64,000 bases of DNA, taken from positions 45,122 through 109,121 of the forward strand of contig JACQCF010000002.1 in assembly GCA_016201795.1 (NCBI GenBank). Direction: 5' to 3'. The position numbers and the translations under genes were made by a program. Below the pieces are notes generated by a model. That model was not told the DNA's origin. It saw only the letters and a list, made by a program, of their open reading frames with translations, and did no database searches. Positions 1 to 64,000 of this stretch are shown here, in pieces. Positions within the stretch are counted from its first letter, which is position 1. The number at the start of each line of letters is the position of its first letter. The stretch comes from Candidatus Omnitrophota bacterium. Its GTDB lineage: Bacteria > Omnitrophota > Gorgyraeia > Zapsychrales > Fredricksoniimonadaceae.

Positions 1-425
1 GCCCTGGAAGTGATACGAATATAGACACCGCCCATGTGATGGGGGCGCTGATCGCCAAGTTCCATCAGGCGGTGCGTCAGAATCAGAAACGGGTTATCGT
101 TTGGGGAACAGGAAAGCCTCGACGGGAATTTTTATACGTGGATGATTTTGTGCAAGGGGTTCTGTTTTTGATGAAGAATTACCGTTCCCAGGAGCTGATT
201 AATTTGGGTGTCGGCTCGGATGTTAGCGTCAAACATTTGGCCCAGCTGATAGCTAAGATCAGCGGTTTTAAAGGAAAAATTGTTTTTGATGCCTCCCAAC
301 CCGACGGAGCCAGGCGTAAACTGCTTAACAACAGCCGCGTGCGTCGCTTGGGTTGGAAGCCAAAGGTATCTTTAGAAGAAGGTGTTCGTCAAACGTACGA
401 TTGGTATAGAAAGGAAATCAGATGA
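1..425 (+). CDS. fcl: GDP-L-fucose synthase (GDP-4-keto-6-deoxymannose 3,5-epimerase/4-reductase), C-terminal part; the 5' end lies outside the window
   Basis: The translation HVMGALIAKFHQA...VIVWGTGKPRREFLYVDDFV...RKLLNNSRVRRLGWKPKVSLEEGVRQTYDWY matches the conserved C-terminal half of Fcl/GMER. The frame is open to the window start. Confidence 0.8.
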   Translation, partial: PGSDTNIDTAHVMGALIAKFHQAVRQNQKRVIVWGTGKPRREFLYVDDFVQGVLFLMKNYRSQELINLGVGSDVSVKHLAQLIAKISGFKGKIVFDASQPDGARRKLLNNSRVRRLGWKPKVSLEEGVRQTYDWYRKEIR

Positions 426-1351
426 AGATTCTTGTCACGGGCGCGGCCGGTTATATCGGTTCGGTCTTGGTACCGCGTCTATTGAACGAAGGACATACGG
501 TGGTGGCGTTGGACAATTTTATGTACAGTCAAACATCCCTGTTGGATGTTTGTTATCACGATACGCTCACCATTGTCCGCGGCGATGTGCGCGACAAGAA
601 TTTAATGGACAAATGGGTCAAAGGAGCGGATGCGATTTTTCCCTTGGCTTGCTTGACCGGTGCGCCCTCATGCGCCAAAGACCCTGCAGGGGCACAGGCC
701 ATTTTGTATGATTCGATTGCGGATATGCTCAAAATCACCAGCCCTAACCAGAGGATTATCTTCCCAACCACCAACAGTGGTTATGGCCTCGGTCAGAAGG
801 GTAAACATTGCATGGAAGAAACGCCGTTGCGGCCCATTTCTCTTTACGGGAAATTGAAGGTGGATGCCGAAAAAGCCATCCTCGATGCCGGTGGCATTAC
901 CTTGCGTTTGGCCACGGCCTTTGGTGTTTCCCCGCGTATGCGCCTGGATTTATTGGTCAATGATTTTACCTATCGTGCGGTATATGACCGGTTTGTGATT
1001 CTTTTTGAAGCGCATTTTCACCGTAATTATATCCATGTGCGTGACATTGCCAAGGCTTTTATCCACGGGCTCAATCATTTTGACAAGATGAAGAAGCAAC
1101 CCTATAATGTCGGCTTAAGCGACGCTAATTTGACGAAGCTGGAATTATGTCAGGAGATTAAAAAATTCGTTCCTGATTTTTATTTCGTCGAAGCGACCAT
1201 CGGTGAGGACCCGGACAAACGCGACTACATCGTCAGTAATGAGAAGATCGAGAAAACCGGTTTCAAGCCGGAGGTGTCTTTGTCCAAAGGTATTCAAGAG
1301 CTGATCAAAGGCTATCAGGTCATCAAGAGAAATCAGTACGCCAATATTTAA
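422..1351 (+). CDS. NAD-dependent epimerase/dehydratase (extended SDR) family protein
   Basis: N-terminal Rossmann motif VTGAAGYIGSVLVPRLL and catalytic YxxxK (SLYGKLKVDAEK). ATGA start/stop overlap with the upstream fcl. Confidence 0.7.
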   Translation: MKILVTGAAGYIGSVLVPRLLNEGHTVVALDNFMYSQTSLLDVCYHDTLTIVRGDVRDKNLMDKWVKGADAIFPLACLTGAPSCAKDPAGAQAILYDSIADMLKITSPNQRIIFPTTNSGYGLGQKGKHCMEETPLRPISLYGKLKVDAEKAILDAGGITLRLATAFGVSPRMRLDLLVNDFTYRAVYDRFVILFEAHFHRNYIHVRDIAKAFIHGLNHFDKMKKQPYNVGLSDANLTKLELCQEIKKFVPDFYFVEATIGEDPDKRDYIVSNEKIEKTGFKPEVSLSKGIQELIKGYQVIKRNQYANI

Positions 1352-1374
1352 GACGTATTTATGGAAAAAAATAC

Positions 1375-2097
1375 ATGAAAGTTACTTTATTGATTCCGAC
1401 CCTCAATGAGATAGACGGTATGAAAACCATTATGCCGCTGATTAAGAAAGAATGGTACGACCAATTGCTGATTGTGGATGGGAATTCTACCGATGGGACG
1501 ATTGAGCATTGCAAACAACAGGGCTATCCGCTTTACATCCAGCAAAAGAAGGGCATGCGCCACGCGTATGGGGAAGTATGGGACAAGATCACCGGCGACA
1601 TTGTTTTGACCTTCAGCCCTGACGGCAACTCCATACCTGAACTTATTCCCGAATGTATTAAGAAAATGAAAGAGGGTTATGACATGGTCATCGTGTCCCG
1701 GTATGCTCAAGGGGCCAAGAGTGATGATGATGATACCATTACTGGATTTGGTAATTGGGCCTTTACGACGATGATTAATATATGCCACGGCGGCCATTAT
1801 ACCGACGCTATGGTCATTTACCGGGCCTATAAGAAGAATTTGGTTTATGATTTGGGGTTAATGAAGGATGAGGCGTTTGAAAAGGAAGAAAAACTTTTTA
1901 AGACATGTGTCAGTTGGGAACCCTTGTTGTCCATCCGCGCAGCTCGCCGAAAACTCAAGATTGCCGAAATCCCGGGGGATGAACCGGCGCGTATAGCTGG
2001 TGAGCGTAAACTGCAGATTCTGCCCTGGGGCGCGGTTTTTTTGTATCAGGTCATCAGGGAAATGTTTGTCAATCCCTCGACTTACTCTCGGGATTGA
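1375..2097 (+). CDS. Family 2 glycosyltransferase, Dpm1-like polyprenol-phosphate sugar transferase
   Basis: LLIPTLNE...IVDGNSTDGT GT-A signature and short length (240 aa), typical of polyprenyl-phosphate hexose synthases. Confidence 0.65.
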   Translation: MKVTLLIPTLNEIDGMKTIMPLIKKEWYDQLLIVDGNSTDGTIEHCKQQGYPLYIQQKKGMRHAYGEVWDKITGDIVLTFSPDGNSIPELIPECIKKMKEGYDMVIVSRYAQGAKSDDDDTITGFGNWAFTTMINICHGGHYTDAMVIYRAYKKNLVYDLGLMKDEAFEKEEKLFKTCVSWEPLLSIRAARRKLKIAEIPGDEPARIAGERKLQILPWGAVFLYQVIREMFVNPSTYSRD

Positions 2098-2152
2098 TCC
2101 CGAGTGAAATCGAGGGATCAAGAAATATTAATGAAAATTCTTAAGGATATTC

Positions 2153-3685
2153 ATGAAACAACTTGATGTTCTTTTTATCCATCCTAATACGGCCCAGCGC
2201 GTTTATCAGGACTTGGCCGTCCATTATTCGGCCATTGAACCGCCTATTTGGGCAGGGATGCTGGCAGGCCATTGCCGTCTCAAAAATTTTTCCGTCGATA
2301 TTTTAGATTGTGAAGCTTTATATTTAACGGATGAACAGGCCGCCCAACGCATTCAAGAAATTAATCCCCGTCTGGCTTGTTTTGTGGTGTATGGTCAACA
2401 GCCTTCCGCCAGTTCCCAAAACATGGAGGGGGCGACAACCCTGGCCGCTATGCTTAAAGATTATGCCCCGTCTATCAAGGTGCTTTTTGTCGGCGGGCAT
2501 GTGGCAGCCCTTGCGCGCGAGGTTTTGGAGAAACATAGTTCCATTGATTTTGTCTGCCAGAACGAAGGGGTCTATACCATTTCCAATTTATTGAAGACCA
2601 ATTTGAAAGACAAGTTGGATTTGGTGGATGGCTTAGGCTTTCGTGAGGAGGGCGGTATGGTGTTGAATAAACCCTCTCCCATTGTGGCTAAAGCAGATTT
2701 ATCCGTTGAACTGCCCGGCATCGCCTGGGATTTATTGCCGGTCAAGAATTACCGTACGGCGTTGTGGCATTCGTACTCTAACGTTTCCACTCGTCAGCTA
2801 TTTGCGGCCTTGTATACGAGCCTGGGCTGTCCCATGAAGTGTTCATTTTGCATGATCAATATCATCAATCGTCAGGAGAACGAGTTTTCCGACGGAAGCG
2901 CTGTGTTCCGTTATTGGGAACCAGAGCATATCATCAAACAGTTCGATTTCTTTGCCGAACAGGGCATTATTAATATTAAGATTGCCGATGAGCTTTTTGT
3001 CTTGAACCCCAATCATTTTATGAAACTTTGTCAGCTCATCATCGAACGCGGGTATAAATTTAATATTTGGTGTTACTCGCGGGTCGATACGGTGAAGGAT
3101 CATTATCTGGAGACGCTTAAAAAGGCCGGCGTGAATTGGCTGGCCTTAGGCATTGAAAGCGGTAATACGCGTGTGCGCAAGGATGTGACCAAGGGCCGTT
3201 TTGAAGATACGGACATCCGTAGTGTGGTCAATAAAATCCGTGAACACGGCATCAACGTGATCGGTAATTATATTTTTGGTCTGCCCGAAGACGATATGGC
3301 CAGTATGCAGATGACGTTGGATTTGGCCATGGATATGAACACCGAAGAAGCTAATTTTTATTCGGCCATGGCTTATCCGGGAAGCCCTCTTTACGGCATT
3401 GCTAAGAAAGAAGGGTGGAAACTGCCCTCAACTTATGTAGGATTCTCCCAGCACTCGTATTATACCCAGCCATTACCGACGAAGTATTTGACCGCCGAGC
3501 AGGTGCTGGCGTTTCGCGACGGGACATGGATGAAATATCACACGAGTCCTAAATTTTTAGCTCTTTTAAAGCAAAAGTTCGGCCAGGTGGCCGTTGATGA
3601 AACTTTGAAGTCCACTAAGATCAAATTAAAACGTAAAATTTTAGAGACGGAGAATATTCTACCCTCCCCTACAGGGATCAAATGA
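2153..3685 (+). CDS. B12-binding domain / radical SAM protein (class B radical SAM, putative methyltransferase)
   Basis: N-terminal flavodoxin-like B12-binding region followed by a CxxxCxxC cluster (GCPMKCSFCM). Total length is 510 aa. Confidence 0.7.
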   Translation: MKQLDVLFIHPNTAQRVYQDLAVHYSAIEPPIWAGMLAGHCRLKNFSVDILDCEALYLTDEQAAQRIQEINPRLACFVVYGQQPSASSQNMEGATTLAAMLKDYAPSIKVLFVGGHVAALAREVLEKHSSIDFVCQNEGVYTISNLLKTNLKDKLDLVDGLGFREEGGMVLNKPSPIVAKADLSVELPGIAWDLLPVKNYRTALWHSYSNVSTRQLFAALYTSLGCPMKCSFCMINIINRQENEFSDGSAVFRYWEPEHIIKQFDFFAEQGIINIKIADELFVLNPNHFMKLCQLIIERGYKFNIWCYSRVDTVKDHYLETLKKAGVNWLALGIESGNTRVRKDVTKGRFEDTDIRSVVNKIREHGINVIGNYIFGLPEDDMASMQMTLDLAMDMNTEEANFYSAMAYPGSPLYGIAKKEGWKLPSTYVGFSQHSYYTQPLPTKYLTAEQVLAFRDGTWMKYHTSPKFLALLKQKFGQVAVDETLKSTKIKLKRKILETENILPSPTGIK

Positions 3686-4680
3686 TCATTTCCCGCACGC
3701 CTTTCCGTGTATCTTTTTTCGGCGGGGGCACAGACTACAACGGTTGGTTTCAAGAGCATAAAGGGGCGGTGCTTGCGACCACCATTGACAAGTACTGCTA
3801 CATCACTTGCCGTTACCTGCCGCCTTTTTTTGAACACAAGTCGCGCATTATTTATTCCAAAATGGAGCATGTGCACGGCATTGATGATATTGATCACCCT
3901 TCCGTACGTGAGGTGTTGCGTTTTTTAAACATCAAAGAAGGCATTGAAATCCACCACGATGGGGACTTGCCCGCCCGCACGGGTTTAGGATCCAGTTCTT
4001 CGTTTACAGTCGGGCTTTTGAATTCGTTATATGCCCTTAAAGGTGCGATGGTCACCAAAGAGCGTTTAGCGACAGAAGCCATTGATATTGAGCAAAACAG
4101 GATTAAAGAAAATGTCGGCTGCCAGGACCAGACCTTGGCGGCGTACGGCGGTTTTAATTACATCGAATTCGGCGGCCCCAACCATTTACGCGTACAGCCT
4201 TTGACAATATCCACGGCGCAATTGAACCTGCTGCAGGAGCATTTGATGCTGTTTTTTACCGGTTTTTCGCGCTCTGCCTCGCAAATTGCGGCGCATCAGG
4301 TTAAAAATATTCCTCATAAAAAAGCCGAACTGAATCGTATGTATGAGATGACGCAGGAAGCGGTGCAAATTCTCAACAGCAATAATTTGTTGGCTTTCGG
4401 CCGGCTGCTGGGTGAAGGCTGGAAATTAAAACGGACTTTGTCGGATAAGATTTCCACCGCCCATATTGATGAACTTTATGAGGGCGCCATCCGTGCCGGT
4501 GCCATCGGCGGCAAGCTGCTGGGCGCTGGCGGCGGCGGGTTCGTGCTGTTATTCGTCGAGCCGCAGAGAAAGCCTAAAGTCCGCGAAGCCTTAAAAAATC
4601 TTCTGGAAGTTCCCATCAAATTCGAGAATTTAGGCAGTCAGATTATTTTCTATCAACCCGACAGCGGTCTTGTGAAATAA
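3682..4680 (+). CDS. hddA: GHMP kinase, D-glycero-alpha-D-manno-heptose 7-phosphate kinase-like
   Basis: N-terminal RTPFRVSFFGGGTDY and GHMP ATP-binding loop PARTGLGSSSSFTVG. Adjacent to a sugar-1-P nucleotidyltransferase. Confidence 0.7.
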   Translation: MIISRTPFRVSFFGGGTDYNGWFQEHKGAVLATTIDKYCYITCRYLPPFFEHKSRIIYSKMEHVHGIDDIDHPSVREVLRFLNIKEGIEIHHDGDLPARTGLGSSSSFTVGLLNSLYALKGAMVTKERLATEAIDIEQNRIKENVGCQDQTLAAYGGFNYIEFGGPNHLRVQPLTISTAQLNLLQEHLMLFFTGFSRSASQIAAHQVKNIPHKKAELNRMYEMTQEAVQILNSNNLLAFGRLLGEGWKLKRTLSDKISTAHIDELYEGAIRAGAIGGKLLGAGGGGFVLLFVEPQRKPKVREALKNLLEVPIKFENLGSQIIFYQPDSGLVK

Positions 4681-4682
4681 AT

Positions 4683-5387
4683 ATGTTTTCCGATGTGGTC
4701 ATTCTCTGCGGCGGTTTAGGCAAACGCCTTAAAGGCGTGACCGGCGGGGCGCAGAAAGTTTTAGCCAAAATCGACGGTAAACCGTTTATCAGCGTGTTGA
4801 TTGATTACATCGCCTCCCAGGGGGGCAAGCGTTTTATCTTGTGTACCGGTCATGATGCCCAGGGCGTGGTCAAGTCATTGAAAGGCGCGCATCCTGGTTT
4901 GACAATTGTATTCTCGAAGGAAGATGAACCTTTGGGTACTGGTGGAGCGATCAAAAAAGGAGCACGGTTAGTTAAGTCCAAGCAATTTATCGCCATGAAT
5001 GGGGATTGTTTTTGTATGATCGATTACAAGCAGCTTCTTGCGTACCATTTAAAGCAGCAGGCCAAGGCAACGCTGGCAGTGACTAAGCTCGATGATACCC
5101 ATGATTACGGCACCATTGAAATTGACACAAAGAAGCGCATTACCGCTTTTAAGGAAAAACAGTCGGGATTAGAAAGTGCGTTGGTTAATACCGGCACCTA
5201 TTGTTTTAATAAGGATGTATTTTCCTGGGTGGAAACCGAGGAGAAATTTTCCCTCGAATATGATTTTTTTCCTTATCTGGTGGAACAAGGTTTTTACGCA
5301 TTCGAAGTTGAAAATAAATTTATCGACATTGGCACGCCCGAGCGCTACGCGTGGGCGAAGGAGCATTTGAAAGGGTTATCGCGATGA
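4683..5387 (+). CDS. hddC: Sugar-1-phosphate nucleotidyltransferase, D-glycero-alpha-D-manno-heptose 1-phosphate guanylyltransferase-like
   Basis: N-terminal VVILCGGLGKRLKGVTGGAQKVL nucleotidyltransferase signature. About 234 aa. Follows hddA. Confidence 0.7.
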   Translation: MFSDVVILCGGLGKRLKGVTGGAQKVLAKIDGKPFISVLIDYIASQGGKRFILCTGHDAQGVVKSLKGAHPGLTIVFSKEDEPLGTGGAIKKGARLVKSKQFIAMNGDCFCMIDYKQLLAYHLKQQAKATLAVTKLDDTHDYGTIEIDTKKRITAFKEKQSGLESALVNTGTYCFNKDVFSWVETEEKFSLEYDFFPYLVEQGFYAFEVENKFIDIGTPERYAWAKEHLKGLSR

Positions 5388-6580
5388 AAGCAGCAGATTT
5401 TAATAAAGCCACGGCGGTTAACGACGGGCAGGAGGCCAAGAAAGCGGGCTATAAAGTTCCGTTCGGCACCGTGTCCATTACGGACAAAGCCAAGAAGCTT
5501 ATTGATGAGGCTATTGATCATCGCTGGCTGACCAAGGGCAAATACGTCAAAGAGTTTGAAGAGAAATTCGCCGCGCTTTTTGGCGTCAAATACGGCATTG
5601 CGGTTTCTTCAGGGACAGATGCGGATGCCATTGCCTGTGCGGTGCTTTATGATTTTGGCGCACAGCGTGCAGATGAAATTATCATCCCGGCATTGACGTT
5701 TGTGGCCACCGGTAATGCCGTGCTGCAGGCTGGGTTTAAGCCGGTGTTTGTGGATGTCAAACGCGAGACCCTCAACATTGATCCGGATAAGATCGAAGCC
5801 GCCATCACCAAACGCACGCGTGCCATCATGCCCGTGCATTTGATGGGTAAACCGGCGGATATGGACAAGATTGTGAGTATTGCCAAGAAGCACAAGTTGT
5901 ATGTCATCGAGGACGCCGCGGAAGCGCATGGGGCGCAATATAAGGGAAAGAAGATTGGCGCCATCGGGGAGATGGCCTGCTTCTCTTTATATGCGGCGCA
6001 TATCATCACCACCATCGAAGGCGGCATGATCATCACCAACAATGAGTCCATGGCCCAGGCGGCGCGATCTTTACGCAACCATGGTATCGACGGCAAATTT
6101 CGTTTCAAACGCATCGGGTTTTCCGCCAAGATGAATGAGCTCGAGGCTGCCGTGGGCTTGGGTAACATTGATATTTTTCACGATATATTGGAAAAACGCC
6201 GCCGTAACGTGCGTTATTTGATGAAGCAATTTGCAAGGTTTGAGAAATATTTCTGGTATCTGAAAGAAGACAGCCATGAGGTTTTAGGGCCGCACGCCTT
6301 TTCCATCATCGTCAAGCCTGGCCTTAATTTCACCAAAGACGAATTTGTGACCTTCCTCGAGAAAGAGGGAGTGGATTCACGCAATCTGTTCTATTCCATT
6401 CCTACCCAGACGGACAGTTATCAAGGAATGGGGTATAAACTCGGTGATTTTCCCCAAAGCGAATACTGTTCCGACCAGGGCACGCATATCGGCTGTCATC
6501 AGGACATCGAGCAGAACCAGCTGGATCATGTCGTCCTAACGGTTGAAAAATTCCTTAAATCTAAAGGCCATCAAGTTTAA
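5384..6580 (+). CDS. DegT/DnrJ/EryC1/StrS family PLP-dependent sugar aminotransferase
   Basis: DegT-fold motifs are present (GTDADAIA, MPVHLMGKPADMD, EDAAEAHGA). The likely start is MKAADF at 5384, in ATGA overlap with hddC. Confidence 0.75.
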   Translation: MKAADFNKATAVNDGQEAKKAGYKVPFGTVSITDKAKKLIDEAIDHRWLTKGKYVKEFEEKFAALFGVKYGIAVSSGTDADAIACAVLYDFGAQRADEIIIPALTFVATGNAVLQAGFKPVFVDVKRETLNIDPDKIEAAITKRTRAIMPVHLMGKPADMDKIVSIAKKHKLYVIEDAAEAHGAQYKGKKIGAIGEMACFSLYAAHIITTIEGGMIITNNESMAQAARSLRNHGIDGKFRFKRIGFSAKMNELEAAVGLGNIDIFHDILEKRRRNVRYLMKQFARFEKYFWYLKEDSHEVLGPHAFSIIVKPGLNFTKDEFVTFLEKEGVDSRNLFYSIPTQTDSYQGMGYKLGDFPQSEYCSDQGTHIGCHQDIEQNQLDHVVLTVEKFLKSKGHQV

Positions 6581-6583
6581 ATC

Positions 6584-7714
6584 ATGCGCATTGCCATCAA
6601 TGCCCGATCGATTCTTCTTGCCAACCGTACCGGTATCGGACGCTACACTTATCATCTTTTAAACAGTTTTGGGCAGATCGACCAGCAGAATGAATATTGG
6701 CTTTATGCCCGAAAAAATTTTTTCGACCGCAAACGCCGTTGGCCGCAATTTTCTTATCCCCATTTTAAAGTCAGGGCTGATGTTTTAGGTCTTGGCCCAG
6801 ACCGTTGTCTTAAGGGGGTAGATATTTATCACGCCCCAAGCCCGGAGGCGCTGACGATCCACGGCCCTAAGATCGTCGTGACCATCCATGATTTGATTTA
6901 CAAAATCCACCCCGAAACACACACCCTAGAAACGATTGAAGCCACCAGCCGGCAGATGGAGGGGATCATCAAGTTTGCCGATAGGATCATCTGTGTTTCT
7001 GGGAGCACCCGCCGTGACCTGCACCGGTTTTTTGGTTTACCTCAGGAAAAAAGTTGTATGATTTATAATGGTGTTGATCACAGCGTATTTTATCCGTTGC
7101 AGCCCGACGAGCGGCGTGCGGCTATGGACCGATTGAGGGGTTTGGGTATAAAGACACCTTATCTGCTTTACGTGGGAACTATTGAGCCTAGAAAAAATTT
7201 AACCGGTTTGCTCAAAAGCTTTGCTTTGTTAAAATCAAAAAAAGATTTCGCGGGTCAATTGGTGGTGGCGGGGATGAAAGGCTGGATGATGGCCGCGGTG
7301 GCGCCAATGATCAAGGAGTTGGGACTCAGGGATGAGGTGATTTTCACCGGTTTTGTCAGCGATGCGCAGCTGCGTGAATTGTACAATTTGGCCGAGGCGT
7401 TTGTCTTTCCGTCGCTGTATGAGGGGTTTGGTTTTCCCATTGTGGAAGCATTTTGCTGCGGGACGCCGGTGGTGACCTCTAACACGTCCTCCTGCGCAGA
7501 AATTGCGGGGGGCTGTGCTCTGACGGTAGATCCTCGACAAGTACCGCAAATAGCTCAGGCGATTCAACGGTTATTAGAAGACCGTGTGTTTAACCAAGAA
7601 TTGCGCCAAAAAGCCATCAAGAAAGCCCAGGAATTTTCTTTCCTGAAAACTGCCCAAGAAACCCTAAAAGTTTATGAACAGTTGGCTCCCTTGAAGGAGA
7701 GAGCTCATGCATAA
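6584..7714 (+). CDS. Family 4 glycosyltransferase (GT-B, retaining)
   Basis: C-terminal EX7E motif region FVFPSLYEGFGFPIVEAFCCGTPVV. Confidence 0.75.
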   Translation: MRIAINARSILLANRTGIGRYTYHLLNSFGQIDQQNEYWLYARKNFFDRKRRWPQFSYPHFKVRADVLGLGPDRCLKGVDIYHAPSPEALTIHGPKIVVTIHDLIYKIHPETHTLETIEATSRQMEGIIKFADRIICVSGSTRRDLHRFFGLPQEKSCMIYNGVDHSVFYPLQPDERRAAMDRLRGLGIKTPYLLYVGTIEPRKNLTGLLKSFALLKSKKDFAGQLVVAGMKGWMMAAVAPMIKELGLRDEVIFTGFVSDAQLRELYNLAEAFVFPSLYEGFGFPIVEAFCCGTPVVTSNTSSCAEIAGGCALTVDPRQVPQIAQAIQRLLEDRVFNQELRQKAIKKAQEFSFLKTAQETLKVYEQLAPLKERAHA

Positions 7715-9380
7715 TTTTTTAACACGATCACCGCGATGGACCGATGCCCTGATCTTAATTATTTTTACCATATTACTGACCATCCATCCCTATTACCTGA
7801 ATAACCGTATCAATGTGTTTGAATTGGGTATCTATTTGCCCGGTATCAATGCTATTTTGCACAGCATGGTACCTTTCAGGGACTTTTTCCATTTACGTGG
7901 GCCGCTGGAACTTTATGCACCGGTTTGGTTGATGAAAATATTCGGTGTCCATATGCAGGTCCTGTGTGCCTATTTTTATGTCGGTAATGTTTTGTGTTTG
8001 GTCATGATTGTTTTGATCGCCCGCGAGTTTATCCGTTCCAGGTATATCTTCTATATGATGATTCCCGTCATCATTGCCCGTACTTATCCCCGGGTAGTTT
8101 TTATGATCTGGGGAGGCATGCGTTATGCATTCGGATTGATGGCCATTTTTTGTTTGATCAAATTCTTAAAGAGCCGGCGATTATGGTGGATGGCGGGCGC
8201 AGGCCTCATGAGCGCATGGGCCGGATTAATCAGTATCGAAATGGGAGTTTATACGGTAGCTGCCATCCTGGGATGTCTTTTGGTTGCCTGGGTGGGGCGT
8301 TTCAAACCATCGGAAGAAACCGGGCGTGGTTTTATTTATTTTATAGGAGGAGGATTTTTAGGACTCGCTCCTTGGGTCATTTACAGCTTACAACAGCACG
8401 CTTTCCTTCCTTATTTGGATGCGGTGATGGCGGTGGTGGGCCCTAAATCATCGGTGCTCGATTCGCATTTGGTTTCTATTTATCCGCATAATTTTCCCGA
8501 AGCTTTCGCAGCCATGATTAATCCCGTCCATATCAATTTCAGGCACATGACACCTTCTTATACGTATTTATTCCTCTTAGGTTATTTGATTGTCCGATGG
8601 CGCAAAGGAGGGCGGGAGCCATGTGAACTTGGTCTTTGGGGCTTAGGGATTTACGGTTTTATTATGTACAATACCGCTTTTCGTGCCATCTGGGCTGCCC
8701 AATTTGAAATGGCTCTCATGCCCGAGAAGGTCATTTATTTCTTTTTAGTAGAAGCATTCGTTTTATGGTTATGGAGCAAAAGAGAGGCAGCGCCTGATTG
8801 GGGCAGATCCCTTATTTATATCTTTGTGATGGGATTATTCATTTTTTCTTGCGCCTACACCTTGCAGCGGTACCATAAACGCTTTTGGTCCTATCAATAC
8901 ACCCTTAATACTTTGACGGGCAAAAACAATGATTATCTCAAACGTTGGGATAAGCATGAACAATATGGTCAATTAAACATAGAGCGGGCCCGGGGAATCT
9001 GGGTTCCCGTTGATCAATATAATGACTTGAATCAAATATCCAATTTTATTACTCAAAAGACCAGTCCTGATGATGTCATTATGATGTTTCCGGAACTGGG
9101 GACGTACAACTTTTTATTTGACCGTCCCTTTTTGGGCCGTTTCCCCATTGTGACATTCACCTGGTTTAATGACCATTGGTTTGAGGAATACCTCGGCGAC
9201 CTCAAGTCTTTGAAAACCAATTACATCATTGTGCAGAAACGTATGCCCGAGGATTGGTACAAAGTATATCTGGGATATGCACCTAACAAAATTAAATATC
9301 AACAAATGCTAGAGACTATTCATCGTTTTTACGTACCTGTGGCCCAGACAGAGGCAACCTGGATTTATCAAAGGAAATGA
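7707..9380 (+). CDS. Large polytopic membrane protein, putative GT-C-type lipid-linked sugar transferase (paralog A)
   Basis: More than 10 predicted TM helices, a conserved acidic first loop (VPFRDFFHLRGP) and a roughly 170-aa C-terminal soluble domain. Clear paralogy with 10932-12623. Confidence 0.45.
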   Translation: MHNFLTRSPRWTDALILIIFTILLTIHPYYLNNRINVFELGIYLPGINAILHSMVPFRDFFHLRGPLELYAPVWLMKIFGVHMQVLCAYFYVGNVLCLVMIVLIAREFIRSRYIFYMMIPVIIARTYPRVVFMIWGGMRYAFGLMAIFCLIKFLKSRRLWWMAGAGLMSAWAGLISIEMGVYTVAAILGCLLVAWVGRFKPSEETGRGFIYFIGGGFLGLAPWVIYSLQQHAFLPYLDAVMAVVGPKSSVLDSHLVSIYPHNFPEAFAAMINPVHINFRHMTPSYTYLFLLGYLIVRWRKGGREPCELGLWGLGIYGFIMYNTAFRAIWAAQFEMALMPEKVIYFFLVEAFVLWLWSKREAAPDWGRSLIYIFVMGLFIFSCAYTLQRYHKRFWSYQYTLNTLTGKNNDYLKRWDKHEQYGQLNIERARGIWVPVDQYNDLNQISNFITQKTSPDDVIMMFPELGTYNFLFDRPFLGRFPIVTFTWFNDHWFEEYLGDLKSLKTNYIIVQKRMPEDWYKVYLGYAPNKIKYQQMLETIHRFYVPVAQTEATWIYQRK

Positions 9381-10099
9381 GCATGAGTAAAATTTGGTCT
9401 AAGCGCGTTTATAAAATGCACGGGTTTTTCAATTACGTGTATTCACTTTTGATGCTGCGTTACACTGCGTTCAATCTTTCCTTGTTGCACCGCCGGCTGG
9501 AGTGTGCCATTGACCGCATGCATATCGGCTGCGGTGACGTCATTCTCGATGGTTGGTTGAATGTGTTATATGAACGCAGGCAGGAATACGATCGTCTTAT
9601 AAAAAAAGGCCGCGGCTGGTTTTTGAATTATGATTTGCTTAAGGCCTGGCCGGTCAAAGACAATAGCCTTGCCTTTGTGGCTGGCAGCCATGTGATTGAG
9701 CATTTGGATTTAAATGATGGGCTGAGGCTGGTTCAACAGGCTTATCAAGCGCTCAAAGGCGGCGGCGTCATCCGTTTAAGCTGCCCCGATATGGAAATAT
9801 ATGCGCGCCATTATTTAGCCAGGGACGAAGCTTTCTTTAATCATCCTTTAATTCGTGAATGGTGTACGTTCAAGGCTGCCGAAACACATGGTCAAATTTT
9901 TATGGCTAAAGCCTATGACAGCGGCGGGGCACATAAATGGTTTTATGATTATGAGTCTTTAAAAAATATCCTTGAACGTGCCGGTTTTGTTGAGGTCAAA
10001 AAAGTTGGACACCTGCAAGGGGCAATGCCTGATTTGCCGCTTCTTGAGCCGGCGGCACGTGAACTGGAAACCGTTTATGTGGAGGCCGTCAAACGTTGA
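9377..10099 (+). CDS. Class I SAM-dependent methyltransferase (type 11-like)
   Basis: HIGCG...GSHVIEHLD motif pattern typical of Methyltransf_11/23. ATGA overlap with the upstream membrane protein. Confidence 0.6.
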   Translation: MSMSKIWSKRVYKMHGFFNYVYSLLMLRYTAFNLSLLHRRLECAIDRMHIGCGDVILDGWLNVLYERRQEYDRLIKKGRGWFLNYDLLKAWPVKDNSLAFVAGSHVIEHLDLNDGLRLVQQAYQALKGGGVIRLSCPDMEIYARHYLARDEAFFNHPLIREWCTFKAAETHGQIFMAKAYDSGGAHKWFYDYESLKNILERAGFVEVKKVGHLQGAMPDLPLLEPAARELETVYVEAVKR

Positions 10100-10935
10100 A
10101 AGTCAGCGCCTTTACCATTGTCCGCAACGCGGTCAAGTTCCATTACCCCATCGCTCAGTCCATACAATCGATTTTGCCCATTTGCGATGAATTTATCGTC
10201 AATGTGGGCGATAGCGAGGATAGAACGCTGGATTTGATCCGCTCCATCCCAAGCTCCAAAATTCGTATTATCCAAACCCAATGGAATATGAGGAAGGGCT
10301 CGATGGTCCTTTCCGAACAGACCAACATCGCCCTGAAAGAATGCAGAGGGGATTGGGCATTTTATCTGCAAAGCGATGAGGTGATCCACGAAAATGATTT
10401 GTCGCGCTTGAAGCAATGGATGCAGCGTTTCTTGAAAGTTGACGGAGTGGATGCCTTGCGTTTTAAATGGCTGCATTTTTACGGTAGTTATTGGCGCTAC
10501 CGCATTGATGCGGGGTGGTATCAGAAACAAGACCGTATTATCCGTAACAACGGCCAGATCGAATCCTATGGGGATGCGTTTGCGTTTAGGCGTCGTGACG
10601 GGCGGCCGCTATGCAGCCGGCCAACGGGGTGTTTATTGTACCATTACGGCTGGGTCAATACCGTCGAAGATATGAAGGGCCGCTGCCATAATGCGGCGCA
10701 AATCGGTTATCAGGATGCAAACAAATTACAATCGTTGGAAGGCGGTTGGGGAGACTTGAGCCGTTTCCCGGCGTATTTTGGTACGCATCCATTGGTCATG
10801 AAGGACTTGATTGCCAGGCATGCCCTCAGCGTGCAGGATTGGGCAAGTGTCAGCCGTCAATTTTGGTGGAACCCTCTGTTTTGGATGCGCCTGCGGCACA
10901 AGACATCCCGGCGTATCAGAGAGAAAATCACATGA
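10096..10935 (+). CDS. Putative GT-A fold glycosyltransferase (GT2-like)
   Basis: N-terminal FTIVRNA...IVNVGDSED resembles GT2 N-termini. A weak call. Confidence 0.4.
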   Translation: MKVSAFTIVRNAVKFHYPIAQSIQSILPICDEFIVNVGDSEDRTLDLIRSIPSSKIRIIQTQWNMRKGSMVLSEQTNIALKECRGDWAFYLQSDEVIHENDLSRLKQWMQRFLKVDGVDALRFKWLHFYGSYWRYRIDAGWYQKQDRIIRNNGQIESYGDAFAFRRRDGRPLCSRPTGCLLYHYGWVNTVEDMKGRCHNAAQIGYQDANKLQSLEGGWGDLSRFPAYFGTHPLVMKDLIARHALSVQDWASVSRQFWWNPLFWMRLRHKTSRRIREKIT

Positions 10936-12623
10936 GGGAAAATTTCTTTTTTAAAAAACCAACCGGTTGGGACGTGTTGGCCATGGCACTTTTGGTGGTC
11001 TTTGTCACATACCAGCCGTTTTATATGCAGCATGAGATTATCATGATGGAAACCGGTATTCATCTGCCGGCGATTAACGCGTTGTTTCATGGGTTGGTGC
11101 CATACCGTGATTTCTTTTTCTTGCGTGGGCCAATAGAACTTTATATACCTGCGGTCATGATGAAAATTTTTGGCGTTAATTCCGCCCTACTGCCGGCATT
11201 TTATTATGGAGGAACTATTCTGACCCTTATTTTATGCGTGATACTTGCCGGTGAGTTGTTTCGTTCACGTTTGATTCTTTATACCATGGTTCCGGTTTTT
11301 GTGGCCCGCACTTTCCCACGGATTGCTTATTATTATTGGGGAGGACTGCGTTACGCTATGGGGTTTTTGGTGCTATTGTTCCTGTTTTATTTTTTCAAAA
11401 CCCAGCGTCGCCGTTGGATTTTTTTAACGGGTATGATGTGCGCCTTATCCGCACTGACCACACCGGAGGCGGGGCTTTCCACAGTTTTAGCAGTGCTTGC
11501 GGCGTTGGTGTGTGCTTTTGGTTTTCAAGTCTGTGACCGGCATTTTCTGTGGCGATGTTTTTGGGTTTTTTGTGCCGGTTTCGCAATCGTCATTGTTCCT
11601 TATGTGGTGTATTTGATTCAAACCGGTTCTTTTCATGCATTGGTGGAGTCGACGTATGTGGTGGTAACACTCATGGTTGATGCGTTTCCAGGCGCTGCGG
11701 GCATTAAACCTGAAACACCTCTGCAGTTTTTAGTGGCCTGCATTCCTGGAACAAAATTTTTTAAATACATGAGTGTGCTGTGGTGCTATCTATTCTTTGC
11801 GGTGTTCTTGTGGTATAAAGCTCGTTATAAAAAGCTGGATTGGGTACACGCATTTCTGATAGGAGTTGCCGTTTATGGCTTGGTATTGTACGCGGCGGCG
11901 TTTCGTAAAATTGAAGGCCATCATTTTGAGATGGCCCTGCAGGTGGAGAAATTTATTTATTTCTTTTTGATGGAATGCGCCATACTGTATATGTGGACGC
12001 GGTGGGCAACGCTTCATATTACCTTTGCGTGGCGCCGGCGATTAGTTTATGGTATGGCCATGGGGGTATTCCTTTCTTCGGTCGCCTACGCGTTGAATAG
12101 ATTTGACCACCGTTTCACGATGATGAAGCTCATTGAGAGACAAGTTTTGCATAAAAAGAAAGTGAAAGGTTTATCAGTGCTGGAGGGTCAGGAAACTGCC
12201 GTTTTGAACATTGAGCGGGCCCGTGGCCATATTGTGCCCCGCTGGCAGGAAGAGGAGATCAAAGGGGTAGTTGAATTTTTAAAAATGCACACCCGCACTG
12301 ATGAAGCGGTTTTTTGCTTTCCTGAATTGGGGAATTTTAATTTTTGGGCGGATCGGCCCTTTGTCGGCCGTTTTCCGATTGTCACATTTACTTGGATGTA
12401 TGAGCCCTGGTATCAGGAACTTTTGGCGGATTTTCAAAAAACCAGGCCGCATTACGTGGTGATGACGCATTTAGGCCACCGGACTTTTCCGCAACTTTGG
12501 TATTTTCGTAATCCGCAAAACCAAGAGCGTTTTGAGCAAATGACACAGCTCATTTTAGCCAATTATGCGCCGGTCCAGTCATTTGAGTCGGTAGCCATTT
12601 ATGAACGCAAGGACAGGAGATGA
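10932..12623 (+). CDS. Large polytopic membrane protein, putative GT-C-type transferase (paralog B)
   Basis: The same architecture and conserved blocks as 7707-9380 (GIHLPAINALFHGLVPYRDFFFLRGPIELY; C-terminal FPELGNFNFWADRPFVGRFPIVTFTW). The start is placed at the internal ATG (MRENFFF) in ATGA overlap with the upstream stop, because the 5' extension of the ORF overlaps the preceding gene. Confidence 0.45.
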   Translation: MRENFFFKKPTGWDVLAMALLVVFVTYQPFYMQHEIIMMETGIHLPAINALFHGLVPYRDFFFLRGPIELYIPAVMMKIFGVNSALLPAFYYGGTILTLILCVILAGELFRSRLILYTMVPVFVARTFPRIAYYYWGGLRYAMGFLVLLFLFYFFKTQRRRWIFLTGMMCALSALTTPEAGLSTVLAVLAALVCAFGFQVCDRHFLWRCFWVFCAGFAIVIVPYVVYLIQTGSFHALVESTYVVVTLMVDAFPGAAGIKPETPLQFLVACIPGTKFFKYMSVLWCYLFFAVFLWYKARYKKLDWVHAFLIGVAVYGLVLYAAAFRKIEGHHFEMALQVEKFIYFFLMECAILYMWTRWATLHITFAWRRRLVYGMAMGVFLSSVAYALNRFDHRFTMMKLIERQVLHKKKVKGLSVLEGQETAVLNIERARGHIVPRWQEEEIKGVVEFLKMHTRTDEAVFCFPELGNFNFWADRPFVGRFPIVTFTWMYEPWYQELLADFQKTRPHYVVMTHLGHRTFPQLWYFRNPQNQERFEQMTQLILANYAPVQSFESVAIYERKDRR

Positions 12624-13237
12624 ACATGAAATTGCATGTGGGCTGTGGGACTAATAAAATACCCGGGTGGGTCAATATCGACGCTGTTGAAAGCTGCCAG
12701 CCCGATCTTATCCATGATTTAAGCAAGCCCCTGCCTTACCCCGATTTGTCAGCGGACGAGCTCAGGGCTGAGAGCGTTCTGGAACATTTCGACAAATACA
12801 TGAGGTATTGCGTGTGCAGTGACTGGGTAAGGGTGTTGAAGGTAGGAGGGTTTATCCATATAGGCGTGCCGGATTTCAAAAAGCTGCTGTTTCGTTTTTT
12901 TAAATTCCGTTTTGATGATTTCGTCGACACTTTTTTCGGCGAGAATATGTGGGAGTCAGAAATTTATATCGGGCATTTCGGCAATCATAAATGGGGGTAT
13001 TCACAAAAGTCCTTAACGGCATTTCTGGGGCAATTCGGCATTGAACCGGTGGAGGTCAAAACCATAGGGTTAAATATTCATTTTGTAGGTCGTAAACTTA
13101 AGCATGTGTCCACCCGGGACATGGACCAGTGGAAGATTTATTCTCATAACAACAAATTCGGCGCACCCCGTCATTACCTGACGTTCGCCGAGGTTAAAGC
13201 GAAAATCAATGAGTTTCAGAAAGATTCTGCTTATTAA
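12620..13237 (+). CDS. Class I SAM-dependent methyltransferase
   Basis: HVGCG...ESVLEHFD motifs. Paralogous in position and motif to 9377-10099. Confidence 0.6.
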   Translation: MNMKLHVGCGTNKIPGWVNIDAVESCQPDLIHDLSKPLPYPDLSADELRAESVLEHFDKYMRYCVCSDWVRVLKVGGFIHIGVPDFKKLLFRFFKFRFDDFVDTFFGENMWESEIYIGHFGNHKWGYSQKSLTAFLGQFGIEPVEVKTIGLNIHFVGRKLKHVSTRDMDQWKIYSHNNKFGAPRHYLTFAEVKAKINEFQKDSAY

Positions 13238-14261
13238 TCCTTACGGCATCGGGGATGTGTTGTTTACCACTCCCGTTGTGGGCAATTTGCGTAAAAGCTA
13301 TCCGCAGGCTTTTATTGGCTATATCGCTAACCGTCGGGCTTTGCCGGTGGTGGAAAGCAATCCCAAAATCAATCACGTTTATGTGTATGAGCGTGATGAA
13401 TTTAAGGACGATTTTGTCCGTCGCTGGGTGAGTCTTTTTCAAGATATACGACGACAAAAATTCGATGTTGTTTTTGATTTCTCTTTGAATGCTTCCTTTG
13501 GATTTTTGAGCATGATTTGCGGCATAAGCAAGCGTATTGGTTATGATTACCGAGGTCGGGGCTGGCTTTTAACGGATAAAATTCGGTTAGAAGGCTATGA
13601 AGCAAAGCATGTGGTGGAATATTATCTGGATTTATTGACGAAACTTGACGTACCGGTGCAAGATCGCTCTTTGGAGTTTTTGATTGACCAGCAACATCAG
13701 CAATGGGCTAAAGATTGGATTAAAACCAAAGGGATTTCATCCAATCAACCAATCATTGCCCTCATCCCTGGCGGGGGAGCCAGCTGGGGCAAGGATGCCA
13801 GCCAGAAACGCTGGCCCGCCGGGCAATACGCGCTTTTGGTGGATAAAATTATTGCAAAATCAAACAGCGCCGTTATACTGATGGGCGATCAAAAAGAGCA
13901 GTTGTTGTGTCAAGAATTTGCCCGCCGATGCTCTTATCCCGTCTTTGATGCGGTTGGAGGTACAACCCTTTTGCAGATGGCTGCCTTACTGCAACAATGC
14001 CGTCTGGCGATTGTTAATGACGGAGGACCTTTGCATGTGGCGGTGGCGTGCGGTGTCAAGACGGTTTCTATCTTTGGTCCGGTGGATCCGGTGGTTTACG
14101 GCCCCTACCCATCGTCGGGACATATTTTTATTCAAAAAGGACTGCCTTGCCAGCCGTGTTACCGTCAGTTTCGCCGGGCCGCCTGTAACCATATCAGCTG
14201 TTTGAGGGACTTATCAGTCGATGAGGTTTACGATAAAGTAGAGAGATTTTTAGTTGATTGA
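13209..14261 (+). CDS. GT9 family heptosyltransferase (ADP/GDP-heptose:glycan heptosyltransferase)
   Basis: N-terminal KILLINPYGIGDVLFTTPV and C-terminal GNDGGPLHVAVACGVKTVSIFG motifs of RfaF/WaaC-like enzymes. Confidence 0.75.
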   Translation: MSFRKILLINPYGIGDVLFTTPVVGNLRKSYPQAFIGYIANRRALPVVESNPKINHVYVYERDEFKDDFVRRWVSLFQDIRRQKFDVVFDFSLNASFGFLSMICGISKRIGYDYRGRGWLLTDKIRLEGYEAKHVVEYYLDLLTKLDVPVQDRSLEFLIDQQHQQWAKDWIKTKGISSNQPIIALIPGGGASWGKDASQKRWPAGQYALLVDKIIAKSNSAVILMGDQKEQLLCQEFARRCSYPVFDAVGGTTLLQMAALLQQCRLAIVNDGGPLHVAVACGVKTVSIFGPVDPVVYGPYPSSGHIFIQKGLPCQPCYRQFRRAACNHISCLRDLSVDEVYDKVERFLVD

Positions 14262-14302
14262 GTCCCGAGCCTGTCGAGGGATAGAAAGGTCGAGGCATTA
14301 TT

Positions 14303-15403
14303 ATGAGCGTTCCGTTTATTGATTTTAAAGAACAACACCGCCTGATCCAAAACGAGGTGGATACGGGTTTTAAAAAAGTTTTTGAAAAAGGCGATTATAT
14401 TTTAGGCGAGCAAGCTGTTATCTTCGAGGGCGCTTTTGCTAAATATTGCGATTGTGCTTATGGGGTGGGTGTCAATTCCGGTACCGACGCGTTGTATTTG
14501 GCCCTTTGCGCATTGGATATTGGCCCAGGTGATGAAGTGATTGTGCCTACCTTCACTTTTATTGCTACGGCATTGTGCGTTTCGTTTTGCGGTGCTCAAG
14601 CGGTGTTCGTCGACGTTGAGCCGGATACTTACAACATTGACCCTCAGGCATTCGCCAGGGCCATTACCAAGAAAACTAAAGCGGTGATTCCAGTGCACAT
14701 CTATGGTCAGCCGGCGAACATGAATGAAATCTCTGCCATTGCCCGCAAGCACGATATTAAGGTGGTTGAGGATGCAGCTCAGGCCCATGGTTCGCGTTAT
14801 CAGGGCAAGCGCGCGGGATCCCTGGGGGATGTGGCGTGTTTCTCTTTTTATCCGACCAAAAGTCTGGGCGCTTGCGGGGATGCCGGAATGATTGTCACCA
14901 ACGACAAGGCGATTTATCAGAAGGCGCTGATGCTGCGCGATTACGGCAGAAAGGGCCGTTATGAACATAAGATTAAAGGGCATAATTCCCGTCTGGATAC
15001 TCTGCAAGCGGTGGTGCTCAATGCCAAATTAAAACATCTGGATGCATGGAATACTTTACGCGCCCAAAACGCTGTTTATTACAATGAGCTTCTTAAAGGC
15101 GTCAAAGGCGTGGTCACGTCGGTTGTCAAAAGTGACCGTACCCACGTTTATCAGACGTATGCCGTGCGGGTGGCCAACCGCGATAAGGTCATGGAAGGGA
15201 TGAAGGCCAAAGGAATCAGCGTCCTTATCCATTATCCGATTCCTCTACACCTTCAGGAAGCCTATCAAGAGTTAGGTTATCAAAAAGGAGCTTTTCCCTT
15301 CGCGGAAGCCGTGGCTGATGAGATCATGTCTTTGCCGATGTTTCCTCACATGAGCAGGGAGCAAATTGAAACCGTGGTGAGGGCTTTGAAAGAATCTTTA
15401 TGA
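14303..15403 (+). CDS. DegT/DnrJ/EryC1/StrS family aminotransferase
   Basis: GTDALYLAL, VPTFTFIAT, EDAAQAHGS and the Lys-containing FSFYPTKSLGA motif. Confidence 0.8.
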   Translation: MSVPFIDFKEQHRLIQNEVDTGFKKVFEKGDYILGEQAVIFEGAFAKYCDCAYGVGVNSGTDALYLALCALDIGPGDEVIVPTFTFIATALCVSFCGAQAVFVDVEPDTYNIDPQAFARAITKKTKAVIPVHIYGQPANMNEISAIARKHDIKVVEDAAQAHGSRYQGKRAGSLGDVACFSFYPTKSLGACGDAGMIVTNDKAIYQKALMLRDYGRKGRYEHKIKGHNSRLDTLQAVVLNAKLKHLDAWNTLRAQNAVYYNELLKGVKGVVTSVVKSDRTHVYQTYAVRVANRDKVMEGMKAKGISVLIHYPIPLHLQEAYQELGYQKGAFPFAEAVADEIMSLPMFPHMSREQIETVVRALKESL

Positions 15404-16752
15404 ACAAGGCTTTGCATATTTGCGACAGGTTGATGTACGGCGCTTTGCTGGTGCTGGTAATTTTTATTCCCTATTCGCTGGCCATGATCGAAGCATGTCT
15501 GTTGACGATAATACTAGCTTGGGTACTGAAACATTGGTTATTATGGAAAGCCAATCCACAACGAGGATTTTGGGCGGCCTATCGTTTTTCGCCCAGCGGG
15601 ATGGAATGGCCCTTAATCGTCATAGGGTTTCTCATCGTTGCGACCTTACCGTGGAGTCATGCTCCTGCTTTGAGTTTAAAGAAATTCTTCTCAAGGTTTC
15701 TGCAGCAGGCATTTTTGATGTATGCCGTCGTTGAGATTGTCAAGACCCATCGGCGTTTATACGGGGTCATGGCAACCTTATTGCTGACGCTTTTTGTGGT
15801 CAATGCGGATATTTTTGTGCAGTATATGCGAGGCTACAGTTTTATTTATCATACCCCGCTGACGTCTGGGCGGGTGTTGGGGCCGATGCATCACCCCAAT
15901 GATTTGGGGACGTTGCTGGTGATGGTGTTGCCTGTGGTGTTGGCTTTGATCATCACACACCGTTATTGGATTCCATTGTTATGGTCTCGTGCGACGCAGG
16001 TGTCCCGTGGCTTATGCACCATGGGGACGGTGGCGGAGGTGGTGTTGTTTTTACTATTGGTCATCGCGCTTGGGTTAACGGCTTCGCGGGGGGCATGGAT
16101 AGCTTTTGCGGTGAGCATGGTTGGCCTAGGCGTTTGTTTGAAACGGTATTGGTCAACTGTTTTACTTATTTTGATGCTGGTTGTGGTATTTTGGGTCTTT
16201 TGGGGACATAGCCTGCATCAGCGTCATGATATTCAAGATGTTTCTTTAGGAACTCAGACTAAGTACAGCAGTATAAGCCTATCTCCCCAGTATGAGAAGA
16301 GTCTGTTGGTTTTTTTCAATCCTTCGGGCCGGTATTTCTATTGGGAAACAGCTTGGGATATTATTAAACGTTATCCGCTGTTTGGCTGCGGCTATAGCGC
16401 TTATGTCCAGACGCTCAATGTTTTGAAGGCGGGGCACGCGGAATATCCTCACAATATCTTATTGCATATTACGGCGGAACTTGGTCTCTTTGGTTTGCTG
16501 GCGCATCTATGGTTTTTTACAGCTTTATATTTATGTGCTAGGAGAGTGTTGCGTGCGGTTTTCTCTGCCTATGATTTGTATATACTCGGATGCGGGATAT
16601 GTTTTGGACTTTTGGCGTGGATAATCCATAGTCTGACAGATACGGCTTGGACATCTTTGCAGTTGAGCATCTTATGGTGGTTATTGATAGGGATTTTGTT
16701 GAGCCTTGTCTCTGTTTTTCATCAATCAACATCGCCACGGGGAGGTTCCTAG
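15400..16752 (+). CDS. O-antigen ligase / Wzy-like polymerase family membrane protein
   Basis: Multi-TM protein with the O-antigen ligase domain signature (GRYFYWETAW...YPHNILLHITAELGLFGLL). Confidence 0.7.
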   Translation: MNKALHICDRLMYGALLVLVIFIPYSLAMIEACLLTIILAWVLKHWLLWKANPQRGFWAAYRFSPSGMEWPLIVIGFLIVATLPWSHAPALSLKKFFSRFLQQAFLMYAVVEIVKTHRRLYGVMATLLLTLFVVNADIFVQYMRGYSFIYHTPLTSGRVLGPMHHPNDLGTLLVMVLPVVLALIITHRYWIPLLWSRATQVSRGLCTMGTVAEVVLFLLLVIALGLTASRGAWIAFAVSMVGLGVCLKRYWSTVLLILMLVVVFWVFWGHSLHQRHDIQDVSLGTQTKYSSISLSPQYEKSLLVFFNPSGRYFYWETAWDIIKRYPLFGCGYSAYVQTLNVLKAGHAEYPHNILLHITAELGLFGLLAHLWFFTALYLCARRVLRAVFSAYDLYILGCGICFGLLAWIIHSLTDTAWTSLQLSILWWLLIGILLSLVSVFHQSTSPRGGS

Positions 16753-17537
16753 TGTCCTTGCCATTGAGTATTATCATTATTGCCAAAAATGAGCAGGAGC
16801 GTATCAAAGATTGTCTTGAAAGCGTGCATGGATGGGCCAATGAAATCATCGTCGTTGATGATCACAGTACAGACCAGACGCGTTCGATGGCTGCTGCGTA
16901 TACTGACAAGATTTTCCAGCGGGCGATGGATTTGGAAGGCCGACAGCGCAATTTCGCAGTTTCCCATGCCAGCAATGATTGGGTGATGATGCTCGATTGT
17001 GACGAGCGTCCCACCCCTGAACTTAAAGGAGAGATCGAGGATTTGCTTGGCCACCCTCCGGAAAAAATCGTAGCGTTTTGGATACCGCAAATTTGTTTTT
17101 TAGGAGATGTGCATATCAAATACGGAGGATGGTCCAATCCACATATCCGTTTGTACCACAAGAAATACGTGACCTGGAGCGAGGCTGCCTGTGATGTGGT
17201 TCATCCGGGGGTGCGTGTGGCGCCCGGTTACGGGGGAGCAAATTTGAAACAGGCGCTTATCCATTACAACTATAAGAATGTCGAGGATGTCATCCGCAAG
17301 ACAAATCGTCTCACCACCCTGGAGGCCATCAAATGGCACCTCGATGGGCGCAAGATGACGCAGGGGCGCGCGATGTGGCGTACCGTGGATAGGTTTTTCC
17401 GTCGTTATGTGGGACGCAAGGGGTATAAGGATGGTTATTACGGTCTGGTGCTGGCGGTATTTAGCGCCGTGTATGAGTTCGCCGCGTACAGCAAATACAA
17501 GGAAATCAAAGAAAAAGGCTATTACCTTAAACCATGA
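16752..17537 (+). CDS. Family 2 glycosyltransferase
   Basis: LSIIIIAKNEQERI...VVDDHSTDQT GT2 signature. A probable GTG start at 16752 overlaps the upstream stop (TAGTG), with GGAGG 7 nt upstream. The ORF-track ATG at 16647 would overlap the ligase gene by about 100 nt. Confidence 0.7.
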   Translation: MSLPLSIIIIAKNEQERIKDCLESVHGWANEIIVVDDHSTDQTRSMAAAYTDKIFQRAMDLEGRQRNFAVSHASNDWVMMLDCDERPTPELKGEIEDLLGHPPEKIVAFWIPQICFLGDVHIKYGGWSNPHIRLYHKKYVTWSEAACDVVHPGVRVAPGYGGANLKQALIHYNYKNVEDVIRKTNRLTTLEAIKWHLDGRKMTQGRAMWRTVDRFFRRYVGRKGYKDGYYGLVLAVFSAVYEFAAYSKYKEIKEKGYYLKP

Positions 17538-18121
17538 AAGTAGTTTTTCTTGACAGAGACGGCGTGATTAACGAATTTCCGGGTAAAGACAATTACGTGA
17601 CGAAAGTCAAAGACTTTCATTTTATTCCCGGAGCGGCGGAAGCCATCGCGCGCCTCAGCCAGGCAGGATATAAGATTTTTGTGATTTCTAATCAGGCTGG
17701 CGTGGGTAAAGGGGTTTATTCGCTGGACAAACTCAATCGTATCAACCGTTATATGATGAAGCATGTTGAGGCTGCCGGCGGAGAAATCCGAAAAAGTTTT
17801 TACTGCACCCACCGCGCCGATGCGGGCTGCGACTGCCGCAAGCCAGGCATAGGTCTTTTAAAGAAGGCGCTTCAATCTCTCAATAAAACCATTGCCCATG
17901 CGCAAAAGGCTTTTTTCGTTGGTGATACCGAAGGCGATATTAAAACCGGCCATAATGCCGGATGCAAAACGGTTTTTGTGCTTTGTGGGCGTGAAAGCCG
18001 CCGGCATATGCGTCAATGGCACATCAAGCCCGATTTTATCGCTTCGGATTTAAAAACCGCGGTTGACATTATCCAACATGAAAATTCTGGTCATTCACGC
18101 CACAGCAGGGGCCGGGCATAA
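17534..18121 (+). CDS. gmhB: D-glycero-D-manno-heptose 1,7-bisphosphate phosphatase (HAD-IIIA)
   Basis: FLDRDGVIN HAD motif I, and GVGKG plus the C-rich zinc site CDCRKPG typical of GmhB. Confidence 0.75.
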   Translation: MKVVFLDRDGVINEFPGKDNYVTKVKDFHFIPGAAEAIARLSQAGYKIFVISNQAGVGKGVYSLDKLNRINRYMMKHVEAAGGEIRKSFYCTHRADAGCDCRKPGIGLLKKALQSLNKTIAHAQKAFFVGDTEGDIKTGHNAGCKTVFVLCGRESRRHMRQWHIKPDFIASDLKTAVDIIQHENSGHSRHSRGRA

Positions 18122-19160
18122 AAAGGCGGCAGAGGCCATTTATAATGGCCTGTTGCGCCACACCACGCATATTGTCCGTTTGGTGGATTCCCTCGATTAT
18201 ACCAATCCTTTTTTTAAAGCCGCGTATCCTAAGACCTATGTCTTTTTAGTCACGAAACTTCCGATGCTCTGGGGATTTTTCTTTTGGCTTTCCGATCTTG
18301 CTTTATTACAACCGTTGATACGCTGGATCAGGCGCTGTTACAATGCTTCAAATACTAAGGCGCTGGAGAAATTTTTGAAAGATGAAGATTTTGATGCCAT
18401 TATTGTGACTCATTTTATGTCCGCGGAGGTTGGCGCTTATTTAAAACGCACCCGGCAGATCCGTGCGAAGGTGATTTGTGTGGTGACAGACTTTAATGTA
18501 CATCGTATTTGGATTAATCAGGGTACTGATCTTTACACGGCGGCTTGCGATGACACCAAAGAGAAAATCATCAGCCTTGGAATCAGCCCTGATCAGGTGT
18601 TCGTGACCGGTATTCCCACCGACGAAAAATTTACTGTGATGACTGATCGTCGTCAGATAAGAGAAGCTCTTAAAATTGATCCACAGCTTTTCACGGTGCT
18701 TTTAGCCACGGGCTCTTTCGGGGTCGGCCCTATGGAAGAACTGGTGGATTTGCTCAAAGGTTATCAGCTGCTCATTGTTTGCGGACATAATCGCCTTTTG
18801 TACGAACGCCTTAAATCCAGAATTAATAGCAAGGTTCACGTATTTGGTTTGGTCAACAATATGCATGAACTGATGTCTGCGGCGGATGTCATGGTCACTA
18901 AACCAGGAGGACTCTCCATCGCCGAAGCTCTGGTCAAAAGGCTGCCGATTATTTTTTTTAGTGCCATTCCCGGACAGGAGACTGGCAACATTAAAGTGCT
19001 TCAAAAGTACCAGGCGGCCTCACCGCAAGGATCTTTGATGGATATCGTCGATAAAATTGATGATTTAAGTTCTTCCCTGCAAGTTTACGAGGCCATGCAA
19101 AAGAAGCTTGAGGCGCTTGCCAAACCTGATGCGGTACGGGACATTATTTCATTAATATGA
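18078..19160 (+). CDS. GT28 family glycosyltransferase (MGDG-synthase / UgtP-like diacylglycerol or lipid glycosyltransferase)
   Basis: N-terminal MKILVIHATAGAGHKKAAEAI (MGDG_synth domain) and a C-terminal GT28 region. The start is ambiguous (18063 or 18078) and overlaps the end of gmhB. Confidence 0.55.
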   Translation: MKILVIHATAGAGHKKAAEAIYNGLLRHTTHIVRLVDSLDYTNPFFKAAYPKTYVFLVTKLPMLWGFFFWLSDLALLQPLIRWIRRCYNASNTKALEKFLKDEDFDAIIVTHFMSAEVGAYLKRTRQIRAKVICVVTDFNVHRIWINQGTDLYTAACDDTKEKIISLGISPDQVFVTGIPTDEKFTVMTDRRQIREALKIDPQLFTVLLATGSFGVGPMEELVDLLKGYQLLIVCGHNRLLYERLKSRINSKVHVFGLVNNMHELMSAADVMVTKPGGLSIAEALVKRLPIIFFSAIPGQETGNIKVLQKYQAASPQGSLMDIVDKIDDLSSSLQVYEAMQKKLEALAKPDAVRDIISLI

Positions 19161-19162
19161 TT

Positions 19163-19187
19163 TTCCCCTCCCCTGGTGGGAGGGGAA
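19163..19187 (+). terminator. GC-rich hairpin (TTCCCCTCCCC-TGGT-GGGAGGGGAA) immediately after the last gene of island 1; candidate terminator or structured element
   Basis: A perfect 10-11 bp inverted repeat 3 nt after the stop at 19160. No clean U-tract follows. Confidence 0.35.
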
Positions 19188-19236
19188 TGGGGAGGGGTAT
19201 CGACGGAGATCATCGTTTTTATGCCCCCCGCCCTAA

Positions 19237-19258
19237 CCCTCCCCACACAGGGGGAGGG
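19237..19258 (+). promoter_or_regulatory. Second GC hairpin (CCCTCCCC-ACACA-GGGGAGGG) in the priA-like 5' region
   Basis: Inverted repeat of the same CCCCTCCCC/GGGGAGGGG word family as 19163-19187. A TATAAT lies at 19294-19299, just before the ATG at 19312. Confidence 0.3.
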
Positions 19259-19311
19259 AATCTAATGACAAAACGCTAAATATATTGAAGACCTATAATC
19301 TGTAACCTGAT

Positions 19312-21108
19312 ATGATTGCCCAAGTTGTTTTTGATCTGCCTTTAGAAGGCCCTTTCGATTATCTGATTCCTTCTTCCTTAAAATCTTCCATCGCTCCTGG
19401 TTTGCGCGTGAACGTATTGTTAGGCACTAAAAAACGCACAGGCCTGGTGACGGGTTTATTAGAGCAAAGTTCTTTTGAAAATTTAAAATCTATTAAATCT
19501 GTCATCGATGAAAAACCACTGTTAGATCAAGCCCAGATGGATTTAGGATCAGATTTGAGCCGTTATTACGGCTGTTCTTTGGGAGAGGCGCTTTTTACTA
19601 TTTTACGCGGATCTTCTGTTATTGAATCAAGTGTCATTGCGAGGAGCGAAGCGACGAAGCAATCTAATAAGATTGCCACGCTCCCTGCGGTCGCTCGCAA
19701 TGACAACAATGACAAACTAACACTACATGTTGTTCCTTCAGGAGATTATGTACCCATTCTGGTTTCTGTCATGAAACCTTTGGTGCAAAGAAAGCAGCGG
19801 GTATTGATTTTAGGGCCGGATCAGTTTGCCGTCCAAGCGATACAGGAGGCCTTAAAGAAATATTTCTCCAAAAATGATTACTTCATCGGCGCAAGATCAA
19901 TGGTGTTTCGTTCTTTGATGGGCATAGCTTTGGTGATGATGGTCGATGAGGACAACCCTTCTTATAAACAGGAACAAACTCCCCTCTATGAAACCCGTCA
20001 GGTACTTTTGATGCGCGCCAAGAGGGAGAATATCGATGTTGTCTTTATCAGCGCTACCCCGTCGGTGGAAATCATGGATTTGGTACACAAAGGCAAAATT
20101 CATCTCAAGAACTATCCGGCCAGGGGTCTGGTCAAACCGCAGGCCGTTGATTTAAATAATTACAAAATACTTTTGAAGGGGCTTTTGTCGCCGGCGGTTT
20201 TGTCAGCGCTTGAACGCAATGTCTCTGGCGGGACAAAATCGATTTTAGTGTTTAATCATCGCGGTTCTTATGCGGTCACCCGTTGCAGCGAGTGTGGTTT
20301 TGTACTCAAATGCGGGCGTTGTGACAGCCCCATGCTCTACTGGCGAGCCAAGAAACAATACTTCTGCCGCCATTGCTCTTTTCATTGTGAGCCAGACATT
20401 GTTTGCCCTCATTGCCAGGTGCCCAGTTGGAAATCTTTTGGTCTTGGCATTGAGCCATTGCAAAAAGCCTTGCAGGAAAAGTTTCCGACGTCAAGGATCC
20501 TGACTTTTGAGAGGCGCTCGCCACAGATTTTAAAGGATTATGATATTCTCGTCGGTACTTCGGCGCTTTTGCGGTTTAAATATCAGATACAAGCCGCACT
20601 GGTGGTGCTTTTGGATATCGATGAGGAACTTAATCGTTTGGACATACGCTCCTGTTTTCGTGCTTTTAGTCTGGCCGGGCATTTAAGAGGTATGGCCCAG
20701 GGACAGTTTTTGATTCAGACTCGTCATCCCAACCATTATGTGATCAAATCCTTTAGCGAAGATGACGCGGATATCTTTTACCGCGAAGATATGCGTATCC
20801 GCCGGGAACTGGCACTTTGCCCGTTTGGCCATCAGGTGATGATTCACCTGCGCTCTTTGCAGCAAAAACTGGGCCAACAAGCAGCGCAAGAACTTTATCA
20901 AGCATTGAACTCTTTGTCGTCCCCGAATGTTTCTATGAAGATTCACGCCCCCGTGGCGGAAGCGGTGGCTAAAAAGCGGGATCAATATCGTTTGAATATT
21001 CTGGTGCAAGGCGAGGATGTTATTGATATGATAGCCTTTATTAAAAAAGCCATGAGGCAGACCAAACGCCGCAGTAAGGTCATAGTAGTTTTAAATGTTG
21101 ATCCGTAG
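19312..21108 (+). CDS. Primosomal protein N' (PriA) homologue with degenerate helicase motifs
   Basis: Colinear with PriA: an N-terminal 3' DNA-binding domain, a helicase core and the Cys-rich zinc region (CSECGFVLKCGRCDSPM...CRHCSF...CPHCQ). Walker A reads VVPSGDY instead of GxGKT, motif II reads DEDN instead of DEEH, and motif VI reads LAGHLRG instead of QxAGRAGR. Confidence 0.75.
   Translation: MIAQVVFDLPLEGPFDYLIPSSLKSSIAPGLRVNVLLGTKKRTGLVTGLLEQSSFENLKSIKSVIDEKPLLDQAQMDLGSDLSRYYGCSLGEALFTILRGSSVIESSVIARSEATKQSNKIATLPAVARNDNNDKLTLHVVPSGDYVPILVSVMKPLVQRKQRVLILGPDQFAVQAIQEALKKYFSKNDYFIGARSMVFRSLMGIALVMMVDEDNPSYKQEQTPLYETRQVLLMRAKRENIDVVFISATPSVEIMDLVHKGKIHLKNYPARGLVKPQAVDLNNYKILLKGLLSPAVLSALERNVSGGTKSILVFNHRGSYAVTRCSECGFVLKCGRCDSPMLYWRAKKQYFCRHCSFHCEPDIVCPHCQVPSWKSFGLGIEPLQKALQEKFPTSRILTFERRSPQILKDYDILVGTSALLRFKYQIQAALVVLLDIDEELNRLDIRSCFRAFSLAGHLRGMAQGQFLIQTRHPNHYVIKSFSEDDADIFYREDMRIRRELALCPFGHQVMIHLRSLQQKLGQQAAQELYQALNSLSSPNVSMKIHAPVAEAVAKKRDQYRLNILVQGEDVIDMIAFIKKAMRQTKRRSKVIVVLNVDP
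19633..19703 (+). mobile_element. MITE-like palindromic repeat element inserted in frame within the priA-like CDS (copy 1)
   Basis: GTCATTGCGAGGAGCGAAGCGACGAAGCAATC...GCTCCCTGCGGTCGCTCGCAATGAC has terminal inverted repeats and a near-identical copy at 35103-35193. It encodes the low-complexity insert VIARSEATKQSNKIATLPAVARND. Confidence 0.7.
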
Positions 21109-21140
21109 GGGCGATTAATAATCGCCCGTACAAGGAGAAT

Positions 21141-22064
21141 ATGCGCATTGTATTTTTCGGTAGCGATGATTTTGCCGCTGTCTGTTTAAAAGAGCTTGAA
21201 CAAAGTTCCCATCAGGTTATTGGCTGTGTGACTGCGCCTGATGCTCGCCAAGGCCGGGGAATGAGGCTCGCTCTTTCTCCCATTAAAGCAATCGCCTTGG
21301 GAGCCAATCTTCTTTGCCTTCAGCCGCCGTCGCTCAAAGAAGAGGCTATAGTTAGCCAGCTTCAAGCCCTTGAAGCGGATATTTTTGTGGTGGTTGCTTA
21401 CGGAAAAATTCTAACCCAGACGGTTTTGAATATACCCAAAATTTTTTGTGTGAATGTTCACGGTTCTTTGCTTCCTCACTACAGGGGAGCGGCGCCGATC
21501 AACTGGGCGATCATCAACGGCGATCATCAAACAGGGGTGACCATCATGAAGGTCAATACGCGTATGGACGCCGGAGATATCATCAGCCAAAAGACCATCC
21601 CTTTATCAGAACATATCACTGCCGACCAATTACGGACACAAATGGCTCGGGTGGGAGGCAAGCTCTTGGTTAAAACGTTAGATGATATCCAGACCGGCCA
21701 CTATACTTGTACGGCTCAGGACGAATCTAAAGCCACCTTGGCCCCTAAATTAACTAAAGAGATGGGACGCATTCATTGGCAACAATCAGCCGAGGCGATT
21801 GATCAGCTCATCCGCGGCCTTAAGCCCTGGCCAGGAACATTTGCCACCTATAAGGACAAGATGCTTAAAATTTTGGAAGCCTCGGTGGTTAAGATGGAAG
21901 GCAAGCCAGGGACGGTGGTGGATATTGGCAAAGAAGGCTTTGTCGTCGCTTGCGGCCAGGATAGCCTTTTGGTCAAATGCGTTCATCCGCAGGCGGCCAA
22001 GATCATGCCGGCTTATGATTTTGTGCAAGGATATCGTTTGATGGCTGGTGAGCAGCTAACATAA
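21141..22064 (+). CDS. fmt: Methionyl-tRNA formyltransferase
   Basis: N-terminal RIVFFGSDDFA and the SLLPHYRGAAPINWAI formyltransferase core, with a C-terminal Fmt domain. Confidence 0.9.
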   Translation: MRIVFFGSDDFAAVCLKELEQSSHQVIGCVTAPDARQGRGMRLALSPIKAIALGANLLCLQPPSLKEEAIVSQLQALEADIFVVVAYGKILTQTVLNIPKIFCVNVHGSLLPHYRGAAPINWAIINGDHQTGVTIMKVNTRMDAGDIISQKTIPLSEHITADQLRTQMARVGGKLLVKTLDDIQTGHYTCTAQDESKATLAPKLTKEMGRIHWQQSAEAIDQLIRGLKPWPGTFATYKDKMLKILEASVVKMEGKPGTVVDIGKEGFVVACGQDSLLVKCVHPQAAKIMPAYDFVQGYRLMAGEQLT

Positions 22065-22083
22065 TTTGGGTTAAAATTACCTT

Positions 22084-23070
22084 ATGCCTCAAATACGTAA
22101 AGATTTCATCGTCAATCGTTGGGTGATTGTGGCTACCGAGCGGGGGCGTCGTCAGGCCGCGTTTGTGAGTCCGGTCAATCAGCAAACAGATCCTCACGAT
22201 TGTCCGTTTTGTCAGCCGATCGCTGACACTCCGCTTTTAGCCAACGACCGGGTGAGGGTTTTTAAAAGCGGCACACCTTTTTTTGTGGATGGAAAGCCTT
22301 TCAGCCGCCAGAGGCATGGCTTGTATGAAGTTTCTTCCAGCTGGGGCAGTCACGAGGTAGTTTTGGAAACCACTGATCACGTGGCCAATATGTCTGACTT
22401 GGCCCTTGAGGATATTCAGAAGGTTTTTGAAACCTATGCCCAGCGGATGCGCCTGCACCGCCAGGATCCGTCGATTCGTTATGTATTGGCTTACAAAAAT
22501 TACGGGGTTGCTGCCGGCAGCCGTCCTATCGGGCATGCCCGTTCGCAGATTATGGCTATTCCCGTTAATCCCGTGCGCGTCAAAGATAAAATCAGCGGCG
22601 CCAAACGTTATTTCGATTTTCATGAACGCTGCCTGTTTTGCGATTTGATTGATCAGGAACGTAAAGACGGCCAGCGCTTGATTCTGGAAAATGGAGAATT
22701 TTTGGCGCTGATGCCATTTGCCTCGCGGTTTCCTTTTGAAGTCTGGATTGTGCCCAAACGCCATTGTTGTGATTTTGCCCAAGGGATTACCGGCTATGAA
22801 GGTCAGTTGGCTCAAATAATCAAAGAACTTTTGCTGCGTTTTAAAGTGGGCCTTAATGACCCGGCTTATAATTATCTGATTCAGTCCGCTCCTTTTGAAG
22901 ATGGTGGCGGGTACAAAGAATACCCGACCATTGAAGAAGATTATCACTGGCATATCGAATTACTGCCGCGGTTAATGCGAGTGGCTGGTTTTGAGCGCGG
23001 GACAGGATTTTATATTAATCCCATTCCACCGGAGATGACGGCAGAGTTTTTAAGGGAAGTGAAAATTTAA
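22084..23070 (+). CDS. Galactose-1-phosphate uridylyltransferase-like HIT-superfamily protein (paralog 1; nucleophilic His replaced by Arg)
   Basis: CPFC zinc motif. The HxHxQ active-site block reads GHARSQ, so the position of the nucleophilic His (E. coli GalT H166) is Arg. Confidence 0.65.
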   Translation: MPQIRKDFIVNRWVIVATERGRRQAAFVSPVNQQTDPHDCPFCQPIADTPLLANDRVRVFKSGTPFFVDGKPFSRQRHGLYEVSSSWGSHEVVLETTDHVANMSDLALEDIQKVFETYAQRMRLHRQDPSIRYVLAYKNYGVAAGSRPIGHARSQIMAIPVNPVRVKDKISGAKRYFDFHERCLFCDLIDQERKDGQRLILENGEFLALMPFASRFPFEVWIVPKRHCCDFAQGITGYEGQLAQIIKELLLRFKVGLNDPAYNYLIQSAPFEDGGGYKEYPTIEEDYHWHIELLPRLMRVAGFERGTGFYINPIPPEMTAEFLREVKI

Positions 23071-23073
23071 TCC

Positions 23074-24072
23074 ATGCCTCAACTGCGTCGAGACCCAATA
23101 GTAGGCCGCTGGATAGTGATCGACAGCGATCATCCCAAAGAGCCAAAAGATTTTCCCAAAGAAGATCAAACGCCGTCTCATGCCGCGGTATGTCCGTTTT
23201 GCCCGCAGCGGGAGAGCCGCACGCCGCCAGAACTGGATGCCGTACGCCCCAACGGATCCGGGCCTAATACCTCTGACTGGCAGATACGCACTATACCTAA
23301 TAAGTTTCCCGCTTTGGTTCATGAAGAGCCTATGGAAAAAGAAGGGATAGGGATGTTTGATGTGATCTCCGGCTACGGCGCCCATGAGGTGGTTATTGAA
23401 ACGCCTGATCATAACAGACAAATGGCGGATCTCACCATCCAGGAATTGGTACTTGTTTTAAATCAATACCAGCGTCGCTATAAAGCTTTAGCTTCTGATG
23501 CGCGGCTAAAATACATCGTGATTTTTAAAAATTTCGGCCCCTCCGCCGGAGCGACCATCGAGCACAGCCATTCGCAGGTCATTGCTTTGCCCATGGTGCC
23601 CAAAACGGTGTTGGAAGAAATAGAGGGGGCTGAGCATTATCATCTGAGCCACGGTGCTTGTGTGTTTTGCACGATGTTAGCCCAAGAATATCAAGACAAA
23701 GATCGTCTGATATCAGAGAATAATTCTTTTGTTAGTTTTTGTCCGTTCGTGCCGCGGTATGCTTTTGAGACGTGGATGATGCCCAAAGCCCATCAGGCGC
23801 ATTTTGCCGATCTCAATGAGCAGGGAGTTCATGATCTGGCTTCTGGGCTTTTGGATACGTTAAACCGCATCAAAAAATGTTTATCGAACCCATCCTATAA
23901 TTTTTATTTGCATACCTCACCGATCAATTACGGCCGGCCCAACTGTTACCACTGGCACATTGAAATTATCCCCAAATTGACCCGCAGCATCGGTTTTGAA
24001 TGGGGCACGGGCTTGCACATTGTGCCGACGTTTCCCAATGAAGCCGCTCGGTATTTAAGGGACGCTAGATAG
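23074..24072 (+). CDS. Galactose-1-phosphate uridylyltransferase-like HIT-superfamily protein (paralog 2; intact HxHxQ)
   Basis: CPFC zinc motif and an intact EHSHSQ (HxHxQ) motif. In tandem with paralog 1, with a 3-nt gap. Confidence 0.7.
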   Translation: MPQLRRDPIVGRWIVIDSDHPKEPKDFPKEDQTPSHAAVCPFCPQRESRTPPELDAVRPNGSGPNTSDWQIRTIPNKFPALVHEEPMEKEGIGMFDVISGYGAHEVVIETPDHNRQMADLTIQELVLVLNQYQRRYKALASDARLKYIVIFKNFGPSAGATIEHSHSQVIALPMVPKTVLEEIEGAEHYHLSHGACVFCTMLAQEYQDKDRLISENNSFVSFCPFVPRYAFETWMMPKAHQAHFADLNEQGVHDLASGLLDTLNRIKKCLSNPSYNFYLHTSPINYGRPNCYHWHIEIIPKLTRSIGFEWGTGLHIVPTFPNEAARYLRDAR

Positions 24073-24110
24073 TTCTTGAAAGTTTATAGGGCCGGTTATA
24101 CAATTCAACT

Positions 24111-24479
24111 ATGTTTCAACGATGGATAGTTATCAGCGTAATAGCAAGTTTTCTTTTTATCTTACTGACAACGGCTTGGGATTATTGCCCCGCGAAACCG
24201 GGCCATCATTTCACGCCACGACTTTCTTCTATTTACGGTAATCAGTTTAAAGCCGTCCATCATCCGTGCACTTCACTCAAAGATGTTTATGAGATGTTGT
24301 CTGGTGTCTTCAGCATTGTCCCATCGGTGAACAAGGAGTCTCTAACTCTGCCGCTGATGGCGGCAGTTTTTTCTCTATCAATCAAGCATTCTCCTCATGC
24401 GTATGATCGTCCACCACCGTTAGCTTCTCCTCCATCAGCAGTTCCTTTGTTTCAACTCTACTGCAATCTCCGCATTTAA
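24111..24479 (+). CDS. Hypothetical small protein with an N-terminal hydrophobic segment
   Basis: The ORF sits in a 520-bp gap between GalT-2 and the RND gene, with an N-terminal TM/signal-like stretch (IVISVIASFLFILLTTAW). No recognisable motifs. It may be non-coding. Confidence 0.2.
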   Translation: MFQRWIVISVIASFLFILLTTAWDYCPAKPGHHFTPRLSSIYGNQFKAVHHPCTSLKDVYEMLSGVFSIVPSVNKESLTLPLMAAVFSLSIKHSPHAYDRPPPLASPPSAVPLFQLYCNLRI

Positions 24480-24593
24480 TCTCTTCTAACAAATAAGAGA
24501 GAGAAAACTCTTGATGGGCTGATTCTGTCTTTTTTTTGCGTCATTTTTTCTTTTTTATCAACTATAGATTTTGAAAAATGGGGTGCATTAAAT

Positions 24594-27500
24594 ATGAAAC
24601 TTGAAGAATTCTCACTCAAACAGCCACATTGGGTTATTGTCGGGGCCCTTTTGGTGGTTATTATTGGCGTAGTCTGCATGACCAGGCTCCCTAAAGATAT
24701 TTTACCCATTTTTAAAATTCCGGCCGTACAAATCATTACGTTTTACCCGGGAATGCCCGCGGAGGTCGTCGAGAAAGATATGACCACCCGCCTTGAACGC
24801 TGGACGGGTCAATCCAATGGAATAGCCATGCAAGAATCCAAATCCATGATTGGGGTGAGCATCCTGAAAGATTTTTTTCGATCCGATATTGATCCAAATA
24901 CCGCCATGTCGCAGGTCACGTCCTTTGCGATGTCCGATCTTTATTATCTGCCACCGGGGACAATTCCTCCGATGGTTATGCCTTTTGATCCGACGGCAAG
25001 CATTCCATTGGCTCTTTTGACCGTTGAGAATCCTGACATGAATGAAACCCAGCTTTATGACGTGGCGTATTTTAATTTGCGCAATATGCTTCAGGGCATC
25101 CCCGGTGTCATTGCGCCGGCGGTTTACGGCGGTAAGCTCCGTCGTATTTTGGCCTATATTGATCCCTACAAAATGACCCAGCTCAATGTTTCAGGACTTG
25201 ATGTTGTTCAAGCTCTTCTTGAGTCCAATGTCATGATTCCCACGGGAAACGCGAAGTTCAAAGACAAGGACTATCAAATCATTACCAATGCCATGCCCGA
25301 GAACGTTGATACCATGAACCAATTTTTGATAAGAGGAGAAAATGGCGTTCCAATAACAATAGGAGACGTGGGAAAGGTCGAAGACAGTCATCAAATCCAG
25401 ACCAACGTGGTTCATATCGCGGGTAAACGGCAGGTCTATATTCCTATCTACAGACAGCCAGGCGCCAATACGATTCAAATTATTGACAGCATGAAATCTG
25501 CCATCCAATCCCTGTTAGAACGGCTCCCCAGGGGAATGAGTTTGAAAATTGTCGCCGATCAATCGCAGTTTGTTCGCCAGTCGATCAAAAGTATTTATAG
25601 TGAAGTGGGGTTGGGAGGCGTTTTGGCTTCCCTGGTTGTCTTGATTTTTTTAGGAAGCTTGCGAGCTTCTTTCGCTGTTTTTCTTTCTATTCCTCTTTCC
25701 ATCTTGACGTGTTTTATCGCTCTTTATGCCACAGGAGAAACGATTAACGCAATGACGTTAGGAGGATTGGCTTTGGCCGTTGGAATCCTCATTGATAATT
25801 CCGTGGTTGTTTTGGAGAATTCGATCCGTCATTTCAAAATGGGGAAACCCATTCGGCAAGCCATTTTAGAGGCCACAGGTGAAGTGGCGATGCCTGTTCT
25901 GGCGGGTACGGTCTGTATTATCATCGTATTTATTCCCATTATTTTTTTTACCGGAATCGGTAAGTTTCTGTTTACGCCTTTAGCAAAAAGCGTGGCTTTT
26001 TCCGTCTTGGCCTCTTATGTGGTTTCTATGACGATCATTCCATTATATTGTGTGAGATTTATTTCAGAAAAGCATCGTGAAAAATCATCAGAAAAGGGAC
26101 ATGAAGGAAGATTCAATCGGTTTGCCCAGCGTTACCAAAAGTCCCTTTCTTCTCTAATGAAGATAAAAGGTGTTGTTATTTTTGCGGCGGTCATACTTTT
26201 TTGTGCCAGTCTCTTTCTTTATCCGTTCATCGGGAAAGAGCTTTTCCCTCGTTCAGATGTCGGTTACTTGACCCTTTATTTACATCTTCCGACCGGAACT
26301 CGTATTGAAAAAACCGAAGAGACCATGAAAAAAGTTGAACAGAGTTTAAATAATCTAATCAACACCAATAACATTGACACGATGATCACGAATATCGGCG
26401 TTTTATATGATTGGCCAGCAGCCTATACGCCCAATTCAGGCCCCGGAGATGCGTTTGTTGAATTGGAATTATCGCATAAAAAGAAATTCTCAACGGAGGA
26501 ATATGCAACTAAGATTCGGGAATTATTTAAGCGGGAATACCCGGATATCCAGATTGCCATTAATACGGGGGGGCTCATTACGGCTGCTCTTAATATGGGA
26601 CTTAGTTCGCCGATTAATATTCAAGTCGAAGGCAAGGACTTAAAGACTTCGATGCCGATTGCCGAGGAAATTGTTAAGCAAGCAAAGGAAGTTAAGGGAG
26701 CAGTTGACGTCAGGATTCAGGAGCATCTTGATTATCCACAAATTGAAATTGAATTAGACCGTGCTGTGATTGCCGAGAAGCGTATGACCGTTGAAGAGGT
26801 CGTCAAAAACATCGTAACGGCGCTTAATTCCAGCGTCAATTTCAAAGCATCATTCTGGATCGATCCTAAAAATGGGAACCATTATTTTCTTGGAGCGCAA
26901 TATCCTGAGGAATTAATTAAGAGTATAGAGACGTTGGAAAATCTCCCATTGACAGGAAAGAATCAGAAACAGATCGTCCTTTTAAAAGAGATTGCCAAAT
27001 TCAAAGAAACTTCGGCTCCATCGGAAATTAGGCATAGAAACATTCAGAGGGTTGTGAATATTTTTGTCAACACCAGCGGCCGGGATGTGGGGGCAGTCGC
27101 TTCCGAGATCAGCCAGCGTATCAAAGATATTAAATTGCCGGATGGATATCGCATTAATGAACGGGGAGAAGTTCAATCAATGCAGGAGTCGTTTCAAAAC
27201 CTCGGCGGCGGTCTGATGTTGGCTGTGATTTTGGTTTACCTCGTCTTGGTCGGGCAGTTTCGTTCATTCCGCGATCCCTTATTAATTCTCATCGCTGTTC
27301 CGATGGGGTTGATCGGAGTTCTACTGACATTGTGGTTAACCAAAACAACGCTTAATGTTCAATCTTTTATTGGAATTATTTTTATGGTGGGGATTGCTGT
27401 TTTAAACGGTATTCTCCTTATTGAATTTGCCAATCGCTTAAAAAGTGAAGGGCAAAGTGCTCAAGAGGCCGTAATTAATGCGGCCGGAGTCCGATTGCGG

Positions 27501-29036
27501 CCTATCCTTATGACGACATGTGCCGCTTTGTTTAGCTTGCTTCCTATGGCTATTGGGTTGGGGCATGGTTCTGAAGCTAATGTACCTTTAGGACGTGCTG
27601 TGGTCGGAGGACTTTCGGTTTCCGCAGTATTGACGTTGATCATTCTTCCCTTGCTTTACGTTCTTGTTGAAAAAATGAAGTTTTCTAAAACCAGCAACCC
27701 TCTGGTTAAAATCATGTTTATATTTTTTGTTATGAGCTTCATCTCAACCACTACCTTTGCTGAAGATGCGCAGGCTTCTGCCAAAGGGAAAGTTTTAACA
27801 CTGCAAGAGGCGTTGGAAAAATCGCTCAGTCAAAATCCTAAGATCATGATCGCCAAAGCCAAGACCGCCCAAGCCCAGGCGGAGGTTGATATGGCTAAGT
27901 CAGGGTATTGGCCGCGGCTGAATTTATCGGCAATGGATAGCTACGGTCTTGGGAGTTCTTCATCAGCCATCGGAATCACAGGAGTTGTCAATTCTACTCA
28001 CCGTAAAGGCGGTGCCGTTGGGGTAGATAGCGCCTGGACGATTTATGATTTCGGTCGCACCTCCAATAAGGTACAGGCCGCTCGAGAGGAAGCCCAGGCC
28101 CAGGATAAGGACATGGAACGGCAAATGGCGCAGATAAAGCTTATGATTAGCCGTACCTACGGGGAATGCGCGTTTTATACAGGATTCAATCATCTTTTGA
28201 CAGATAGGATAGAACGCCAAAAGCTCCTGGTTGAGGAAATTCAAAAATACACCCGTTCGGGCTTAAATTCTCAGGTCGATCTAAAATTGATGCAGGCGGC
28301 TTTTGAAAAAACTCGTGCTATACAAAGAGAATCCGAGGGATTTTTATATCAGTCCATCGATAAACTTAAAGAGTGGATGGGAGACTCTCATATGGAATCA
28401 TTTGTCTGTGTGCCTTTGCCTGAGATATCCACAGAAGTTCTAGCGTTAGATGCATTGATTACGCAGGCATTGAAGGAACGTCCGGAAATCAAAACAGCCC
28501 AAAAGCATTATGAAGCGGCACAGGCTTCCCGGTGGTCAGCAGAAGGTGAGCATGCACCAAAGATTGTAGCGGTCTCAAGTGTCGGTGAATTAGAGAAGAC
28601 CGACCCAGCTGGGGGGGATCAATGGTCGGCCGGTATCGGGGTTACGGTGCCTTTTTTCGATGGATTTCTAACCGAGGCTAAAATCGCCAAGGCCAAAGCG
28701 CAAGAGGCGGAAGCCAAAGCCTCCTTGGAAGAGGTACGTAATCAGATCCAGCAGGAAGCAGCTTCCTCTTATGCCCAATGGCAAGCAGCCCAACAGATGC
28801 GTCCAATAGTAGAGAAACAATATCAATTAACGAAAGAGGCTTATGATTTGGCGCATCACCGCTATACCGGGAAAATGGGAACGTTTATCGATTTACAAAA
28901 TGCCGAATCTGCTTTTGCTCAAGCCCAGCAGGAAAGTCTGAAGGCACAAATTCAGGAACGGCTGTCTTATTATCAGCTTTTTATTGTTAGCGGAATGAGC
29001 GTGTCCGTTGTCAAAGACAGTGATCAAAATAGATAG
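24594..29036 (+). CDS. RND (AcrB/HAE-family) inner-membrane permease fused in frame to a TolC-like outer membrane efflux protein
   Basis: Residues 1-1027 have 12 TM helices with two large periplasmic loops (AcrB/CzcA fold). From the ATG at 27675 there is a signal-peptide-like MKFSKTSNPLVKIMFIFFVMSFISTTTFA, then a two-repeat OEP/TolC domain. There is no stop codon between the two parts. Confidence 0.75.
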   Translation: MKLEEFSLKQPHWVIVGALLVVIIGVVCMTRLPKDILPIFKIPAVQIITFYPGMPAEVVEKDMTTRLERWTGQSNGIAMQESKSMIGVSILKDFFRSDIDPNTAMSQVTSFAMSDLYYLPPGTIPPMVMPFDPTASIPLALLTVENPDMNETQLYDVAYFNLRNMLQGIPGVIAPAVYGGKLRRILAYIDPYKMTQLNVSGLDVVQALLESNVMIPTGNAKFKDKDYQIITNAMPENVDTMNQFLIRGENGVPITIGDVGKVEDSHQIQTNVVHIAGKRQVYIPIYRQPGANTIQIIDSMKSAIQSLLERLPRGMSLKIVADQSQFVRQSIKSIYSEVGLGGVLASLVVLIFLGSLRASFAVFLSIPLSILTCFIALYATGETINAMTLGGLALAVGILIDNSVVVLENSIRHFKMGKPIRQAILEATGEVAMPVLAGTVCIIIVFIPIIFFTGIGKFLFTPLAKSVAFSVLASYVVSMTIIPLYCVRFISEKHREKSSEKGHEGRFNRFAQRYQKSLSSLMKIKGVVIFAAVILFCASLFLYPFIGKELFPRSDVGYLTLYLHLPTGTRIEKTEETMKKVEQSLNNLINTNNIDTMITNIGVLYDWPAAYTPNSGPGDAFVELELSHKKKFSTEEYATKIRELFKREYPDIQIAINTGGLITAALNMGLSSPINIQVEGKDLKTSMPIAEEIVKQAKEVKGAVDVRIQEHLDYPQIEIELDRAVIAEKRMTVEEVVKNIVTALNSSVNFKASFWIDPKNGNHYFLGAQYPEELIKSIETLENLPLTGKNQKQIVLLKEIAKFKETSAPSEIRHRNIQRVVNIFVNTSGRDVGAVASEISQRIKDIKLPDGYRINERGEVQSMQESFQNLGGGLMLAVILVYLVLVGQFRSFRDPLLILIAVPMGLIGVLLTLWLTKTTLNVQSFIGIIFMVGIAVLNGILLIEFANRLKSEGQSAQEAVINAAGVRLRPILMTTCAALFSLLPMAIGLGHGSEANVPLGRAVVGGLSVSAVLTLIILPLLYVLVEKMKFSKTSNPLVKIMFIFFVMSFISTTTFAEDAQASAKGKVLTLQEALEKSLSQNPKIMIAKAKTAQAQAEVDMAKSGYWPRLNLSAMDSYGLGSSSSAIGITGVVNSTHRKGGAVGVDSAWTIYDFGRTSNKVQAAREEAQAQDKDMERQMAQIKLMISRTYGECAFYTGFNHLLTDRIERQKLLVEEIQKYTRSGLNSQVDLKLMQAAFEKTRAIQRESEGFLYQSIDKLKEWMGDSHMESFVCVPLPEISTEVLALDALITQALKERPEIKTAQKHYEAAQASRWSAEGEHAPKIVAVSSVGELEKTDPAGGDQWSAGIGVTVPFFDGFLTEAKIAKAKAQEAEAKASLEEVRNQIQQEAASSYAQWQAAQQMRPIVEKQYQLTKEAYDLAHHRYTGKMGTFIDLQNAESAFAQAQQESLKAQIQERLSYYQLFIVSGMSVSVVKDSDQNR

Positions 29037-29064
29037 AGTTTTAATTTTATGGTTATACTATAAT
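29036..29064 (+). promoter_or_regulatory. Candidate sigma70 promoter for the YHS / thioredoxin-like operon
   Basis: TATAAT at 29059-29064 with AT-rich upstream sequence. An AAGGAGGA RBS lies before the ATG at 29100. Confidence 0.3.
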
Positions 29065-29099
29065 AACTTTTTAAAAACCACCAAACACAAGGAGGATGT

Positions 29100-29417
29100 A
29101 TGAACATCAAAACCAAATTATTGTTAACCACCTTTGCGGCAGCTGTCGCTTTAGTTTTCACACCCTATGCTGTCAAAGCTCAAGGGGCTAACCCCGGTGT
29201 AACAGACAAAGGCCAGGAATCCGTGTCGGTTGCCATTGACGGCTTTTGTCCGGTGTGTGTCCTTAGCGGTAAAAAGAACAAAGGTAACGATCATTTCGTT
29301 ACCGAGTATAACGGCAAAATTTATAAATTCGCAGGCATGAAGCAGCAGAAGGAGTTTTTAGAAGATCCGGAAAAATATGTGGCGGATTTAGATGCTAAAT
29401 ACAAAGCGCTTAAATAA
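29100..29417 (+). CDS. Secreted YHS-domain (TRASH-like) metal-binding protein
   Basis: Signal peptide followed by [10 protein letters not shown]...[24 protein letters not shown], which fits the YHS domain pattern. Confidence 0.6.
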
Positions 29418-29467
29418 TTGAGGTGGTCGGGGGTGCTTTGTGTCAGCAGGGTACCCCCGATTGTTTT

Positions 29468-31663
29468 ATGATGAACAGGTTATCTTCAATAATAGTTGGG
29501 ATGATGATTGTGTTGACAGCAATGAGTGTTTGCGCCTGGGCGCAACAGCCAAACATAAAAGCCAACCGGCTTATCCACGAGAAAAGCCCTTATTTGCTGC
29601 AGCATGCCTATAACCCGGTGGATTGGTATTCGTGGCAACAAGAGGCCTTTGACAAGGCCAAAAAAGAAGACAAACCCATTTTTCTTTCCATCGGGTATTC
29701 GACCTGTCATTGGTGTCACGTCATGGAAGAGGAATCATATTCTGATCTACGTATCGCCAAAATCCTCAACGATAATTTTATAGCCATTAAAGTAGATCGC
29801 GAAGAACGGCCTGACATTGACAGTATTTATATGCAGGCGGTCGAGGCTATGACCGGCTCCGGCGGTTGGCCGTTAAATGTTTTTCTAACGCCTGACTTAA
29901 AACCATTTTATGGTGGAACTTATTTCCCGCCGACCAGCCGTTGGGGGCAGCCGGGGTTGGATACTGTTTTAATCGAAATTGCCCAAAAATGGAAGACTCA
30001 GAAAGGCTCAATTCTTCGGCAGGCCATGGATCTCAAATCTGGCAGAACCTCAACGGAAGGCATACCGATGACGGCTTCCAGTTTTTCACCCATGACTCAT
30101 ACTCTTAACCAAGATACTCTTAAAAATGCCTATGAACAGCTTAGGTCGAACTTTGACAACCAGAATGGCGGTTTTGGCGGTGCGATCAAATTCCCCAGCA
30201 GCCACATGCTGTCATTTCTTTTGCGGTACTGGAATCGCAGCCATGATCCGCAGGCGCTAGCCATGGTGGAAAAAACATTACATGCCATGGCCGATGGCGG
30301 TATTCATGATCAGATCGGCGGGGGATTTCACCGGTATTCGACGGACTCATTCTGGCGCGTGCCCCATTTTGAAAAAATGCTCTACGACCAGGCCATGCTT
30401 TCCATGACCTATCTGGAGGCCTATCAGGCTACGGGTAAAAAGGAATATGTGGATGTGGTCAGGGATATTTTGGATTATGTCCTGCGGGACATGACCAGTT
30501 CCGAGGGAGCGTTCTATTCCGCTGAAGACGCGGATAGTCAGGATGAGCGAGGACAAAAACGGGAAGGAACCTTTTATTTATGGACAGCTAATGAAATTTC
30601 TGACGTTTTAAGTAAAGAAGATGCGGTGGTATTCGATTATTATTTCGGCGTGGAACCTGGTGGTAATATGAGGGGAGATTTTGGTGATAAAAATATTCTT
30701 TATGTAGCTCATAGCATCGAGGAGACGGCCAGACAATTCGGAAAATCCGTTGAGGAAATTCAAAACATTTTGCAGCAGGCCAAAGCAAAACTTTTAGCCC
30801 AGCGTACACAGAGAACGAGGCCATTTCGGGATGATAAAGTTTTGACCGATTGGAATGGACTGATGATCACCAGTTTCGCATCGGCGGCGCAGGTGCTGGA
30901 TGAACCGCGCTATGCTCAGGCCGCGCAAAAGGCAGCGGATTTTCTGTTGGCAAAGATGAAGCGCTCTGATGGACGGCTCATGCACCGCTGGCGTAAAGGG
31001 GAATCAGCCATTGGCGGGTTTCTCGACGATTATGCCTTTTTTACTCAAGGGCTTTTGGCGGCGTATGAGGCCACGTTTAATCCTCAATATTTACAGCAGG
31101 CAAAGTTTTTGGTCGATGAAATGATTCGTCTTTTTGGTGACAAAATAGCTGGAGGATTTTTCTTGCGGGCCAATGATGAGCAGGCATTGATTGGGCGCAC
31201 CAAGGATGCTTATGACGGTGCGATACCCTCCGGTAATTCGGTGGCGGCTATGATTTTAGGGAAGTTAGGACGACTGATGATGGAAAAACGTTATGAGATC
31301 CAAGCGCGTGCCACCGTGGATGCCTTTTCCGCCCAAGTCGAGCTGTACCCATCGGGCTTTACCTATATGCTGGCGGCATTGGACTATCTCTTGGGCCCGT
31401 CGCGGGAGATTGTCATCGCCGGTGACCAAAACGATCCTCATACTCAAGCCATGGTGCATGAAATTCATCAGCATTTTATGCCCAACAAAGTTATTTGTCT
31501 GCATCCAGTAGGCCAACAACAAGCCAGGGCCATTGAAGCTTTAGTACCTTTTATCAAAGACCAGAAGCTCATGGGGGGCAAGTCCACCGCTTATGTGTGT
31601 TCCCATTATGTCTGCAAGCTGCCCGTCAATGATGTCAAGAAGCTCCAGCCAATGCTCAAGTAA
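29468..31663 (+). CDS. Thioredoxin-domain protein of the DUF255 / SPATA20-YyaL family, with a signal peptide
   Basis: [14 protein letters not shown]...[21 protein letters not shown] is the hallmark DUF255 thioredoxin-like N-terminus, followed by an (alpha/alpha)6 GlcNAc-2-epimerase-like region. The start is likely MMNRLS at 29468. Confidence 0.75.
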
Positions 31664-31707
31664 CGACTCACCAGTTTTAACTTTTTGAAACAGGAACCAA
31701 ATCCATA

Positions 31708-32840
<1,133 letters not shown>

Positions 32841-32842
32841 CC

Positions 32843-32870
32843 CCGCAAAAGTGCTGCGGGGTTAATTCGC
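32843..32870 (+). terminator. Rho-independent terminator after gap
   Basis: Stem CCCCGCA/TGCGGGG with a 7-nt loop, followed by TTAATT. Confidence 0.5.
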
Positions 32871-32910
32871 ACTTATAAGTTACATCACTCCGTTCTGTAA
32901 CTTATGTGCT
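32870..32910 (+). promoter_or_regulatory. Inverted repeat (GCACTTATAAGTTACA ... TGTAACTTATGTGC) immediately upstream of the metE RBS; candidate operator
   Basis: 14-16 bp arms with a 10-bp perfect core ATAAGTTACA, about 15 nt upstream of the AGGAG RBS of metE. Confidence 0.35.
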
Positions 32911-32924
32911 CATTAAGGAGAGGC

Positions 32925-35090
32925 ATGAAAACTTACGCTTACGGATTTCCGCGGTTGGGAGAAAATCGCGAATATAAGAAAGCCATCGAAACTTTTTGGG
33001 AAGGTGAGGGCTCAGAAGAAGGGCTCAACCATACACTCCATGAGCTTCAGGCGAATATGCTGCAGATCTATGCCTCTGCCGTGAATGTTTTCCCCGTCGG
33101 TGAAATGACCGCTTATGATCCTATGCTCGATACGGCCGTTATGCTGGGGGTTTATAAGCCTAAGAATTTACAGGAATATTATGAATTGTGCCGCGGCGCA
33201 GGCGCTTTGGAGATGACCAAATGGTTCAATACCAATTACCATTACCTGGTGTCTGATTTTTCCGCCGTTAAAAGCCCGTCTTTTGAACTACATTGGAATA
33301 AACCCCAGCAATACCGTGAACGTTTTGGCAAGGGCATCCCTTATGTGATTGGCCCATTTACTTTCCTTAAATTAAGCAAAGGGTTAAGCAAAACACAATT
33401 CAAGTCAGCCCTGGAAGATTTGACCGGAGTTTACCGATCTTTGTTCACTTCTTTGCAAGAAGTGCACGTGGATGAGCCTGCTTTGGTGCTGGAACTTTTC
33501 AGCGATGAGATTGAGGGCGTTAAGAAGGCCTATGAAATTCTTGGCCAGTCTGCTAAGGTCCACCTTTTTACGTATTATGAGCAGGTAGATTTTTTAAAGC
33601 AATTGTACGATCTACCAGTGGCCTCGTTGGGGTTGGATTTTGTGCACGGTATTAAAAATCTTCAGACCATTAAAAAATACGGTTTTCCTAAAGACAAGAC
33701 TTTAATCGCCGGTGTGGTGGACGGGCGCAATATCTGGAAGAATGATATTCGCCATTCGGTGGAGACGCTGAAAGCTTTGAGCCGTCAGGCAAAATCTATT
33801 TGGGTTTCCAATGCCGGTCCGTTGTTCCATCTTCCCATCACCACCGAAGGGGAACATCTGGATTCCCGCCTGATGGGGAATTTGGCGTTTGCCAAACAAA
33901 AGCTGCAAGAGATTGGTACCATCGCGGCGTGCGCGCAAGGACGTCAGAAGGTGAAGGTGCCGTCTGATTCTGGTGTGCGCGTATTAGGTCAGAACAAGAA
34001 AGTGCAGACCAGGATTAAGACGCTTACCACCAAAGATTTTAAGAAATTGGTGCCGCTAGCCAAGCGTCGGGCGATTCAAGATAAGATTCTGCATCTTCCT
34101 TCTTTTCCGACGACAACCATTGGCAGTTTTCCTCAGACCCCAGAGGTTCGCAAATACCGGGCCGATTACCGTGCCGGCCGTATTACCGAGCAAGAATATA
34201 ATGCCTTTGTGCAGAGGGAAATCCGTCAATTGATGAAGTTTCAAGAGGAACAGGGGTTGGATGTTCCGGTCCACGGAGAATTCGAACGCACCGACATGGT
34301 GGAGTTTTTTGCCGAACAGTTGGACGGCGTTGCCACCACGGCCAATGGCTGGATTATTTCTTACGGCACGCGTGCGTACCGGCCGCCTATCATTTTTGGA
34401 GATATCTCCCGTCCCAGACCCATGACCGTCAAGGAAATCGTTTATGCCCAATCTTTAACCAATAAGCCGGTCAAGGGTATGCTCACCGGCGCAGTTACCA
34501 TCATCGCCTGGAGTTTTGTGCGCGAGGATATTCCCATTAAGGATGTAGCTTACCAGATCAGTTTGGCCTTACGGGATGAAATTCATGATTATGAGAAAGC
34601 TGGTATTAAAATTGTCCAGGTGGATGAGCCGGCCATCCGGGAAAGGGCCCCCATCAAACGGGGCGATTGGCCAAAATATTTCGATTGGGCCATCAAATCC
34701 TTCCGTCTGGCTACCAATACTGCTCCCGAGACCCAGATCCACACGCATATGTGTTATTCGGAGTTTGGGGAGATCATCAAGCAGATTGACGCCATGGATT
34801 TTGATGTCATTTCCATCGAGTCCACCCGCAGCCGGGGAGATATCATCAAAAACTTCGAGCGGATTGATTTTAAGAAACAGATTGGTCTTGGCGTTTGGGA
34901 CATCCATTCGCCGGCCATTCCTACCGTTGAGCAGATGAAACAGGTGGCTCAGAGGGCGTTGAGGGTTATTCCCAAAAGAAATTTCTGGATCAATCCTGAT
35001 TGCGGTCTCAAGACCCGCGGATGGCCGGAGACCGAGGCATCTCTAAAAAATTTGGTCACCCTGGCCAGTCAGTTGCGTCATCAGAAGTAA
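32925..35090 (+). CDS. metE: 5-methyltetrahydropteroyltriglutamate--homocysteine S-methyltransferase (cobalamin-independent methionine synthase)
   Basis: N-terminal KTYAYGFPRLGENREYKKA, a two-domain length of 720 aa, and the C-terminal zinc site region (HMCYSEFGEII...DCGLKTR). Confidence 0.9.
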   Translation: MKTYAYGFPRLGENREYKKAIETFWEGEGSEEGLNHTLHELQANMLQIYASAVNVFPVGEMTAYDPMLDTAVMLGVYKPKNLQEYYELCRGAGALEMTKWFNTNYHYLVSDFSAVKSPSFELHWNKPQQYRERFGKGIPYVIGPFTFLKLSKGLSKTQFKSALEDLTGVYRSLFTSLQEVHVDEPALVLELFSDEIEGVKKAYEILGQSAKVHLFTYYEQVDFLKQLYDLPVASLGLDFVHGIKNLQTIKKYGFPKDKTLIAGVVDGRNIWKNDIRHSVETLKALSRQAKSIWVSNAGPLFHLPITTEGEHLDSRLMGNLAFAKQKLQEIGTIAACAQGRQKVKVPSDSGVRVLGQNKKVQTRIKTLTTKDFKKLVPLAKRRAIQDKILHLPSFPTTTIGSFPQTPEVRKYRADYRAGRITEQEYNAFVQREIRQLMKFQEEQGLDVPVHGEFERTDMVEFFAEQLDGVATTANGWIISYGTRAYRPPIIFGDISRPRPMTVKEIVYAQSLTNKPVKGMLTGAVTIIAWSFVREDIPIKDVAYQISLALRDEIHDYEKAGIKIVQVDEPAIRERAPIKRGDWPKYFDWAIKSFRLATNTAPETQIHTHMCYSEFGEIIKQIDAMDFDVISIESTRSRGDIIKNFERIDFKKQIGLGVWDIHSPAIPTVEQMKQVAQRALRVIPKRNFWINPDCGLKTRGWPETEASLKNLVTLASQLRHQK

Positions 35091-35102
35091 TTTATATTTG
35101 GA

Positions 35103-35193
35103 GTCATTGCGAGGAGCCGAAGGCGACGAAGCAATCCCAAAAGAATTAATTTTTGTTGAGATTGCTTCGCTCCCTACGGTCGCTCGCAATGAC
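35103..35193 (+). mobile_element. MITE-like palindromic repeat element (copy 2) in the convergent metE/metF intergenic region
   Basis: The same termini as copy 1 (GTCATTGCGAGGAGC...GAAGCAATC / GATTGCTTCGCTCCCT..GGTCGCTCGCAATGAC), with a longer AT-rich central spacer. Confidence 0.7.
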
Positions 35194-35202
35194 ACGTATC
35201 TT

Positions 35203-36048
35203 TTAGCGGCGGACCTCTTTCAGGATAATGTCCGTCGGAGAAATTTTATTGAGGGTATAGAAGTGCAGGCCGGGGGCACCTTGATCAAGAAGCTCTCGGC
35301 ATTGCTCAACAGCAAAACGAATACCTGCCTCTAATGTTTTAGCCGGATCATCTGCGAGGGGTTTAAAAATCTCATGGACCTTCACCGGGATAGAAGCCCC
35401 GCAGAGTAAGCAAAATCTCACCAAAGCCTGATAATCGGTAATAGGTAAAATTCCGGGAATAACGGGTTTGTTCACACCTAATTTTTTCAAACGCGCGATA
35501 TAATCAAAATAATCCTGATTGTCAAAAAAAAGCTGGGTGATGACGTAATCCGCTCCCGCATCAATTTTGGCTTTGAGATGCTGCGCGTCCACCTCGCGAT
35601 TGGGGGCTAACATATGCCCCTCGGGGAAACCGGCCACTCCAATGCCAAAATAAGAGTTAAAATGTTGACGGATAAAGGCCACCAGCTCACTGCTGTATCG
35701 AAAGTTTTTTGGCCCCGGCTTCCAGTCGGGATGATCTTTGGGAGGGTCTCCCCGCAAAGCCAGGACATTGCTGATTCCCCGGCGTTTGATCTCTTCGAGA
35801 ATCGTTTTAATTTCGTCTTTGGTATGTAGGACACAGGTTAAGTGAGCCACCGCCTTGATATGATGTTTATTTTGAATATGTTCTACAACGTCCAATGTTT
35901 TCTCGCGGCTGCCGCCTCCGGCGCCGTAGGTACAGGAGATGAAATCCGGTTTTAAGCCAGCTAGCTGATCAATGATCCCCAGCAATTTCACGTACCCCTC
36001 GGGGGTTTTGGGGGGGAAGAGTTCAAAAGAAATAGTGGGAAAGTTCAT
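35203..36048 (-). CDS. metF: 5,10-methylenetetrahydrofolate reductase
   Basis: N-terminal NFPTISFELFPPKT and the LRGDPP FAD-binding signature. The start is placed at the ATG at 36048-36046, overlapping the stop of the upstream membrane gene. Confidence 0.88.
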   Translation of the reverse strand: MNFPTISFELFPPKTPEGYVKLLGIIDQLAGLKPDFISCTYGAGGGSREKTLDVVEHIQNKHHIKAVAHLTCVLHTKDEIKTILEEIKRRGISNVLALRGDPPKDHPDWKPGPKNFRYSSELVAFIRQHFNSYFGIGVAGFPEGHMLAPNREVDAQHLKAKIDAGADYVITQLFFDNQDYFDYIARLKKLGVNKPVIPGILPITDYQALVRFCLLCGASIPVKVHEIFKPLADDPAKTLEAGIRFAVEQCRELLDQGAPGLHFYTLNKISPTDIILKEVRR

Positions 36049-37142
36049 CGATATGCGCCTGTTGGCATATTCCATTTAATTTTATTTAGGAAAAAGATGA
36101 AGATAGGATCCCAACACCAACCAGTGAAGAGGGGAAAAATAGCCATGACCCACACATATTGGCGCTGGAGAAACCAATAGCCGGTTACAGCATCTGCAAT
36201 CATTAATAACAGGATCGGCAAAATAAAAATAGTCATTAAGAAACCAGCTACGATCAAACGGTCTTGTTTGGGCCACCATAACCGTAGCGCAATCCCGATT
36301 AACAGTAAATAGAAGAGTTTAAATCCGATTAAATTGGTCATTACTGCTTTTAGAAAATTAATCGGATCTACCAAGGGGTTAGGAATAAACTGAAAAACAT
36401 CAAGTTCGAGGTACCTATGGTTATAGAAGGGGCTGGATGGATTGCCTTTATTATAGTAGAGCCATAGAAGTAACCCAACAAAGCTTAAGCTTAACCAGAA
36501 ACGCCAGCGGCGTTGAATGAACGGGATAAATCCTGTTTGCCGATAATCCCTTAATAAGAAAAATAATCCCCAGCAACATATGATGAGCAAGCCATACGGA
36601 TGATAAATGATTGTTAGAATTAAAGCGATCCAATATAAGATACATTGCATCCGTGAGGGGGATAGTAAGGGATTCATAAGGCTTTCAAGGATGTAGAAGG
36701 TGGAAAGCCCTAAGGCGGCCAGCATGCTATAGGGCCTAAGCTGCAGGGCATGATAAATCAGTTGTCTGTGCAATGCAAACATGGCAAAGGTCATTAGCCA
36801 ACTGAGGGGGTGTTTGAGATAGCGTTGGCAAAGTAACCCCAGCACATAGAAGCCTAACAGGGTTGATAAGAAATGGGGGATTGCCACTCCCCATTTGTTC
36901 TCTTTGAAGATTTGTATAAAAGGATAGGTGAGTAGGTAATCGCCGGGAAAAGAATGCGATTCGCCGTAATCAGCCGTAAGCCAAAATGGCTTAAGGGGCC
37001 CCACCGTATGTTTATATTGGCACAATTCATCTGTAGACCATTCGTGCTGCCTGTAGATATCTATGCGCCACCAAAGACCGAGCAAGGTAATAACGAAAAC
37101 AGAGATTAGCAACCATTTAGGCGGGGATGATATTTTTTGCAC
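36045..37142 (-). CDS. Hypothetical polytopic membrane protein (GT-C-like topology), co-transcribed with metF
   Basis: An N-terminal TM, then an acidic loop (WSTDELCQYK...ADYGESHSFPGDY), then at least 9 TM helices. Its stop overlaps the metF start (ATGA). Confidence 0.4.
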   Translation of the reverse strand: MQKISSPPKWLLISVFVITLLGLWWRIDIYRQHEWSTDELCQYKHTVGPLKPFWLTADYGESHSFPGDYLLTYPFIQIFKENKWGVAIPHFLSTLLGFYVLGLLCQRYLKHPLSWLMTFAMFALHRQLIYHALQLRPYSMLAALGLSTFYILESLMNPLLSPSRMQCILYWIALILTIIYHPYGLLIICCWGLFFLLRDYRQTGFIPFIQRRWRFWLSLSFVGLLLWLYYNKGNPSSPFYNHRYLELDVFQFIPNPLVDPINFLKAVMTNLIGFKLFYLLLIGIALRLWWPKQDRLIVAGFLMTIFILPILLLMIADAVTGYWFLQRQYVWVMAIFPLFTGWCWDPIFIFFLNKIKWNMPTGAYR

Positions 37143-37201
37143 TTTTTTATTTTACAATAATTATCCGACAGAGCAATTACTTTTTCGATATCTTAAATCC
37201 C

Positions 37202-37229
37202 TTGACTATCTTAGGGTTTTATTTATAAT
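37202..37229 (+). promoter_or_regulatory. Sigma70-type promoter of the EPS-type MarR regulator gene
   Basis: TTGACT (37202-37207), a 16-nt spacer, then TATAAT (37224-37229). Confidence 0.5.
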
Positions 37230-37247
37230 GTTCAAAAATTGAACATT
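37227..37247 (+). promoter_or_regulatory. Perfect 9-3-9 palindrome AATGTTCAA-AAA-TTGAACATT overlapping the -10 element; candidate (auto)regulatory operator
   Basis: A 21-bp perfect inverted repeat lies between the -10 and the ATG at 37252 of the winged-helix regulator. Confidence 0.55.
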
Positions 37248-37251
37248 TCCT

Positions 37252-37797
37252 ATGCCCACGACCAATCTTAATGAACATGAATTTGAACTGGTGAACATCG
37301 TCGGTTCTCAGTTGGCCGCCAATCAGCGCGATTTGTCCCGCCAGATGAATCTCTCTTTGGGGATGACCAATATGTTGATGAGGCGGCTTGTCACCAAAGG
37401 ATATATCCGCATCAAACAACTCAACCAGCGCAAGGTGAAGTATATTCTAACCCCTAAAGGTTTTGCGGAAAAGATGCGCAAGTCTGTTCACTACACGCTT
37501 AAAACGATTAATTCTATAGGGTTAATTAAAAAACATCTTTCAAAAATCCTGGGGTCCTTGTATCAGGAGGGAGAAAGAAAATTTTATATCTTAGGGGAGT
37601 CGGATCTGGCGGCCTTGATAGAAATAGTATTAAGGGAACAATGTCAGCATGATTATACCGTTGTTCATATTAAAGACAGGATCCAGGCAACAGGGGAAGG
37701 AGTGATTTTGGTTTGTACTGATCAGCAAGCCAATGGTTCTTCTCCCACTGCATTTAAAGAGATTAATTTGATTGAAAATCTTGCCTATCATGTGTGA
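37252..37797 (+). CDS. Winged-helix transcriptional regulator, EPS-associated MarR-like family
   Basis: EHEFELVNIVGSQLAANQRDLSRQMNLSLGMTNMLMRRLVTKGYIRIKQL...KYILTPKGF matches the EPS-associated MarR (wHTH) pattern, with a C-terminal extension of unknown function. Confidence 0.55.
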   Translation: MPTTNLNEHEFELVNIVGSQLAANQRDLSRQMNLSLGMTNMLMRRLVTKGYIRIKQLNQRKVKYILTPKGFAEKMRKSVHYTLKTINSIGLIKKHLSKILGSLYQEGERKFYILGESDLAALIEIVLREQCQHDYTVVHIKDRIQATGEGVILVCTDQQANGSSPTAFKEINLIENLAYHV

Positions 37798-39602
37798 GCT
37801 CATGGGGCGTATACGGAGATGAGAACTTGTTATCATTAGGTGTTTTTTTACAACGTTTTGGTTATCTGTTGAGGTTGTTGACTACAACGCCCTACTGGGG
37901 CCTTATCTGCATGTTGCAGTTTGTCAGCGGCTTGGCTAGTTTTTTGGGGTTGCCGCTTCTGATTCCTGTGCTGGAAATGATGCAAAGCAATACAGTCTCT
38001 GTGCAGGGGGGCAGTTACGCTAAATTTGTCATTCCTTTTTTGCAGGCATTAGGCCTGAAATTTAATTTTAACAGCATGTTGTTTATGGCTGCTGTACTTA
38101 TGTTATTGGGTCAGCTTTTGGTCAATGCCTCTTCTTTGGTCTGTACCTTTGTCAAAGAGGATCTGCTGGCAGAATACCGCAAGAAGATATTCAGGGCTTA
38201 TGCCTCGGTCGACTGGCAGTGGTTGACGGATCACCATTCGGCCCGTATGTATCATGCGGTGGTGAGGGAGGCCGAGCAGGCCTGCGAGGCCCACATGAAT
38301 GCCCAGCGGATCTTTATCAATTTTTTTCAGATTGCCGTTTATCTGACGATTTCCCTACGCCTCTCCTGGCAGATCACGCTGCTGGCGGTGGGGGTGTATG
38401 TTCTTTTGGGTTTATGCAATGCGGTTAACTTGAATTTCATCAATCAATTTGCCGAGGTGCTTAATCAGAAATTTAAGCAATTTTCGAATGACGCCGTAAG
38501 TTTTCAGCACAATAAGAAATTCATTAAAGTAGCCCTTTTGGGGGAGCGGTTTTTGGCCTCTTTTACCCATGCCATCGACCAGATGTGCCAACTCCGTAAA
38601 CGCCAGATGCTGCACGTTGAACTGCAACGTGCCTGGAACATGATGAGCACGCTGATCCTTTTAGTTGTTATGATTTTTTTCCATCAGGCATTGTCGCTCA
38701 ATTATGCCACCTTGTTATTGATCCTGTTTGTGTTCATGCGGCTGGCGCCTCAATTCGTAGCGCTAGCGGATGTTTATGCGGCTTTGGACATGAGCATCCC
38801 CGTGCACAAGTCTCTGCAGTCACATTTACAGACGCTGGAAGATCACCGGGAGAAAAGTGGTAGCCGGGCTTTCGTACCGGGAAGCGCTTTGCGTTTTGAG
38901 GAAGTGAGCTTTGCTTATCCTAATCAGCCGGCCCTTTTTTCCAATTTACATTTGTCCATTGAGCCTCATACCATGGTTGCCATTGTGGGGAAATCGGGCT
39001 GCGGGAAGTCGACGATTTTGGATTTGCTTTTGGGGTTGCTTGATATCAAAGGAGGAGTCATTTATTATGGTCAAATCCCGCACCATGAGCTTGAAAAAGA
39101 TTCCCTTCGGCGGCACGTTGCTTTTGTCGGACAAAGGCCTTCTCTTTTGGATGGAACCTTGCGGGAGAACTTAATTGTGGCAAAACCCTCCGCGACCAAG
39201 CAAGAGGTTCTGGATGTTTGTCGTCGTGTGCATTTGAAGGAATTTATTGAGGAGCTTCCTCAGGGACTGGATACGGTGGTGGGAGAAAACGGCATCAAAC
39301 TGTCCGGCGGACAGAGGCAGCGGATTGCTCTGGCGCGTTGTTTGCTGCTTGCACCTGACATCCTCATCCTTGATGAAGCTACCAGTGAATTGGATTCGGA
39401 GTCGGAGGCGGTTATTCAAAATACTTTAAAGGAAATGCGTTCGCAAATGACAATCATCATCATTGCGCACCGGCTTTCGACGGTCAAGGCAGCGGATAAA
39501 ATTTATGTCATCGAGCATGGGACGGCTTGTGAGTCGGGCGCCTATGAAGAACTATTGGCGCGCAAGGGGAGATTTTACGATTTGGTTTCTTTGCAGCATT
39601 AA
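37794..39602 (+). CDS. ABC exporter, fused permease/ATPase (MsbA-like type I exporter)
   Basis: Six-TM N-terminal half, then Walker A GKSGCGKST, the signature LSGGQRQRIALARC and Walker B ILILDEATS. Confidence 0.85.
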   Translation: MSSWGVYGDENLLSLGVFLQRFGYLLRLLTTTPYWGLICMLQFVSGLASFLGLPLLIPVLEMMQSNTVSVQGGSYAKFVIPFLQALGLKFNFNSMLFMAAVLMLLGQLLVNASSLVCTFVKEDLLAEYRKKIFRAYASVDWQWLTDHHSARMYHAVVREAEQACEAHMNAQRIFINFFQIAVYLTISLRLSWQITLLAVGVYVLLGLCNAVNLNFINQFAEVLNQKFKQFSNDAVSFQHNKKFIKVALLGERFLASFTHAIDQMCQLRKRQMLHVELQRAWNMMSTLILLVVMIFFHQALSLNYATLLLILFVFMRLAPQFVALADVYAALDMSIPVHKSLQSHLQTLEDHREKSGSRAFVPGSALRFEEVSFAYPNQPALFSNLHLSIEPHTMVAIVGKSGCGKSTILDLLLGLLDIKGGVIYYGQIPHHELEKDSLRRHVAFVGQRPSLLDGTLRENLIVAKPSATKQEVLDVCRRVHLKEFIEELPQGLDTVVGENGIKLSGGQRQRIALARCLLLAPDILILDEATSELDSESEAVIQNTLKEMRSQMTIIIIAHRLSTVKAADKIYVIEHGTACESGAYEELLARKGRFYDLVSLQH

Positions 39603-39639
39603 AAATCCCACTTAAAAACGCGGGATGGAGGGGGAATGC

Positions 39640-40635
39640 ATGATCAATGGCAAAACAATTTTGATTACAGGCGGTACGGGCTCTTTTGGTAATAAATTTA
39701 CGGAGGTAGTTTTAAAGAAATTTAAGCCTAAAAAATTGATTATTTTTAGCAGGGATGAATACAAGCAGCATGAAATGGGTAAAAAATTTTCCGATGATAA
39801 ATATCCTATTCGGTATTTTCTAGGGGATGTGAGAGACCAGGGACGGTTAAACCGCGCCTTTGAAGGGGTGGATTATGTGGTGCATGCCGCGGCGCTCAAG
39901 CAGGTGCCGGCGCTGGAATACAATCCCATGGAGGCAGTCAAGACCAATATCCTTGGCGCGGATAATATTGTCGAAGCAGCCATTGACCAGGGTATAAAGA
40001 AAGTAGTTGTCCTTTCTACGGACAAGGCTTGTAATCCCGTTAATCTTTACGGGGCTACAAAATTGGCGGCGGAAAAAGTGTTTGTCGCGGCCAATGCCTA
40101 CGGCGGCGGCCGTGTCAAATTTTCCGTCGTGCGTTACGGGAATGTCATGGGTTCGCGCGGGAGCGTGATCCCGTTTTTTTTGAGTTTAAAGCATCAGGGC
40201 GCCAAGGAATTCCCCATTACCGATGAACGTATGACCCGCTTTTGGATCACGCTTAAGCAAAGCGCAGAGTTGGTGTTGACGGCGTTGAATTTCGGTATGG
40301 GCGGGGAATGTTTCATCCCTATTATCCCGTCGATGAGGGTGGTTGATTTAGCGCGGGCCATTGACCCTAGGGCAAAATTTAAGATCATCGGTATCCGTCC
40401 CGGCGAGAAATTGCACGAGTCGCTGATTTCCGAGGAGGAAGGGTATAATACCAGGATTTTTAAGGATACGTATGTCATCCTGCCGCAATTTTTTGATAAT
40501 GAACGAGTGCTTCGGTTTTATGAGAAATGTCCCGTCGTCGAACAGAATTTTCTCTACCGCAGCGATAAAAACAAACAATGGATGGATGTGCAAGATTTAA
40601 GAAAGGTTATTGCCCGTGATGATTCCTTACGGTAG
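39640..40635 (+). CDS. pseB: UDP-N-acetylglucosamine 4,6-dehydratase (inverting)
   Basis: GKTILITGGTGSFG...FSRDEYKQHEM...YGATKLAAEK matches PseB/FlaA1 closely along its length. GGAGGG RBS before the ATG at 39640. Confidence 0.85.
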   Translation: MINGKTILITGGTGSFGNKFTEVVLKKFKPKKLIIFSRDEYKQHEMGKKFSDDKYPIRYFLGDVRDQGRLNRAFEGVDYVVHAAALKQVPALEYNPMEAVKTNILGADNIVEAAIDQGIKKVVVLSTDKACNPVNLYGATKLAAEKVFVAANAYGGGRVKFSVVRYGNVMGSRGSVIPFFLSLKHQGAKEFPITDERMTRFWITLKQSAELVLTALNFGMGGECFIPIIPSMRVVDLARAIDPRAKFKIIGIRPGEKLHESLISEEEGYNTRIFKDTYVILPQFFDNERVLRFYEKCPVVEQNFLYRSDKNKQWMDVQDLRKVIARDDSLR

Positions 40636-41791
40636 ACAGACTATTGATGACAAAGACATCCGTGCGGTGGTGCAGGTTTTGCGCTCTGATTGGTTGACCC
40701 AGGGGCCGAAAGTCCTGGAATTCGAAGAAGCGCTATGCCGTTATACCGGTGCAAAATATGCCGTGGTGGTTTCTTCGGGTACGGCTGCATTGCATATCGC
40801 GTGTTTGGCGGCCGGTTTAGGTAAGGGGCAAGAGGCCATGGTCCCTGCCAATACGTTCGTCGCCACCGCCAACGCCGTTTTGTACACAGGGGCGCAGCCC
40901 GTTTTCGCGGATATCGACCATGAAACAGGTAATATCGACCCGCGGGCCATTATGAAAATGATGAATCGCACCACCAGGGCGATTATACCGGTGCATTTCG
41001 GCGGCAACCCTTGCGCCATGGAAGACATTTACGGTTTGGCCAAGAAAAGAAAGATCACGATTATCGAAGACGCGTGTCATGCTTTAGGCGCAGCGTATAA
41101 GTCTGGGGGTAAATGGTGGAAAATCGGTTCCTGCCGTCATTCGGATATGACGATTTTTAGTTTTCATCCTCTTAAAGCCATTACCACGGCCGAAGGCGGA
41201 GCAGTGCTGACTAATGACAAAAGGCTTTATCAGCGGTTTCTTAAGTTGCGCAGTCACGGGGTAACGAAGGAGCCATCTGATTTTGAGAACCGCAACGCCC
41301 ATGACGTGGGGCCGTGGTACTACGAGATGCAGGAGCTTGGTTTTAATTTCCGAATCACGGATCTGCAATGTGCGCTGGGGGTTTCCCAGCTTAAAAAAGC
41401 GGATGGGTTTGTCCGTAAGCGCACCCGGATCGCACAGCTTTATCGCAAGGCCTGGGCCCACGGCTCATACTTTGATCTTCCGTCGCAACAGAACAATGGC
41501 GTGTCGGCATGGCATTTGTTCCCCATCCGGCTTAAAGGGCGTTTTGTACAGCGCCGGAAAGAAATGTTTTGTTGGTTAAGAGATTTGGGGTTGGGGGTGC
41601 AGGTTCACTATATTCCGGTGTATTGGCAGCCGTATTATGCCCGATTAGGGTATGCCAAGGGATCGTGTCCGGTGGCGGAAGATTTTTACCGTCGGGAAAT
41701 CAGCCTGCCGTTGTATCCGGCCATGACGTCTGCCGATGTAAGGCGCGTGATTGAATGCGTAAATAAAGCAGGAGCAGAGGTTTTAAAATAA
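40610..41791 (+). CDS. pseC: UDP-4-amino-4,6-dideoxy-N-acetyl-beta-L-altrosamine transaminase (DegT family)
   Basis: IPYGRQTIDDKDIRAVVQVLRSDWLTQGPKV N-terminus typical of PseC. PLP lysine block FSFHPLKAITTAEGG. Confidence 0.8.
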   Translation: MPVMIPYGRQTIDDKDIRAVVQVLRSDWLTQGPKVLEFEEALCRYTGAKYAVVVSSGTAALHIACLAAGLGKGQEAMVPANTFVATANAVLYTGAQPVFADIDHETGNIDPRAIMKMMNRTTRAIIPVHFGGNPCAMEDIYGLAKKRKITIIEDACHALGAAYKSGGKWWKIGSCRHSDMTIFSFHPLKAITTAEGGAVLTNDKRLYQRFLKLRSHGVTKEPSDFENRNAHDVGPWYYEMQELGFNFRITDLQCALGVSQLKKADGFVRKRTRIAQLYRKAWAHGSYFDLPSQQNNGVSAWHLFPIRLKGRFVQRRKEMFCWLRDLGLGVQVHYIPVYWQPYYARLGYAKGSCPVAEDFYRREISLPLYPAMTSADVRRVIECVNKAGAEVLK

Positions 41792-41805
41792 GGAGCAAAG
41801 ATAGA

Positions 41806-42549
41806 ATGGCAAGAAAAGGAAAATTTGTTGCGAGTATAGAGGCAAGGGTTGGCTCAACACGATTACCCGCTAAAGTGTTGCGGGAGATTATGGGAAGGTC
41901 CATGCTGGAATTGATGATCGAACGGGTCAAGAAAGCCCGACGTATCGACGAAATTATTGTGGCGACTTCTGTTAACCCTAAGGACGACGTGTTGGAGCAG
42001 TTGGCTCTGCGCATGGGAGTTAAATGTTACCGCGGCAGCGAAGAAGATGTTTTGTCCAGGGTATTGGAGGCAGTCAAAAGCGTTGCGGGGGATCATATCA
42101 TTGAGCTCTGGGGAGACACGCCGCTTATTGATCCGGCCATTATTGATGATGCCGTCCGGTATTATCAGGATAATGACTTTGACTGTGTGGGGACGGACAA
42201 AGGGTATCCTTGGGGTATGAGCATATTAATTTTTCCCACCGCCATTTTGGAGGAAGTCCATGGGATCACCAACGATCCCGTTGACAGGGAAAATGTTTCT
42301 AATTATATTTATGAACATCCACAGAGGTATACGATTAGTAATTTGCCATGCCCTCGACATTTATACCGGCCTGAGGTACGTCTGACGGTTGATGAGGGTC
42401 CTGATTTTGAATTCGTATCGAGGATTTTTGAAGCGCTACATCCCAATAATCCGTATTTTGACACCCAGAACATTCTCATGTTTTTGGATGCCCATCCCGA
42501 ACTATTGGAGATCAACAAGACGATTAAACAAAAGAAATTGAGGGTATAG
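41806..42549 (+). CDS. pseF: Cytidylyltransferase of the SpsF/PseF family (putative CMP-pseudaminic acid synthetase)
   Basis: ARVGSTRLPAKVL...IDEIIVATS motif of CTP_transf_3 (NeuA/SpsF-like) enzymes. Located inside the pse cluster. Confidence 0.55.
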   Translation: MARKGKFVASIEARVGSTRLPAKVLREIMGRSMLELMIERVKKARRIDEIIVATSVNPKDDVLEQLALRMGVKCYRGSEEDVLSRVLEAVKSVAGDHIIELWGDTPLIDPAIIDDAVRYYQDNDFDCVGTDKGYPWGMSILIFPTAILEEVHGITNDPVDRENVSNYIYEHPQRYTISNLPCPRHLYRPEVRLTVDEGPDFEFVSRIFEALHPNNPYFDTQNILMFLDAHPELLEINKTIKQKKLRV

Positions 42550-42554
42550 AAATT

Positions 42555-43568
42555 ATGAAGTTAAAAGCAGCAGTCATAGGTTGCGGGCGTATCGCCATCG
42601 GTTTCGATGACGACCCCAAACGCAAGATGGTAGCGACCCATATCGGCGCATATCAGCATGTGAAAGGCGTTGAGGTCGTCGCCGTGTGCGATGTGGACGG
42701 TAGCCGTGTGGATAAAGTATGCCGCAAGCGTGGTATCACCAAAGGTTATACGGATTACCTGAAGATGTTACGCCAGGAAAAAGTCGATATGGTCAGCGTG
42801 TGCACGCCGCCCAAGACACATGCGTCCATTGTGCTGGACATTGCCCGGCACGGTTTAGCTAAAGCAATTTTTTGCGAAAAACCCATGGCTCATTCGCTTC
42901 AGGATGCCAGGGCCATGATCGACGCCTGTGCCGAGCACAATATTATATTACAGATTGACCATCAGCGCCGTTTCGATCAGATGCATCAGGCCATCAGGGC
43001 AAAAATTCAAAGAGGCGCGTGGGGTAGGGTTCAGCGTGCGAATTTTTATTATTCAGCGGGAGTGCGTAATACTGGTTCTCATATGTTTGACCTTTTGCGT
43101 TTCTTTTTTGGGGATGCCGACTGGGTGCAGGCCTATGCGAGCGCCAATCCCTCACGCCGGCCTGATGATCCGAACCTAGACGGGTTTGTGCGTTTTCCCA
43201 ATGGGCTTTTGGCGTCCTTTCAGGCTTTAGATCATACGCGATATTTAATTTTTGAATTGGATTGTTATTTTCAACGGAGCCGTTTGGTTCTTAAGCACAG
43301 CGGCTTTGACGCTGAATTTTATAAGGTAGGGAAAAGTTCGTTTTTCAGCGGTTACCGCGAGTTGGAAAAGGGCAAGGCTCCTTTTAAGAAGGATTATGAG
43401 AGGTCATTGATGGTTCGCGGGGTCGAAGAATTAAGCCGTTGCCTGGGCAATGGGAGAAAAAGTATTTCTTCAGGGGAAGATGGTTTGCGTGCGATGGAAC
43501 TCATTGAGTTAAGTATCAAATCTGCGCAACATCATGGAAAACAGATGTCAGTATCGCCTAAGAGATAG
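42555..43568 (+). CDS. Gfo/Idh/MocA family NAD(P)-dependent oxidoreductase
   Basis: LKAAVIGCGRIAIG Rossmann N-terminus, the EKP motif (CEKPMAHS) and a C-terminal alpha/beta domain. Confidence 0.7.
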   Translation: MKLKAAVIGCGRIAIGFDDDPKRKMVATHIGAYQHVKGVEVVAVCDVDGSRVDKVCRKRGITKGYTDYLKMLRQEKVDMVSVCTPPKTHASIVLDIARHGLAKAIFCEKPMAHSLQDARAMIDACAEHNIILQIDHQRRFDQMHQAIRAKIQRGAWGRVQRANFYYSAGVRNTGSHMFDLLRFFFGDADWVQAYASANPSRRPDDPNLDGFVRFPNGLLASFQALDHTRYLIFELDCYFQRSRLVLKHSGFDAEFYKVGKSSFFSGYRELEKGKAPFKKDYERSLMVRGVEELSRCLGNGRKSISSGEDGLRAMELIELSIKSAQHHGKQMSVSPKR

Positions 43569-43574
43569 AAGGAG

Positions 43575-44858
43575 TTGTTGATGAAAGTTTTAGCCGTTCA
43601 TGGTGGGGATAAAGTTAGGACAAAACCGTTTTTTACGGGTGGTGCCATTATTGGAGAGGAAGAGCGACGGCGCGTTAAAGAGGTCCTAGACAGCGGTATT
43701 TTGTCTGGATTCCTGGCACAGGCTGACGCGAAGTTCTTAGGTGGTAAACAGGTTCTAGAATTTGAGAAGATACTCAGGAATTATTTTAGCATGCCTTACG
43801 CCGTGACAGTCAATTCGGCAACAGCTGGTCTTCATGTGGCCTTGGGAGCTTGTGGAGTCTCTCCCGGTGATGAGGTGATCGTGAGTCCATATACCATGTG
43901 CGCTTCCGCCACCGCGATTGTTATGATGAATGGCGTTCCGGTTTTTGCGGATATTAATGAACACAATTTTTGTTTCGATCCTGAAAGTGTCCGCCGATGT
44001 ATCACCCCACGCACCAAAGGTATTGTCGTGGTGCATCTTTTTGGTGGGGCAGCGGATATGGATGCCATCATGGTGATTGCCAAGGAACATAACCTTTTTG
44101 TAGTTGAGGATTGCGCCCAGGCGCCGGGTGCCAAATATAAAGGCCGGCATGTGGGGACATTCGGCGATGCGGGGGTTTTTAGTCTCAATCAGAACAAGAC
44201 GATTACCTGCGGTGAGGGTGGATTTGTGCTTACGAGGGATGCAAAGATCGCTTTGCGGATACAGTTGATGCGCAATCACGGCGAAGTGGTGGTACAACAG
44301 ATGAATGTGGAAGATATTTCCAATATCGTCGGTTTTAATTACCGCATGACAGAGTTGGAAGCGGCGGTGGCTATCGGTCAATTTAAAAATTTAGATACTT
44401 GGAACACCCATCGGCGGAATTTGGCCAATTACTTGACCAAGCAACTATCCAAGTTTGATAGCTTAGAATGTCCCAATGTACCGTTGGATATTGAACATTC
44501 GTATTTTGTATATCCTATTAAATTAAAGGTTGGCCAATTGGGCGTTAGCAGGGATACTTTTCTTAAGGCAATCCATGCAGAAGGGATTCCTTTGAGCGGT
44601 GGGTACGTGAGACCGATCTATTGGGAACCAATGTTCCAGAAAAAGATTGCTTATGGTAGGCAGGGATATCCGTTCACACCTCCCGTTTACGCAGGTTCTG
44701 TGGATTACAGCCGAGGATTGTGCCCAGTGTGTGAACGGATGTATGAACAGGAACTGATGTTGACGCCTGTTTGCCGTTACCCGAATACTAAAGAAGACAT
44801 GGATGATGTCGTTCATGCGTTTGATAAGGTATTGTCTCATTTAGACGAGTTAAAATAA
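43575..44858 (+). CDS. DegT/ArnB-like PLP-dependent aminotransferase (long form, 427 aa)
   Basis: ATAGLHVAL, VSPYTMCASATA, EDCAQAPGA and the Lys block FSLNQNKTITCGEGG. Confidence 0.7.
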   Translation: MLMKVLAVHGGDKVRTKPFFTGGAIIGEEERRRVKEVLDSGILSGFLAQADAKFLGGKQVLEFEKILRNYFSMPYAVTVNSATAGLHVALGACGVSPGDEVIVSPYTMCASATAIVMMNGVPVFADINEHNFCFDPESVRRCITPRTKGIVVVHLFGGAADMDAIMVIAKEHNLFVVEDCAQAPGAKYKGRHVGTFGDAGVFSLNQNKTITCGEGGFVLTRDAKIALRIQLMRNHGEVVVQQMNVEDISNIVGFNYRMTELEAAVAIGQFKNLDTWNTHRRNLANYLTKQLSKFDSLECPNVPLDIEHSYFVYPIKLKVGQLGVSRDTFLKAIHAEGIPLSGGYVRPIYWEPMFQKKIAYGRQGYPFTPPVYAGSVDYSRGLCPVCERMYEQELMLTPVCRYPNTKEDMDDVVHAFDKVLSHLDELK

Positions 44859-44877
44859 ATTCAAAGAGACATGTTTT

Positions 44878-46341
44878 ATGATTAGAGTTCTGATCTTAAC
44901 CGAAGGCGGTGGTATTTTAGGCTGGGGGCATGTAGCCAGGTGCTGTGCGATTACGCAAGGACTGGAGAAATATGGCTGTTTATGGGAAGTTTTCGTCAAT
45001 GCCCAAGGGGATTTACCGTCTTTTACTGACGGGTCCAACTGGAGTCGGGAGGATTGGCGCAATATCAATGAGCGTTTGGCAGGCCTTATCAGCTCGTCGG
45101 ATTACGTGATTGTTGATTCATATATAACGTCCGCAGATATTTATCAACAGATTAGTTCTTTGAATAAGAATTTGGTCGTTATCGACGATAATAATCGGAT
45201 TAGTTATCCGCCATGTATTGTTGTTAACCCGAATGTGTATGGGGACCACATGCCATATGCGGACAAATATGAAGTATGGGCAGGCCTACGGTACATTCTT
45301 TTACGTGAGCCATTTTGGAATGCGCAGCCTAAACCCGTAGGCTCTGTGCATGCACTTTTATTGGTACTGGGTGGTGGTGATTCTCATGGGTTAAAGAAGG
45401 AGATCTTGCGGTTTTTGGTGCGACACTATCCGCTATTAAAGAAGTATGTCGTTGTCTGTGTCAGGGAAACATCATTGGAAGATATAACCAAAGAAGCGGA
45501 TGGTAATACATCCTTCTTTAAGAATCTAGATGCCAGAGCCATGTGCGATCTGATGGGGCGTGCAGATATGGCTATATCTGCTGGTGGGCAGACGCTCGGT
45601 GAACTTACTAGGTTGGGAGTGCCGACTGTCGCCATAAGCTTGGCAGATAATCAAAAACGCAATATCGCGGCATGGCAAGCGCAAGGCTTTGTACAGGTAG
45701 CGGATGAGAAAGACAGCGTCGGGATACAACAGGTCATCGGCACATACATCGAACGTTTAAACAGCCTTAAGCAGGATCGCAACGCAAGTCATGTGGCTAG
45801 CCTTGTGGATGGTCAAGGCGTCAAACGTTTGGTTGAAAATTTAATAGGCCGTCGCACATTGTCTTTGCGTAGGGCTTCGCTCGAAGACTGTGAAGATATT
45901 TGGAGATGGCGTAATGATGTTTCGGTGCGCAAAAGTTCTTTTTCACAAAAAGAGATTCCATTTGACGGTCATAAGAAGTGGTTTGCACAAAAAATGAATG
46001 ACCCTGGTGTTATTTTTTATATTGCCCAGCATAAACATGAAGGTGGTGTAGGCCAGGTGCGGTTTGAAATTCAGCAGGATAAGTCCGCATCCGTTCATGT
46101 GAATATGAACCCACAGTACATTGGTCGCGGGTTGGGGGCTTATGTGATTGCCGAGGCCACGCGGACGCTTATGAAGGAGCGCCCCACGGTTTTATCTATT
46201 CGGGCCGAGGTTTTGGCGGATAACATTGCTTCACGGAAAGTTTTTGAGAAGGCGGGTTATCAGTTGCAGGGCAATGAGATCAAGGAAGATAAACAGATCA
46301 TTGTATTTTCGGTGAAAAAACATGAAACCCATATCCTTTAA
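44878..46341 (+). CDS. pseG: PseG-PseH fusion: UDP-2,4-diacetamido-2,4,6-trideoxy-beta-L-altropyranose hydrolase fused to a GNAT N-acetyltransferase
   Basis: N-terminal GT28-like PseG region (ILGWGHVARC..., LVLGGGDS, AISAGGQTLGEL). A C-terminal roughly 160-aa GNAT domain (QVRFEIQQD...NPQYIGRGLGAYVIAEA...NIASRKVFEKAGYQ). Confidence 0.7.
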   Translation: MIRVLILTEGGGILGWGHVARCCAITQGLEKYGCLWEVFVNAQGDLPSFTDGSNWSREDWRNINERLAGLISSSDYVIVDSYITSADIYQQISSLNKNLVVIDDNNRISYPPCIVVNPNVYGDHMPYADKYEVWAGLRYILLREPFWNAQPKPVGSVHALLLVLGGGDSHGLKKEILRFLVRHYPLLKKYVVVCVRETSLEDITKEADGNTSFFKNLDARAMCDLMGRADMAISAGGQTLGELTRLGVPTVAISLADNQKRNIAAWQAQGFVQVADEKDSVGIQQVIGTYIERLNSLKQDRNASHVASLVDGQGVKRLVENLIGRRTLSLRRASLEDCEDIWRWRNDVSVRKSSFSQKEIPFDGHKKWFAQKMNDPGVIFYIAQHKHEGGVGQVRFEIQQDKSASVHVNMNPQYIGRGLGAYVIAEATRTLMKERPTVLSIRAEVLADNIASRKVFEKAGYQLQGNEIKEDKQIIVFSVKKHETHIL

Positions 46342-47356
46342 ACAGTTAAAAGAGTGTTTTATTATCGCCGAGATTTCTGCCAATCACGGTCAGAATTTCC
46401 AACGGGCCATTCAATTGATTAAATTGGCCAAAGAATGTGGTGCGGATGCGGTTAAGTTTCAATGTTATACACCGGATACATTAACGATCGATGTCGACAA
46501 TAAATATTTCCAGATCAAACATCCCCAGTGGGGTGGGCAGACGCTTTACCGCTTGTATCAGCATGCTTATACGCCTTGGGAGTGGTTTCCGCGGTTAAAG
46601 AAGGCCGCCCATGAGGCGCGCATTCATTTTTTTTCTACAGCTTTTGACCGTACCTCTGTTGATTTTTTGGAAAAGATAGGGGTGGATTTGCATAAGATCG
46701 CTTCTTTTGAATTGAATGATTTACCGCTTATTGATTACGTTGCGCGTACGAAAAAACCTCTTATTTTATCAACAGGGATGGCCTCTTTAGAAGAAATTCG
46801 TGAGGCGGTGGCTGTTGCTCGCAAATCGGGGGCGAAGGATTTGGCTTTGTTGAGGTGTGTAAGTAATTATCCAGCGGATCCTAAGGATATGAATTTGCGT
46901 ACGATGGTAGATATGCATAAGAGGTTTAAATGTTGTGTGGGGCTCTCGGACCATACATTGGGGGTAGGGGTAGCGGTGGCTTCGGTGGCGTTGGGGGCCA
47001 TGGTTATTGAAAAACATTTTACGCTTTCACGCAAGATCAAAACCCCGGATAGTTTTTTTTCACTGGAGCCGGAAGAATTAAAAGAAATGGTTGATAATGT
47101 GCGTTTGGCGCAAAGGGCTTTGGGGCATGTTTCGTATGCTTGTACACCGGCAGAGAAAGCCAGTCTTAAATTCCGGCGTTCCTTGTTTGTTGTCCAGGAC
47201 ATCAAGAAAGGTGACGTTTTTTCCCTTTTAAATATAAGGTCTATACGCCCCGGGCATGGCCTGTCGCCCAAACACTGGGACACAACCATCGGCAAAAAGG
47301 CGAAATGCGCTGTTAAACGAGGGACTCCGTTAACGATGTCCATGATAGGGATTTAA
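46322..47356 (+). CDS. pseI: Pseudaminic acid synthase (NeuB family, with SAF domain)
   Basis: IIAEISANHGQNFQRAIQLIKLAKECGADAVKFQ N-terminus, the GLSDHT motif and a C-terminal SAF domain. Confidence 0.85.
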   Translation: MKPISFKQLKECFIIAEISANHGQNFQRAIQLIKLAKECGADAVKFQCYTPDTLTIDVDNKYFQIKHPQWGGQTLYRLYQHAYTPWEWFPRLKKAAHEARIHFFSTAFDRTSVDFLEKIGVDLHKIASFELNDLPLIDYVARTKKPLILSTGMASLEEIREAVAVARKSGAKDLALLRCVSNYPADPKDMNLRTMVDMHKRFKCCVGLSDHTLGVGVAVASVALGAMVIEKHFTLSRKIKTPDSFFSLEPEELKEMVDNVRLAQRALGHVSYACTPAEKASLKFRRSLFVVQDIKKGDVFSLLNIRSIRPGHGLSPKHWDTTIGKKAKCAVKRGTPLTMSMIGI

Positions 47357-48310
47357 ATGGAAATTAAGGGATGTTCACAAGAATATTGGGATTTGTTTGT
47401 GGATGCCTCTGCTCAAGGGACGGTTTTTAATAAGAGTTTTTTCTTGAAGAGTTACGGCCATCCTGTCAGCTATTTGATTTGTTATAAAGGTGAAGAGGTA
47501 GTGGCCGGCTTCGGGCTTGTCAAAGAAGGCGATAATATCCGTCCAATGCCGTATTCTGTGTTAGGGGGAATTATTTTTAAGGATTTGGTGGAGCTTAATA
47601 ATTACCGCCGCAATGAAACGATTTTTATGGCGCTGGAGGCATTTGCCCAGTATTTATTTGATCATTATACCGAGGTGGACTTCACCAATCATTGGGATAT
47701 TACGGACATGCGTGCATTTGACTGGGTCAATTATCACGATCGGCAAAAAGGGTATTATCAAATTTTTCCGCGTTACACCAGCCTGCTGGATATTTCAGAT
47801 CCGGCTAATACCGACGGTTATGCGCGTAAACGCATTCGTGAGCTGGATAAAGGTGTGGATGAAGGGTATAAATTTTTTACCAGGGGAATTGATGATATCA
47901 GTCTTCTCAGTCGGCTGCATGAGATGAATTTTATCCGCCAGGGAATTACAAGGTCCGAGGAAGAAAAGCGAGCACTGGTGCATATTTGTGAAAACCTCAT
48001 GAATGCCCAAGCAGGGACATTGCTGGCCACTTATGTGAATGATGAACCGGCGGTGGTGAGTTTTTTTGTCTACGATCAACACAGGGCCTATCATTTGTTT
48101 GTGGGGGCTGATCTTGATTTAAAGGATTTGGGCGTGGGAACCAAAAATTTTTATGACAGTTGTTTATTTTTAAACAGTCAACTTGGGTATAAGGAATTGG
48201 ATTTGGTAGGGGCCAATAGCCCATTAAGGTCAAATTATAAATTAAGTTACGGTGGTCGGCTGGTGCCGTATTTTCGGATCAAGAAAGTTCCTCCGCAAGG
48301 GCAAGGATAG
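47357..48310 (+). CDS. FemAB-like GNAT-fold acyl/aminoacyl transferase (Acetyltransf_6-like)
   Basis: Roughly 317 aa with FemAB/BioF2-like GNAT features. Located directly after pseI. Confidence 0.4.
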   Translation: MEIKGCSQEYWDLFVDASAQGTVFNKSFFLKSYGHPVSYLICYKGEEVVAGFGLVKEGDNIRPMPYSVLGGIIFKDLVELNNYRRNETIFMALEAFAQYLFDHYTEVDFTNHWDITDMRAFDWVNYHDRQKGYYQIFPRYTSLLDISDPANTDGYARKRIRELDKGVDEGYKFFTRGIDDISLLSRLHEMNFIRQGITRSEEEKRALVHICENLMNAQAGTLLATYVNDEPAVVSFFVYDQHRAYHLFVGADLDLKDLGVGTKNFYDSCLFLNSQLGYKELDLVGANSPLRSNYKLSYGGRLVPYFRIKKVPPQGQG

Positions 48311-48322
48311 GGTATTAGATTT

Positions 48323-49372
48323 ATGAAGCATCATTTGTATTATGAAAGTTTGGATTGGGGTACTTATTGGAAGAATTTTTTCCGTCAGGACAAGGACCGT
48401 TTTTTATGCGCGTTACGGGAAGATTTTGCGACAGAGGATATTTTTTTAACTCGTTCGGGGCGTACCGGTATTATTTTATCGTTAAAGGCGTTTGGTTTGA
48501 CCAGGGAAGATGAAGTTTTGGTGCCGCCGTTTATGAGTACTTGTGTTTTGGACTCGGTCAATCAGGTGGCCATGTCTTCCCGGCGTTTGACGGATCGCAC
48601 TAAGGCGGTTTTATTTTATCACCACTGGGGATACTCTCAGAATTATGCGAAAGCGCAGGAGCTGTTGCGTTCCAGAAAATTATGGGTTATTGAGGATTGT
48701 GCTCATGGGGTGTGGGGTAGATCTCAGGGAATATCGATGGGGGCTTTTGGCCATACCGCTATCTTCTCTTTGTCGAAAATTTTTGAGATGACTTATGCCG
48801 GCGCCTTAAGGATCAATGACGTGGCATTGCTTTCCAGAATAGAAGAAGCGTTAAGTGCTAAGGTTTCATTGAAGGATGCATGCGAATCATTATCGGGGGA
48901 ATTAACATATCTGAGTTTTTATAATACCCCCCTGGCACGACGCAAGGAAACCGACATGTTAGTTGGCATATCAAAATGGTATGCGACGCTTTTAATGTAC
49001 CCTTGTTTGACAACCGTCAGGGGTCGTCTAGCCCGTCATAAGGCAGAATTGCACGAGGTGTTCGGCAACCAGAACAAACATTTTTTGTCTTTATTAAAAA
49101 ATGCCCGTAATCGTTCATTTATGCTGCCGGGCGATGAAGAAGCAACGATGGCGCCGTTATGTTTTCCCATCCTATCGGATGATGAGGGTTTTTTGAACAG
49201 CGTTGATCAATGGCTTAAACAGAGGAATATCTTTACCGGTATTTATCATTTTGACGTCAACCGTTGCATGTTTAACCCGGATTACAAAAAATGCGTGCCT
49301 GTCCCATTGTATGCTTCTTTGTCAGACGGGCTTTATGAAGATTTTATCAGGGATTTCAAAGGGGGATTTTGA
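48323..49372 (+). CDS. Divergent DegT-like PLP-dependent enzyme
   Basis: REDEVLVPPFMSTCV and an FSLSK Lys block resemble the DegT fold, but the protein is shorter and the motifs diverge. Confidence 0.35.
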   Translation: MKHHLYYESLDWGTYWKNFFRQDKDRFLCALREDFATEDIFLTRSGRTGIILSLKAFGLTREDEVLVPPFMSTCVLDSVNQVAMSSRRLTDRTKAVLFYHHWGYSQNYAKAQELLRSRKLWVIEDCAHGVWGRSQGISMGAFGHTAIFSLSKIFEMTYAGALRINDVALLSRIEEALSAKVSLKDACESLSGELTYLSFYNTPLARRKETDMLVGISKWYATLLMYPCLTTVRGRLARHKAELHEVFGNQNKHFLSLLKNARNRSFMLPGDEEATMAPLCFPILSDDEGFLNSVDQWLKQRNIFTGIYHFDVNRCMFNPDYKKCVPVPLYASLSDGLYEDFIRDFKGGF

Positions 49373-50103
49373 TGTATTCTAATCAAGATTCTATTGATAT
49401 GTTTAATCAGATGGTGACGATGGGTTCCTATTATGGATCCGGCCGTCCAGTGCCCGTGGCCCCTGAAGTTATTATTGAAGATATTTGTTCAAAAATTCCT
49501 TTACTAAAGTCCGATGTTTTATTGGATGTCGGCTGCGGGACGGGTGTTGTGACTATCCCGTTGTCCAAGCGCTGCAAAAGTATTTACGCTTTGGACGCGG
49601 CAGAAAAGGTTCTTGAGATGGCCAAGCAACGGTGTCGTCAGGAAAATGTCACCAATGTTGCTTATTACCAGGGCAGTGCGCTGCATCTTCCATTTGAAGA
49701 TAATTCTTTTGACCATGTGTTGATGTATGCCGTGATTCATTATTTGGAGAATGAGCAACAGGTCTATCAGTGTGTGGGGGAATTGGTGCGCGTTTGTAAA
49801 GCTGGTGGACGGGTTTTGATTACTGAAATACCTGACGAGTGCGTCCGTCATGAATTTGACCAAAGGACAAAGACCCCACAAGAACAGCAGATACTCGATG
49901 CGTTTCAATCCAACCGGGGCGAATATGATCGGTTGTTTAAAGAATATGTTAAGAAATTTCCCAACCCAAACAGTTTAGTATTGGATTGTGAGCGTATTGT
50001 TAAAGAAGGCGTACGGCTTGGCTGTGAAGGTAACGTGTGCCGTCAGGATATCCGTCAGCCCTTTTCATTAACCCGTCGGGATGTATTATTAATCAAGAAG
50101 TAG
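49369..50103 (+). CDS. Class I SAM-dependent methyltransferase (type 11)
   Basis: LLDVGCGTGVVT motif I and VLMYAVIHYL motif. Confidence 0.65.
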   Translation: MMYSNQDSIDMFNQMVTMGSYYGSGRPVPVAPEVIIEDICSKIPLLKSDVLLDVGCGTGVVTIPLSKRCKSIYALDAAEKVLEMAKQRCRQENVTNVAYYQGSALHLPFEDNSFDHVLMYAVIHYLENEQQVYQCVGELVRVCKAGGRVLITEIPDECVRHEFDQRTKTPQEQQILDAFQSNRGEYDRLFKEYVKKFPNPNSLVLDCERIVKEGVRLGCEGNVCRQDIRQPFSLTRRDVLLIKK

Positions 50104-50106
50104 TTA

Positions 50107-51717
50107 TTGGACGTGTTTATGGATTTATTTCAAAAATTCAACAGGGTTTATGCGAAGGCAAAGCATTATTGCAGCAGCTTTGTCATAGATCCTCATTCAT
50201 TGAGGTTCATTCGTTATAACAAAAGCATCTGGCGGGATTATAAAAATAAGAATCCGCAGGGCATTGTTTTGTTTTATTATTTTGATATCCCTTCCGCTTT
50301 GATTAGTGGCAGTTATTTTACCAATCTTCTTGTCAAGAAACATAATGCCCAGATCGTGGCGTTTTCTTCCACCCGCAAGGGGTTTCCATGGGGTATTTTC
50401 TATTGGAAGCGCGACATGGTTTATCGTTCGTTTAATACGCAAAAGATTATTGGTACGGTATTAGACCGATCACAGGAATTACGCAAGCAACATATCTACC
50501 AGGATATAATCAAGGGTATCAAGACAAAGAAAGATGTGTACGATATTAAAGTGGATGGTGTTTGGATCGGGGTTGATATCTATGAGACTTATTTGCGGAT
50601 ATGCCGTAAGCCTACCGTAGATTTAGATGATCCTAGGCTTTTTAGAATGATTAAAGAAGGGGTGGGGATTTATTTGTTTTGGCGGGACTATGTCGCCAAG
50701 AATCAGGTCAAGGCCATCGTCGTTAGTCACGATGCTTACATTTACGAAAATATACTTTGTAAAATCGGATATAAAAATAATATTCCTGTTTATATGCCTA
50801 ATATCAGGGGGTTATGGTTTGCCAAAACGGTTTATTCGGCGACTAATCCTTTGTTTAAGAATTATCGTGCAATGTTTAGGAGACTTTCCCTTCAAGAGCA
50901 GGCCAAAAGCTTAGAGCTTGCTAAATGTCAGTTGCAACGTAGGCTGGCAGGAGAGACTGGCGTTGACATGGCCTATTCGCTCAAGTCCGCTTTTAGCTTA
51001 CCCAACAAGTCAGAACAGGTGCTGCGCAAGAGCGATAAGATCAAGGTCCTTATTTGCAGCCACTGTTTTTATGATAATCCCCAAGCGTACGGTGAAATGC
51101 TGTTTATCGACTTTTACGACTGGCTTTGTTTTTTAGGAAAAATATCTCAAGAGACCGATTACGATTGGTATATCAAAATGCATCCAGATCCTTTGCCTGG
51201 GACGGATCAGATTATCCGGGAGATTATTGCCAAATATCCTAAGATCACTTTTATACCTCCTGAAACATCCCATCTTCAACTGGTTTCGGAAGGTATCAAT
51301 TTTGTTTTGACCGCCTATGGGTCAGTCGGGCATGAGCTTGCTATGTTAGGGGTTCAGGTGATTAATGCCGGTTATAATCCGCATTCTGCCTACGATTTTA
51401 ACTGGCACCCGCAGTCTCTTGCTGAGTATGAGAATTACCTTCTACACCTAGATCAATTGAAAAAAGAAATTTCCAAGGAAGATGTTTATGAATTTTATTA
51501 CATGCATTATTACTATACGATCGCTGACGGTCTTTTTTTAAAATCTTACCGTCAATATATCACCGAATCTACAAAGAATCAGGAACCAGGAATTGTTGTT
51601 TATGAACATTTTTTAAAAGACATTAACCGGCAGAAGCATCAAGAAATTTGTACTAGTTTATTGCAATTTATTGAATCTGGAAAGAACTATTATTTAAGCA
51701 GAGGATTAGAAAATTAA
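50107..51717 (+). CDS. Hypothetical protein, possible GT-B-like capsule or nonulosonic-acid transferase
   Basis: 536 aa. The C-terminal half has a Rossmann-like alternation (KIKVLICSH..., FVLTAYGSVGHELAMLGVQVIN) reminiscent of TagF/KpsS-type transferases. No firm motif. Confidence 0.3.
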   Translation: MDVFMDLFQKFNRVYAKAKHYCSSFVIDPHSLRFIRYNKSIWRDYKNKNPQGIVLFYYFDIPSALISGSYFTNLLVKKHNAQIVAFSSTRKGFPWGIFYWKRDMVYRSFNTQKIIGTVLDRSQELRKQHIYQDIIKGIKTKKDVYDIKVDGVWIGVDIYETYLRICRKPTVDLDDPRLFRMIKEGVGIYLFWRDYVAKNQVKAIVVSHDAYIYENILCKIGYKNNIPVYMPNIRGLWFAKTVYSATNPLFKNYRAMFRRLSLQEQAKSLELAKCQLQRRLAGETGVDMAYSLKSAFSLPNKSEQVLRKSDKIKVLICSHCFYDNPQAYGEMLFIDFYDWLCFLGKISQETDYDWYIKMHPDPLPGTDQIIREIIAKYPKITFIPPETSHLQLVSEGINFVLTAYGSVGHELAMLGVQVINAGYNPHSAYDFNWHPQSLAEYENYLLHLDQLKKEISKEDVYEFYYMHYYYTIADGLFLKSYRQYITESTKNQEPGIVVYEHFLKDINRQKHQEICTSLLQFIESGKNYYLSRGLEN

Positions 51718-51720
51718 GGG

Positions 51721-52416
51721 ATGGGAATATTTATGGACATAGCGGTATGCCGTTGGGTTTATAGAAAAAGTAAAGAGCAGCTATGGCGTAAACTGTTCAA
51801 GACCGTCAGGCATGAGCCATGGATGTTTTATGAGGAAATGGAAGTCATAGAGAATCTATTGAAACATTTACGTCCTCAAAATTGCCTTGAGTGGGGAGCA
51901 GGGGGCAGTACCCTGTATTTTCCTCTTTTTTTAAATAAAGACACAAAGTGGTTTACTGTGGAACATGATAAGGATTGGGCATTAAAGATTAAGAATGCCT
52001 CACGCGATAGTCGTGTGCAGGTATTTCATATATCTCCCAATCAGTTTTCTTGGATAGACACTAATGGGGAGGGCGTTTATGCTGATTTGGCGGATTATAT
52101 AGAGTTTCCCCAAAAATTTGGAAAATTTGATTTCATTTTAATTGATGGCCGCGCAAGAAAAGATTGTTTAACGATGGCCCACACGCTTATTAAAGACAAT
52201 GGGGTGGTGGTCCTTCATGATGCGGAAAGACAAGATTATCATGGTCCGTTTGGATCATTTAAATATCAGATTTTGCTTTCTGATTATCATGGATCCGTTA
52301 AATCATTATGGATAGGAAGTAAAGAAAAGAATATACGTGACATCATCGACCCTAAAAAGTATGCAAAGTTATGGTCAACATATGAGGTATTGAGACGATG
52401 GGAAAAAAACAGTTAA
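51721..52416 (+). CDS. Putative SAM-dependent methyltransferase (Methyltransf_24/CmcI-like)
   Basis: CLEWGAGGSTLYF and FILIDG-type motifs. Confidence 0.4.
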   Translation: MGIFMDIAVCRWVYRKSKEQLWRKLFKTVRHEPWMFYEEMEVIENLLKHLRPQNCLEWGAGGSTLYFPLFLNKDTKWFTVEHDKDWALKIKNASRDSRVQVFHISPNQFSWIDTNGEGVYADLADYIEFPQKFGKFDFILIDGRARKDCLTMAHTLIKDNGVVVLHDAERQDYHGPFGSFKYQILLSDYHGSVKSLWIGSKEKNIRDIIDPKKYAKLWSTYEVLRRWEKNS

Positions 52417-53393
52417 CCACTCCGGTTCTTTTTTCCATTTTTCGACGTCCGGATATTACGCAGTCGGTTTTTAATGAGATCAGGAAGGCCCGTCCTCAAC
52501 AATTATTTGTCCGTGCCGATGGTCCTCACCCGCATGTCAAAGGGGAGGCCGAGCTTTGTATGCAAACGCGGGCGATTATCCAACAGGTGGATTGGGATTG
52601 TCAGGTTTATAAAAATTACAGTGACATCAATTTGGGGTGTCGGGTGGCGCTCAGTTCTGCTATCCATTGGTTTTTTAGTCAGGTTGAATCCGGTATTGTG
52701 TTGGAAGACGATTGCCTGCCGTCCCAATCTTTTTTTTGGTTCTGCCAGGAATTACTTGAGCACTACAAGCAAGATGAACGGATCATGCAGATTAGCGGTG
52801 CTAACTATATGCCACAGGTAAAAATTGGGACAGGCACCTATTATTTCTCAAAATTTAATGATGTCTCAGGTTGGGCCACATGGAAAAGAGCATGGAAGTT
52901 CTATGATATGAATATGAGCCAGTATTCTGAGTTTAAAAAACAACGACGAATTTATGATTATCTTGATAACAAAGAACAGGCGGCATGGTTGATGAGTTAT
53001 TTTGAAGAGGCTGTTGAGCTAGACAAATGTGGCGTTTGGTCTACCCAGTGGACCTTTGCTATGGCCAAAAACAATGGGTTAACGATTTGTCCGAATATGC
53101 CATTAACGATACATATGGGTTTTAATGAAGATGGTACGAATTTTCAGAAATCTGCTAGTCTTTATCCGAAAGTTCAGCTACAAGATATAGACCACATTAT
53201 TCATCCGTCGATTATCTTGCCCAGCAGGGAAGCGGACGCATTAAAGTTTGAACTTATCCGTAAGACGGACCCACATGTAAGTTTGGAGTACCGTTGGCGA
53301 AAAGCGTTTAAGGCTTATTTGAAAGAGCATTGCGATCCACAGACATATGAGCGGATTGTAAAATTTCGGCGCAGATTCTTAAGGCAGGCATAA
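52398..53393 (+). CDS. Putative GT-A fold glycosyltransferase (GnT-I/HlpA-like)
   Basis: PVLFSIFRRPDIT...LFVRADGP...VLEDDCLP resembles GnT-I-like bacterial transferases with an EDD motif. Confidence 0.35.
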   Translation: MGKKQLTTPVLFSIFRRPDITQSVFNEIRKARPQQLFVRADGPHPHVKGEAELCMQTRAIIQQVDWDCQVYKNYSDINLGCRVALSSAIHWFFSQVESGIVLEDDCLPSQSFFWFCQELLEHYKQDERIMQISGANYMPQVKIGTGTYYFSKFNDVSGWATWKRAWKFYDMNMSQYSEFKKQRRIYDYLDNKEQAAWLMSYFEEAVELDKCGVWSTQWTFAMAKNNGLTICPNMPLTIHMGFNEDGTNFQKSASLYPKVQLQDIDHIIHPSIILPSREADALKFELIRKTDPHVSLEYRWRKAFKAYLKEHCDPQTYERIVKFRRRFLRQA

Positions 53394-53402
53394 AGGAGAC
53401 AC

Positions 53403-54668
53403 ATGGATGTCATCTATCGTGAAATAACACAATGCAGGATTTGCGGCAATAAGAGGCTGATTCCCATCCTTCATTTGGGTCATCAATCGTTGACGGGTTT
53501 TTTCCCAAAGACGAAAGACCAGGATGTGGCCAGCGGCCCATTGGAATTGGTTAAATGTGATGATAGTCAGGGAGCCAAACATTGCGGTCTTTTGCAGCTT
53601 AAGCATTCCTATGAATCAACCGCCCTCTATGGACAAGGGTACGGGTACCGTTCTTCATTAAACAAGTCCATGGTCAGCCATTTGCATGCTAAGGTTAAGA
53701 AAATAGTGGACATGGAGCTTTTAAAGCCCGGAGATTTAGTTATTGATATCGGAAGCAATGACGGGACGCTTTTAAAAGCATATCCTCATGAGGGGATCAC
53801 ACTTGCGGGCATCGACCCCTCCGCAGGAAGTTTTAAAAAATATTATCCTTCCCACGTTGCTCTTTACCCCGATTTTTTCTCAGCGCAGCTAGTCAAGTCT
53901 GCCTTTGGTTCCCGCAAGGCCAAGGTTATAACATCGATTGCTATGTTTTACGACCTTGAGGCTCCGGTTGATTTTATGCAGCAGGTCTATGAAGTATTAG
54001 ATGATCAGGGCGTATGGGTGTTGGAGCAAAGTTATATGCCGACGATGCTCAAGCGCACCGCCTACGATACCGTTTGTCATGAACATCTGGAATATTATGG
54101 GCTTAAACAGATCCAATGGATGACCGATCGCGTGGGTTTTAAGATCGTCGATGTCGAACTCAATGATATTAATGGGGGCAGTTTCTCGGTGATGTTGTCA
54201 AAGAACCACCGTGCCGGCAAGGAACAGGAAGCTTTGATTGCACGATTGCTGAGGCAAGAAGCGCAGATGGGTTTATCAACGCTAAAGCCGTATGAAGCTT
54301 TTAAGCAGCGGGTGTTTAGGCACCGGGAAGAATTGTGCGATGCCGTTAAGAAAATTAATAATGATGGAAAAAAGATCATAGGCTATGGGGCTTCCACTAA
54401 GGGAAATGTTATTTTGCAGTTTTGTGGATTCATAGAAAAAGACATTCTCTGTATTGCCGAAGTTAATCAGGATAAATTTGGAAGTTTTACCCCGGGTACG
54501 TTAATCCCGATCATTTCGGAAGCGAAGGCAAAGACGATGAAGCCCGACTATATGATGGTGCTTCCCTGGCACTTTAAAGAAAATATCGTTGCCCGGGAGC
54601 AGGCGTACCTTAAATCCGGCGGGAAACTATTTTTCCCTTTGCCTCAACTGGAGATTGTTGATCGATGA
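53403..54668 (+). CDS. NDP-sugar C-methyltransferase (TylCIII/TcaB9-like; Zn-ribbon + MTase + C-methyltransferase domain)
   Basis: N-terminal CRICGN zinc ribbon, the SAM motif VIDIGSNDGTLL and a C-terminal domain typical of sugar C3-methyltransferases. Paralogous to 58346-59560. Confidence 0.6.
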   Translation: MDVIYREITQCRICGNKRLIPILHLGHQSLTGFFPKTKDQDVASGPLELVKCDDSQGAKHCGLLQLKHSYESTALYGQGYGYRSSLNKSMVSHLHAKVKKIVDMELLKPGDLVIDIGSNDGTLLKAYPHEGITLAGIDPSAGSFKKYYPSHVALYPDFFSAQLVKSAFGSRKAKVITSIAMFYDLEAPVDFMQQVYEVLDDQGVWVLEQSYMPTMLKRTAYDTVCHEHLEYYGLKQIQWMTDRVGFKIVDVELNDINGGSFSVMLSKNHRAGKEQEALIARLLRQEAQMGLSTLKPYEAFKQRVFRHREELCDAVKKINNDGKKIIGYGASTKGNVILQFCGFIEKDILCIAEVNQDKFGSFTPGTLIPIISEAKAKTMKPDYMMVLPWHFKENIVAREQAYLKSGGKLFFPLPQLEIVDR

Positions 54669-55606
54669 AAACGGCAATTATTATTGGCTGCGAGGGGCAG
54701 GACGGCAGAATTGCTTTTGATGCTTTGTTAAGCAAGGATTACCGTGTCCTTGGGCTTGGCATTGGCCTGGTGAAGGATTCAGGGATCGGCTGGAATCAAG
54801 AGGTTGATGTCACTGATAAAGACCAGGTGGCGCAGTTGGTAAAATCCGTCAGGGCTGATGAGGTTTATTATTTGGCGGCCTGTCACCAGTCCTCCGAAGA
54901 CCGGTTAAAAGATCATGTGGTGTTATTTCAAGAAAGTTACGCCGTGAATGTGCTGGGGTTGTTGAATTTTCTTGAAGGGATTAAGAGGCATGCATCGGCC
55001 ACAAGGTTATTTTATGCGGGTTCTTCGTTAATTTACGCGGGGACAACAACCCTCGTGCAGGATGAAAGCACGCCTTTTTGTCCGACGTGCATTTATGGGA
55101 TCACCAAGTTGGATGGCCTGTTACTGTGCCGTTATTACCGATCACAGCATGGTATTTTTGCTTCCACAGGTATTTTATATAATCACGAGTCGCCGTACCG
55201 TCAGGAAAATTTTATTTCAACAAAAATTATCAAAGCGGCGATCAATATTAAGCAGGGTCAGCAGGAGGTATTGACATTGGGTGATTTGAATGCTGAAGTT
55301 GATTGGGGTTATGCTCCCGATTATGTGGAAGCGATGCACAGGATTTTAAATATAGATCACGCGGATGAATTTATCATTGCCAGCGGAAAAAAGCACAGCG
55401 TGTGTGATTTTGTTCAGATTGTGTTTGATTGCTTGGATATGGACTGGCAGCCGCATGTGCGTCAGGATGCTAGCCTTGTGACCAGGAAAAGAAAGACTTT
55501 GGTGGGTAACCCACAGAAATTGATAGATTTAACCGGCTGGCATCCGACGGTTGATTTTAGCGGAATGATTAAACTCTTACTGGAAGAGAAAGGTGTGCTT
55601 TTATGA
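54665..55606 (+). CDS. GDP-sugar 4,6-dehydratase family SDR (GMD/DmhA-like)
   Basis: AIIIGCEGQDGRIAF (the GQDG motif of GDP-mannose 4,6-dehydratases) and the catalytic Y-x3-K (YGITK). Confidence 0.6.
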   Translation: MKTAIIIGCEGQDGRIAFDALLSKDYRVLGLGIGLVKDSGIGWNQEVDVTDKDQVAQLVKSVRADEVYYLAACHQSSEDRLKDHVVLFQESYAVNVLGLLNFLEGIKRHASATRLFYAGSSLIYAGTTTLVQDESTPFCPTCIYGITKLDGLLLCRYYRSQHGIFASTGILYNHESPYRQENFISTKIIKAAINIKQGQQEVLTLGDLNAEVDWGYAPDYVEAMHRILNIDHADEFIIASGKKHSVCDFVQIVFDCLDMDWQPHVRQDASLVTRKRKTLVGNPQKLIDLTGWHPTVDFSGMIKLLLEEKGVLL

Positions 55607-56370
55607 CCATGCCTTACAAAACATTGATTTTTATTCCCACTTATAATGAAGTGGAAAATGTGCGGGTGATTTATGAACAAATCAAGAAGCTTAATCTAGA
55701 TGCGGATATATTATTTTGTGACGATCATTCACCGGATGGGACAGGCGGCGTCATTGATGAGATCTGTGTTCAGGATCAGCAGGTATTTGCTATTCATCGG
55801 CAAGGGAAGCTAGGGATAGGCACCGCGCATGTGCGGGGTATTGATTGGGCGTATGCGCAAGGGTATCAACAACTCATAACCATGGACTGCGATTTTTCCC
55901 ATTCGCCCTTTTATATTAAGAAGTTTATTGAGTTAGCCGAGGCGGGTGATGTGATTATAGGTTCCCGCTATATTCAAGAGGATAGTTTGAAGGAGTGGAA
56001 TTTTTATCGTAAATTCTTGACCCACCTGGGACATTTCCTGACGAAGGTATTATTAAAGATGCCTTATGATGCCACAGGGGCCTTCCGGTTATACCGGTTA
56101 GATAAAATTCCCCAAGGTATTTTTCATTTGCCGCACTCTAAGGGATACTCCTTCTTTTTTGAAAGCCTATATATTTTAATGCTCAATGGACTAACCATCA
56201 AAGAATTCTCTATTCATTTGCCTGCGCGGACGTACGGACATTCCAAAATGACGCTAAAGGGAGCTTATCAAAGTCTTTTACATTTATTACAGATGTATTG
56301 TACAACACTGTTTAGGCGGCATGAATTTATTTACATGGGTTTAACGTCGGAGCAGACGGTAAAATCTTAA
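55603..56370 (+). CDS. Family 2 glycosyltransferase, Dpm1-like polyprenol-phosphate sugar synthase
   Basis: [13 protein letters not shown]...[10 protein letters not shown] and the DCDFSH motif. Confidence 0.7.
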
Positions 56371-56380
56371 AGGATCACTG

Positions 56381-57490
56381 ATGATCGCGTGTATTAATCC
56401 AAAAGCGCAATATTTGTCCTACCAGGCGGAGATTGACCATGCGGTAGCCCGTGTGTTTCAAGAAGGTAGGTATATTTTGGGCAAAGAGGTGCAACTTTTC
56501 GAGGAGGAATTTGCCTGCTATGTCGGTGTGAAGCATGCTATTGGTGTTGGCAGCGGCACGGAAGCGTTACATATGGCGCTGGTCGCTTGCGGGGTGGGTA
56601 AAGGTGATGAAGTGATCACTGTTTCTCATACAGCTGTGGCAACGGTGGCGGCTATTGTGTTAAGCGGTGCTGTACCGGTTTTGGTGGATATAGAGCCCTC
56701 CACATATAACATGGATCCTCATCAGCTGAAAACAAGTATTACGCCCAAGACCAAGGCTATTATTGTGGTGCATCTTTATGGACACCCGGCGGATATGACG
56801 CCTATTATCCAAATTGCCCATGAGCACGGGATTAAGGTGATTGAGGATTGCGCGCAGGCGCACGGTGCAAGGTATGAAGGTAAACGGGTGGGGGCCTGGG
56901 GCGATATGGCCTGTTTTAGTTTTTATCCGACGAAGAATTTGGGTGCTATTGGCGACGGCGGGGCGGTGGTGACCAATAATGAACATTTGGCTGATCAATG
57001 CCGTCTGCTGCGCGAGTACGGCTGGTCTAAAGAGCGCGTAAGCCAGATGGCGGGATGGAATTCCCGTTTGGATGAACTGCAGGCAGCAATTTTACGGGTT
57101 AAATTAAGATATCTGGATAGAGATAATCAATTAAGACAACAGTTGGCTGCCTGCTACAATCAATCATTGGTTCATACGGGACTGGTGCTTCCTTTGGAAA
57201 AATCAAATTGTAAGCACGTGTATCATCTTTATGTGGTGCGCAGTCAAAAGCGTGATGAGTTAAAAGAAGCCTTATCGACCCAAGGAGTTCAGACGATGAT
57301 TCATTATTCTGTCCCTGTGCATTTACAGCCCGCCTACAAAGGGTGCGTAAGGGTCGCCCATGAGTTAAAGGAAACCAAGCGTATTGTTAGCGATATTTTA
57401 TCTTTGCCTTTGTATCCGCAATTATCTCTTATCGACGTTAAAGAGGTGGCAGAGACTATTGGGAAGATAACGGCAAGGGGGAGTCGTTGA
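56381..57490 (+). CDS. DegT/DnrJ/EryC1/StrS family aminotransferase
   Basis: [18 protein letters not shown] and the Lys block [17 protein letters not shown]. Confidence 0.8.
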
Positions 57491-58359
57491 TGAAACGGAT
57501 AGTGAAATTAATAGTAAAGAAAATATTAGGAGAATCTTTATTTCAAAGGCTAAAGAGAGCTGTTGAAATATTGTTATTTAGACCGGTTTTTTTTGAAGGC
57601 GTTTATAAAAATTTTGCCGAAATCAAAGACAGCACCCCTTATAATGCTGGAAACTATTTAGCCAAATCTTTTGAATATGCAAAGAAGAAATACCAATTGG
57701 CCGTAGATAACCTTTCTTATATACCCCCTGCCTTTAAGGATAGTGGACTCAGGAATATACTTCCTTTGTTGGCAGCCTCATTGCGTACAGAAAAACAAAA
57801 AGTACATATTTTAGACTTCGGTGGTGGTCTGGGGGCTTCCTACATTGATCTGTTAGGGCAACTCAAAGGTTTAGAAGTCGTTTATCACATAGTTGACTTA
57901 GAAGAAAATAGAAAAGAAATACAATCGGATAGCTCCTACACCAAATCAGATAATTTTAATTTCCATACTTCTGTGGAGAACATCGCTCATTTGCTATTTG
58001 ACATCATTTATTTAGGTTCCAGCCTTCAATATATTGAGAACTACGTAGCGTTGATTTCCAGATTGGCGGAAATGAAGCCCAGGTATATTTTCTTATCACA
58101 CACATTGGTAGTTGACGGGACCATTGAAACTTTCGCAACCGTTCAGGTGAATGTTCAAGGAAAGAGGTTGAAGAATTGGATTTTTAATTATGGTGAAATC
58201 GAAGAACGGTTTAAGGCCCAAGGCTATGGTTTAATTTACCGTTCTGCTAATTATGATGAATATTTGAATTTAGATAATTATAATGAACAATTTCGTAAGT
58301 ATCGTTCTGCGAATTTATTATTTTTGAGATTAGAAAGGACTTTTCATGAGTCACTGTAA
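57487..58359 (+). CDS. Putative SAM-dependent methyltransferase (TIGR04325-like)
   Basis: [12 protein letters not shown] glycine-rich motif and the IVDLEEN acidic motif II. Confidence 0.4.
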
Positions 58360-59560
58360 AATATGCACTTCTCCGACCAATGATATTATCACTTTCGGGG
58401 GGATGCCCGTGGCGAATGGTTTTATTAATGTGGTTGGGCAAGATGAATTTGTTTTCGATTTGACCGTTTCTTTTTGTACCCATTGTTTCATGGTCCAGTT
58501 AAAAGAGACTGTACCACCGGAAAAAATGTTTAATGATCACTACCATTTTATGTCATCGACCTCTCAAGGCATGGCCGTCCACTTTGAGGGCAATGCCAAA
58601 GAGATCATTGATCGGTTAGCAGGCAGGCCAGATTCCTTTGTTGTGGAATTAGGATGCAATGATGGCCCCATGCTAAAACACATTGCGGCAAAAGGTATTC
58701 GTCATTTAGGGGTTGAACCGTCCGGTAACGTGGCGGATTTGGCACAGAAAAATAATGTCAGGGTCTTAAAGGAATTTTTTAATCAGAAGACCGCCGCACA
58801 GATCGTCCAGAAAGACGGTCAGGCCGATGTCATTTGCGGTTCCAACGTGTTTTGCCATATCGAGGATATTCATTCCGTGTTCACCGGTATCAGTGTTTTG
58901 CTTAAAGAGGACGGCTATGTGTATTTCGAAGATCCGTATTTAATGGATATTGTTGAACAATCTTCTTTTGATCAAATTTACGATGAGCATGTTTTTTATT
59001 ATTCCGGCTTATCTGTACGTGAGCTGGCCAAGCGTCATCAGTTAGAGTTGGTAGATATGGTGCATCAGGATGTCCACGGCGGGTCAATGCGCTATTACCT
59101 TAAGAAAGGGGCGGGGTATACCGTGCATCCGCGGGTCGAAGAATTCATTGCTCGGGAAAAATCCCTTAAGTTGGATCAGCCGGCCGGGTACGCTTCTTTT
59201 AAGGATCACGTGAATCAAATCTGTCACCAGTTGCGCCACACTCTTGAAGAGATCAAGCATAAAGGTAGTCGCATTGTCGGTTATGGGGCTACTTCCAAAA
59301 GTACGACCCTGTTAAATTACGCCAAGATTGGACCGGCGCTGGTGGATTATATCTCTGACAACACTCCCTATAAGATCAATAAATTTACGCCCGGCATGCA
59401 TATTCCCATCAGATCTTATGAGACATTTTTGGAGGATCAGCCAGCTTACACTTTATTATTAGCTTGGAACCATCGCCGGGAAATATTGGAAAAAGAAAAA
59501 GAGTATCGCCGCAAGGGGGGGAAATTTATTACCTTTTTCCCCGCGGTGACTATTGAATAA
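58346..59560 (+). CDS. NDP-sugar C-methyltransferase (TylCIII/TcaB9-like), paralog 2
   Basis: CKICTS...CTHCF zinc ribbon, VVELGCNDGPML motif I and a C-terminal C-methyltransferase-like domain. Confidence 0.6.
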   Translation: MSHCKICTSPTNDIITFGGMPVANGFINVVGQDEFVFDLTVSFCTHCFMVQLKETVPPEKMFNDHYHFMSSTSQGMAVHFEGNAKEIIDRLAGRPDSFVVELGCNDGPMLKHIAAKGIRHLGVEPSGNVADLAQKNNVRVLKEFFNQKTAAQIVQKDGQADVICGSNVFCHIEDIHSVFTGISVLLKEDGYVYFEDPYLMDIVEQSSFDQIYDEHVFYYSGLSVRELAKRHQLELVDMVHQDVHGGSMRYYLKKGAGYTVHPRVEEFIAREKSLKLDQPAGYASFKDHVNQICHQLRHTLEEIKHKGSRIVGYGATSKSTTLLNYAKIGPALVDYISDNTPYKINKFTPGMHIPIRSYETFLEDQPAYTLLLAWNHRREILEKEKEYRRKGGKFITFFPAVTIE

Positions 59561-59563
59561 AGG

Positions 59564-60016
59564 ATGCGGGTTATGATTCAGGGCATTGAAATCAAAAAAC
59601 TCATCGCTCATCAAGACGAACGAGGCTTCTTTTGCGAACTGATCCGTACCTCCGACGAATTTTTTAAAGGGCAGTTTGGCCAGTTAAGCCATTCGATGAC
59701 GCATACGGGTGTCTTCAAGGCATGGCACATGCATCATAAGCAAACCGATTGGATTTGTGCTATTGCCGGAGATATCAAATTGGGCCTGTACGATATGCGT
59801 AAGGGCTCCTCAACCCACGGCCAGTTGAATGAGATTTTGATGGGCCAAACTCATGGCCGCGTGGTGGTTAAAATTCCGCCGGGGATTGCGCACGGGTATA
59901 AGATTATCCAGGGGCCCGCTCATATCATTTATGTGATGAATAGGGAATATGATCCCAGCGATGAAATTCGTATCCCCCATGATGACGCTACCATTGGATA
60001 CGATTGGACAGTATGA
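59564..60016 (+). CDS. RmlC-like cupin sugar-nucleotide 3,5-epimerase / ketoisomerase
   Basis: ERGFFCE...WHMHHKQTDWICAIAGDIKLGLYDMR matches the RmlC-family cupin core. About 150 aa. Confidence 0.55.
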   Translation: MRVMIQGIEIKKLIAHQDERGFFCELIRTSDEFFKGQFGQLSHSMTHTGVFKAWHMHHKQTDWICAIAGDIKLGLYDMRKGSSTHGQLNEILMGQTHGRVVVKIPPGIAHGYKIIQGPAHIIYVMNREYDPSDEIRIPHDDATIGYDWTV

Positions 60017-60951
60017 TGAAAAATTTTTATGCCGGTAAACGGATTTTGGTTACGGGTGCGACGGGATATTTAGGTTCTTGCGTCCTGCGCGCTTTGAGTG
60101 ACTGGTCCTGCGAGGTCAAAGTCCTGCAGACGGATATACGCGATGAAAATATTTGGCCGGGCCTGTTAAAGGATGTAGATATTATTTTTCATTTTGCGGC
60201 GCAAACCAGTGCGTATGTAGCCAATGAAGATCCGGTCAACGACGTTAAAGTCAATGTTCTGCCGGTCGCGGCCTTGCTTGCGGCATGTTCAAAGCATCAT
60301 CTTCGGCCGGATATTATTTTTTCAGGGACTGTCACTCAGGCCGGATTGACACAGCATTGGCCTGTCAATGAGTCGGTTAAAGACGATCCCTTGACGGTTT
60401 ACGATATTCATAAACTGACGGTCGAGCATTATCTGCGTTATTATAGCCGTCAGCTAGGCGGCAGGGCGGTGACCTTGCGTTTAGCCAACCTTTATGGGCC
60501 AGGCCCAAGTGCGAGTAGTTCCGATCGAGGCATTCTCAATAAGATGGTTGAGAAGGCATTACAAGGCAAACCGTTGACGGTTTATGGGGATGGAAATTTT
60601 ATCCGGGATTATATTTTTATTGATGATGTGGCCCGTGCTTTTTTAGCGGCCGGAGCTCATATAGATGCTTTGAAAGGAAATTATTATGTGATTGGCAGCG
60701 GCAAGGGCCATACGGTGGCGGATATGGCGCAAATAGTTGCGCAAGAGGCGGCGCGACACACAGGTAAGTCTGTGGCGGTTGAACATGTGCCGGCGCCAGA
60801 GGGGCTATCACCCATTGAATTTAGAAATTTTGTTGCGGACACCGCATCTTTTAGCTCTTTAACGGGTTGGCAGGCCGAAGTTGACTTGACCGAAGGAGTT
60901 CGTCGAACTATTCAAACCATGGAAACATTGATGCGACAGAGGCAAAAATGA
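60004..60951 (+). CDS. NAD-dependent epimerase/dehydratase family SDR (putative 4-reductase)
   Basis: ILVTGATGYLGSCV Rossmann motif and Y-x3-K (YDIHK). Confidence 0.65.
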   Translation: MDSMMKNFYAGKRILVTGATGYLGSCVLRALSDWSCEVKVLQTDIRDENIWPGLLKDVDIIFHFAAQTSAYVANEDPVNDVKVNVLPVAALLAACSKHHLRPDIIFSGTVTQAGLTQHWPVNESVKDDPLTVYDIHKLTVEHYLRYYSRQLGGRAVTLRLANLYGPGPSASSSDRGILNKMVEKALQGKPLTVYGDGNFIRDYIFIDDVARAFLAAGAHIDALKGNYYVIGSGKGHTVADMAQIVAQEAARHTGKSVAVEHVPAPEGLSPIEFRNFVADTASFSSLTGWQAEVDLTEGVRRTIQTMETLMRQRQK

Positions 60952-61907
60952 ACATACTGATTTTGGGAGGAGCTGGATTTATTGGCAGCAACTTGGTCAG
61001 GCGCTGTTTAGCTGACCGCAGCAATAAGGTTACGGTTGTTGATTCATTAGACCAACGGCTTAAAAGTACGAAAGAACATTTAAAGGCCGTTAGCGCGGAT
61101 ATTGAATTTATCCAAGGCGATATCAGGGATGCTGCCTTAATGCAGGAGGTGGTCGTCGGGAAAGAAGTGATTTTTAATTGTGCGGCCCAAACGTCCCATC
61201 CGTTATCATTGACCGACCCGCTTTATGATGCACAGGTCAATTGCCTGGGGAGCCTGACCGTGCTGGAAGCCGTCAAAAACAGAAACCCTAAAGCCATGAT
61301 CGTTTATACATCCAGTAGTACGGTCATCGGCAAATCCCAGGGTGATGTAGTGGATGAGTCGCACGGGGAGCGCCCTTTGGATATTTATTCCGCCAATAAA
61401 GGCGTGGTCGAGAAATACCATTGGATTTATCACCATGTGCATGGGCTCAAGACGTTGTCGATCCGCTTCGCGAATCTTTTCGGTCCGTATGGCAAGGGGT
61501 ATCCCGAATTCGGATTTATCAATTATTTTATTGCCTTAGCCCGGCAGGACAAACAGATCCAGATATTCGGCGATGGTCTTCAGCAGAGAAACGTCATGTA
61601 TGTGCAAGATGCTGTTGACTTATTGTACGGTTGTGTTTCCCATCCGCCTATTTTTGGTGATATTTATTTCGCGGCTCACCGACAACATTATTCCGTGACT
61701 CAGATCGCTGCTGAGATCGTTTCTGTTTTCGGCCGGGGAAAGATTGTCCATGTGCCATGGCCGGATTTGCGCCAGAAGATTGAGATTGATAATGTCGTCA
61801 TCTCTTCTGCAAAGCTTAATCGCGTCATTGATTTTCAGCCCAGGTATAACTTAAGGGAAGGGCTCCTCAGGACCGAAGAGATATTTGAAAAGGAGGCAGT
61901 ATCGTGA
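60948..61907 (+). CDS. NAD-dependent epimerase/dehydratase family SDR
   Basis: ILILGGAGFIGSNLV motif and Y-x3-K (YSANK). Confidence 0.65.
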   Translation: MNILILGGAGFIGSNLVRRCLADRSNKVTVVDSLDQRLKSTKEHLKAVSADIEFIQGDIRDAALMQEVVVGKEVIFNCAAQTSHPLSLTDPLYDAQVNCLGSLTVLEAVKNRNPKAMIVYTSSSTVIGKSQGDVVDESHGERPLDIYSANKGVVEKYHWIYHHVHGLKTLSIRFANLFGPYGKGYPEFGFINYFIALARQDKQIQIFGDGLQQRNVMYVQDAVDLLYGCVSHPPIFGDIYFAAHRQHYSVTQIAAEIVSVFGRGKIVHVPWPDLRQKIEIDNVVISSAKLNRVIDFQPRYNLREGLLRTEEIFEKEAVS

Positions 61908-62857
61908 ATATTTGTATTACCGGCGCGGCAGGACATATCGGTTCTGCCTTAATTCGCAACATATCTTTGCCGTCTGTCGATAAAGTGCATCTGGTGGATA
62001 ATTTGATGACGCAGCGCTACGCCTCTTTATTTAATCTGCCGGAGGGTGTCAATTATGTTTTTCATGAAATAGATGTCATGTCTGATCAGATGAGGGAAGT
62101 CATTGGCGATTGTGACGTGCTTATCCATCTAGCGGCGGTGACGGATGCGCAGGCGAGTTTCCATCAGGTTGAACTGGTCGAAAAAGTCAATAAGCTGGGA
62201 CTGGAACACGTGGCCAAAATTTGTGCCCAGGAACAATGCGCTTTATTATTTCCCTCATCGACTAGCGTTTATGGCGTTTCCCAGGGCATTGTTGATGAGA
62301 ATTGTAGCGAAGCGGCCTTAAAACCTCAAAGCCCTTACGCGGAATCGAAACTTTACGGAGAAAAACTCCTAAAGACTTTATCCAAAGAAGAAGGATTACG
62401 TTTTGTTACCTTTAGGTTGGGGACGATTTTCGGCTATTCCATCGGCATGCGTTTTCATACAGCCGTGAATAAATTTATTTGGCAGGCATCCCAGGGAAAA
62501 GAAATAACGGTTTGGCAGACGGCTTTAAATCAGAAACGGCCTTATTGTGATCTGAATGATTGCGTGCAGGCCATTCAATATGTTTTGAAGGAAGATATCT
62601 TTGACGGGGAAATTTATAATATCCTGACAACTAATTTGACCGTCGCCCAAGTGATTGAAGCCATCAAGAAGTATGTGCCCCATTTGGCTGTTAAATTTGT
62701 TGATTCAGTCCTTATGAACCAATTGTCTTATGATGTCTGTACCAAGAAATCCCTGGCGCGCGGGTTTCGTTATACAGGGCAGTTAGACCAGCGCGTTCGG
62801 GAAACCATTGAGCAATTAAGAAATTTGAACCCTTCGACAGTCGGTATCCGTTTATGA
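61904..62857 (+). CDS. NAD-dependent epimerase/dehydratase family SDR
   Basis: ICITGAAGHIGSAL motif and Y-x3-K (YAESK). Confidence 0.65.
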   Translation: MNICITGAAGHIGSALIRNISLPSVDKVHLVDNLMTQRYASLFNLPEGVNYVFHEIDVMSDQMREVIGDCDVLIHLAAVTDAQASFHQVELVEKVNKLGLEHVAKICAQEQCALLFPSSTSVYGVSQGIVDENCSEAALKPQSPYAESKLYGEKLLKTLSKEEGLRFVTFRLGTIFGYSIGMRFHTAVNKFIWQASQGKEITVWQTALNQKRPYCDLNDCVQAIQYVLKEDIFDGEIYNILTTNLTVAQVIEAIKKYVPHLAVKFVDSVLMNQLSYDVCTKKSLARGFRYTGQLDQRVRETIEQLRNLNPSTVGIRL

Positions 62858-64000
62858 GCGATCATTTCAAAGTGGGGATTGTTATTCCTAATTATGGCCG
62901 TCTGGAATATTTGAAAGAAGCCGTTGACAGCGTCCTTGGCCAGAGCTATGAAAATTTTGAGCTGCTGATTAGCGACGATCATTCCCCTGATCCGGCCATT
63001 GGCACGTATTTAAGTCAAATCAAAGATCCCAGGGTCAAATGGGTGATCAACCGGACGAATGTGGGGACAACCAAGAATTATGATCAAGGGGTCAGGATGT
63101 TGGGCAAGGACATTACCTGGGCGCTGATCTTGGACAATGATGATGTTTTGGATAAAGACTATATCCAGGCCATGGTGCAGGCTCACATTCAAAACCGCCA
63201 AGCAAAAGTTATTTGCGGCCACCAGATTTTTGTTAATGCACATAAGCAAATGATCAAGAAAGACGGAGGATATCCTGAGCATGAAACCGCCCAAGATTAT
63301 TTGTTGCTCAGATGCCGAGGGCAGCGGGATTTAAGGTCATCCAATGTTTTTTTTGATTTAAAGCGTTTTTTTGAGGTGGGCGGGTACCCACCGTTTGATT
63401 CCGGGATGGGGACGGATACAGTATTGATTTTTGCTCTGGCATTTGATAATCAGGTGGGCTTTGCCCCGGCTGCGCGAATTTATATCAGGGTGCATGAAGA
63501 GGCGGAATCTATGACCACGGATCATCTGTGGGAGAAATTATTGTCTATGAAACAAATGCAGGATTATTGCCTGGGTGTATATAATCATCATCCACCATAC
63601 TTCTCACAACATAAAAGACAGGTATTGGCCGCGCTTAGGCAGCACGTGAAGCTGCAGGGCTCTGCGTTGTTAGTTAAGCGCTATCGGGAAATTGTGTCAA
63701 CCCTTCCTGCTGGCGTTGCCCGCAAAACATTACAAGAGATGCTGCAGCGATGCCGCAAGGAAAAGATAAAGGTATCATGGCAATTTTTAATGCTGGCAGG
63801 ATTTTTTAATATTCTTGGTGTTCATGTGGAAGAGTTGCTGGCGTATCAGTTTTTACGTCGTTGTAAAAATATTTTTATTTTTAAGGTCACATTAAGATGT
63901 GCTTACGTCCTTTTGACGCATTGTTGCATGGTGTGTTGCTCTTTGATCGACAAGCGTAGTGGCGGAGTTTTATTATTGCGGCTTGATGCGCTGGGCGACT
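62854..64000 (+). CDS. Family 2 glycosyltransferase; the 3' end was not reached in the window
   Basis: VGIVIPNYGRLEYL...LISDDHSPDP and the LDNDD (DxD) motif. ATGA overlap with the upstream SDR. The frame stays open to the window end. Confidence 0.65.
   Translation, partial: MSDHFKVGIVIPNYGRLEYLKEAVDSVLGQSYENFELLISDDHSPDPAIGTYLSQIKDPRVKWVINRTNVGTTKNYDQGVRMLGKDITWALILDNDDVLDKDYIQAMVQAHIQNRQAKVICGHQIFVNAHKQMIKKDGGYPEHETAQDYLLLRCRGQRDLRSSNVFFDLKRFFEVGGYPPFDSGMGTDTVLIFALAFDNQVGFAPAARIYIRVHEEAESMTTDHLWEKLLSMKQMQDYCLGVYNHHPPYFSQHKRQVLAALRQHVKLQGSALLVKRYREIVSTLPAGVARKTLQEMLQRCRKEKIKVSWQFLMLAGFFNILGVHVEELLAYQFLRRCKNIFIFKVTLRCAYVLLTHCCMVCCSLIDKRSGGVLLLRLDALGD

Follow-up and report, generated by a model that had tools for sequence, protein, structure and literature searches.

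Two nucleotide-sugar cassettes, probably for carbon-methylated sugars, in a surface-glycan operon of an uncultivated Omnitrophota bacterium

The 9.5 kb of DNA between positions 53403 and 62857 is best understood (probability about 0.6) as two independent nucleotide-sugar cassettes, lying head to tail in one co-directional surface-glycan operon, with cassette A (53403-56370) GDP-based and cassette B (56381-62857) dTDP-based. Both are widely conserved predicted gene sets, probably for carbon-methylated (branched) sugars. The host of both is an uncultivated Candidatus Omnitrophota, represented by a MAG, and the window is the 64,000-nucleotide stretch of its DNA that was analysed. The first-pass annotation, which had taken the same genes for a single deoxy-sugar tailoring module ending at 62857, is partly supported.

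The operon and its division into two gene sets

The ten open reading frames of that annotation are all real, lie where it placed them and are all on the + strand. Their Pfam matches are far beyond chance, and adjacent genes are separated by -14 to +10 bp. None of the terminator-like sites in the region is intergenic; all 20 (14.3 +/- 3.3 in shuffles) fall within genes. The genes, with the start of the next one downstream, are:

53403..54668, + strand: CMT1, sugar C-methyltransferase with Zn-ribbon, SAM domain and C-terminal domain (Pfam PF08421, PF13489, PF08484)
54665..55606, + strand: GMDL, GMD-derived extended SDR without the dehydratase Glu (PF16363 GDP_Man_Dehyd, 4.7e-61)
55603..56370, + strand: GT2a, small GT2 like polyprenyl-phosphate sugar synthases (PF00535)
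56381..57490, + strand: DegT, DegT-family PLP aminotransferase, C3-aminotransferase-like (PF01041, 5.6e-125)
57487..58359, + strand: TIGR04325-family SAM methyltransferase (NCBIfam TIGR04325, 97.5 bits, cutoff 80)
58346..59560, + strand: CMT2, TcaB9/KijD1/EvaC-like sugar 3-C-methyltransferase (PF08421, class-I SAM domain, PF08484 2.7e-54)
59564..60016, + strand: short RmlC-family cupin, 150 aa (PF00908, 1.1e-22, 81 bits)
60004..60951, + strand: SDR1, extended SDR with short Fcl/RmlD-like N-terminus (PF01370)
60948..61907, + strand: SDR2, NAD+-type GalE-like extended SDR, epimerase or oxidoreductase (PF01370)
61904..62857, + strand: SDR3, NAD+-type extended SDR, core partner of CMT2 and DegT (PDB match, motifs)
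62854..64000, + strand: GT2 + GT9-like fusion glycosyltransferase, start only in the window, 719 aa in full (sequence read)

The co-directional operon begins at about 37.2 kb and continues past the end of the window. The gene cluster does not stop at 62857: on the contig past the window, the fusion glycosyltransferase is followed by a GT2 gene, rmlA and rmlB, the rmlA-rmlB pair lying 2.8 kb downstream of cassette B. The RmlA scores 440.7 bits on TIGR01207 (cutoff 360.65), and the N-terminus of RmlB is also present. A pseudaminic-acid-type pathway is encoded in the same long operon.

The idea of one module fails at the boundary 56370/56381, since the sets on either side of it occur together in 0/160 related loci sampled by comparative genomics. 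These gene associations, like the family assignments, motif states and two-cassette architecture, are established here; the substrates, step order, regiochemistry and products of both cassettes we infer.

Cassette A and its likely GDP-sugar

Both C-methyltransferases are, as first annotated, true members of the TylC3/TcaB9 family with the C-terminal domain PF08484 present, and so are not the generic O- or N-methyltransferases lacking that domain which would have refuted the annotation. They had also been called paralogous; homologous they are, but at only 26% identity they are distant homologues and not recent paralogues. In CMT1 the PF08484 match is 1.7e-50, all four Zn Cys are kept, and the best PDB match is MtmC, the D-mycarose 3-C-methyltransferase (4rv9, 7e-56), with TcaB9 at 2e-49. 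Its active-site motif is C-H-E-H, the Cys replacing Tyr222 of TcaB9 in 57/59 orthologues.

The description of GMDL as a GQDG-motif 4,6-dehydratase holds for the motif (GCEGQDG) but not for the activity. S-S-L stands at GMD's T-S-E, placing Leu at the catalytic Glu (E128 in P. aeruginosa), and in 120 sequences of the GMDL family this column is Leu in 68, His in 45 and Glu in 1. In the alignment to GMD the RR loop is missing from GMDL, and the score on TIGR01472 is 183 bits, under the cutoff of 415. Since the catalytic Glu is absent, GMDL is not a dehydratase. The family keeps Ser120, Tyr144, Lys148, the NHES motif and Arg179, and the best PDB match is the P. aeruginosa GMD 1rpn (4.4e-48), RMD (2pk3) reaching just 1.6e-15. 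We propose that GMDL is a 4-ketoreductase for a GDP-4-keto-6-deoxy-C-methyl-hexose. RMD, unlike GMDL with its Leu, retains Glu at the GMD position in the alignment, so that the loss of Glu counters dehydration, yet alone is no proof of a reductase role. Characterised GMDs show weak 4-reductase activity (bioRxiv 10.1101/854612).

GT2a, passed over in the first-pass annotation, has conserved DD...D and DxD motifs and is closest to the Pyrococcus dolichol-monophosphate-mannose synthase 5mlz (3.9e-19), which uses GDP-mannose; ArnC (9hwj) matches at 3.7e-5, and there are weak NCBIfam matches to PgfS, ArnC, AglJ and dolichyl-phosphate hexose transferase.

These three genes are held together in other genomes. 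A GTDB genome scan with GMDL as seed gave 80 loci and at least 588 confirmed stretches. Among the listed matches, a CMT1 orthologue lies directly upstream of GMDL and co-oriented with it in 53/59 loci with GMDL at 40% identity or more, and GT2a immediately follows GMDL in 26/76 loci and is somewhere in the locus in 35/76. Cassette B supplies no conserved gene to the listed matches, where rmlA was seen in 2 loci and rmlB in 4. The CMT1/GMDL pair occurs across many phyla.

Cassette A would start from GDP-4-keto-6-deoxy-D-mannose, made by a canonical GMD encoded outside the window. CMT1 would methylate a carbon beside the keto group, most likely C3, and GMDL, a GMD paralogue without the dehydration base but with Ser/Tyr/Lys and the GMD-type sugar-nucleotide motif retained, would then reduce C4. 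The likely product is a GDP-6-deoxy-3-C-methyl-hexose, for which 3-C-methyl-D-rhamnose (D-evalose) provides a precedent, and the DPMS-like GT2a may move the sugar to polyprenyl phosphate or straight onto an acceptor. A GDP route is favoured because GMDL is nearest to true GMDs (1rpn) and keeps the NHES-Arg motif, because canonical GMD genes outnumber rmlA and rmlB in the listed loci, and because GT2a has a GDP-mannose enzyme as its best solved relative; CMT1 by itself does not fix the nucleotide, since its homologues (about 50% identity) are also found with rfbC and an oxidoreductase in a Streptomyces natural-product setting.

A route without any 4,6-dehydratase is possible but unlikely. GMDL could oxidise C4 of GDP-mannose, CMT1 methylate the product and GMDL re-reduce it, giving a non-deoxy GDP-3-C-methyl-mannose. 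GMDL has lost only the dehydration base, its Ser/Tyr/Lys and GMD substrate motif being intact; no canonical GMD or ManC was found in the 64 kb window, and about 70% of the cassette-A loci among the listed matches have no canonical GMD within 10 kb. Cj1427 sets a precedent, being a C4-dehydrogenase from which a 4-keto GDP-sugar is released (PMC10680097), and 3-C-methyl-D-mannose occurs naturally (PMC12961483), being a sugar of an atypical H. pylori O-antigen. However, canonical GMD, recognised by its QAS[ST]SE motif, is strongly enriched beside cassette A: it is present in about 20/80 loci among the listed matches, often directly upstream of CMT1 in the order GMD-CMT1-GMDL, and in hosts such as Patescibacteria, Omnitrophota, Nocardia and Methanoregula. 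An Azospirillum oryzae plasmid carries, in this order, ManC, a CMT1 orthologue (53%) and an RMD-type GDP-4-keto-6-deoxymannose reductase (2pk3, 1.5e-46), so that a known 4-reductase of the 6-deoxy pathway fills the place of GMDL. On a Phyllobacterium plasmid a CMT1 orthologue adjoins ManB, ManC and RgpF; 3-C-methyl-D-rhamnose is a proven O-antigen sugar of Azorhizobium, Phyllobacterium and Burkholderia andropogonis, and the known O-antigen precedents tied by genus to CMT1 orthologues are of a 6-deoxy sugar.

Cassette B and its likely dTDP-amino sugar

CMT2 matches KijD1 (5t6b, 1.2e-104) and TcaB9 (3ndi, 2.4e-100) over its full length at about 50% identity, and these relatives methylate 3-amino-4-keto sugars. 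Both its four Zn Cys and its Y-D-E-H motif are conserved, the latter without exception in 80 homologues; more than 7800 proteins are related at E<=1e-60, under the JGI name 'methylation protein EvaC'. The cupin and the three extended SDRs (60004-62857, Pfam about 1e-40 each) are also real. The cupin may be an epimerase or else a 3,4-ketoisomerase. Its best PDB matches are RmlC enzymes (3e-14), with EvaD (1ofn) at 2e-7, and hhalign places it as RmlC-type (4.6e-37), not FdtA-type, although its W-H-x-H is in register with the FdtA H-x-H. It keeps His55 and Tyr123, has Asp/Gln at the RmlC Lys73 position, and stops short of the Asp in RmlC's His-Asp dyad.

SDR1 is proposed to be an NADPH-dependent 4-ketoreductase. 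Its N-terminus is aligned by the GDP-fucose synthase and RmlD models only, the others beginning at about residue 37; Thr109, Tyr133 and Lys137 are kept, no dehydratase Asp/Glu was found, and the closest PDB entry is GalE-like (3.7e-31). SDR2 has a GGAGFIG motif, an invariant Asp32 past beta-2, invariant Tyr147 and Lys151, and SSST at the TDE position of RmlB; it matches 4-epimerases (6wjb, 7.5e-31) and CDP-tyvelose 2-epimerase (2e-25). SDR3, with Asp32-Asn33, Ser118/Thr120, Tyr145 and Lys149 kept, is proposed to be a sugar C4 (or C3) dehydrogenase. Its closest PDB entry is 6vo6 (4.2e-28; runner-up 2.5e-15), which we take to be C. jejuni Cj1427. Cj1427 is a GDP-heptose C4-dehydrogenase (PMC10680097).

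A metagenome scan seeded with CMT2 gave 80 loci, 36 of them long; near-duplicates are included, so the counts are not of independent lineages. DegT is present in 33/36 and SDR3 in 32/36 of the long loci, and the closer group of 23 includes 19 loci with SDR1, 21 with SDR2 and 14 with the cupin. The CMT2-seeded loci contain no cassette-A gene. Homologues of the TIGR04325 methyltransferase are in just 2/80, and that gene is a lineage-specific insertion into the cassette.

Cassette B would likely yield a dTDP-3-amino-3-C-methyl-3,6-dideoxyhexose, in keeping with the aminated, C-methylated sugar first suggested, which is plausible. The downstream rmlA-rmlB pair would supply dTDP-4-keto-6-deoxy-D-glucose, from which the cupin as a ketoisomerase and/or an NAD+-type SDR would give a 3-keto or 3,4-diketo sugar. 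DegT would aminate C3, SDR3 supply or restore the 4-keto group and CMT2 methylate C3, with possible epimerisation and then C4 reduction by SDR1. The SDRs are more numerous than this route strictly needs.

DegT similarity leaves the regiochemistry uncertain, and a 4-amino-4,6-dideoxy-3-C-methyl sugar of the kansosamine/sibirosamine type is a distinctly improbable second reading. Here CMT2 would place its methyl group on C3 of dTDP-4-keto-6-deoxyglucose, with epimerisation by the cupin and C4 amination by DegT, the SDRs serving other sugars. The RmlB product would be used directly, making regeneration of the 4-keto group unnecessary, and DegT also does well against C4 enzymes (275 bits on the PseC model; PerA 7e-65). 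Mycobacterial glycolipids and sibiromycin contain such 4-amino-3-C-methyl sugars. However, the top named solved relatives of DegT are C3-aminotransferases (DesV 2oga 2e-101, QdtB 3frk 7e-99, WbpE 4e-83), with E-values 20 to 40 orders better than those of C4 enzymes, among which ArnB reaches 5e-56 and WecE 5e-40, and CMT2 is nearest to enzymes acting on 3-amino sugars. SDR3, linked to CMT2 as tightly as DegT is, would be left unexplained, and the marine form of the cassette, which is more distant, has in addition an FdtA-family 3,4-ketoisomerase, a complete RmlC and a hexapeptide acyltransferase.

Less probable still is a start from a common UDP- or GDP-sugar oxidised by SDR3 or SDR2, with no 6-deoxygenation and a non-deoxy amino-C-methyl sugar as product. 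There is no dehydratase among the three SDRs, SDR3 resembles a putative C4-dehydrogenase, and rmlA-rmlB abut cassette B in 8/40 loci, their adjacency holding in only about a quarter. Against this, rmlA-rmlB is the recurring pair and is present in this operon, no other nucleotidyltransferase was found conserved beside cassette B in related loci, and wherever CMT2, DegT and the cupin have close relatives that are characterised, these use dTDP-6-deoxy sugars.

Comparison with known pathways

The first-pass annotation had likened the region to a Campylobacter-type GDP-6-deoxy-heptose or GDP-deoxyhexose module, with a dehydratase like DdahA, a cupin like DdahB/MlghB and reductases like DdahC/MlghC; the GDP-heptose genes of another gene island (island 1) would feed it, and the methyltransferases would add the decoration. 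The 6vo6 match of SDR3 (4e-28) is a weak pointer to Campylobacter heptose enzymes and the sole one among the genes; island 1 has HddA-like, HddC-like and GmhB-like genes, and the next downstream gene carries a GT9 heptosyltransferase-like domain. The reading is nevertheless contradicted by the co-occurrence data and is very improbable. GMDL, the supposed dehydratase, has no Glu at the dehydratase position, and it shares its inheritance with CMT1 and GT2a rather than with the cupin and SDRs; these go with the TcaB9-like CMT2, the C3-type DegT and rmlA-rmlB, not with GDP-heptose genes. The HddA-like protein scores 158 where the curated cutoff is 600, and the HddC-like one 149 where it is 300, both far too low, and island 1 is 35 kb off with housekeeping genes between.

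Branched-chain sugars had been described as rare outside antibiotic pathways. That is fair for the characterised chemistry but not for the genes, both cassettes being widespread in environmental genomes. The proposed route of cassette B parallels both EvaB-EvaC-EvaD-EvaE and the TcaB9 route, without the 2,3-dehydratase and so without 2-deoxygenation.

Two cassettes within one operon

All ten ORFs between 53403 and 62857 lie on the + strand where the first-pass annotation had placed them, with junctions of -14 to +10 bp. The gene families that it named were all confirmed by Pfam and NCBIfam, and a small GT2 gene (55603-56370) is additional. The ten are part of a co-directional gene run that starts near 37.2 kb and continues past the window end at 64 kb. 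A promoter and terminator scan gave nothing above chance (20 sites against 14.3 +/- 3.3 in shuffles, all intragenic), with no intergenic terminator-like site. The GMD-like protein (54665-55606) has 100% identity to an NCBI entry from Candidatus Omnitrophica/Omnitrophota, and the window belongs to a MAG of this lineage. Sequence identical to pieces of the window is present in runs SRR12113409 and SRR12113410, and short Logan contigs provide a view of about 4 kb beyond the window end. There, on contig L162 (1711-5829, from the fusion ORF to RmlB), the fusion ORF that is cut by the window end is followed by a GT2, then RmlA (440.7 bits on TIGR01207, where the cutoff is 360.65) and then the N-terminus of RmlB.

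Genes of the two cassettes and the ORF that follows them
Cassette A
53403-54668, +, CMT1, predicted sugar C-methyltransferase
54665-55606, +, GMDL, GMD-like SDR
55603-56370, +, GT2a, small DPMS-like GT2
Cassette B
56381-57490, +, DegT, predicted aminotransferase
57487-58359, +, TIGR04325 methyltransferase
58346-59560, +, CMT2, predicted sugar C-methyltransferase
59564-60016, +, cupin
60004-60951, +, SDR1
60948-61907, +, SDR2
61904-62857, +, SDR3
Following ORF
62854-64000 (cut by the window end), +, GT2 + GT9-like (heptosyltransferase-like) fusion, 719 aa in full on contig L162

The first-pass annotation had treated 53.4-62.9 kb as a single tailoring module. Comparative genomics instead divides it into two cassettes. 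One genome per GTDB species was scanned with a GMDL-family profile, and the best 80 of at least 588 confirmed stretches were analysed; these come from Patescibacteria, Omnitrophota, Verrucomicrobiota, Bacteroidota, Planctomycetota, Pseudomonadota, Cyanobacteria, Chloroflexota, Nocardia, Nonomuraea and the archaeon Methanoregula. Of the 59 loci in this set that have GMDL at 40% identity or more and sequence 5' of it, 53 carry a CMT1 orthologue (median 54% identity) directly upstream on the same strand. A GT2a orthologue lies directly downstream of GMDL in 26/76 and anywhere in the locus in 35/76. No other gene family is common to more than seven of the 80 loci, and none of them contains orthologues of DegT, a CMT2-type gene, the cupin or SDR1-3. 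On the Methanoregula MAG chromosome OY781161.1 (loci L011 and L012) there are two CMT1-GMDL copies about 1.9 Mb apart, one with GT2a, so that cassette A is both present and duplicated in a methanogen.

The reciprocal scan, of metagenomes and seeded with CMT2, gave 80 loci, none with cassette-A genes. Genes were counted in the 36 loci that extend 6 kb or more beyond CMT2 and in a closer group of 23 loci in which CMT2 is at least 55% identical; some of these contigs are near-duplicates, so the counts below overstate independence. The usual order is CMT2-cupin-SDR1-SDR2-SDR3-DegT, or the same with DegT first.

Cassette-B genes in CMT2-seeded metagenome loci (long loci; closer loci), near-duplicate contigs included
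DegT, 33/36; 20/23
SDR3, 32/36; 21/23
SDR2, 24/36; 21/23
SDR1, 22/36; 19/23
Cupin, 16/36; 14/23

Homologues of the TIGR04325 methyltransferase were found in only 2/80 of the CMT2-seeded loci, which marks this gene as a local insertion into cassette B. With no mixing of A and B genes in the 80 + 80 loci, a single conserved module is rejected and the two-cassette architecture is well supported. The tandem placement of A and B in one operon is seen in none of the other sampled loci and is new.

The surrounding genes are also concerned with surface glycans. Upstream in the same operon are pseudaminic-acid-type genes (PseB-, PseC-, PseF-, PseG/H- and PseI-like). This set, at 39625-49372, has a Gfo/Idh/MocA oxidoreductase and DegT pair inserted in it (42555-44858). 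After it come a FemAB-like acyltransferase and a partial DegT-like protein, an arrangement that suggests a modified nonulosonic acid. The upstream part of the operon also carries further methyltransferases and two proteins without a Pfam family. The latter, just upstream of cassette A at 50107-51717 and 52398-53393, are soluble proteins of 536 and 331 aa with no Pfam family at E<0.01 and few homologues in related loci; they could be glycosyltransferases that have escaped recognition.

The LPS core/O-antigen region called island 1 (1-19 kb) contains GT9, Wzy_C, HddA-, HddC- and GmhB-like genes. Within it, a B12-binding radical-SAM protein (2153-3685) lies directly 5' of an HddA-like GHMP kinase, an HddC-like nucleotidyltransferase and a DegT (2153-6580 for the group). 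The HddA and HddC scores are well under the curated cutoffs, and the group may carry out further radical chemistry, of the C-methylation type, on an activated sugar. Two large proteins of the same island (7707-9380 and 10746-12623), each with about six hydrophobic segments and no Pfam match, are candidate polymerases or lipid-linked-sugar-using (GT-C-like) transferases, and a polyprenyl-phosphate sugar from GT2a could be their substrate. Further along, a 1480-aa ORF (24594-29036) joins a full-length AcrB-type RND transporter (PF00873) to an OEP domain, which is an unusual joining of inner- and outer-membrane efflux-pump parts. The adjacent ORFs of 328 and 332 aa at 22084-24072, with the near-identical starts MPQIRKDFIVNRW and MPQLRRDPIVGRW, look like a tandem duplicate.

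Cassette A and a proposed GDP-linked C-methyl sugar

Both methyltransferases carry the C-terminal domain PF08484 (1.7e-50 in CMT1, 2.7e-54 in CMT2), as well as PF08421 (9e-13 and 2e-14) and a SAM domain, so the earlier claim that they are C-methyltransferases survives, and they do not resolve as generic O- or N-methyltransferases. They align over their full length to MtmC, TcaB9 and KijD1, and the zinc-site cysteines (C11/C14/C52/C61 in CMT1, C4/C7/C44/C47 in CMT2) are kept in orthologues. On sequence grounds, both belong to the TylC3/TcaB9 sugar C-methyltransferases. The identity between them is only 26%, and they differ at the active site, which we take from TcaB9 mutant studies to be Tyr-x-Glu-His (Y222/E224/H225 in TcaB9). 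CMT2 has Y212-D-E214-H215, invariant in 80 sequences. CMT1 keeps the Glu and His, with the Tyr replaced by Cys225 in 57/59 orthologues (C-H-E-H). At the key residues the alignments to solved GMD, TcaB9 and RmlC leave no ambiguity.

The pairing of CMT1 with GMDL is strong from the GMDL side only, since CMT1 homologues in a plasmid collection (50-55% identity) do not always have GMDL adjacent. In Streptomyces angustmyceticus (plasmid NZ_CP104318.1, L169), rfbC and an NAD(P) oxidoreductase come after a CMT1 homologue (55%), with NRPS genes alongside. This gene order indicates that the CMT1 subfamily also serves a natural-product, probably dTDP-L-sugar, context, and counts as a caveat to the GDP route set out below.

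GMDL had been read as a GMD dehydratase. Its best PDB match is P. aeruginosa GMD (1rpn, 4.4e-48), which has the catalytic set T126/E128/Y150/K154 (PMC3539893). The T-S-E of GMD aligns with S-S-L in GMDL, the Glu being replaced by Leu122. Among the 120 nearest homologues, all with 49% identity or more, this column holds Leu in 68, His in 45, Arg in 3, Gln in 2, Ile in 1 and Glu in 1; Ser120, Tyr144, Lys148 and the GxxGxxG motif are near-invariant, and the GMD-type N173-H174-E175-S176 and R179 are kept in at least 118 of the 120. Alignment to 1rpn shows that the Arg-rich 'RR loop', which follows beta-2 in GMD, has been replaced or deleted in GMDL. GMDL is also shorter, at 313 aa, than the canonical GMDs that adjoin the cassette elsewhere (about 340 aa), and its score on the GMD equivalog TIGR01472 is 183.6 bits, under the cutoff of 415. 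These features argue against the dehydratase assignment and suggest a GMD-derived SDR of different function. Proteins of the GMDL type fall under the NCBIfam cutoff yet are auto-annotated 'GDP-mannose 4,6-dehydratase', so that a large family bears a wrong label. The other three SDRs of the two cassettes have GTVT (SDR1), SSST (SDR2) and SSTS (SDR3) at the dehydratase site; with the Asp/Glu pair absent in all four, a 4,6-dehydratase amongst them is rejected.

The resemblance of GMDL to RMD is much weaker than its resemblance to GMD (2pk3, 1.6e-15; 6x3b, 1.4e-14). RMD retains a Glu at the position aligned with the GMD Glu, so the loss of this residue in GMDL argues against dehydration but is not proof of reduction. 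A hint of the latter comes from an Azospirillum oryzae plasmid (NZ_CP054615.1, L165, record 128558-132459), where ManC and then a CMT1 orthologue (53%) are followed by a 317-aa protein that is labelled 'GDP-mannose 4,6-dehydratase' but is RMD-type (2pk3, 1.5e-46; 6x3b, 9e-45). A bona fide GDP-4-keto-6-deoxymannose 4-reductase thus occupies the slot of GMDL after CMT1, and GMDL, although nearer GMD, may work in an RMD-like manner from outside the RMD clade. Characterised GMDs themselves have weak 4-reductase activity (bioRxiv 10.1101/854612).

Several neighbours point to GDP-linked substrates. Canonical GMDs (about 340 aa, QAS[ST]SE[LM][FY]G) are present in about 20/80 of the best 80 of at least 588 GMDL loci, often directly upstream in the order GMD-CMT1-GMDL (Patescibacteria, Oligoflexia, Omnitrophota, Nocardia/Nonomuraea) and nearby in Methanoregula; rmlA is found in only 2 of these 80 loci and rmlB in 4. 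On a Phyllobacterium zundukense plasmid a CMT1 orthologue adjoins ManB, ManC and an RgpF-family gene. GT2a (255 aa) has as its best PDB match the GDP-mannose-using dolichyl-phosphate mannose synthase of Pyrococcus (PfDPMS; 5mlz, 3.9e-19), with the DxD kept and no hydrophobic segment predicted. The 64-kb window itself contains neither a canonical GMD nor ManC. GMDL could conceivably act as a C4 oxidoreductase in a pathway with no dehydratase step at all, the product then being 3-C-methyl-mannose, a sugar of the H. pylori O-antigen (PMC12961483), but this is rather unlikely. If GMD does supply the substrate, the simplest outcome would be a GDP-6-deoxy-3-C-methyl-hexose. The simplest product of GMD, CMT1 and a 4-reductase would be D-evalose (3-C-methyl-D-rhamnose), an O-antigen sugar of Azorhizobium caulinodans, Phyllobacterium trifolii and Burkholderia andropogonis.

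Cassette B and a proposed dTDP-linked 3-amino sugar

In 8/40 of the CMT2-seeded metagenome loci with upstream sequence, rmlA and rmlB abut cassette B, and no other nucleotidyltransferase is conserved beside it in these loci. CMT2 matches KijD1 (1.2e-104) and TcaB9 (2.4e-100) end to end with about 50% identity, and both of these are 3-C-methyltransferases of 3-amino-4-keto sugars. Homologues of CMT2 number more than 7800 at E<=1e-60, with Nitrospinota, Omnitrophota, Patescibacteria and Desulfobacterota represented.

The best PDB match of DegT overall is 7b0d. Among named structures, DegT is closest to C3-aminotransferases (DesV 2e-101, QdtB 7e-99, WbpE 4e-83) and matches enzymes of the C4 type less well (PerA 7e-65, ArnB 5e-56, WecE 5e-40), which suggests C3 regiochemistry. 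The earlier proposal of an aminated and methylated sugar stands as plausible.

Of the SDRs, only SDR1 matches the GDP-fucose synthase and RmlD models starting at the N-terminus, a hint of an NADPH-dependent 4-ketoreductase. An Asp after beta-2, typical of NAD+-type enzymes, is present in SDR2 and SDR3. The only good PDB match of SDR3 is 6vo6 (4.2e-28), which we take to be Cj1427, a GDP-heptose C4-dehydrogenase. That function of Cj1427 has been described (PMC10680097).

The cupin (150 aa) scores 81 bits on PF00908 and 70.5 on TIGR01221, where the cutoff is 155.75. Of the RmlC catalytic residues, presumably a His with its Asp partner, Lys73 and Tyr133, the cupin has conserved His55 and Tyr123; the Lys73 position is Asp or Gln, and the protein ends at RmlC-equivalent residue 157, before the Asp partner of the catalytic His. 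Its W-H-x-H motif is in register with the H-x-H of FdtA-type 3,4-ketoisomerases. This motif is all that is shared, however: there is no PF05523 match, and hhalign gives 1.7e-7 for the FdtA type against 4.6e-37 for the RmlC type. By sequence the cupin is thus placed in the RmlC family, and it may act as an epimerase or as a 3,4-ketoisomerase. In more distant marine versions of cassette B, the genes beside rmlB-rmlA include a true FdtA (PF05523, 128.9 bits), a full RmlC (222 bits) and a hexapeptide acyltransferase.

A plausible route would begin with formation of a 3-keto or 3,4-diketo sugar, which would be aminated at C3; with a 4-keto group in place, CMT2 would methylate C3, and epimerisation and then C4 reduction would follow. 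The predicted product is a dTDP-3-amino-3-C-methyl-3,6-dideoxyhexose, to which the TIGR04325 enzyme (97.5 bits, above the cutoff of 80) may add a further methyl group. We infer this order of steps, and also what SDR2, SDR3 and the cupin do.

Significance and comparison with known systems

Every protein here belongs to a known superfamily and the proposed chemistry recombines known steps, so that nothing is categorically new. What is new is a subfamily of Glu-less, GMD-derived SDRs whose genes are tightly linked to that of a Cys-variant C-methyltransferase and often also to that of a DPMS-like GT2, and the finding that many lineages outside the actinomycetes have, in their surface-glycan loci, a TcaB9-type cassette for amino-sugar C-methylation. 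In the literature searched, no paper on either cassette was found, the nearest being an in-silico virenose pathway in Coxiella. The products named for both cassettes are hypotheses held with moderate confidence. The full reading, to which we would give roughly three chances in ten, is that cassette A is a self-contained, horizontally mobile three-gene system, ranging from candidate-phyla bacteria to methanogenic archaea, in which a GMD paralogue serves as a non-dehydrating C4 oxidoreductase/reductase with a Cys-variant C-methyltransferase and a DPMS-like enzyme loads the sugar onto lipid phosphate for extracytoplasmic glycans, and that cassette B places a 3-amino-3-C-methyl-3,6-dideoxyhexose on the cell surface.

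Antibiotics are the textbook setting for branched C-methyl sugars. To our knowledge, those in cell-surface glycans are limited to a handful (virenose, 3-C-methyl-rhamnose and 3-C-methyl-mannose), and the 3-amino-3-C-methyl-3,6-dideoxyhexose class is known so far only in 2-deoxy form, from actinomycete antibiotics. No genes experimentally assigned to C-methyl sugar synthesis in O-antigens were found in the searchable literature. Cassette A is thus a concrete candidate gene set for 3-C-methyl-6-deoxyhexose, a known O-antigen sugar without assigned genes, and cultured Azospirillum, Phyllobacterium, Nocardia or Polynucleobacter could serve to test it. Cassette B, for its part, points to a surface amino-C-methyl sugar that would be new, and is a source of TcaB9-like enzymes from non-actinomycetes. 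Each of the two cassettes is frequent in uncultivated phyla, so C-methyl sugars may be much commoner in environmental envelopes than glycan databases suggest.

For cassette A, the closest parallel is the GDP route to virenose (6-deoxy-3-C-methyl-D-gulose) in Coxiella burnetii, proposed in silico only (GMD CBU_0689, TylCIII-like CBU_0691, GMER CBU_0688; PMC3539893). Both would use a GDP-mannose-derived 4-keto-6-deoxy intermediate, a TylC3-family C-methyltransferase and C4 reduction to make an LPS sugar. In cassette A, however, a Glu-less GMD paralogue is the putative reductase where the Coxiella route has a GMER/Fcl-type epimerase-reductase, CMT1 has C-H-E-H and the gene set includes a DPMS-like GT2. 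The GDP-D-rhamnose (GMD + RMD) and evalose O-antigens share with cassette A the predicted precursor and a last-step 4-ketoreduction, but GMDL is much closer to GMD (4e-48) than to RMD (1.6e-15). For evalose biosynthesis in Azorhizobium, Phyllobacterium and Burkholderia andropogonis, no gene assignment was found in the searchable literature.

The first-pass annotation had likened GMDL, the cupin and the three SDRs to Campylobacter-type GDP-6-deoxy-heptose (DdahA/B/C, MlghB/C) or GDP-deoxyhexose sets. The capsular heptose set of Campylobacter jejuni comprises the C4-dehydrogenase Cj1427, the dehydratase DdahA, the epimerases DdahB/MlghB and the reductases DdahC/MlghC. It shares with the region a cupin and several SDRs around a 4-keto sugar nucleotide, and the best PDB relative of SDR3 is probably Cj1427. 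The analogy fails in other respects: the two cassettes have no GDP-heptose dehydratase and no dehydratase-competent SDR, GMDL and the cupin/SDRs belong to different cassettes that are not co-inherited, the supply genes in the operon are rmlA and rmlB, and the core is a C-methyltransferase with an aminotransferase.

Cassette B also has features in common with the QdtA/QdtB and FdtA/FdtB pathways, which make dTDP-3-amino-3,6-dideoxy-glucose and -galactose for S-layer and O-antigen glycans. A QdtB-like DegT (7e-99) and a small cupin are shared, and a true FdtA and a hexapeptide acyltransferase are present in the distant versions of the cassette. The Qdt/Fdt pathways lack a C-methyltransferase and a 4-keto regeneration step, however, and the cupin of the window is of the RmlC family. 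The TcaB9, KijD1 and EvaC routes lead to 3-amino-3-C-methyl-2,3,6-trideoxy sugars of actinomycete antibiotics (tetronitrose, kijanose and epivancosamine). Their methyltransferases have the same zinc site and Y-D-E-H as CMT2, and their partners also resemble those of cassette B: a C3-type aminotransferase (EvaB/KijD2), an RmlC-like cupin (EvaD), a reductase (EvaE) and RmlA/RmlB supply. Cassette B differs in having two extra NAD+-type SDRs instead of an EvaA-type 2,3-dehydratase, so the predicted sugar should keep its 2-OH, and in its setting, since it lies not in a natural-product cluster but among the cell-surface glycan genes of one operon, in bacteria that are Gram-negative or belong to candidate phyla.
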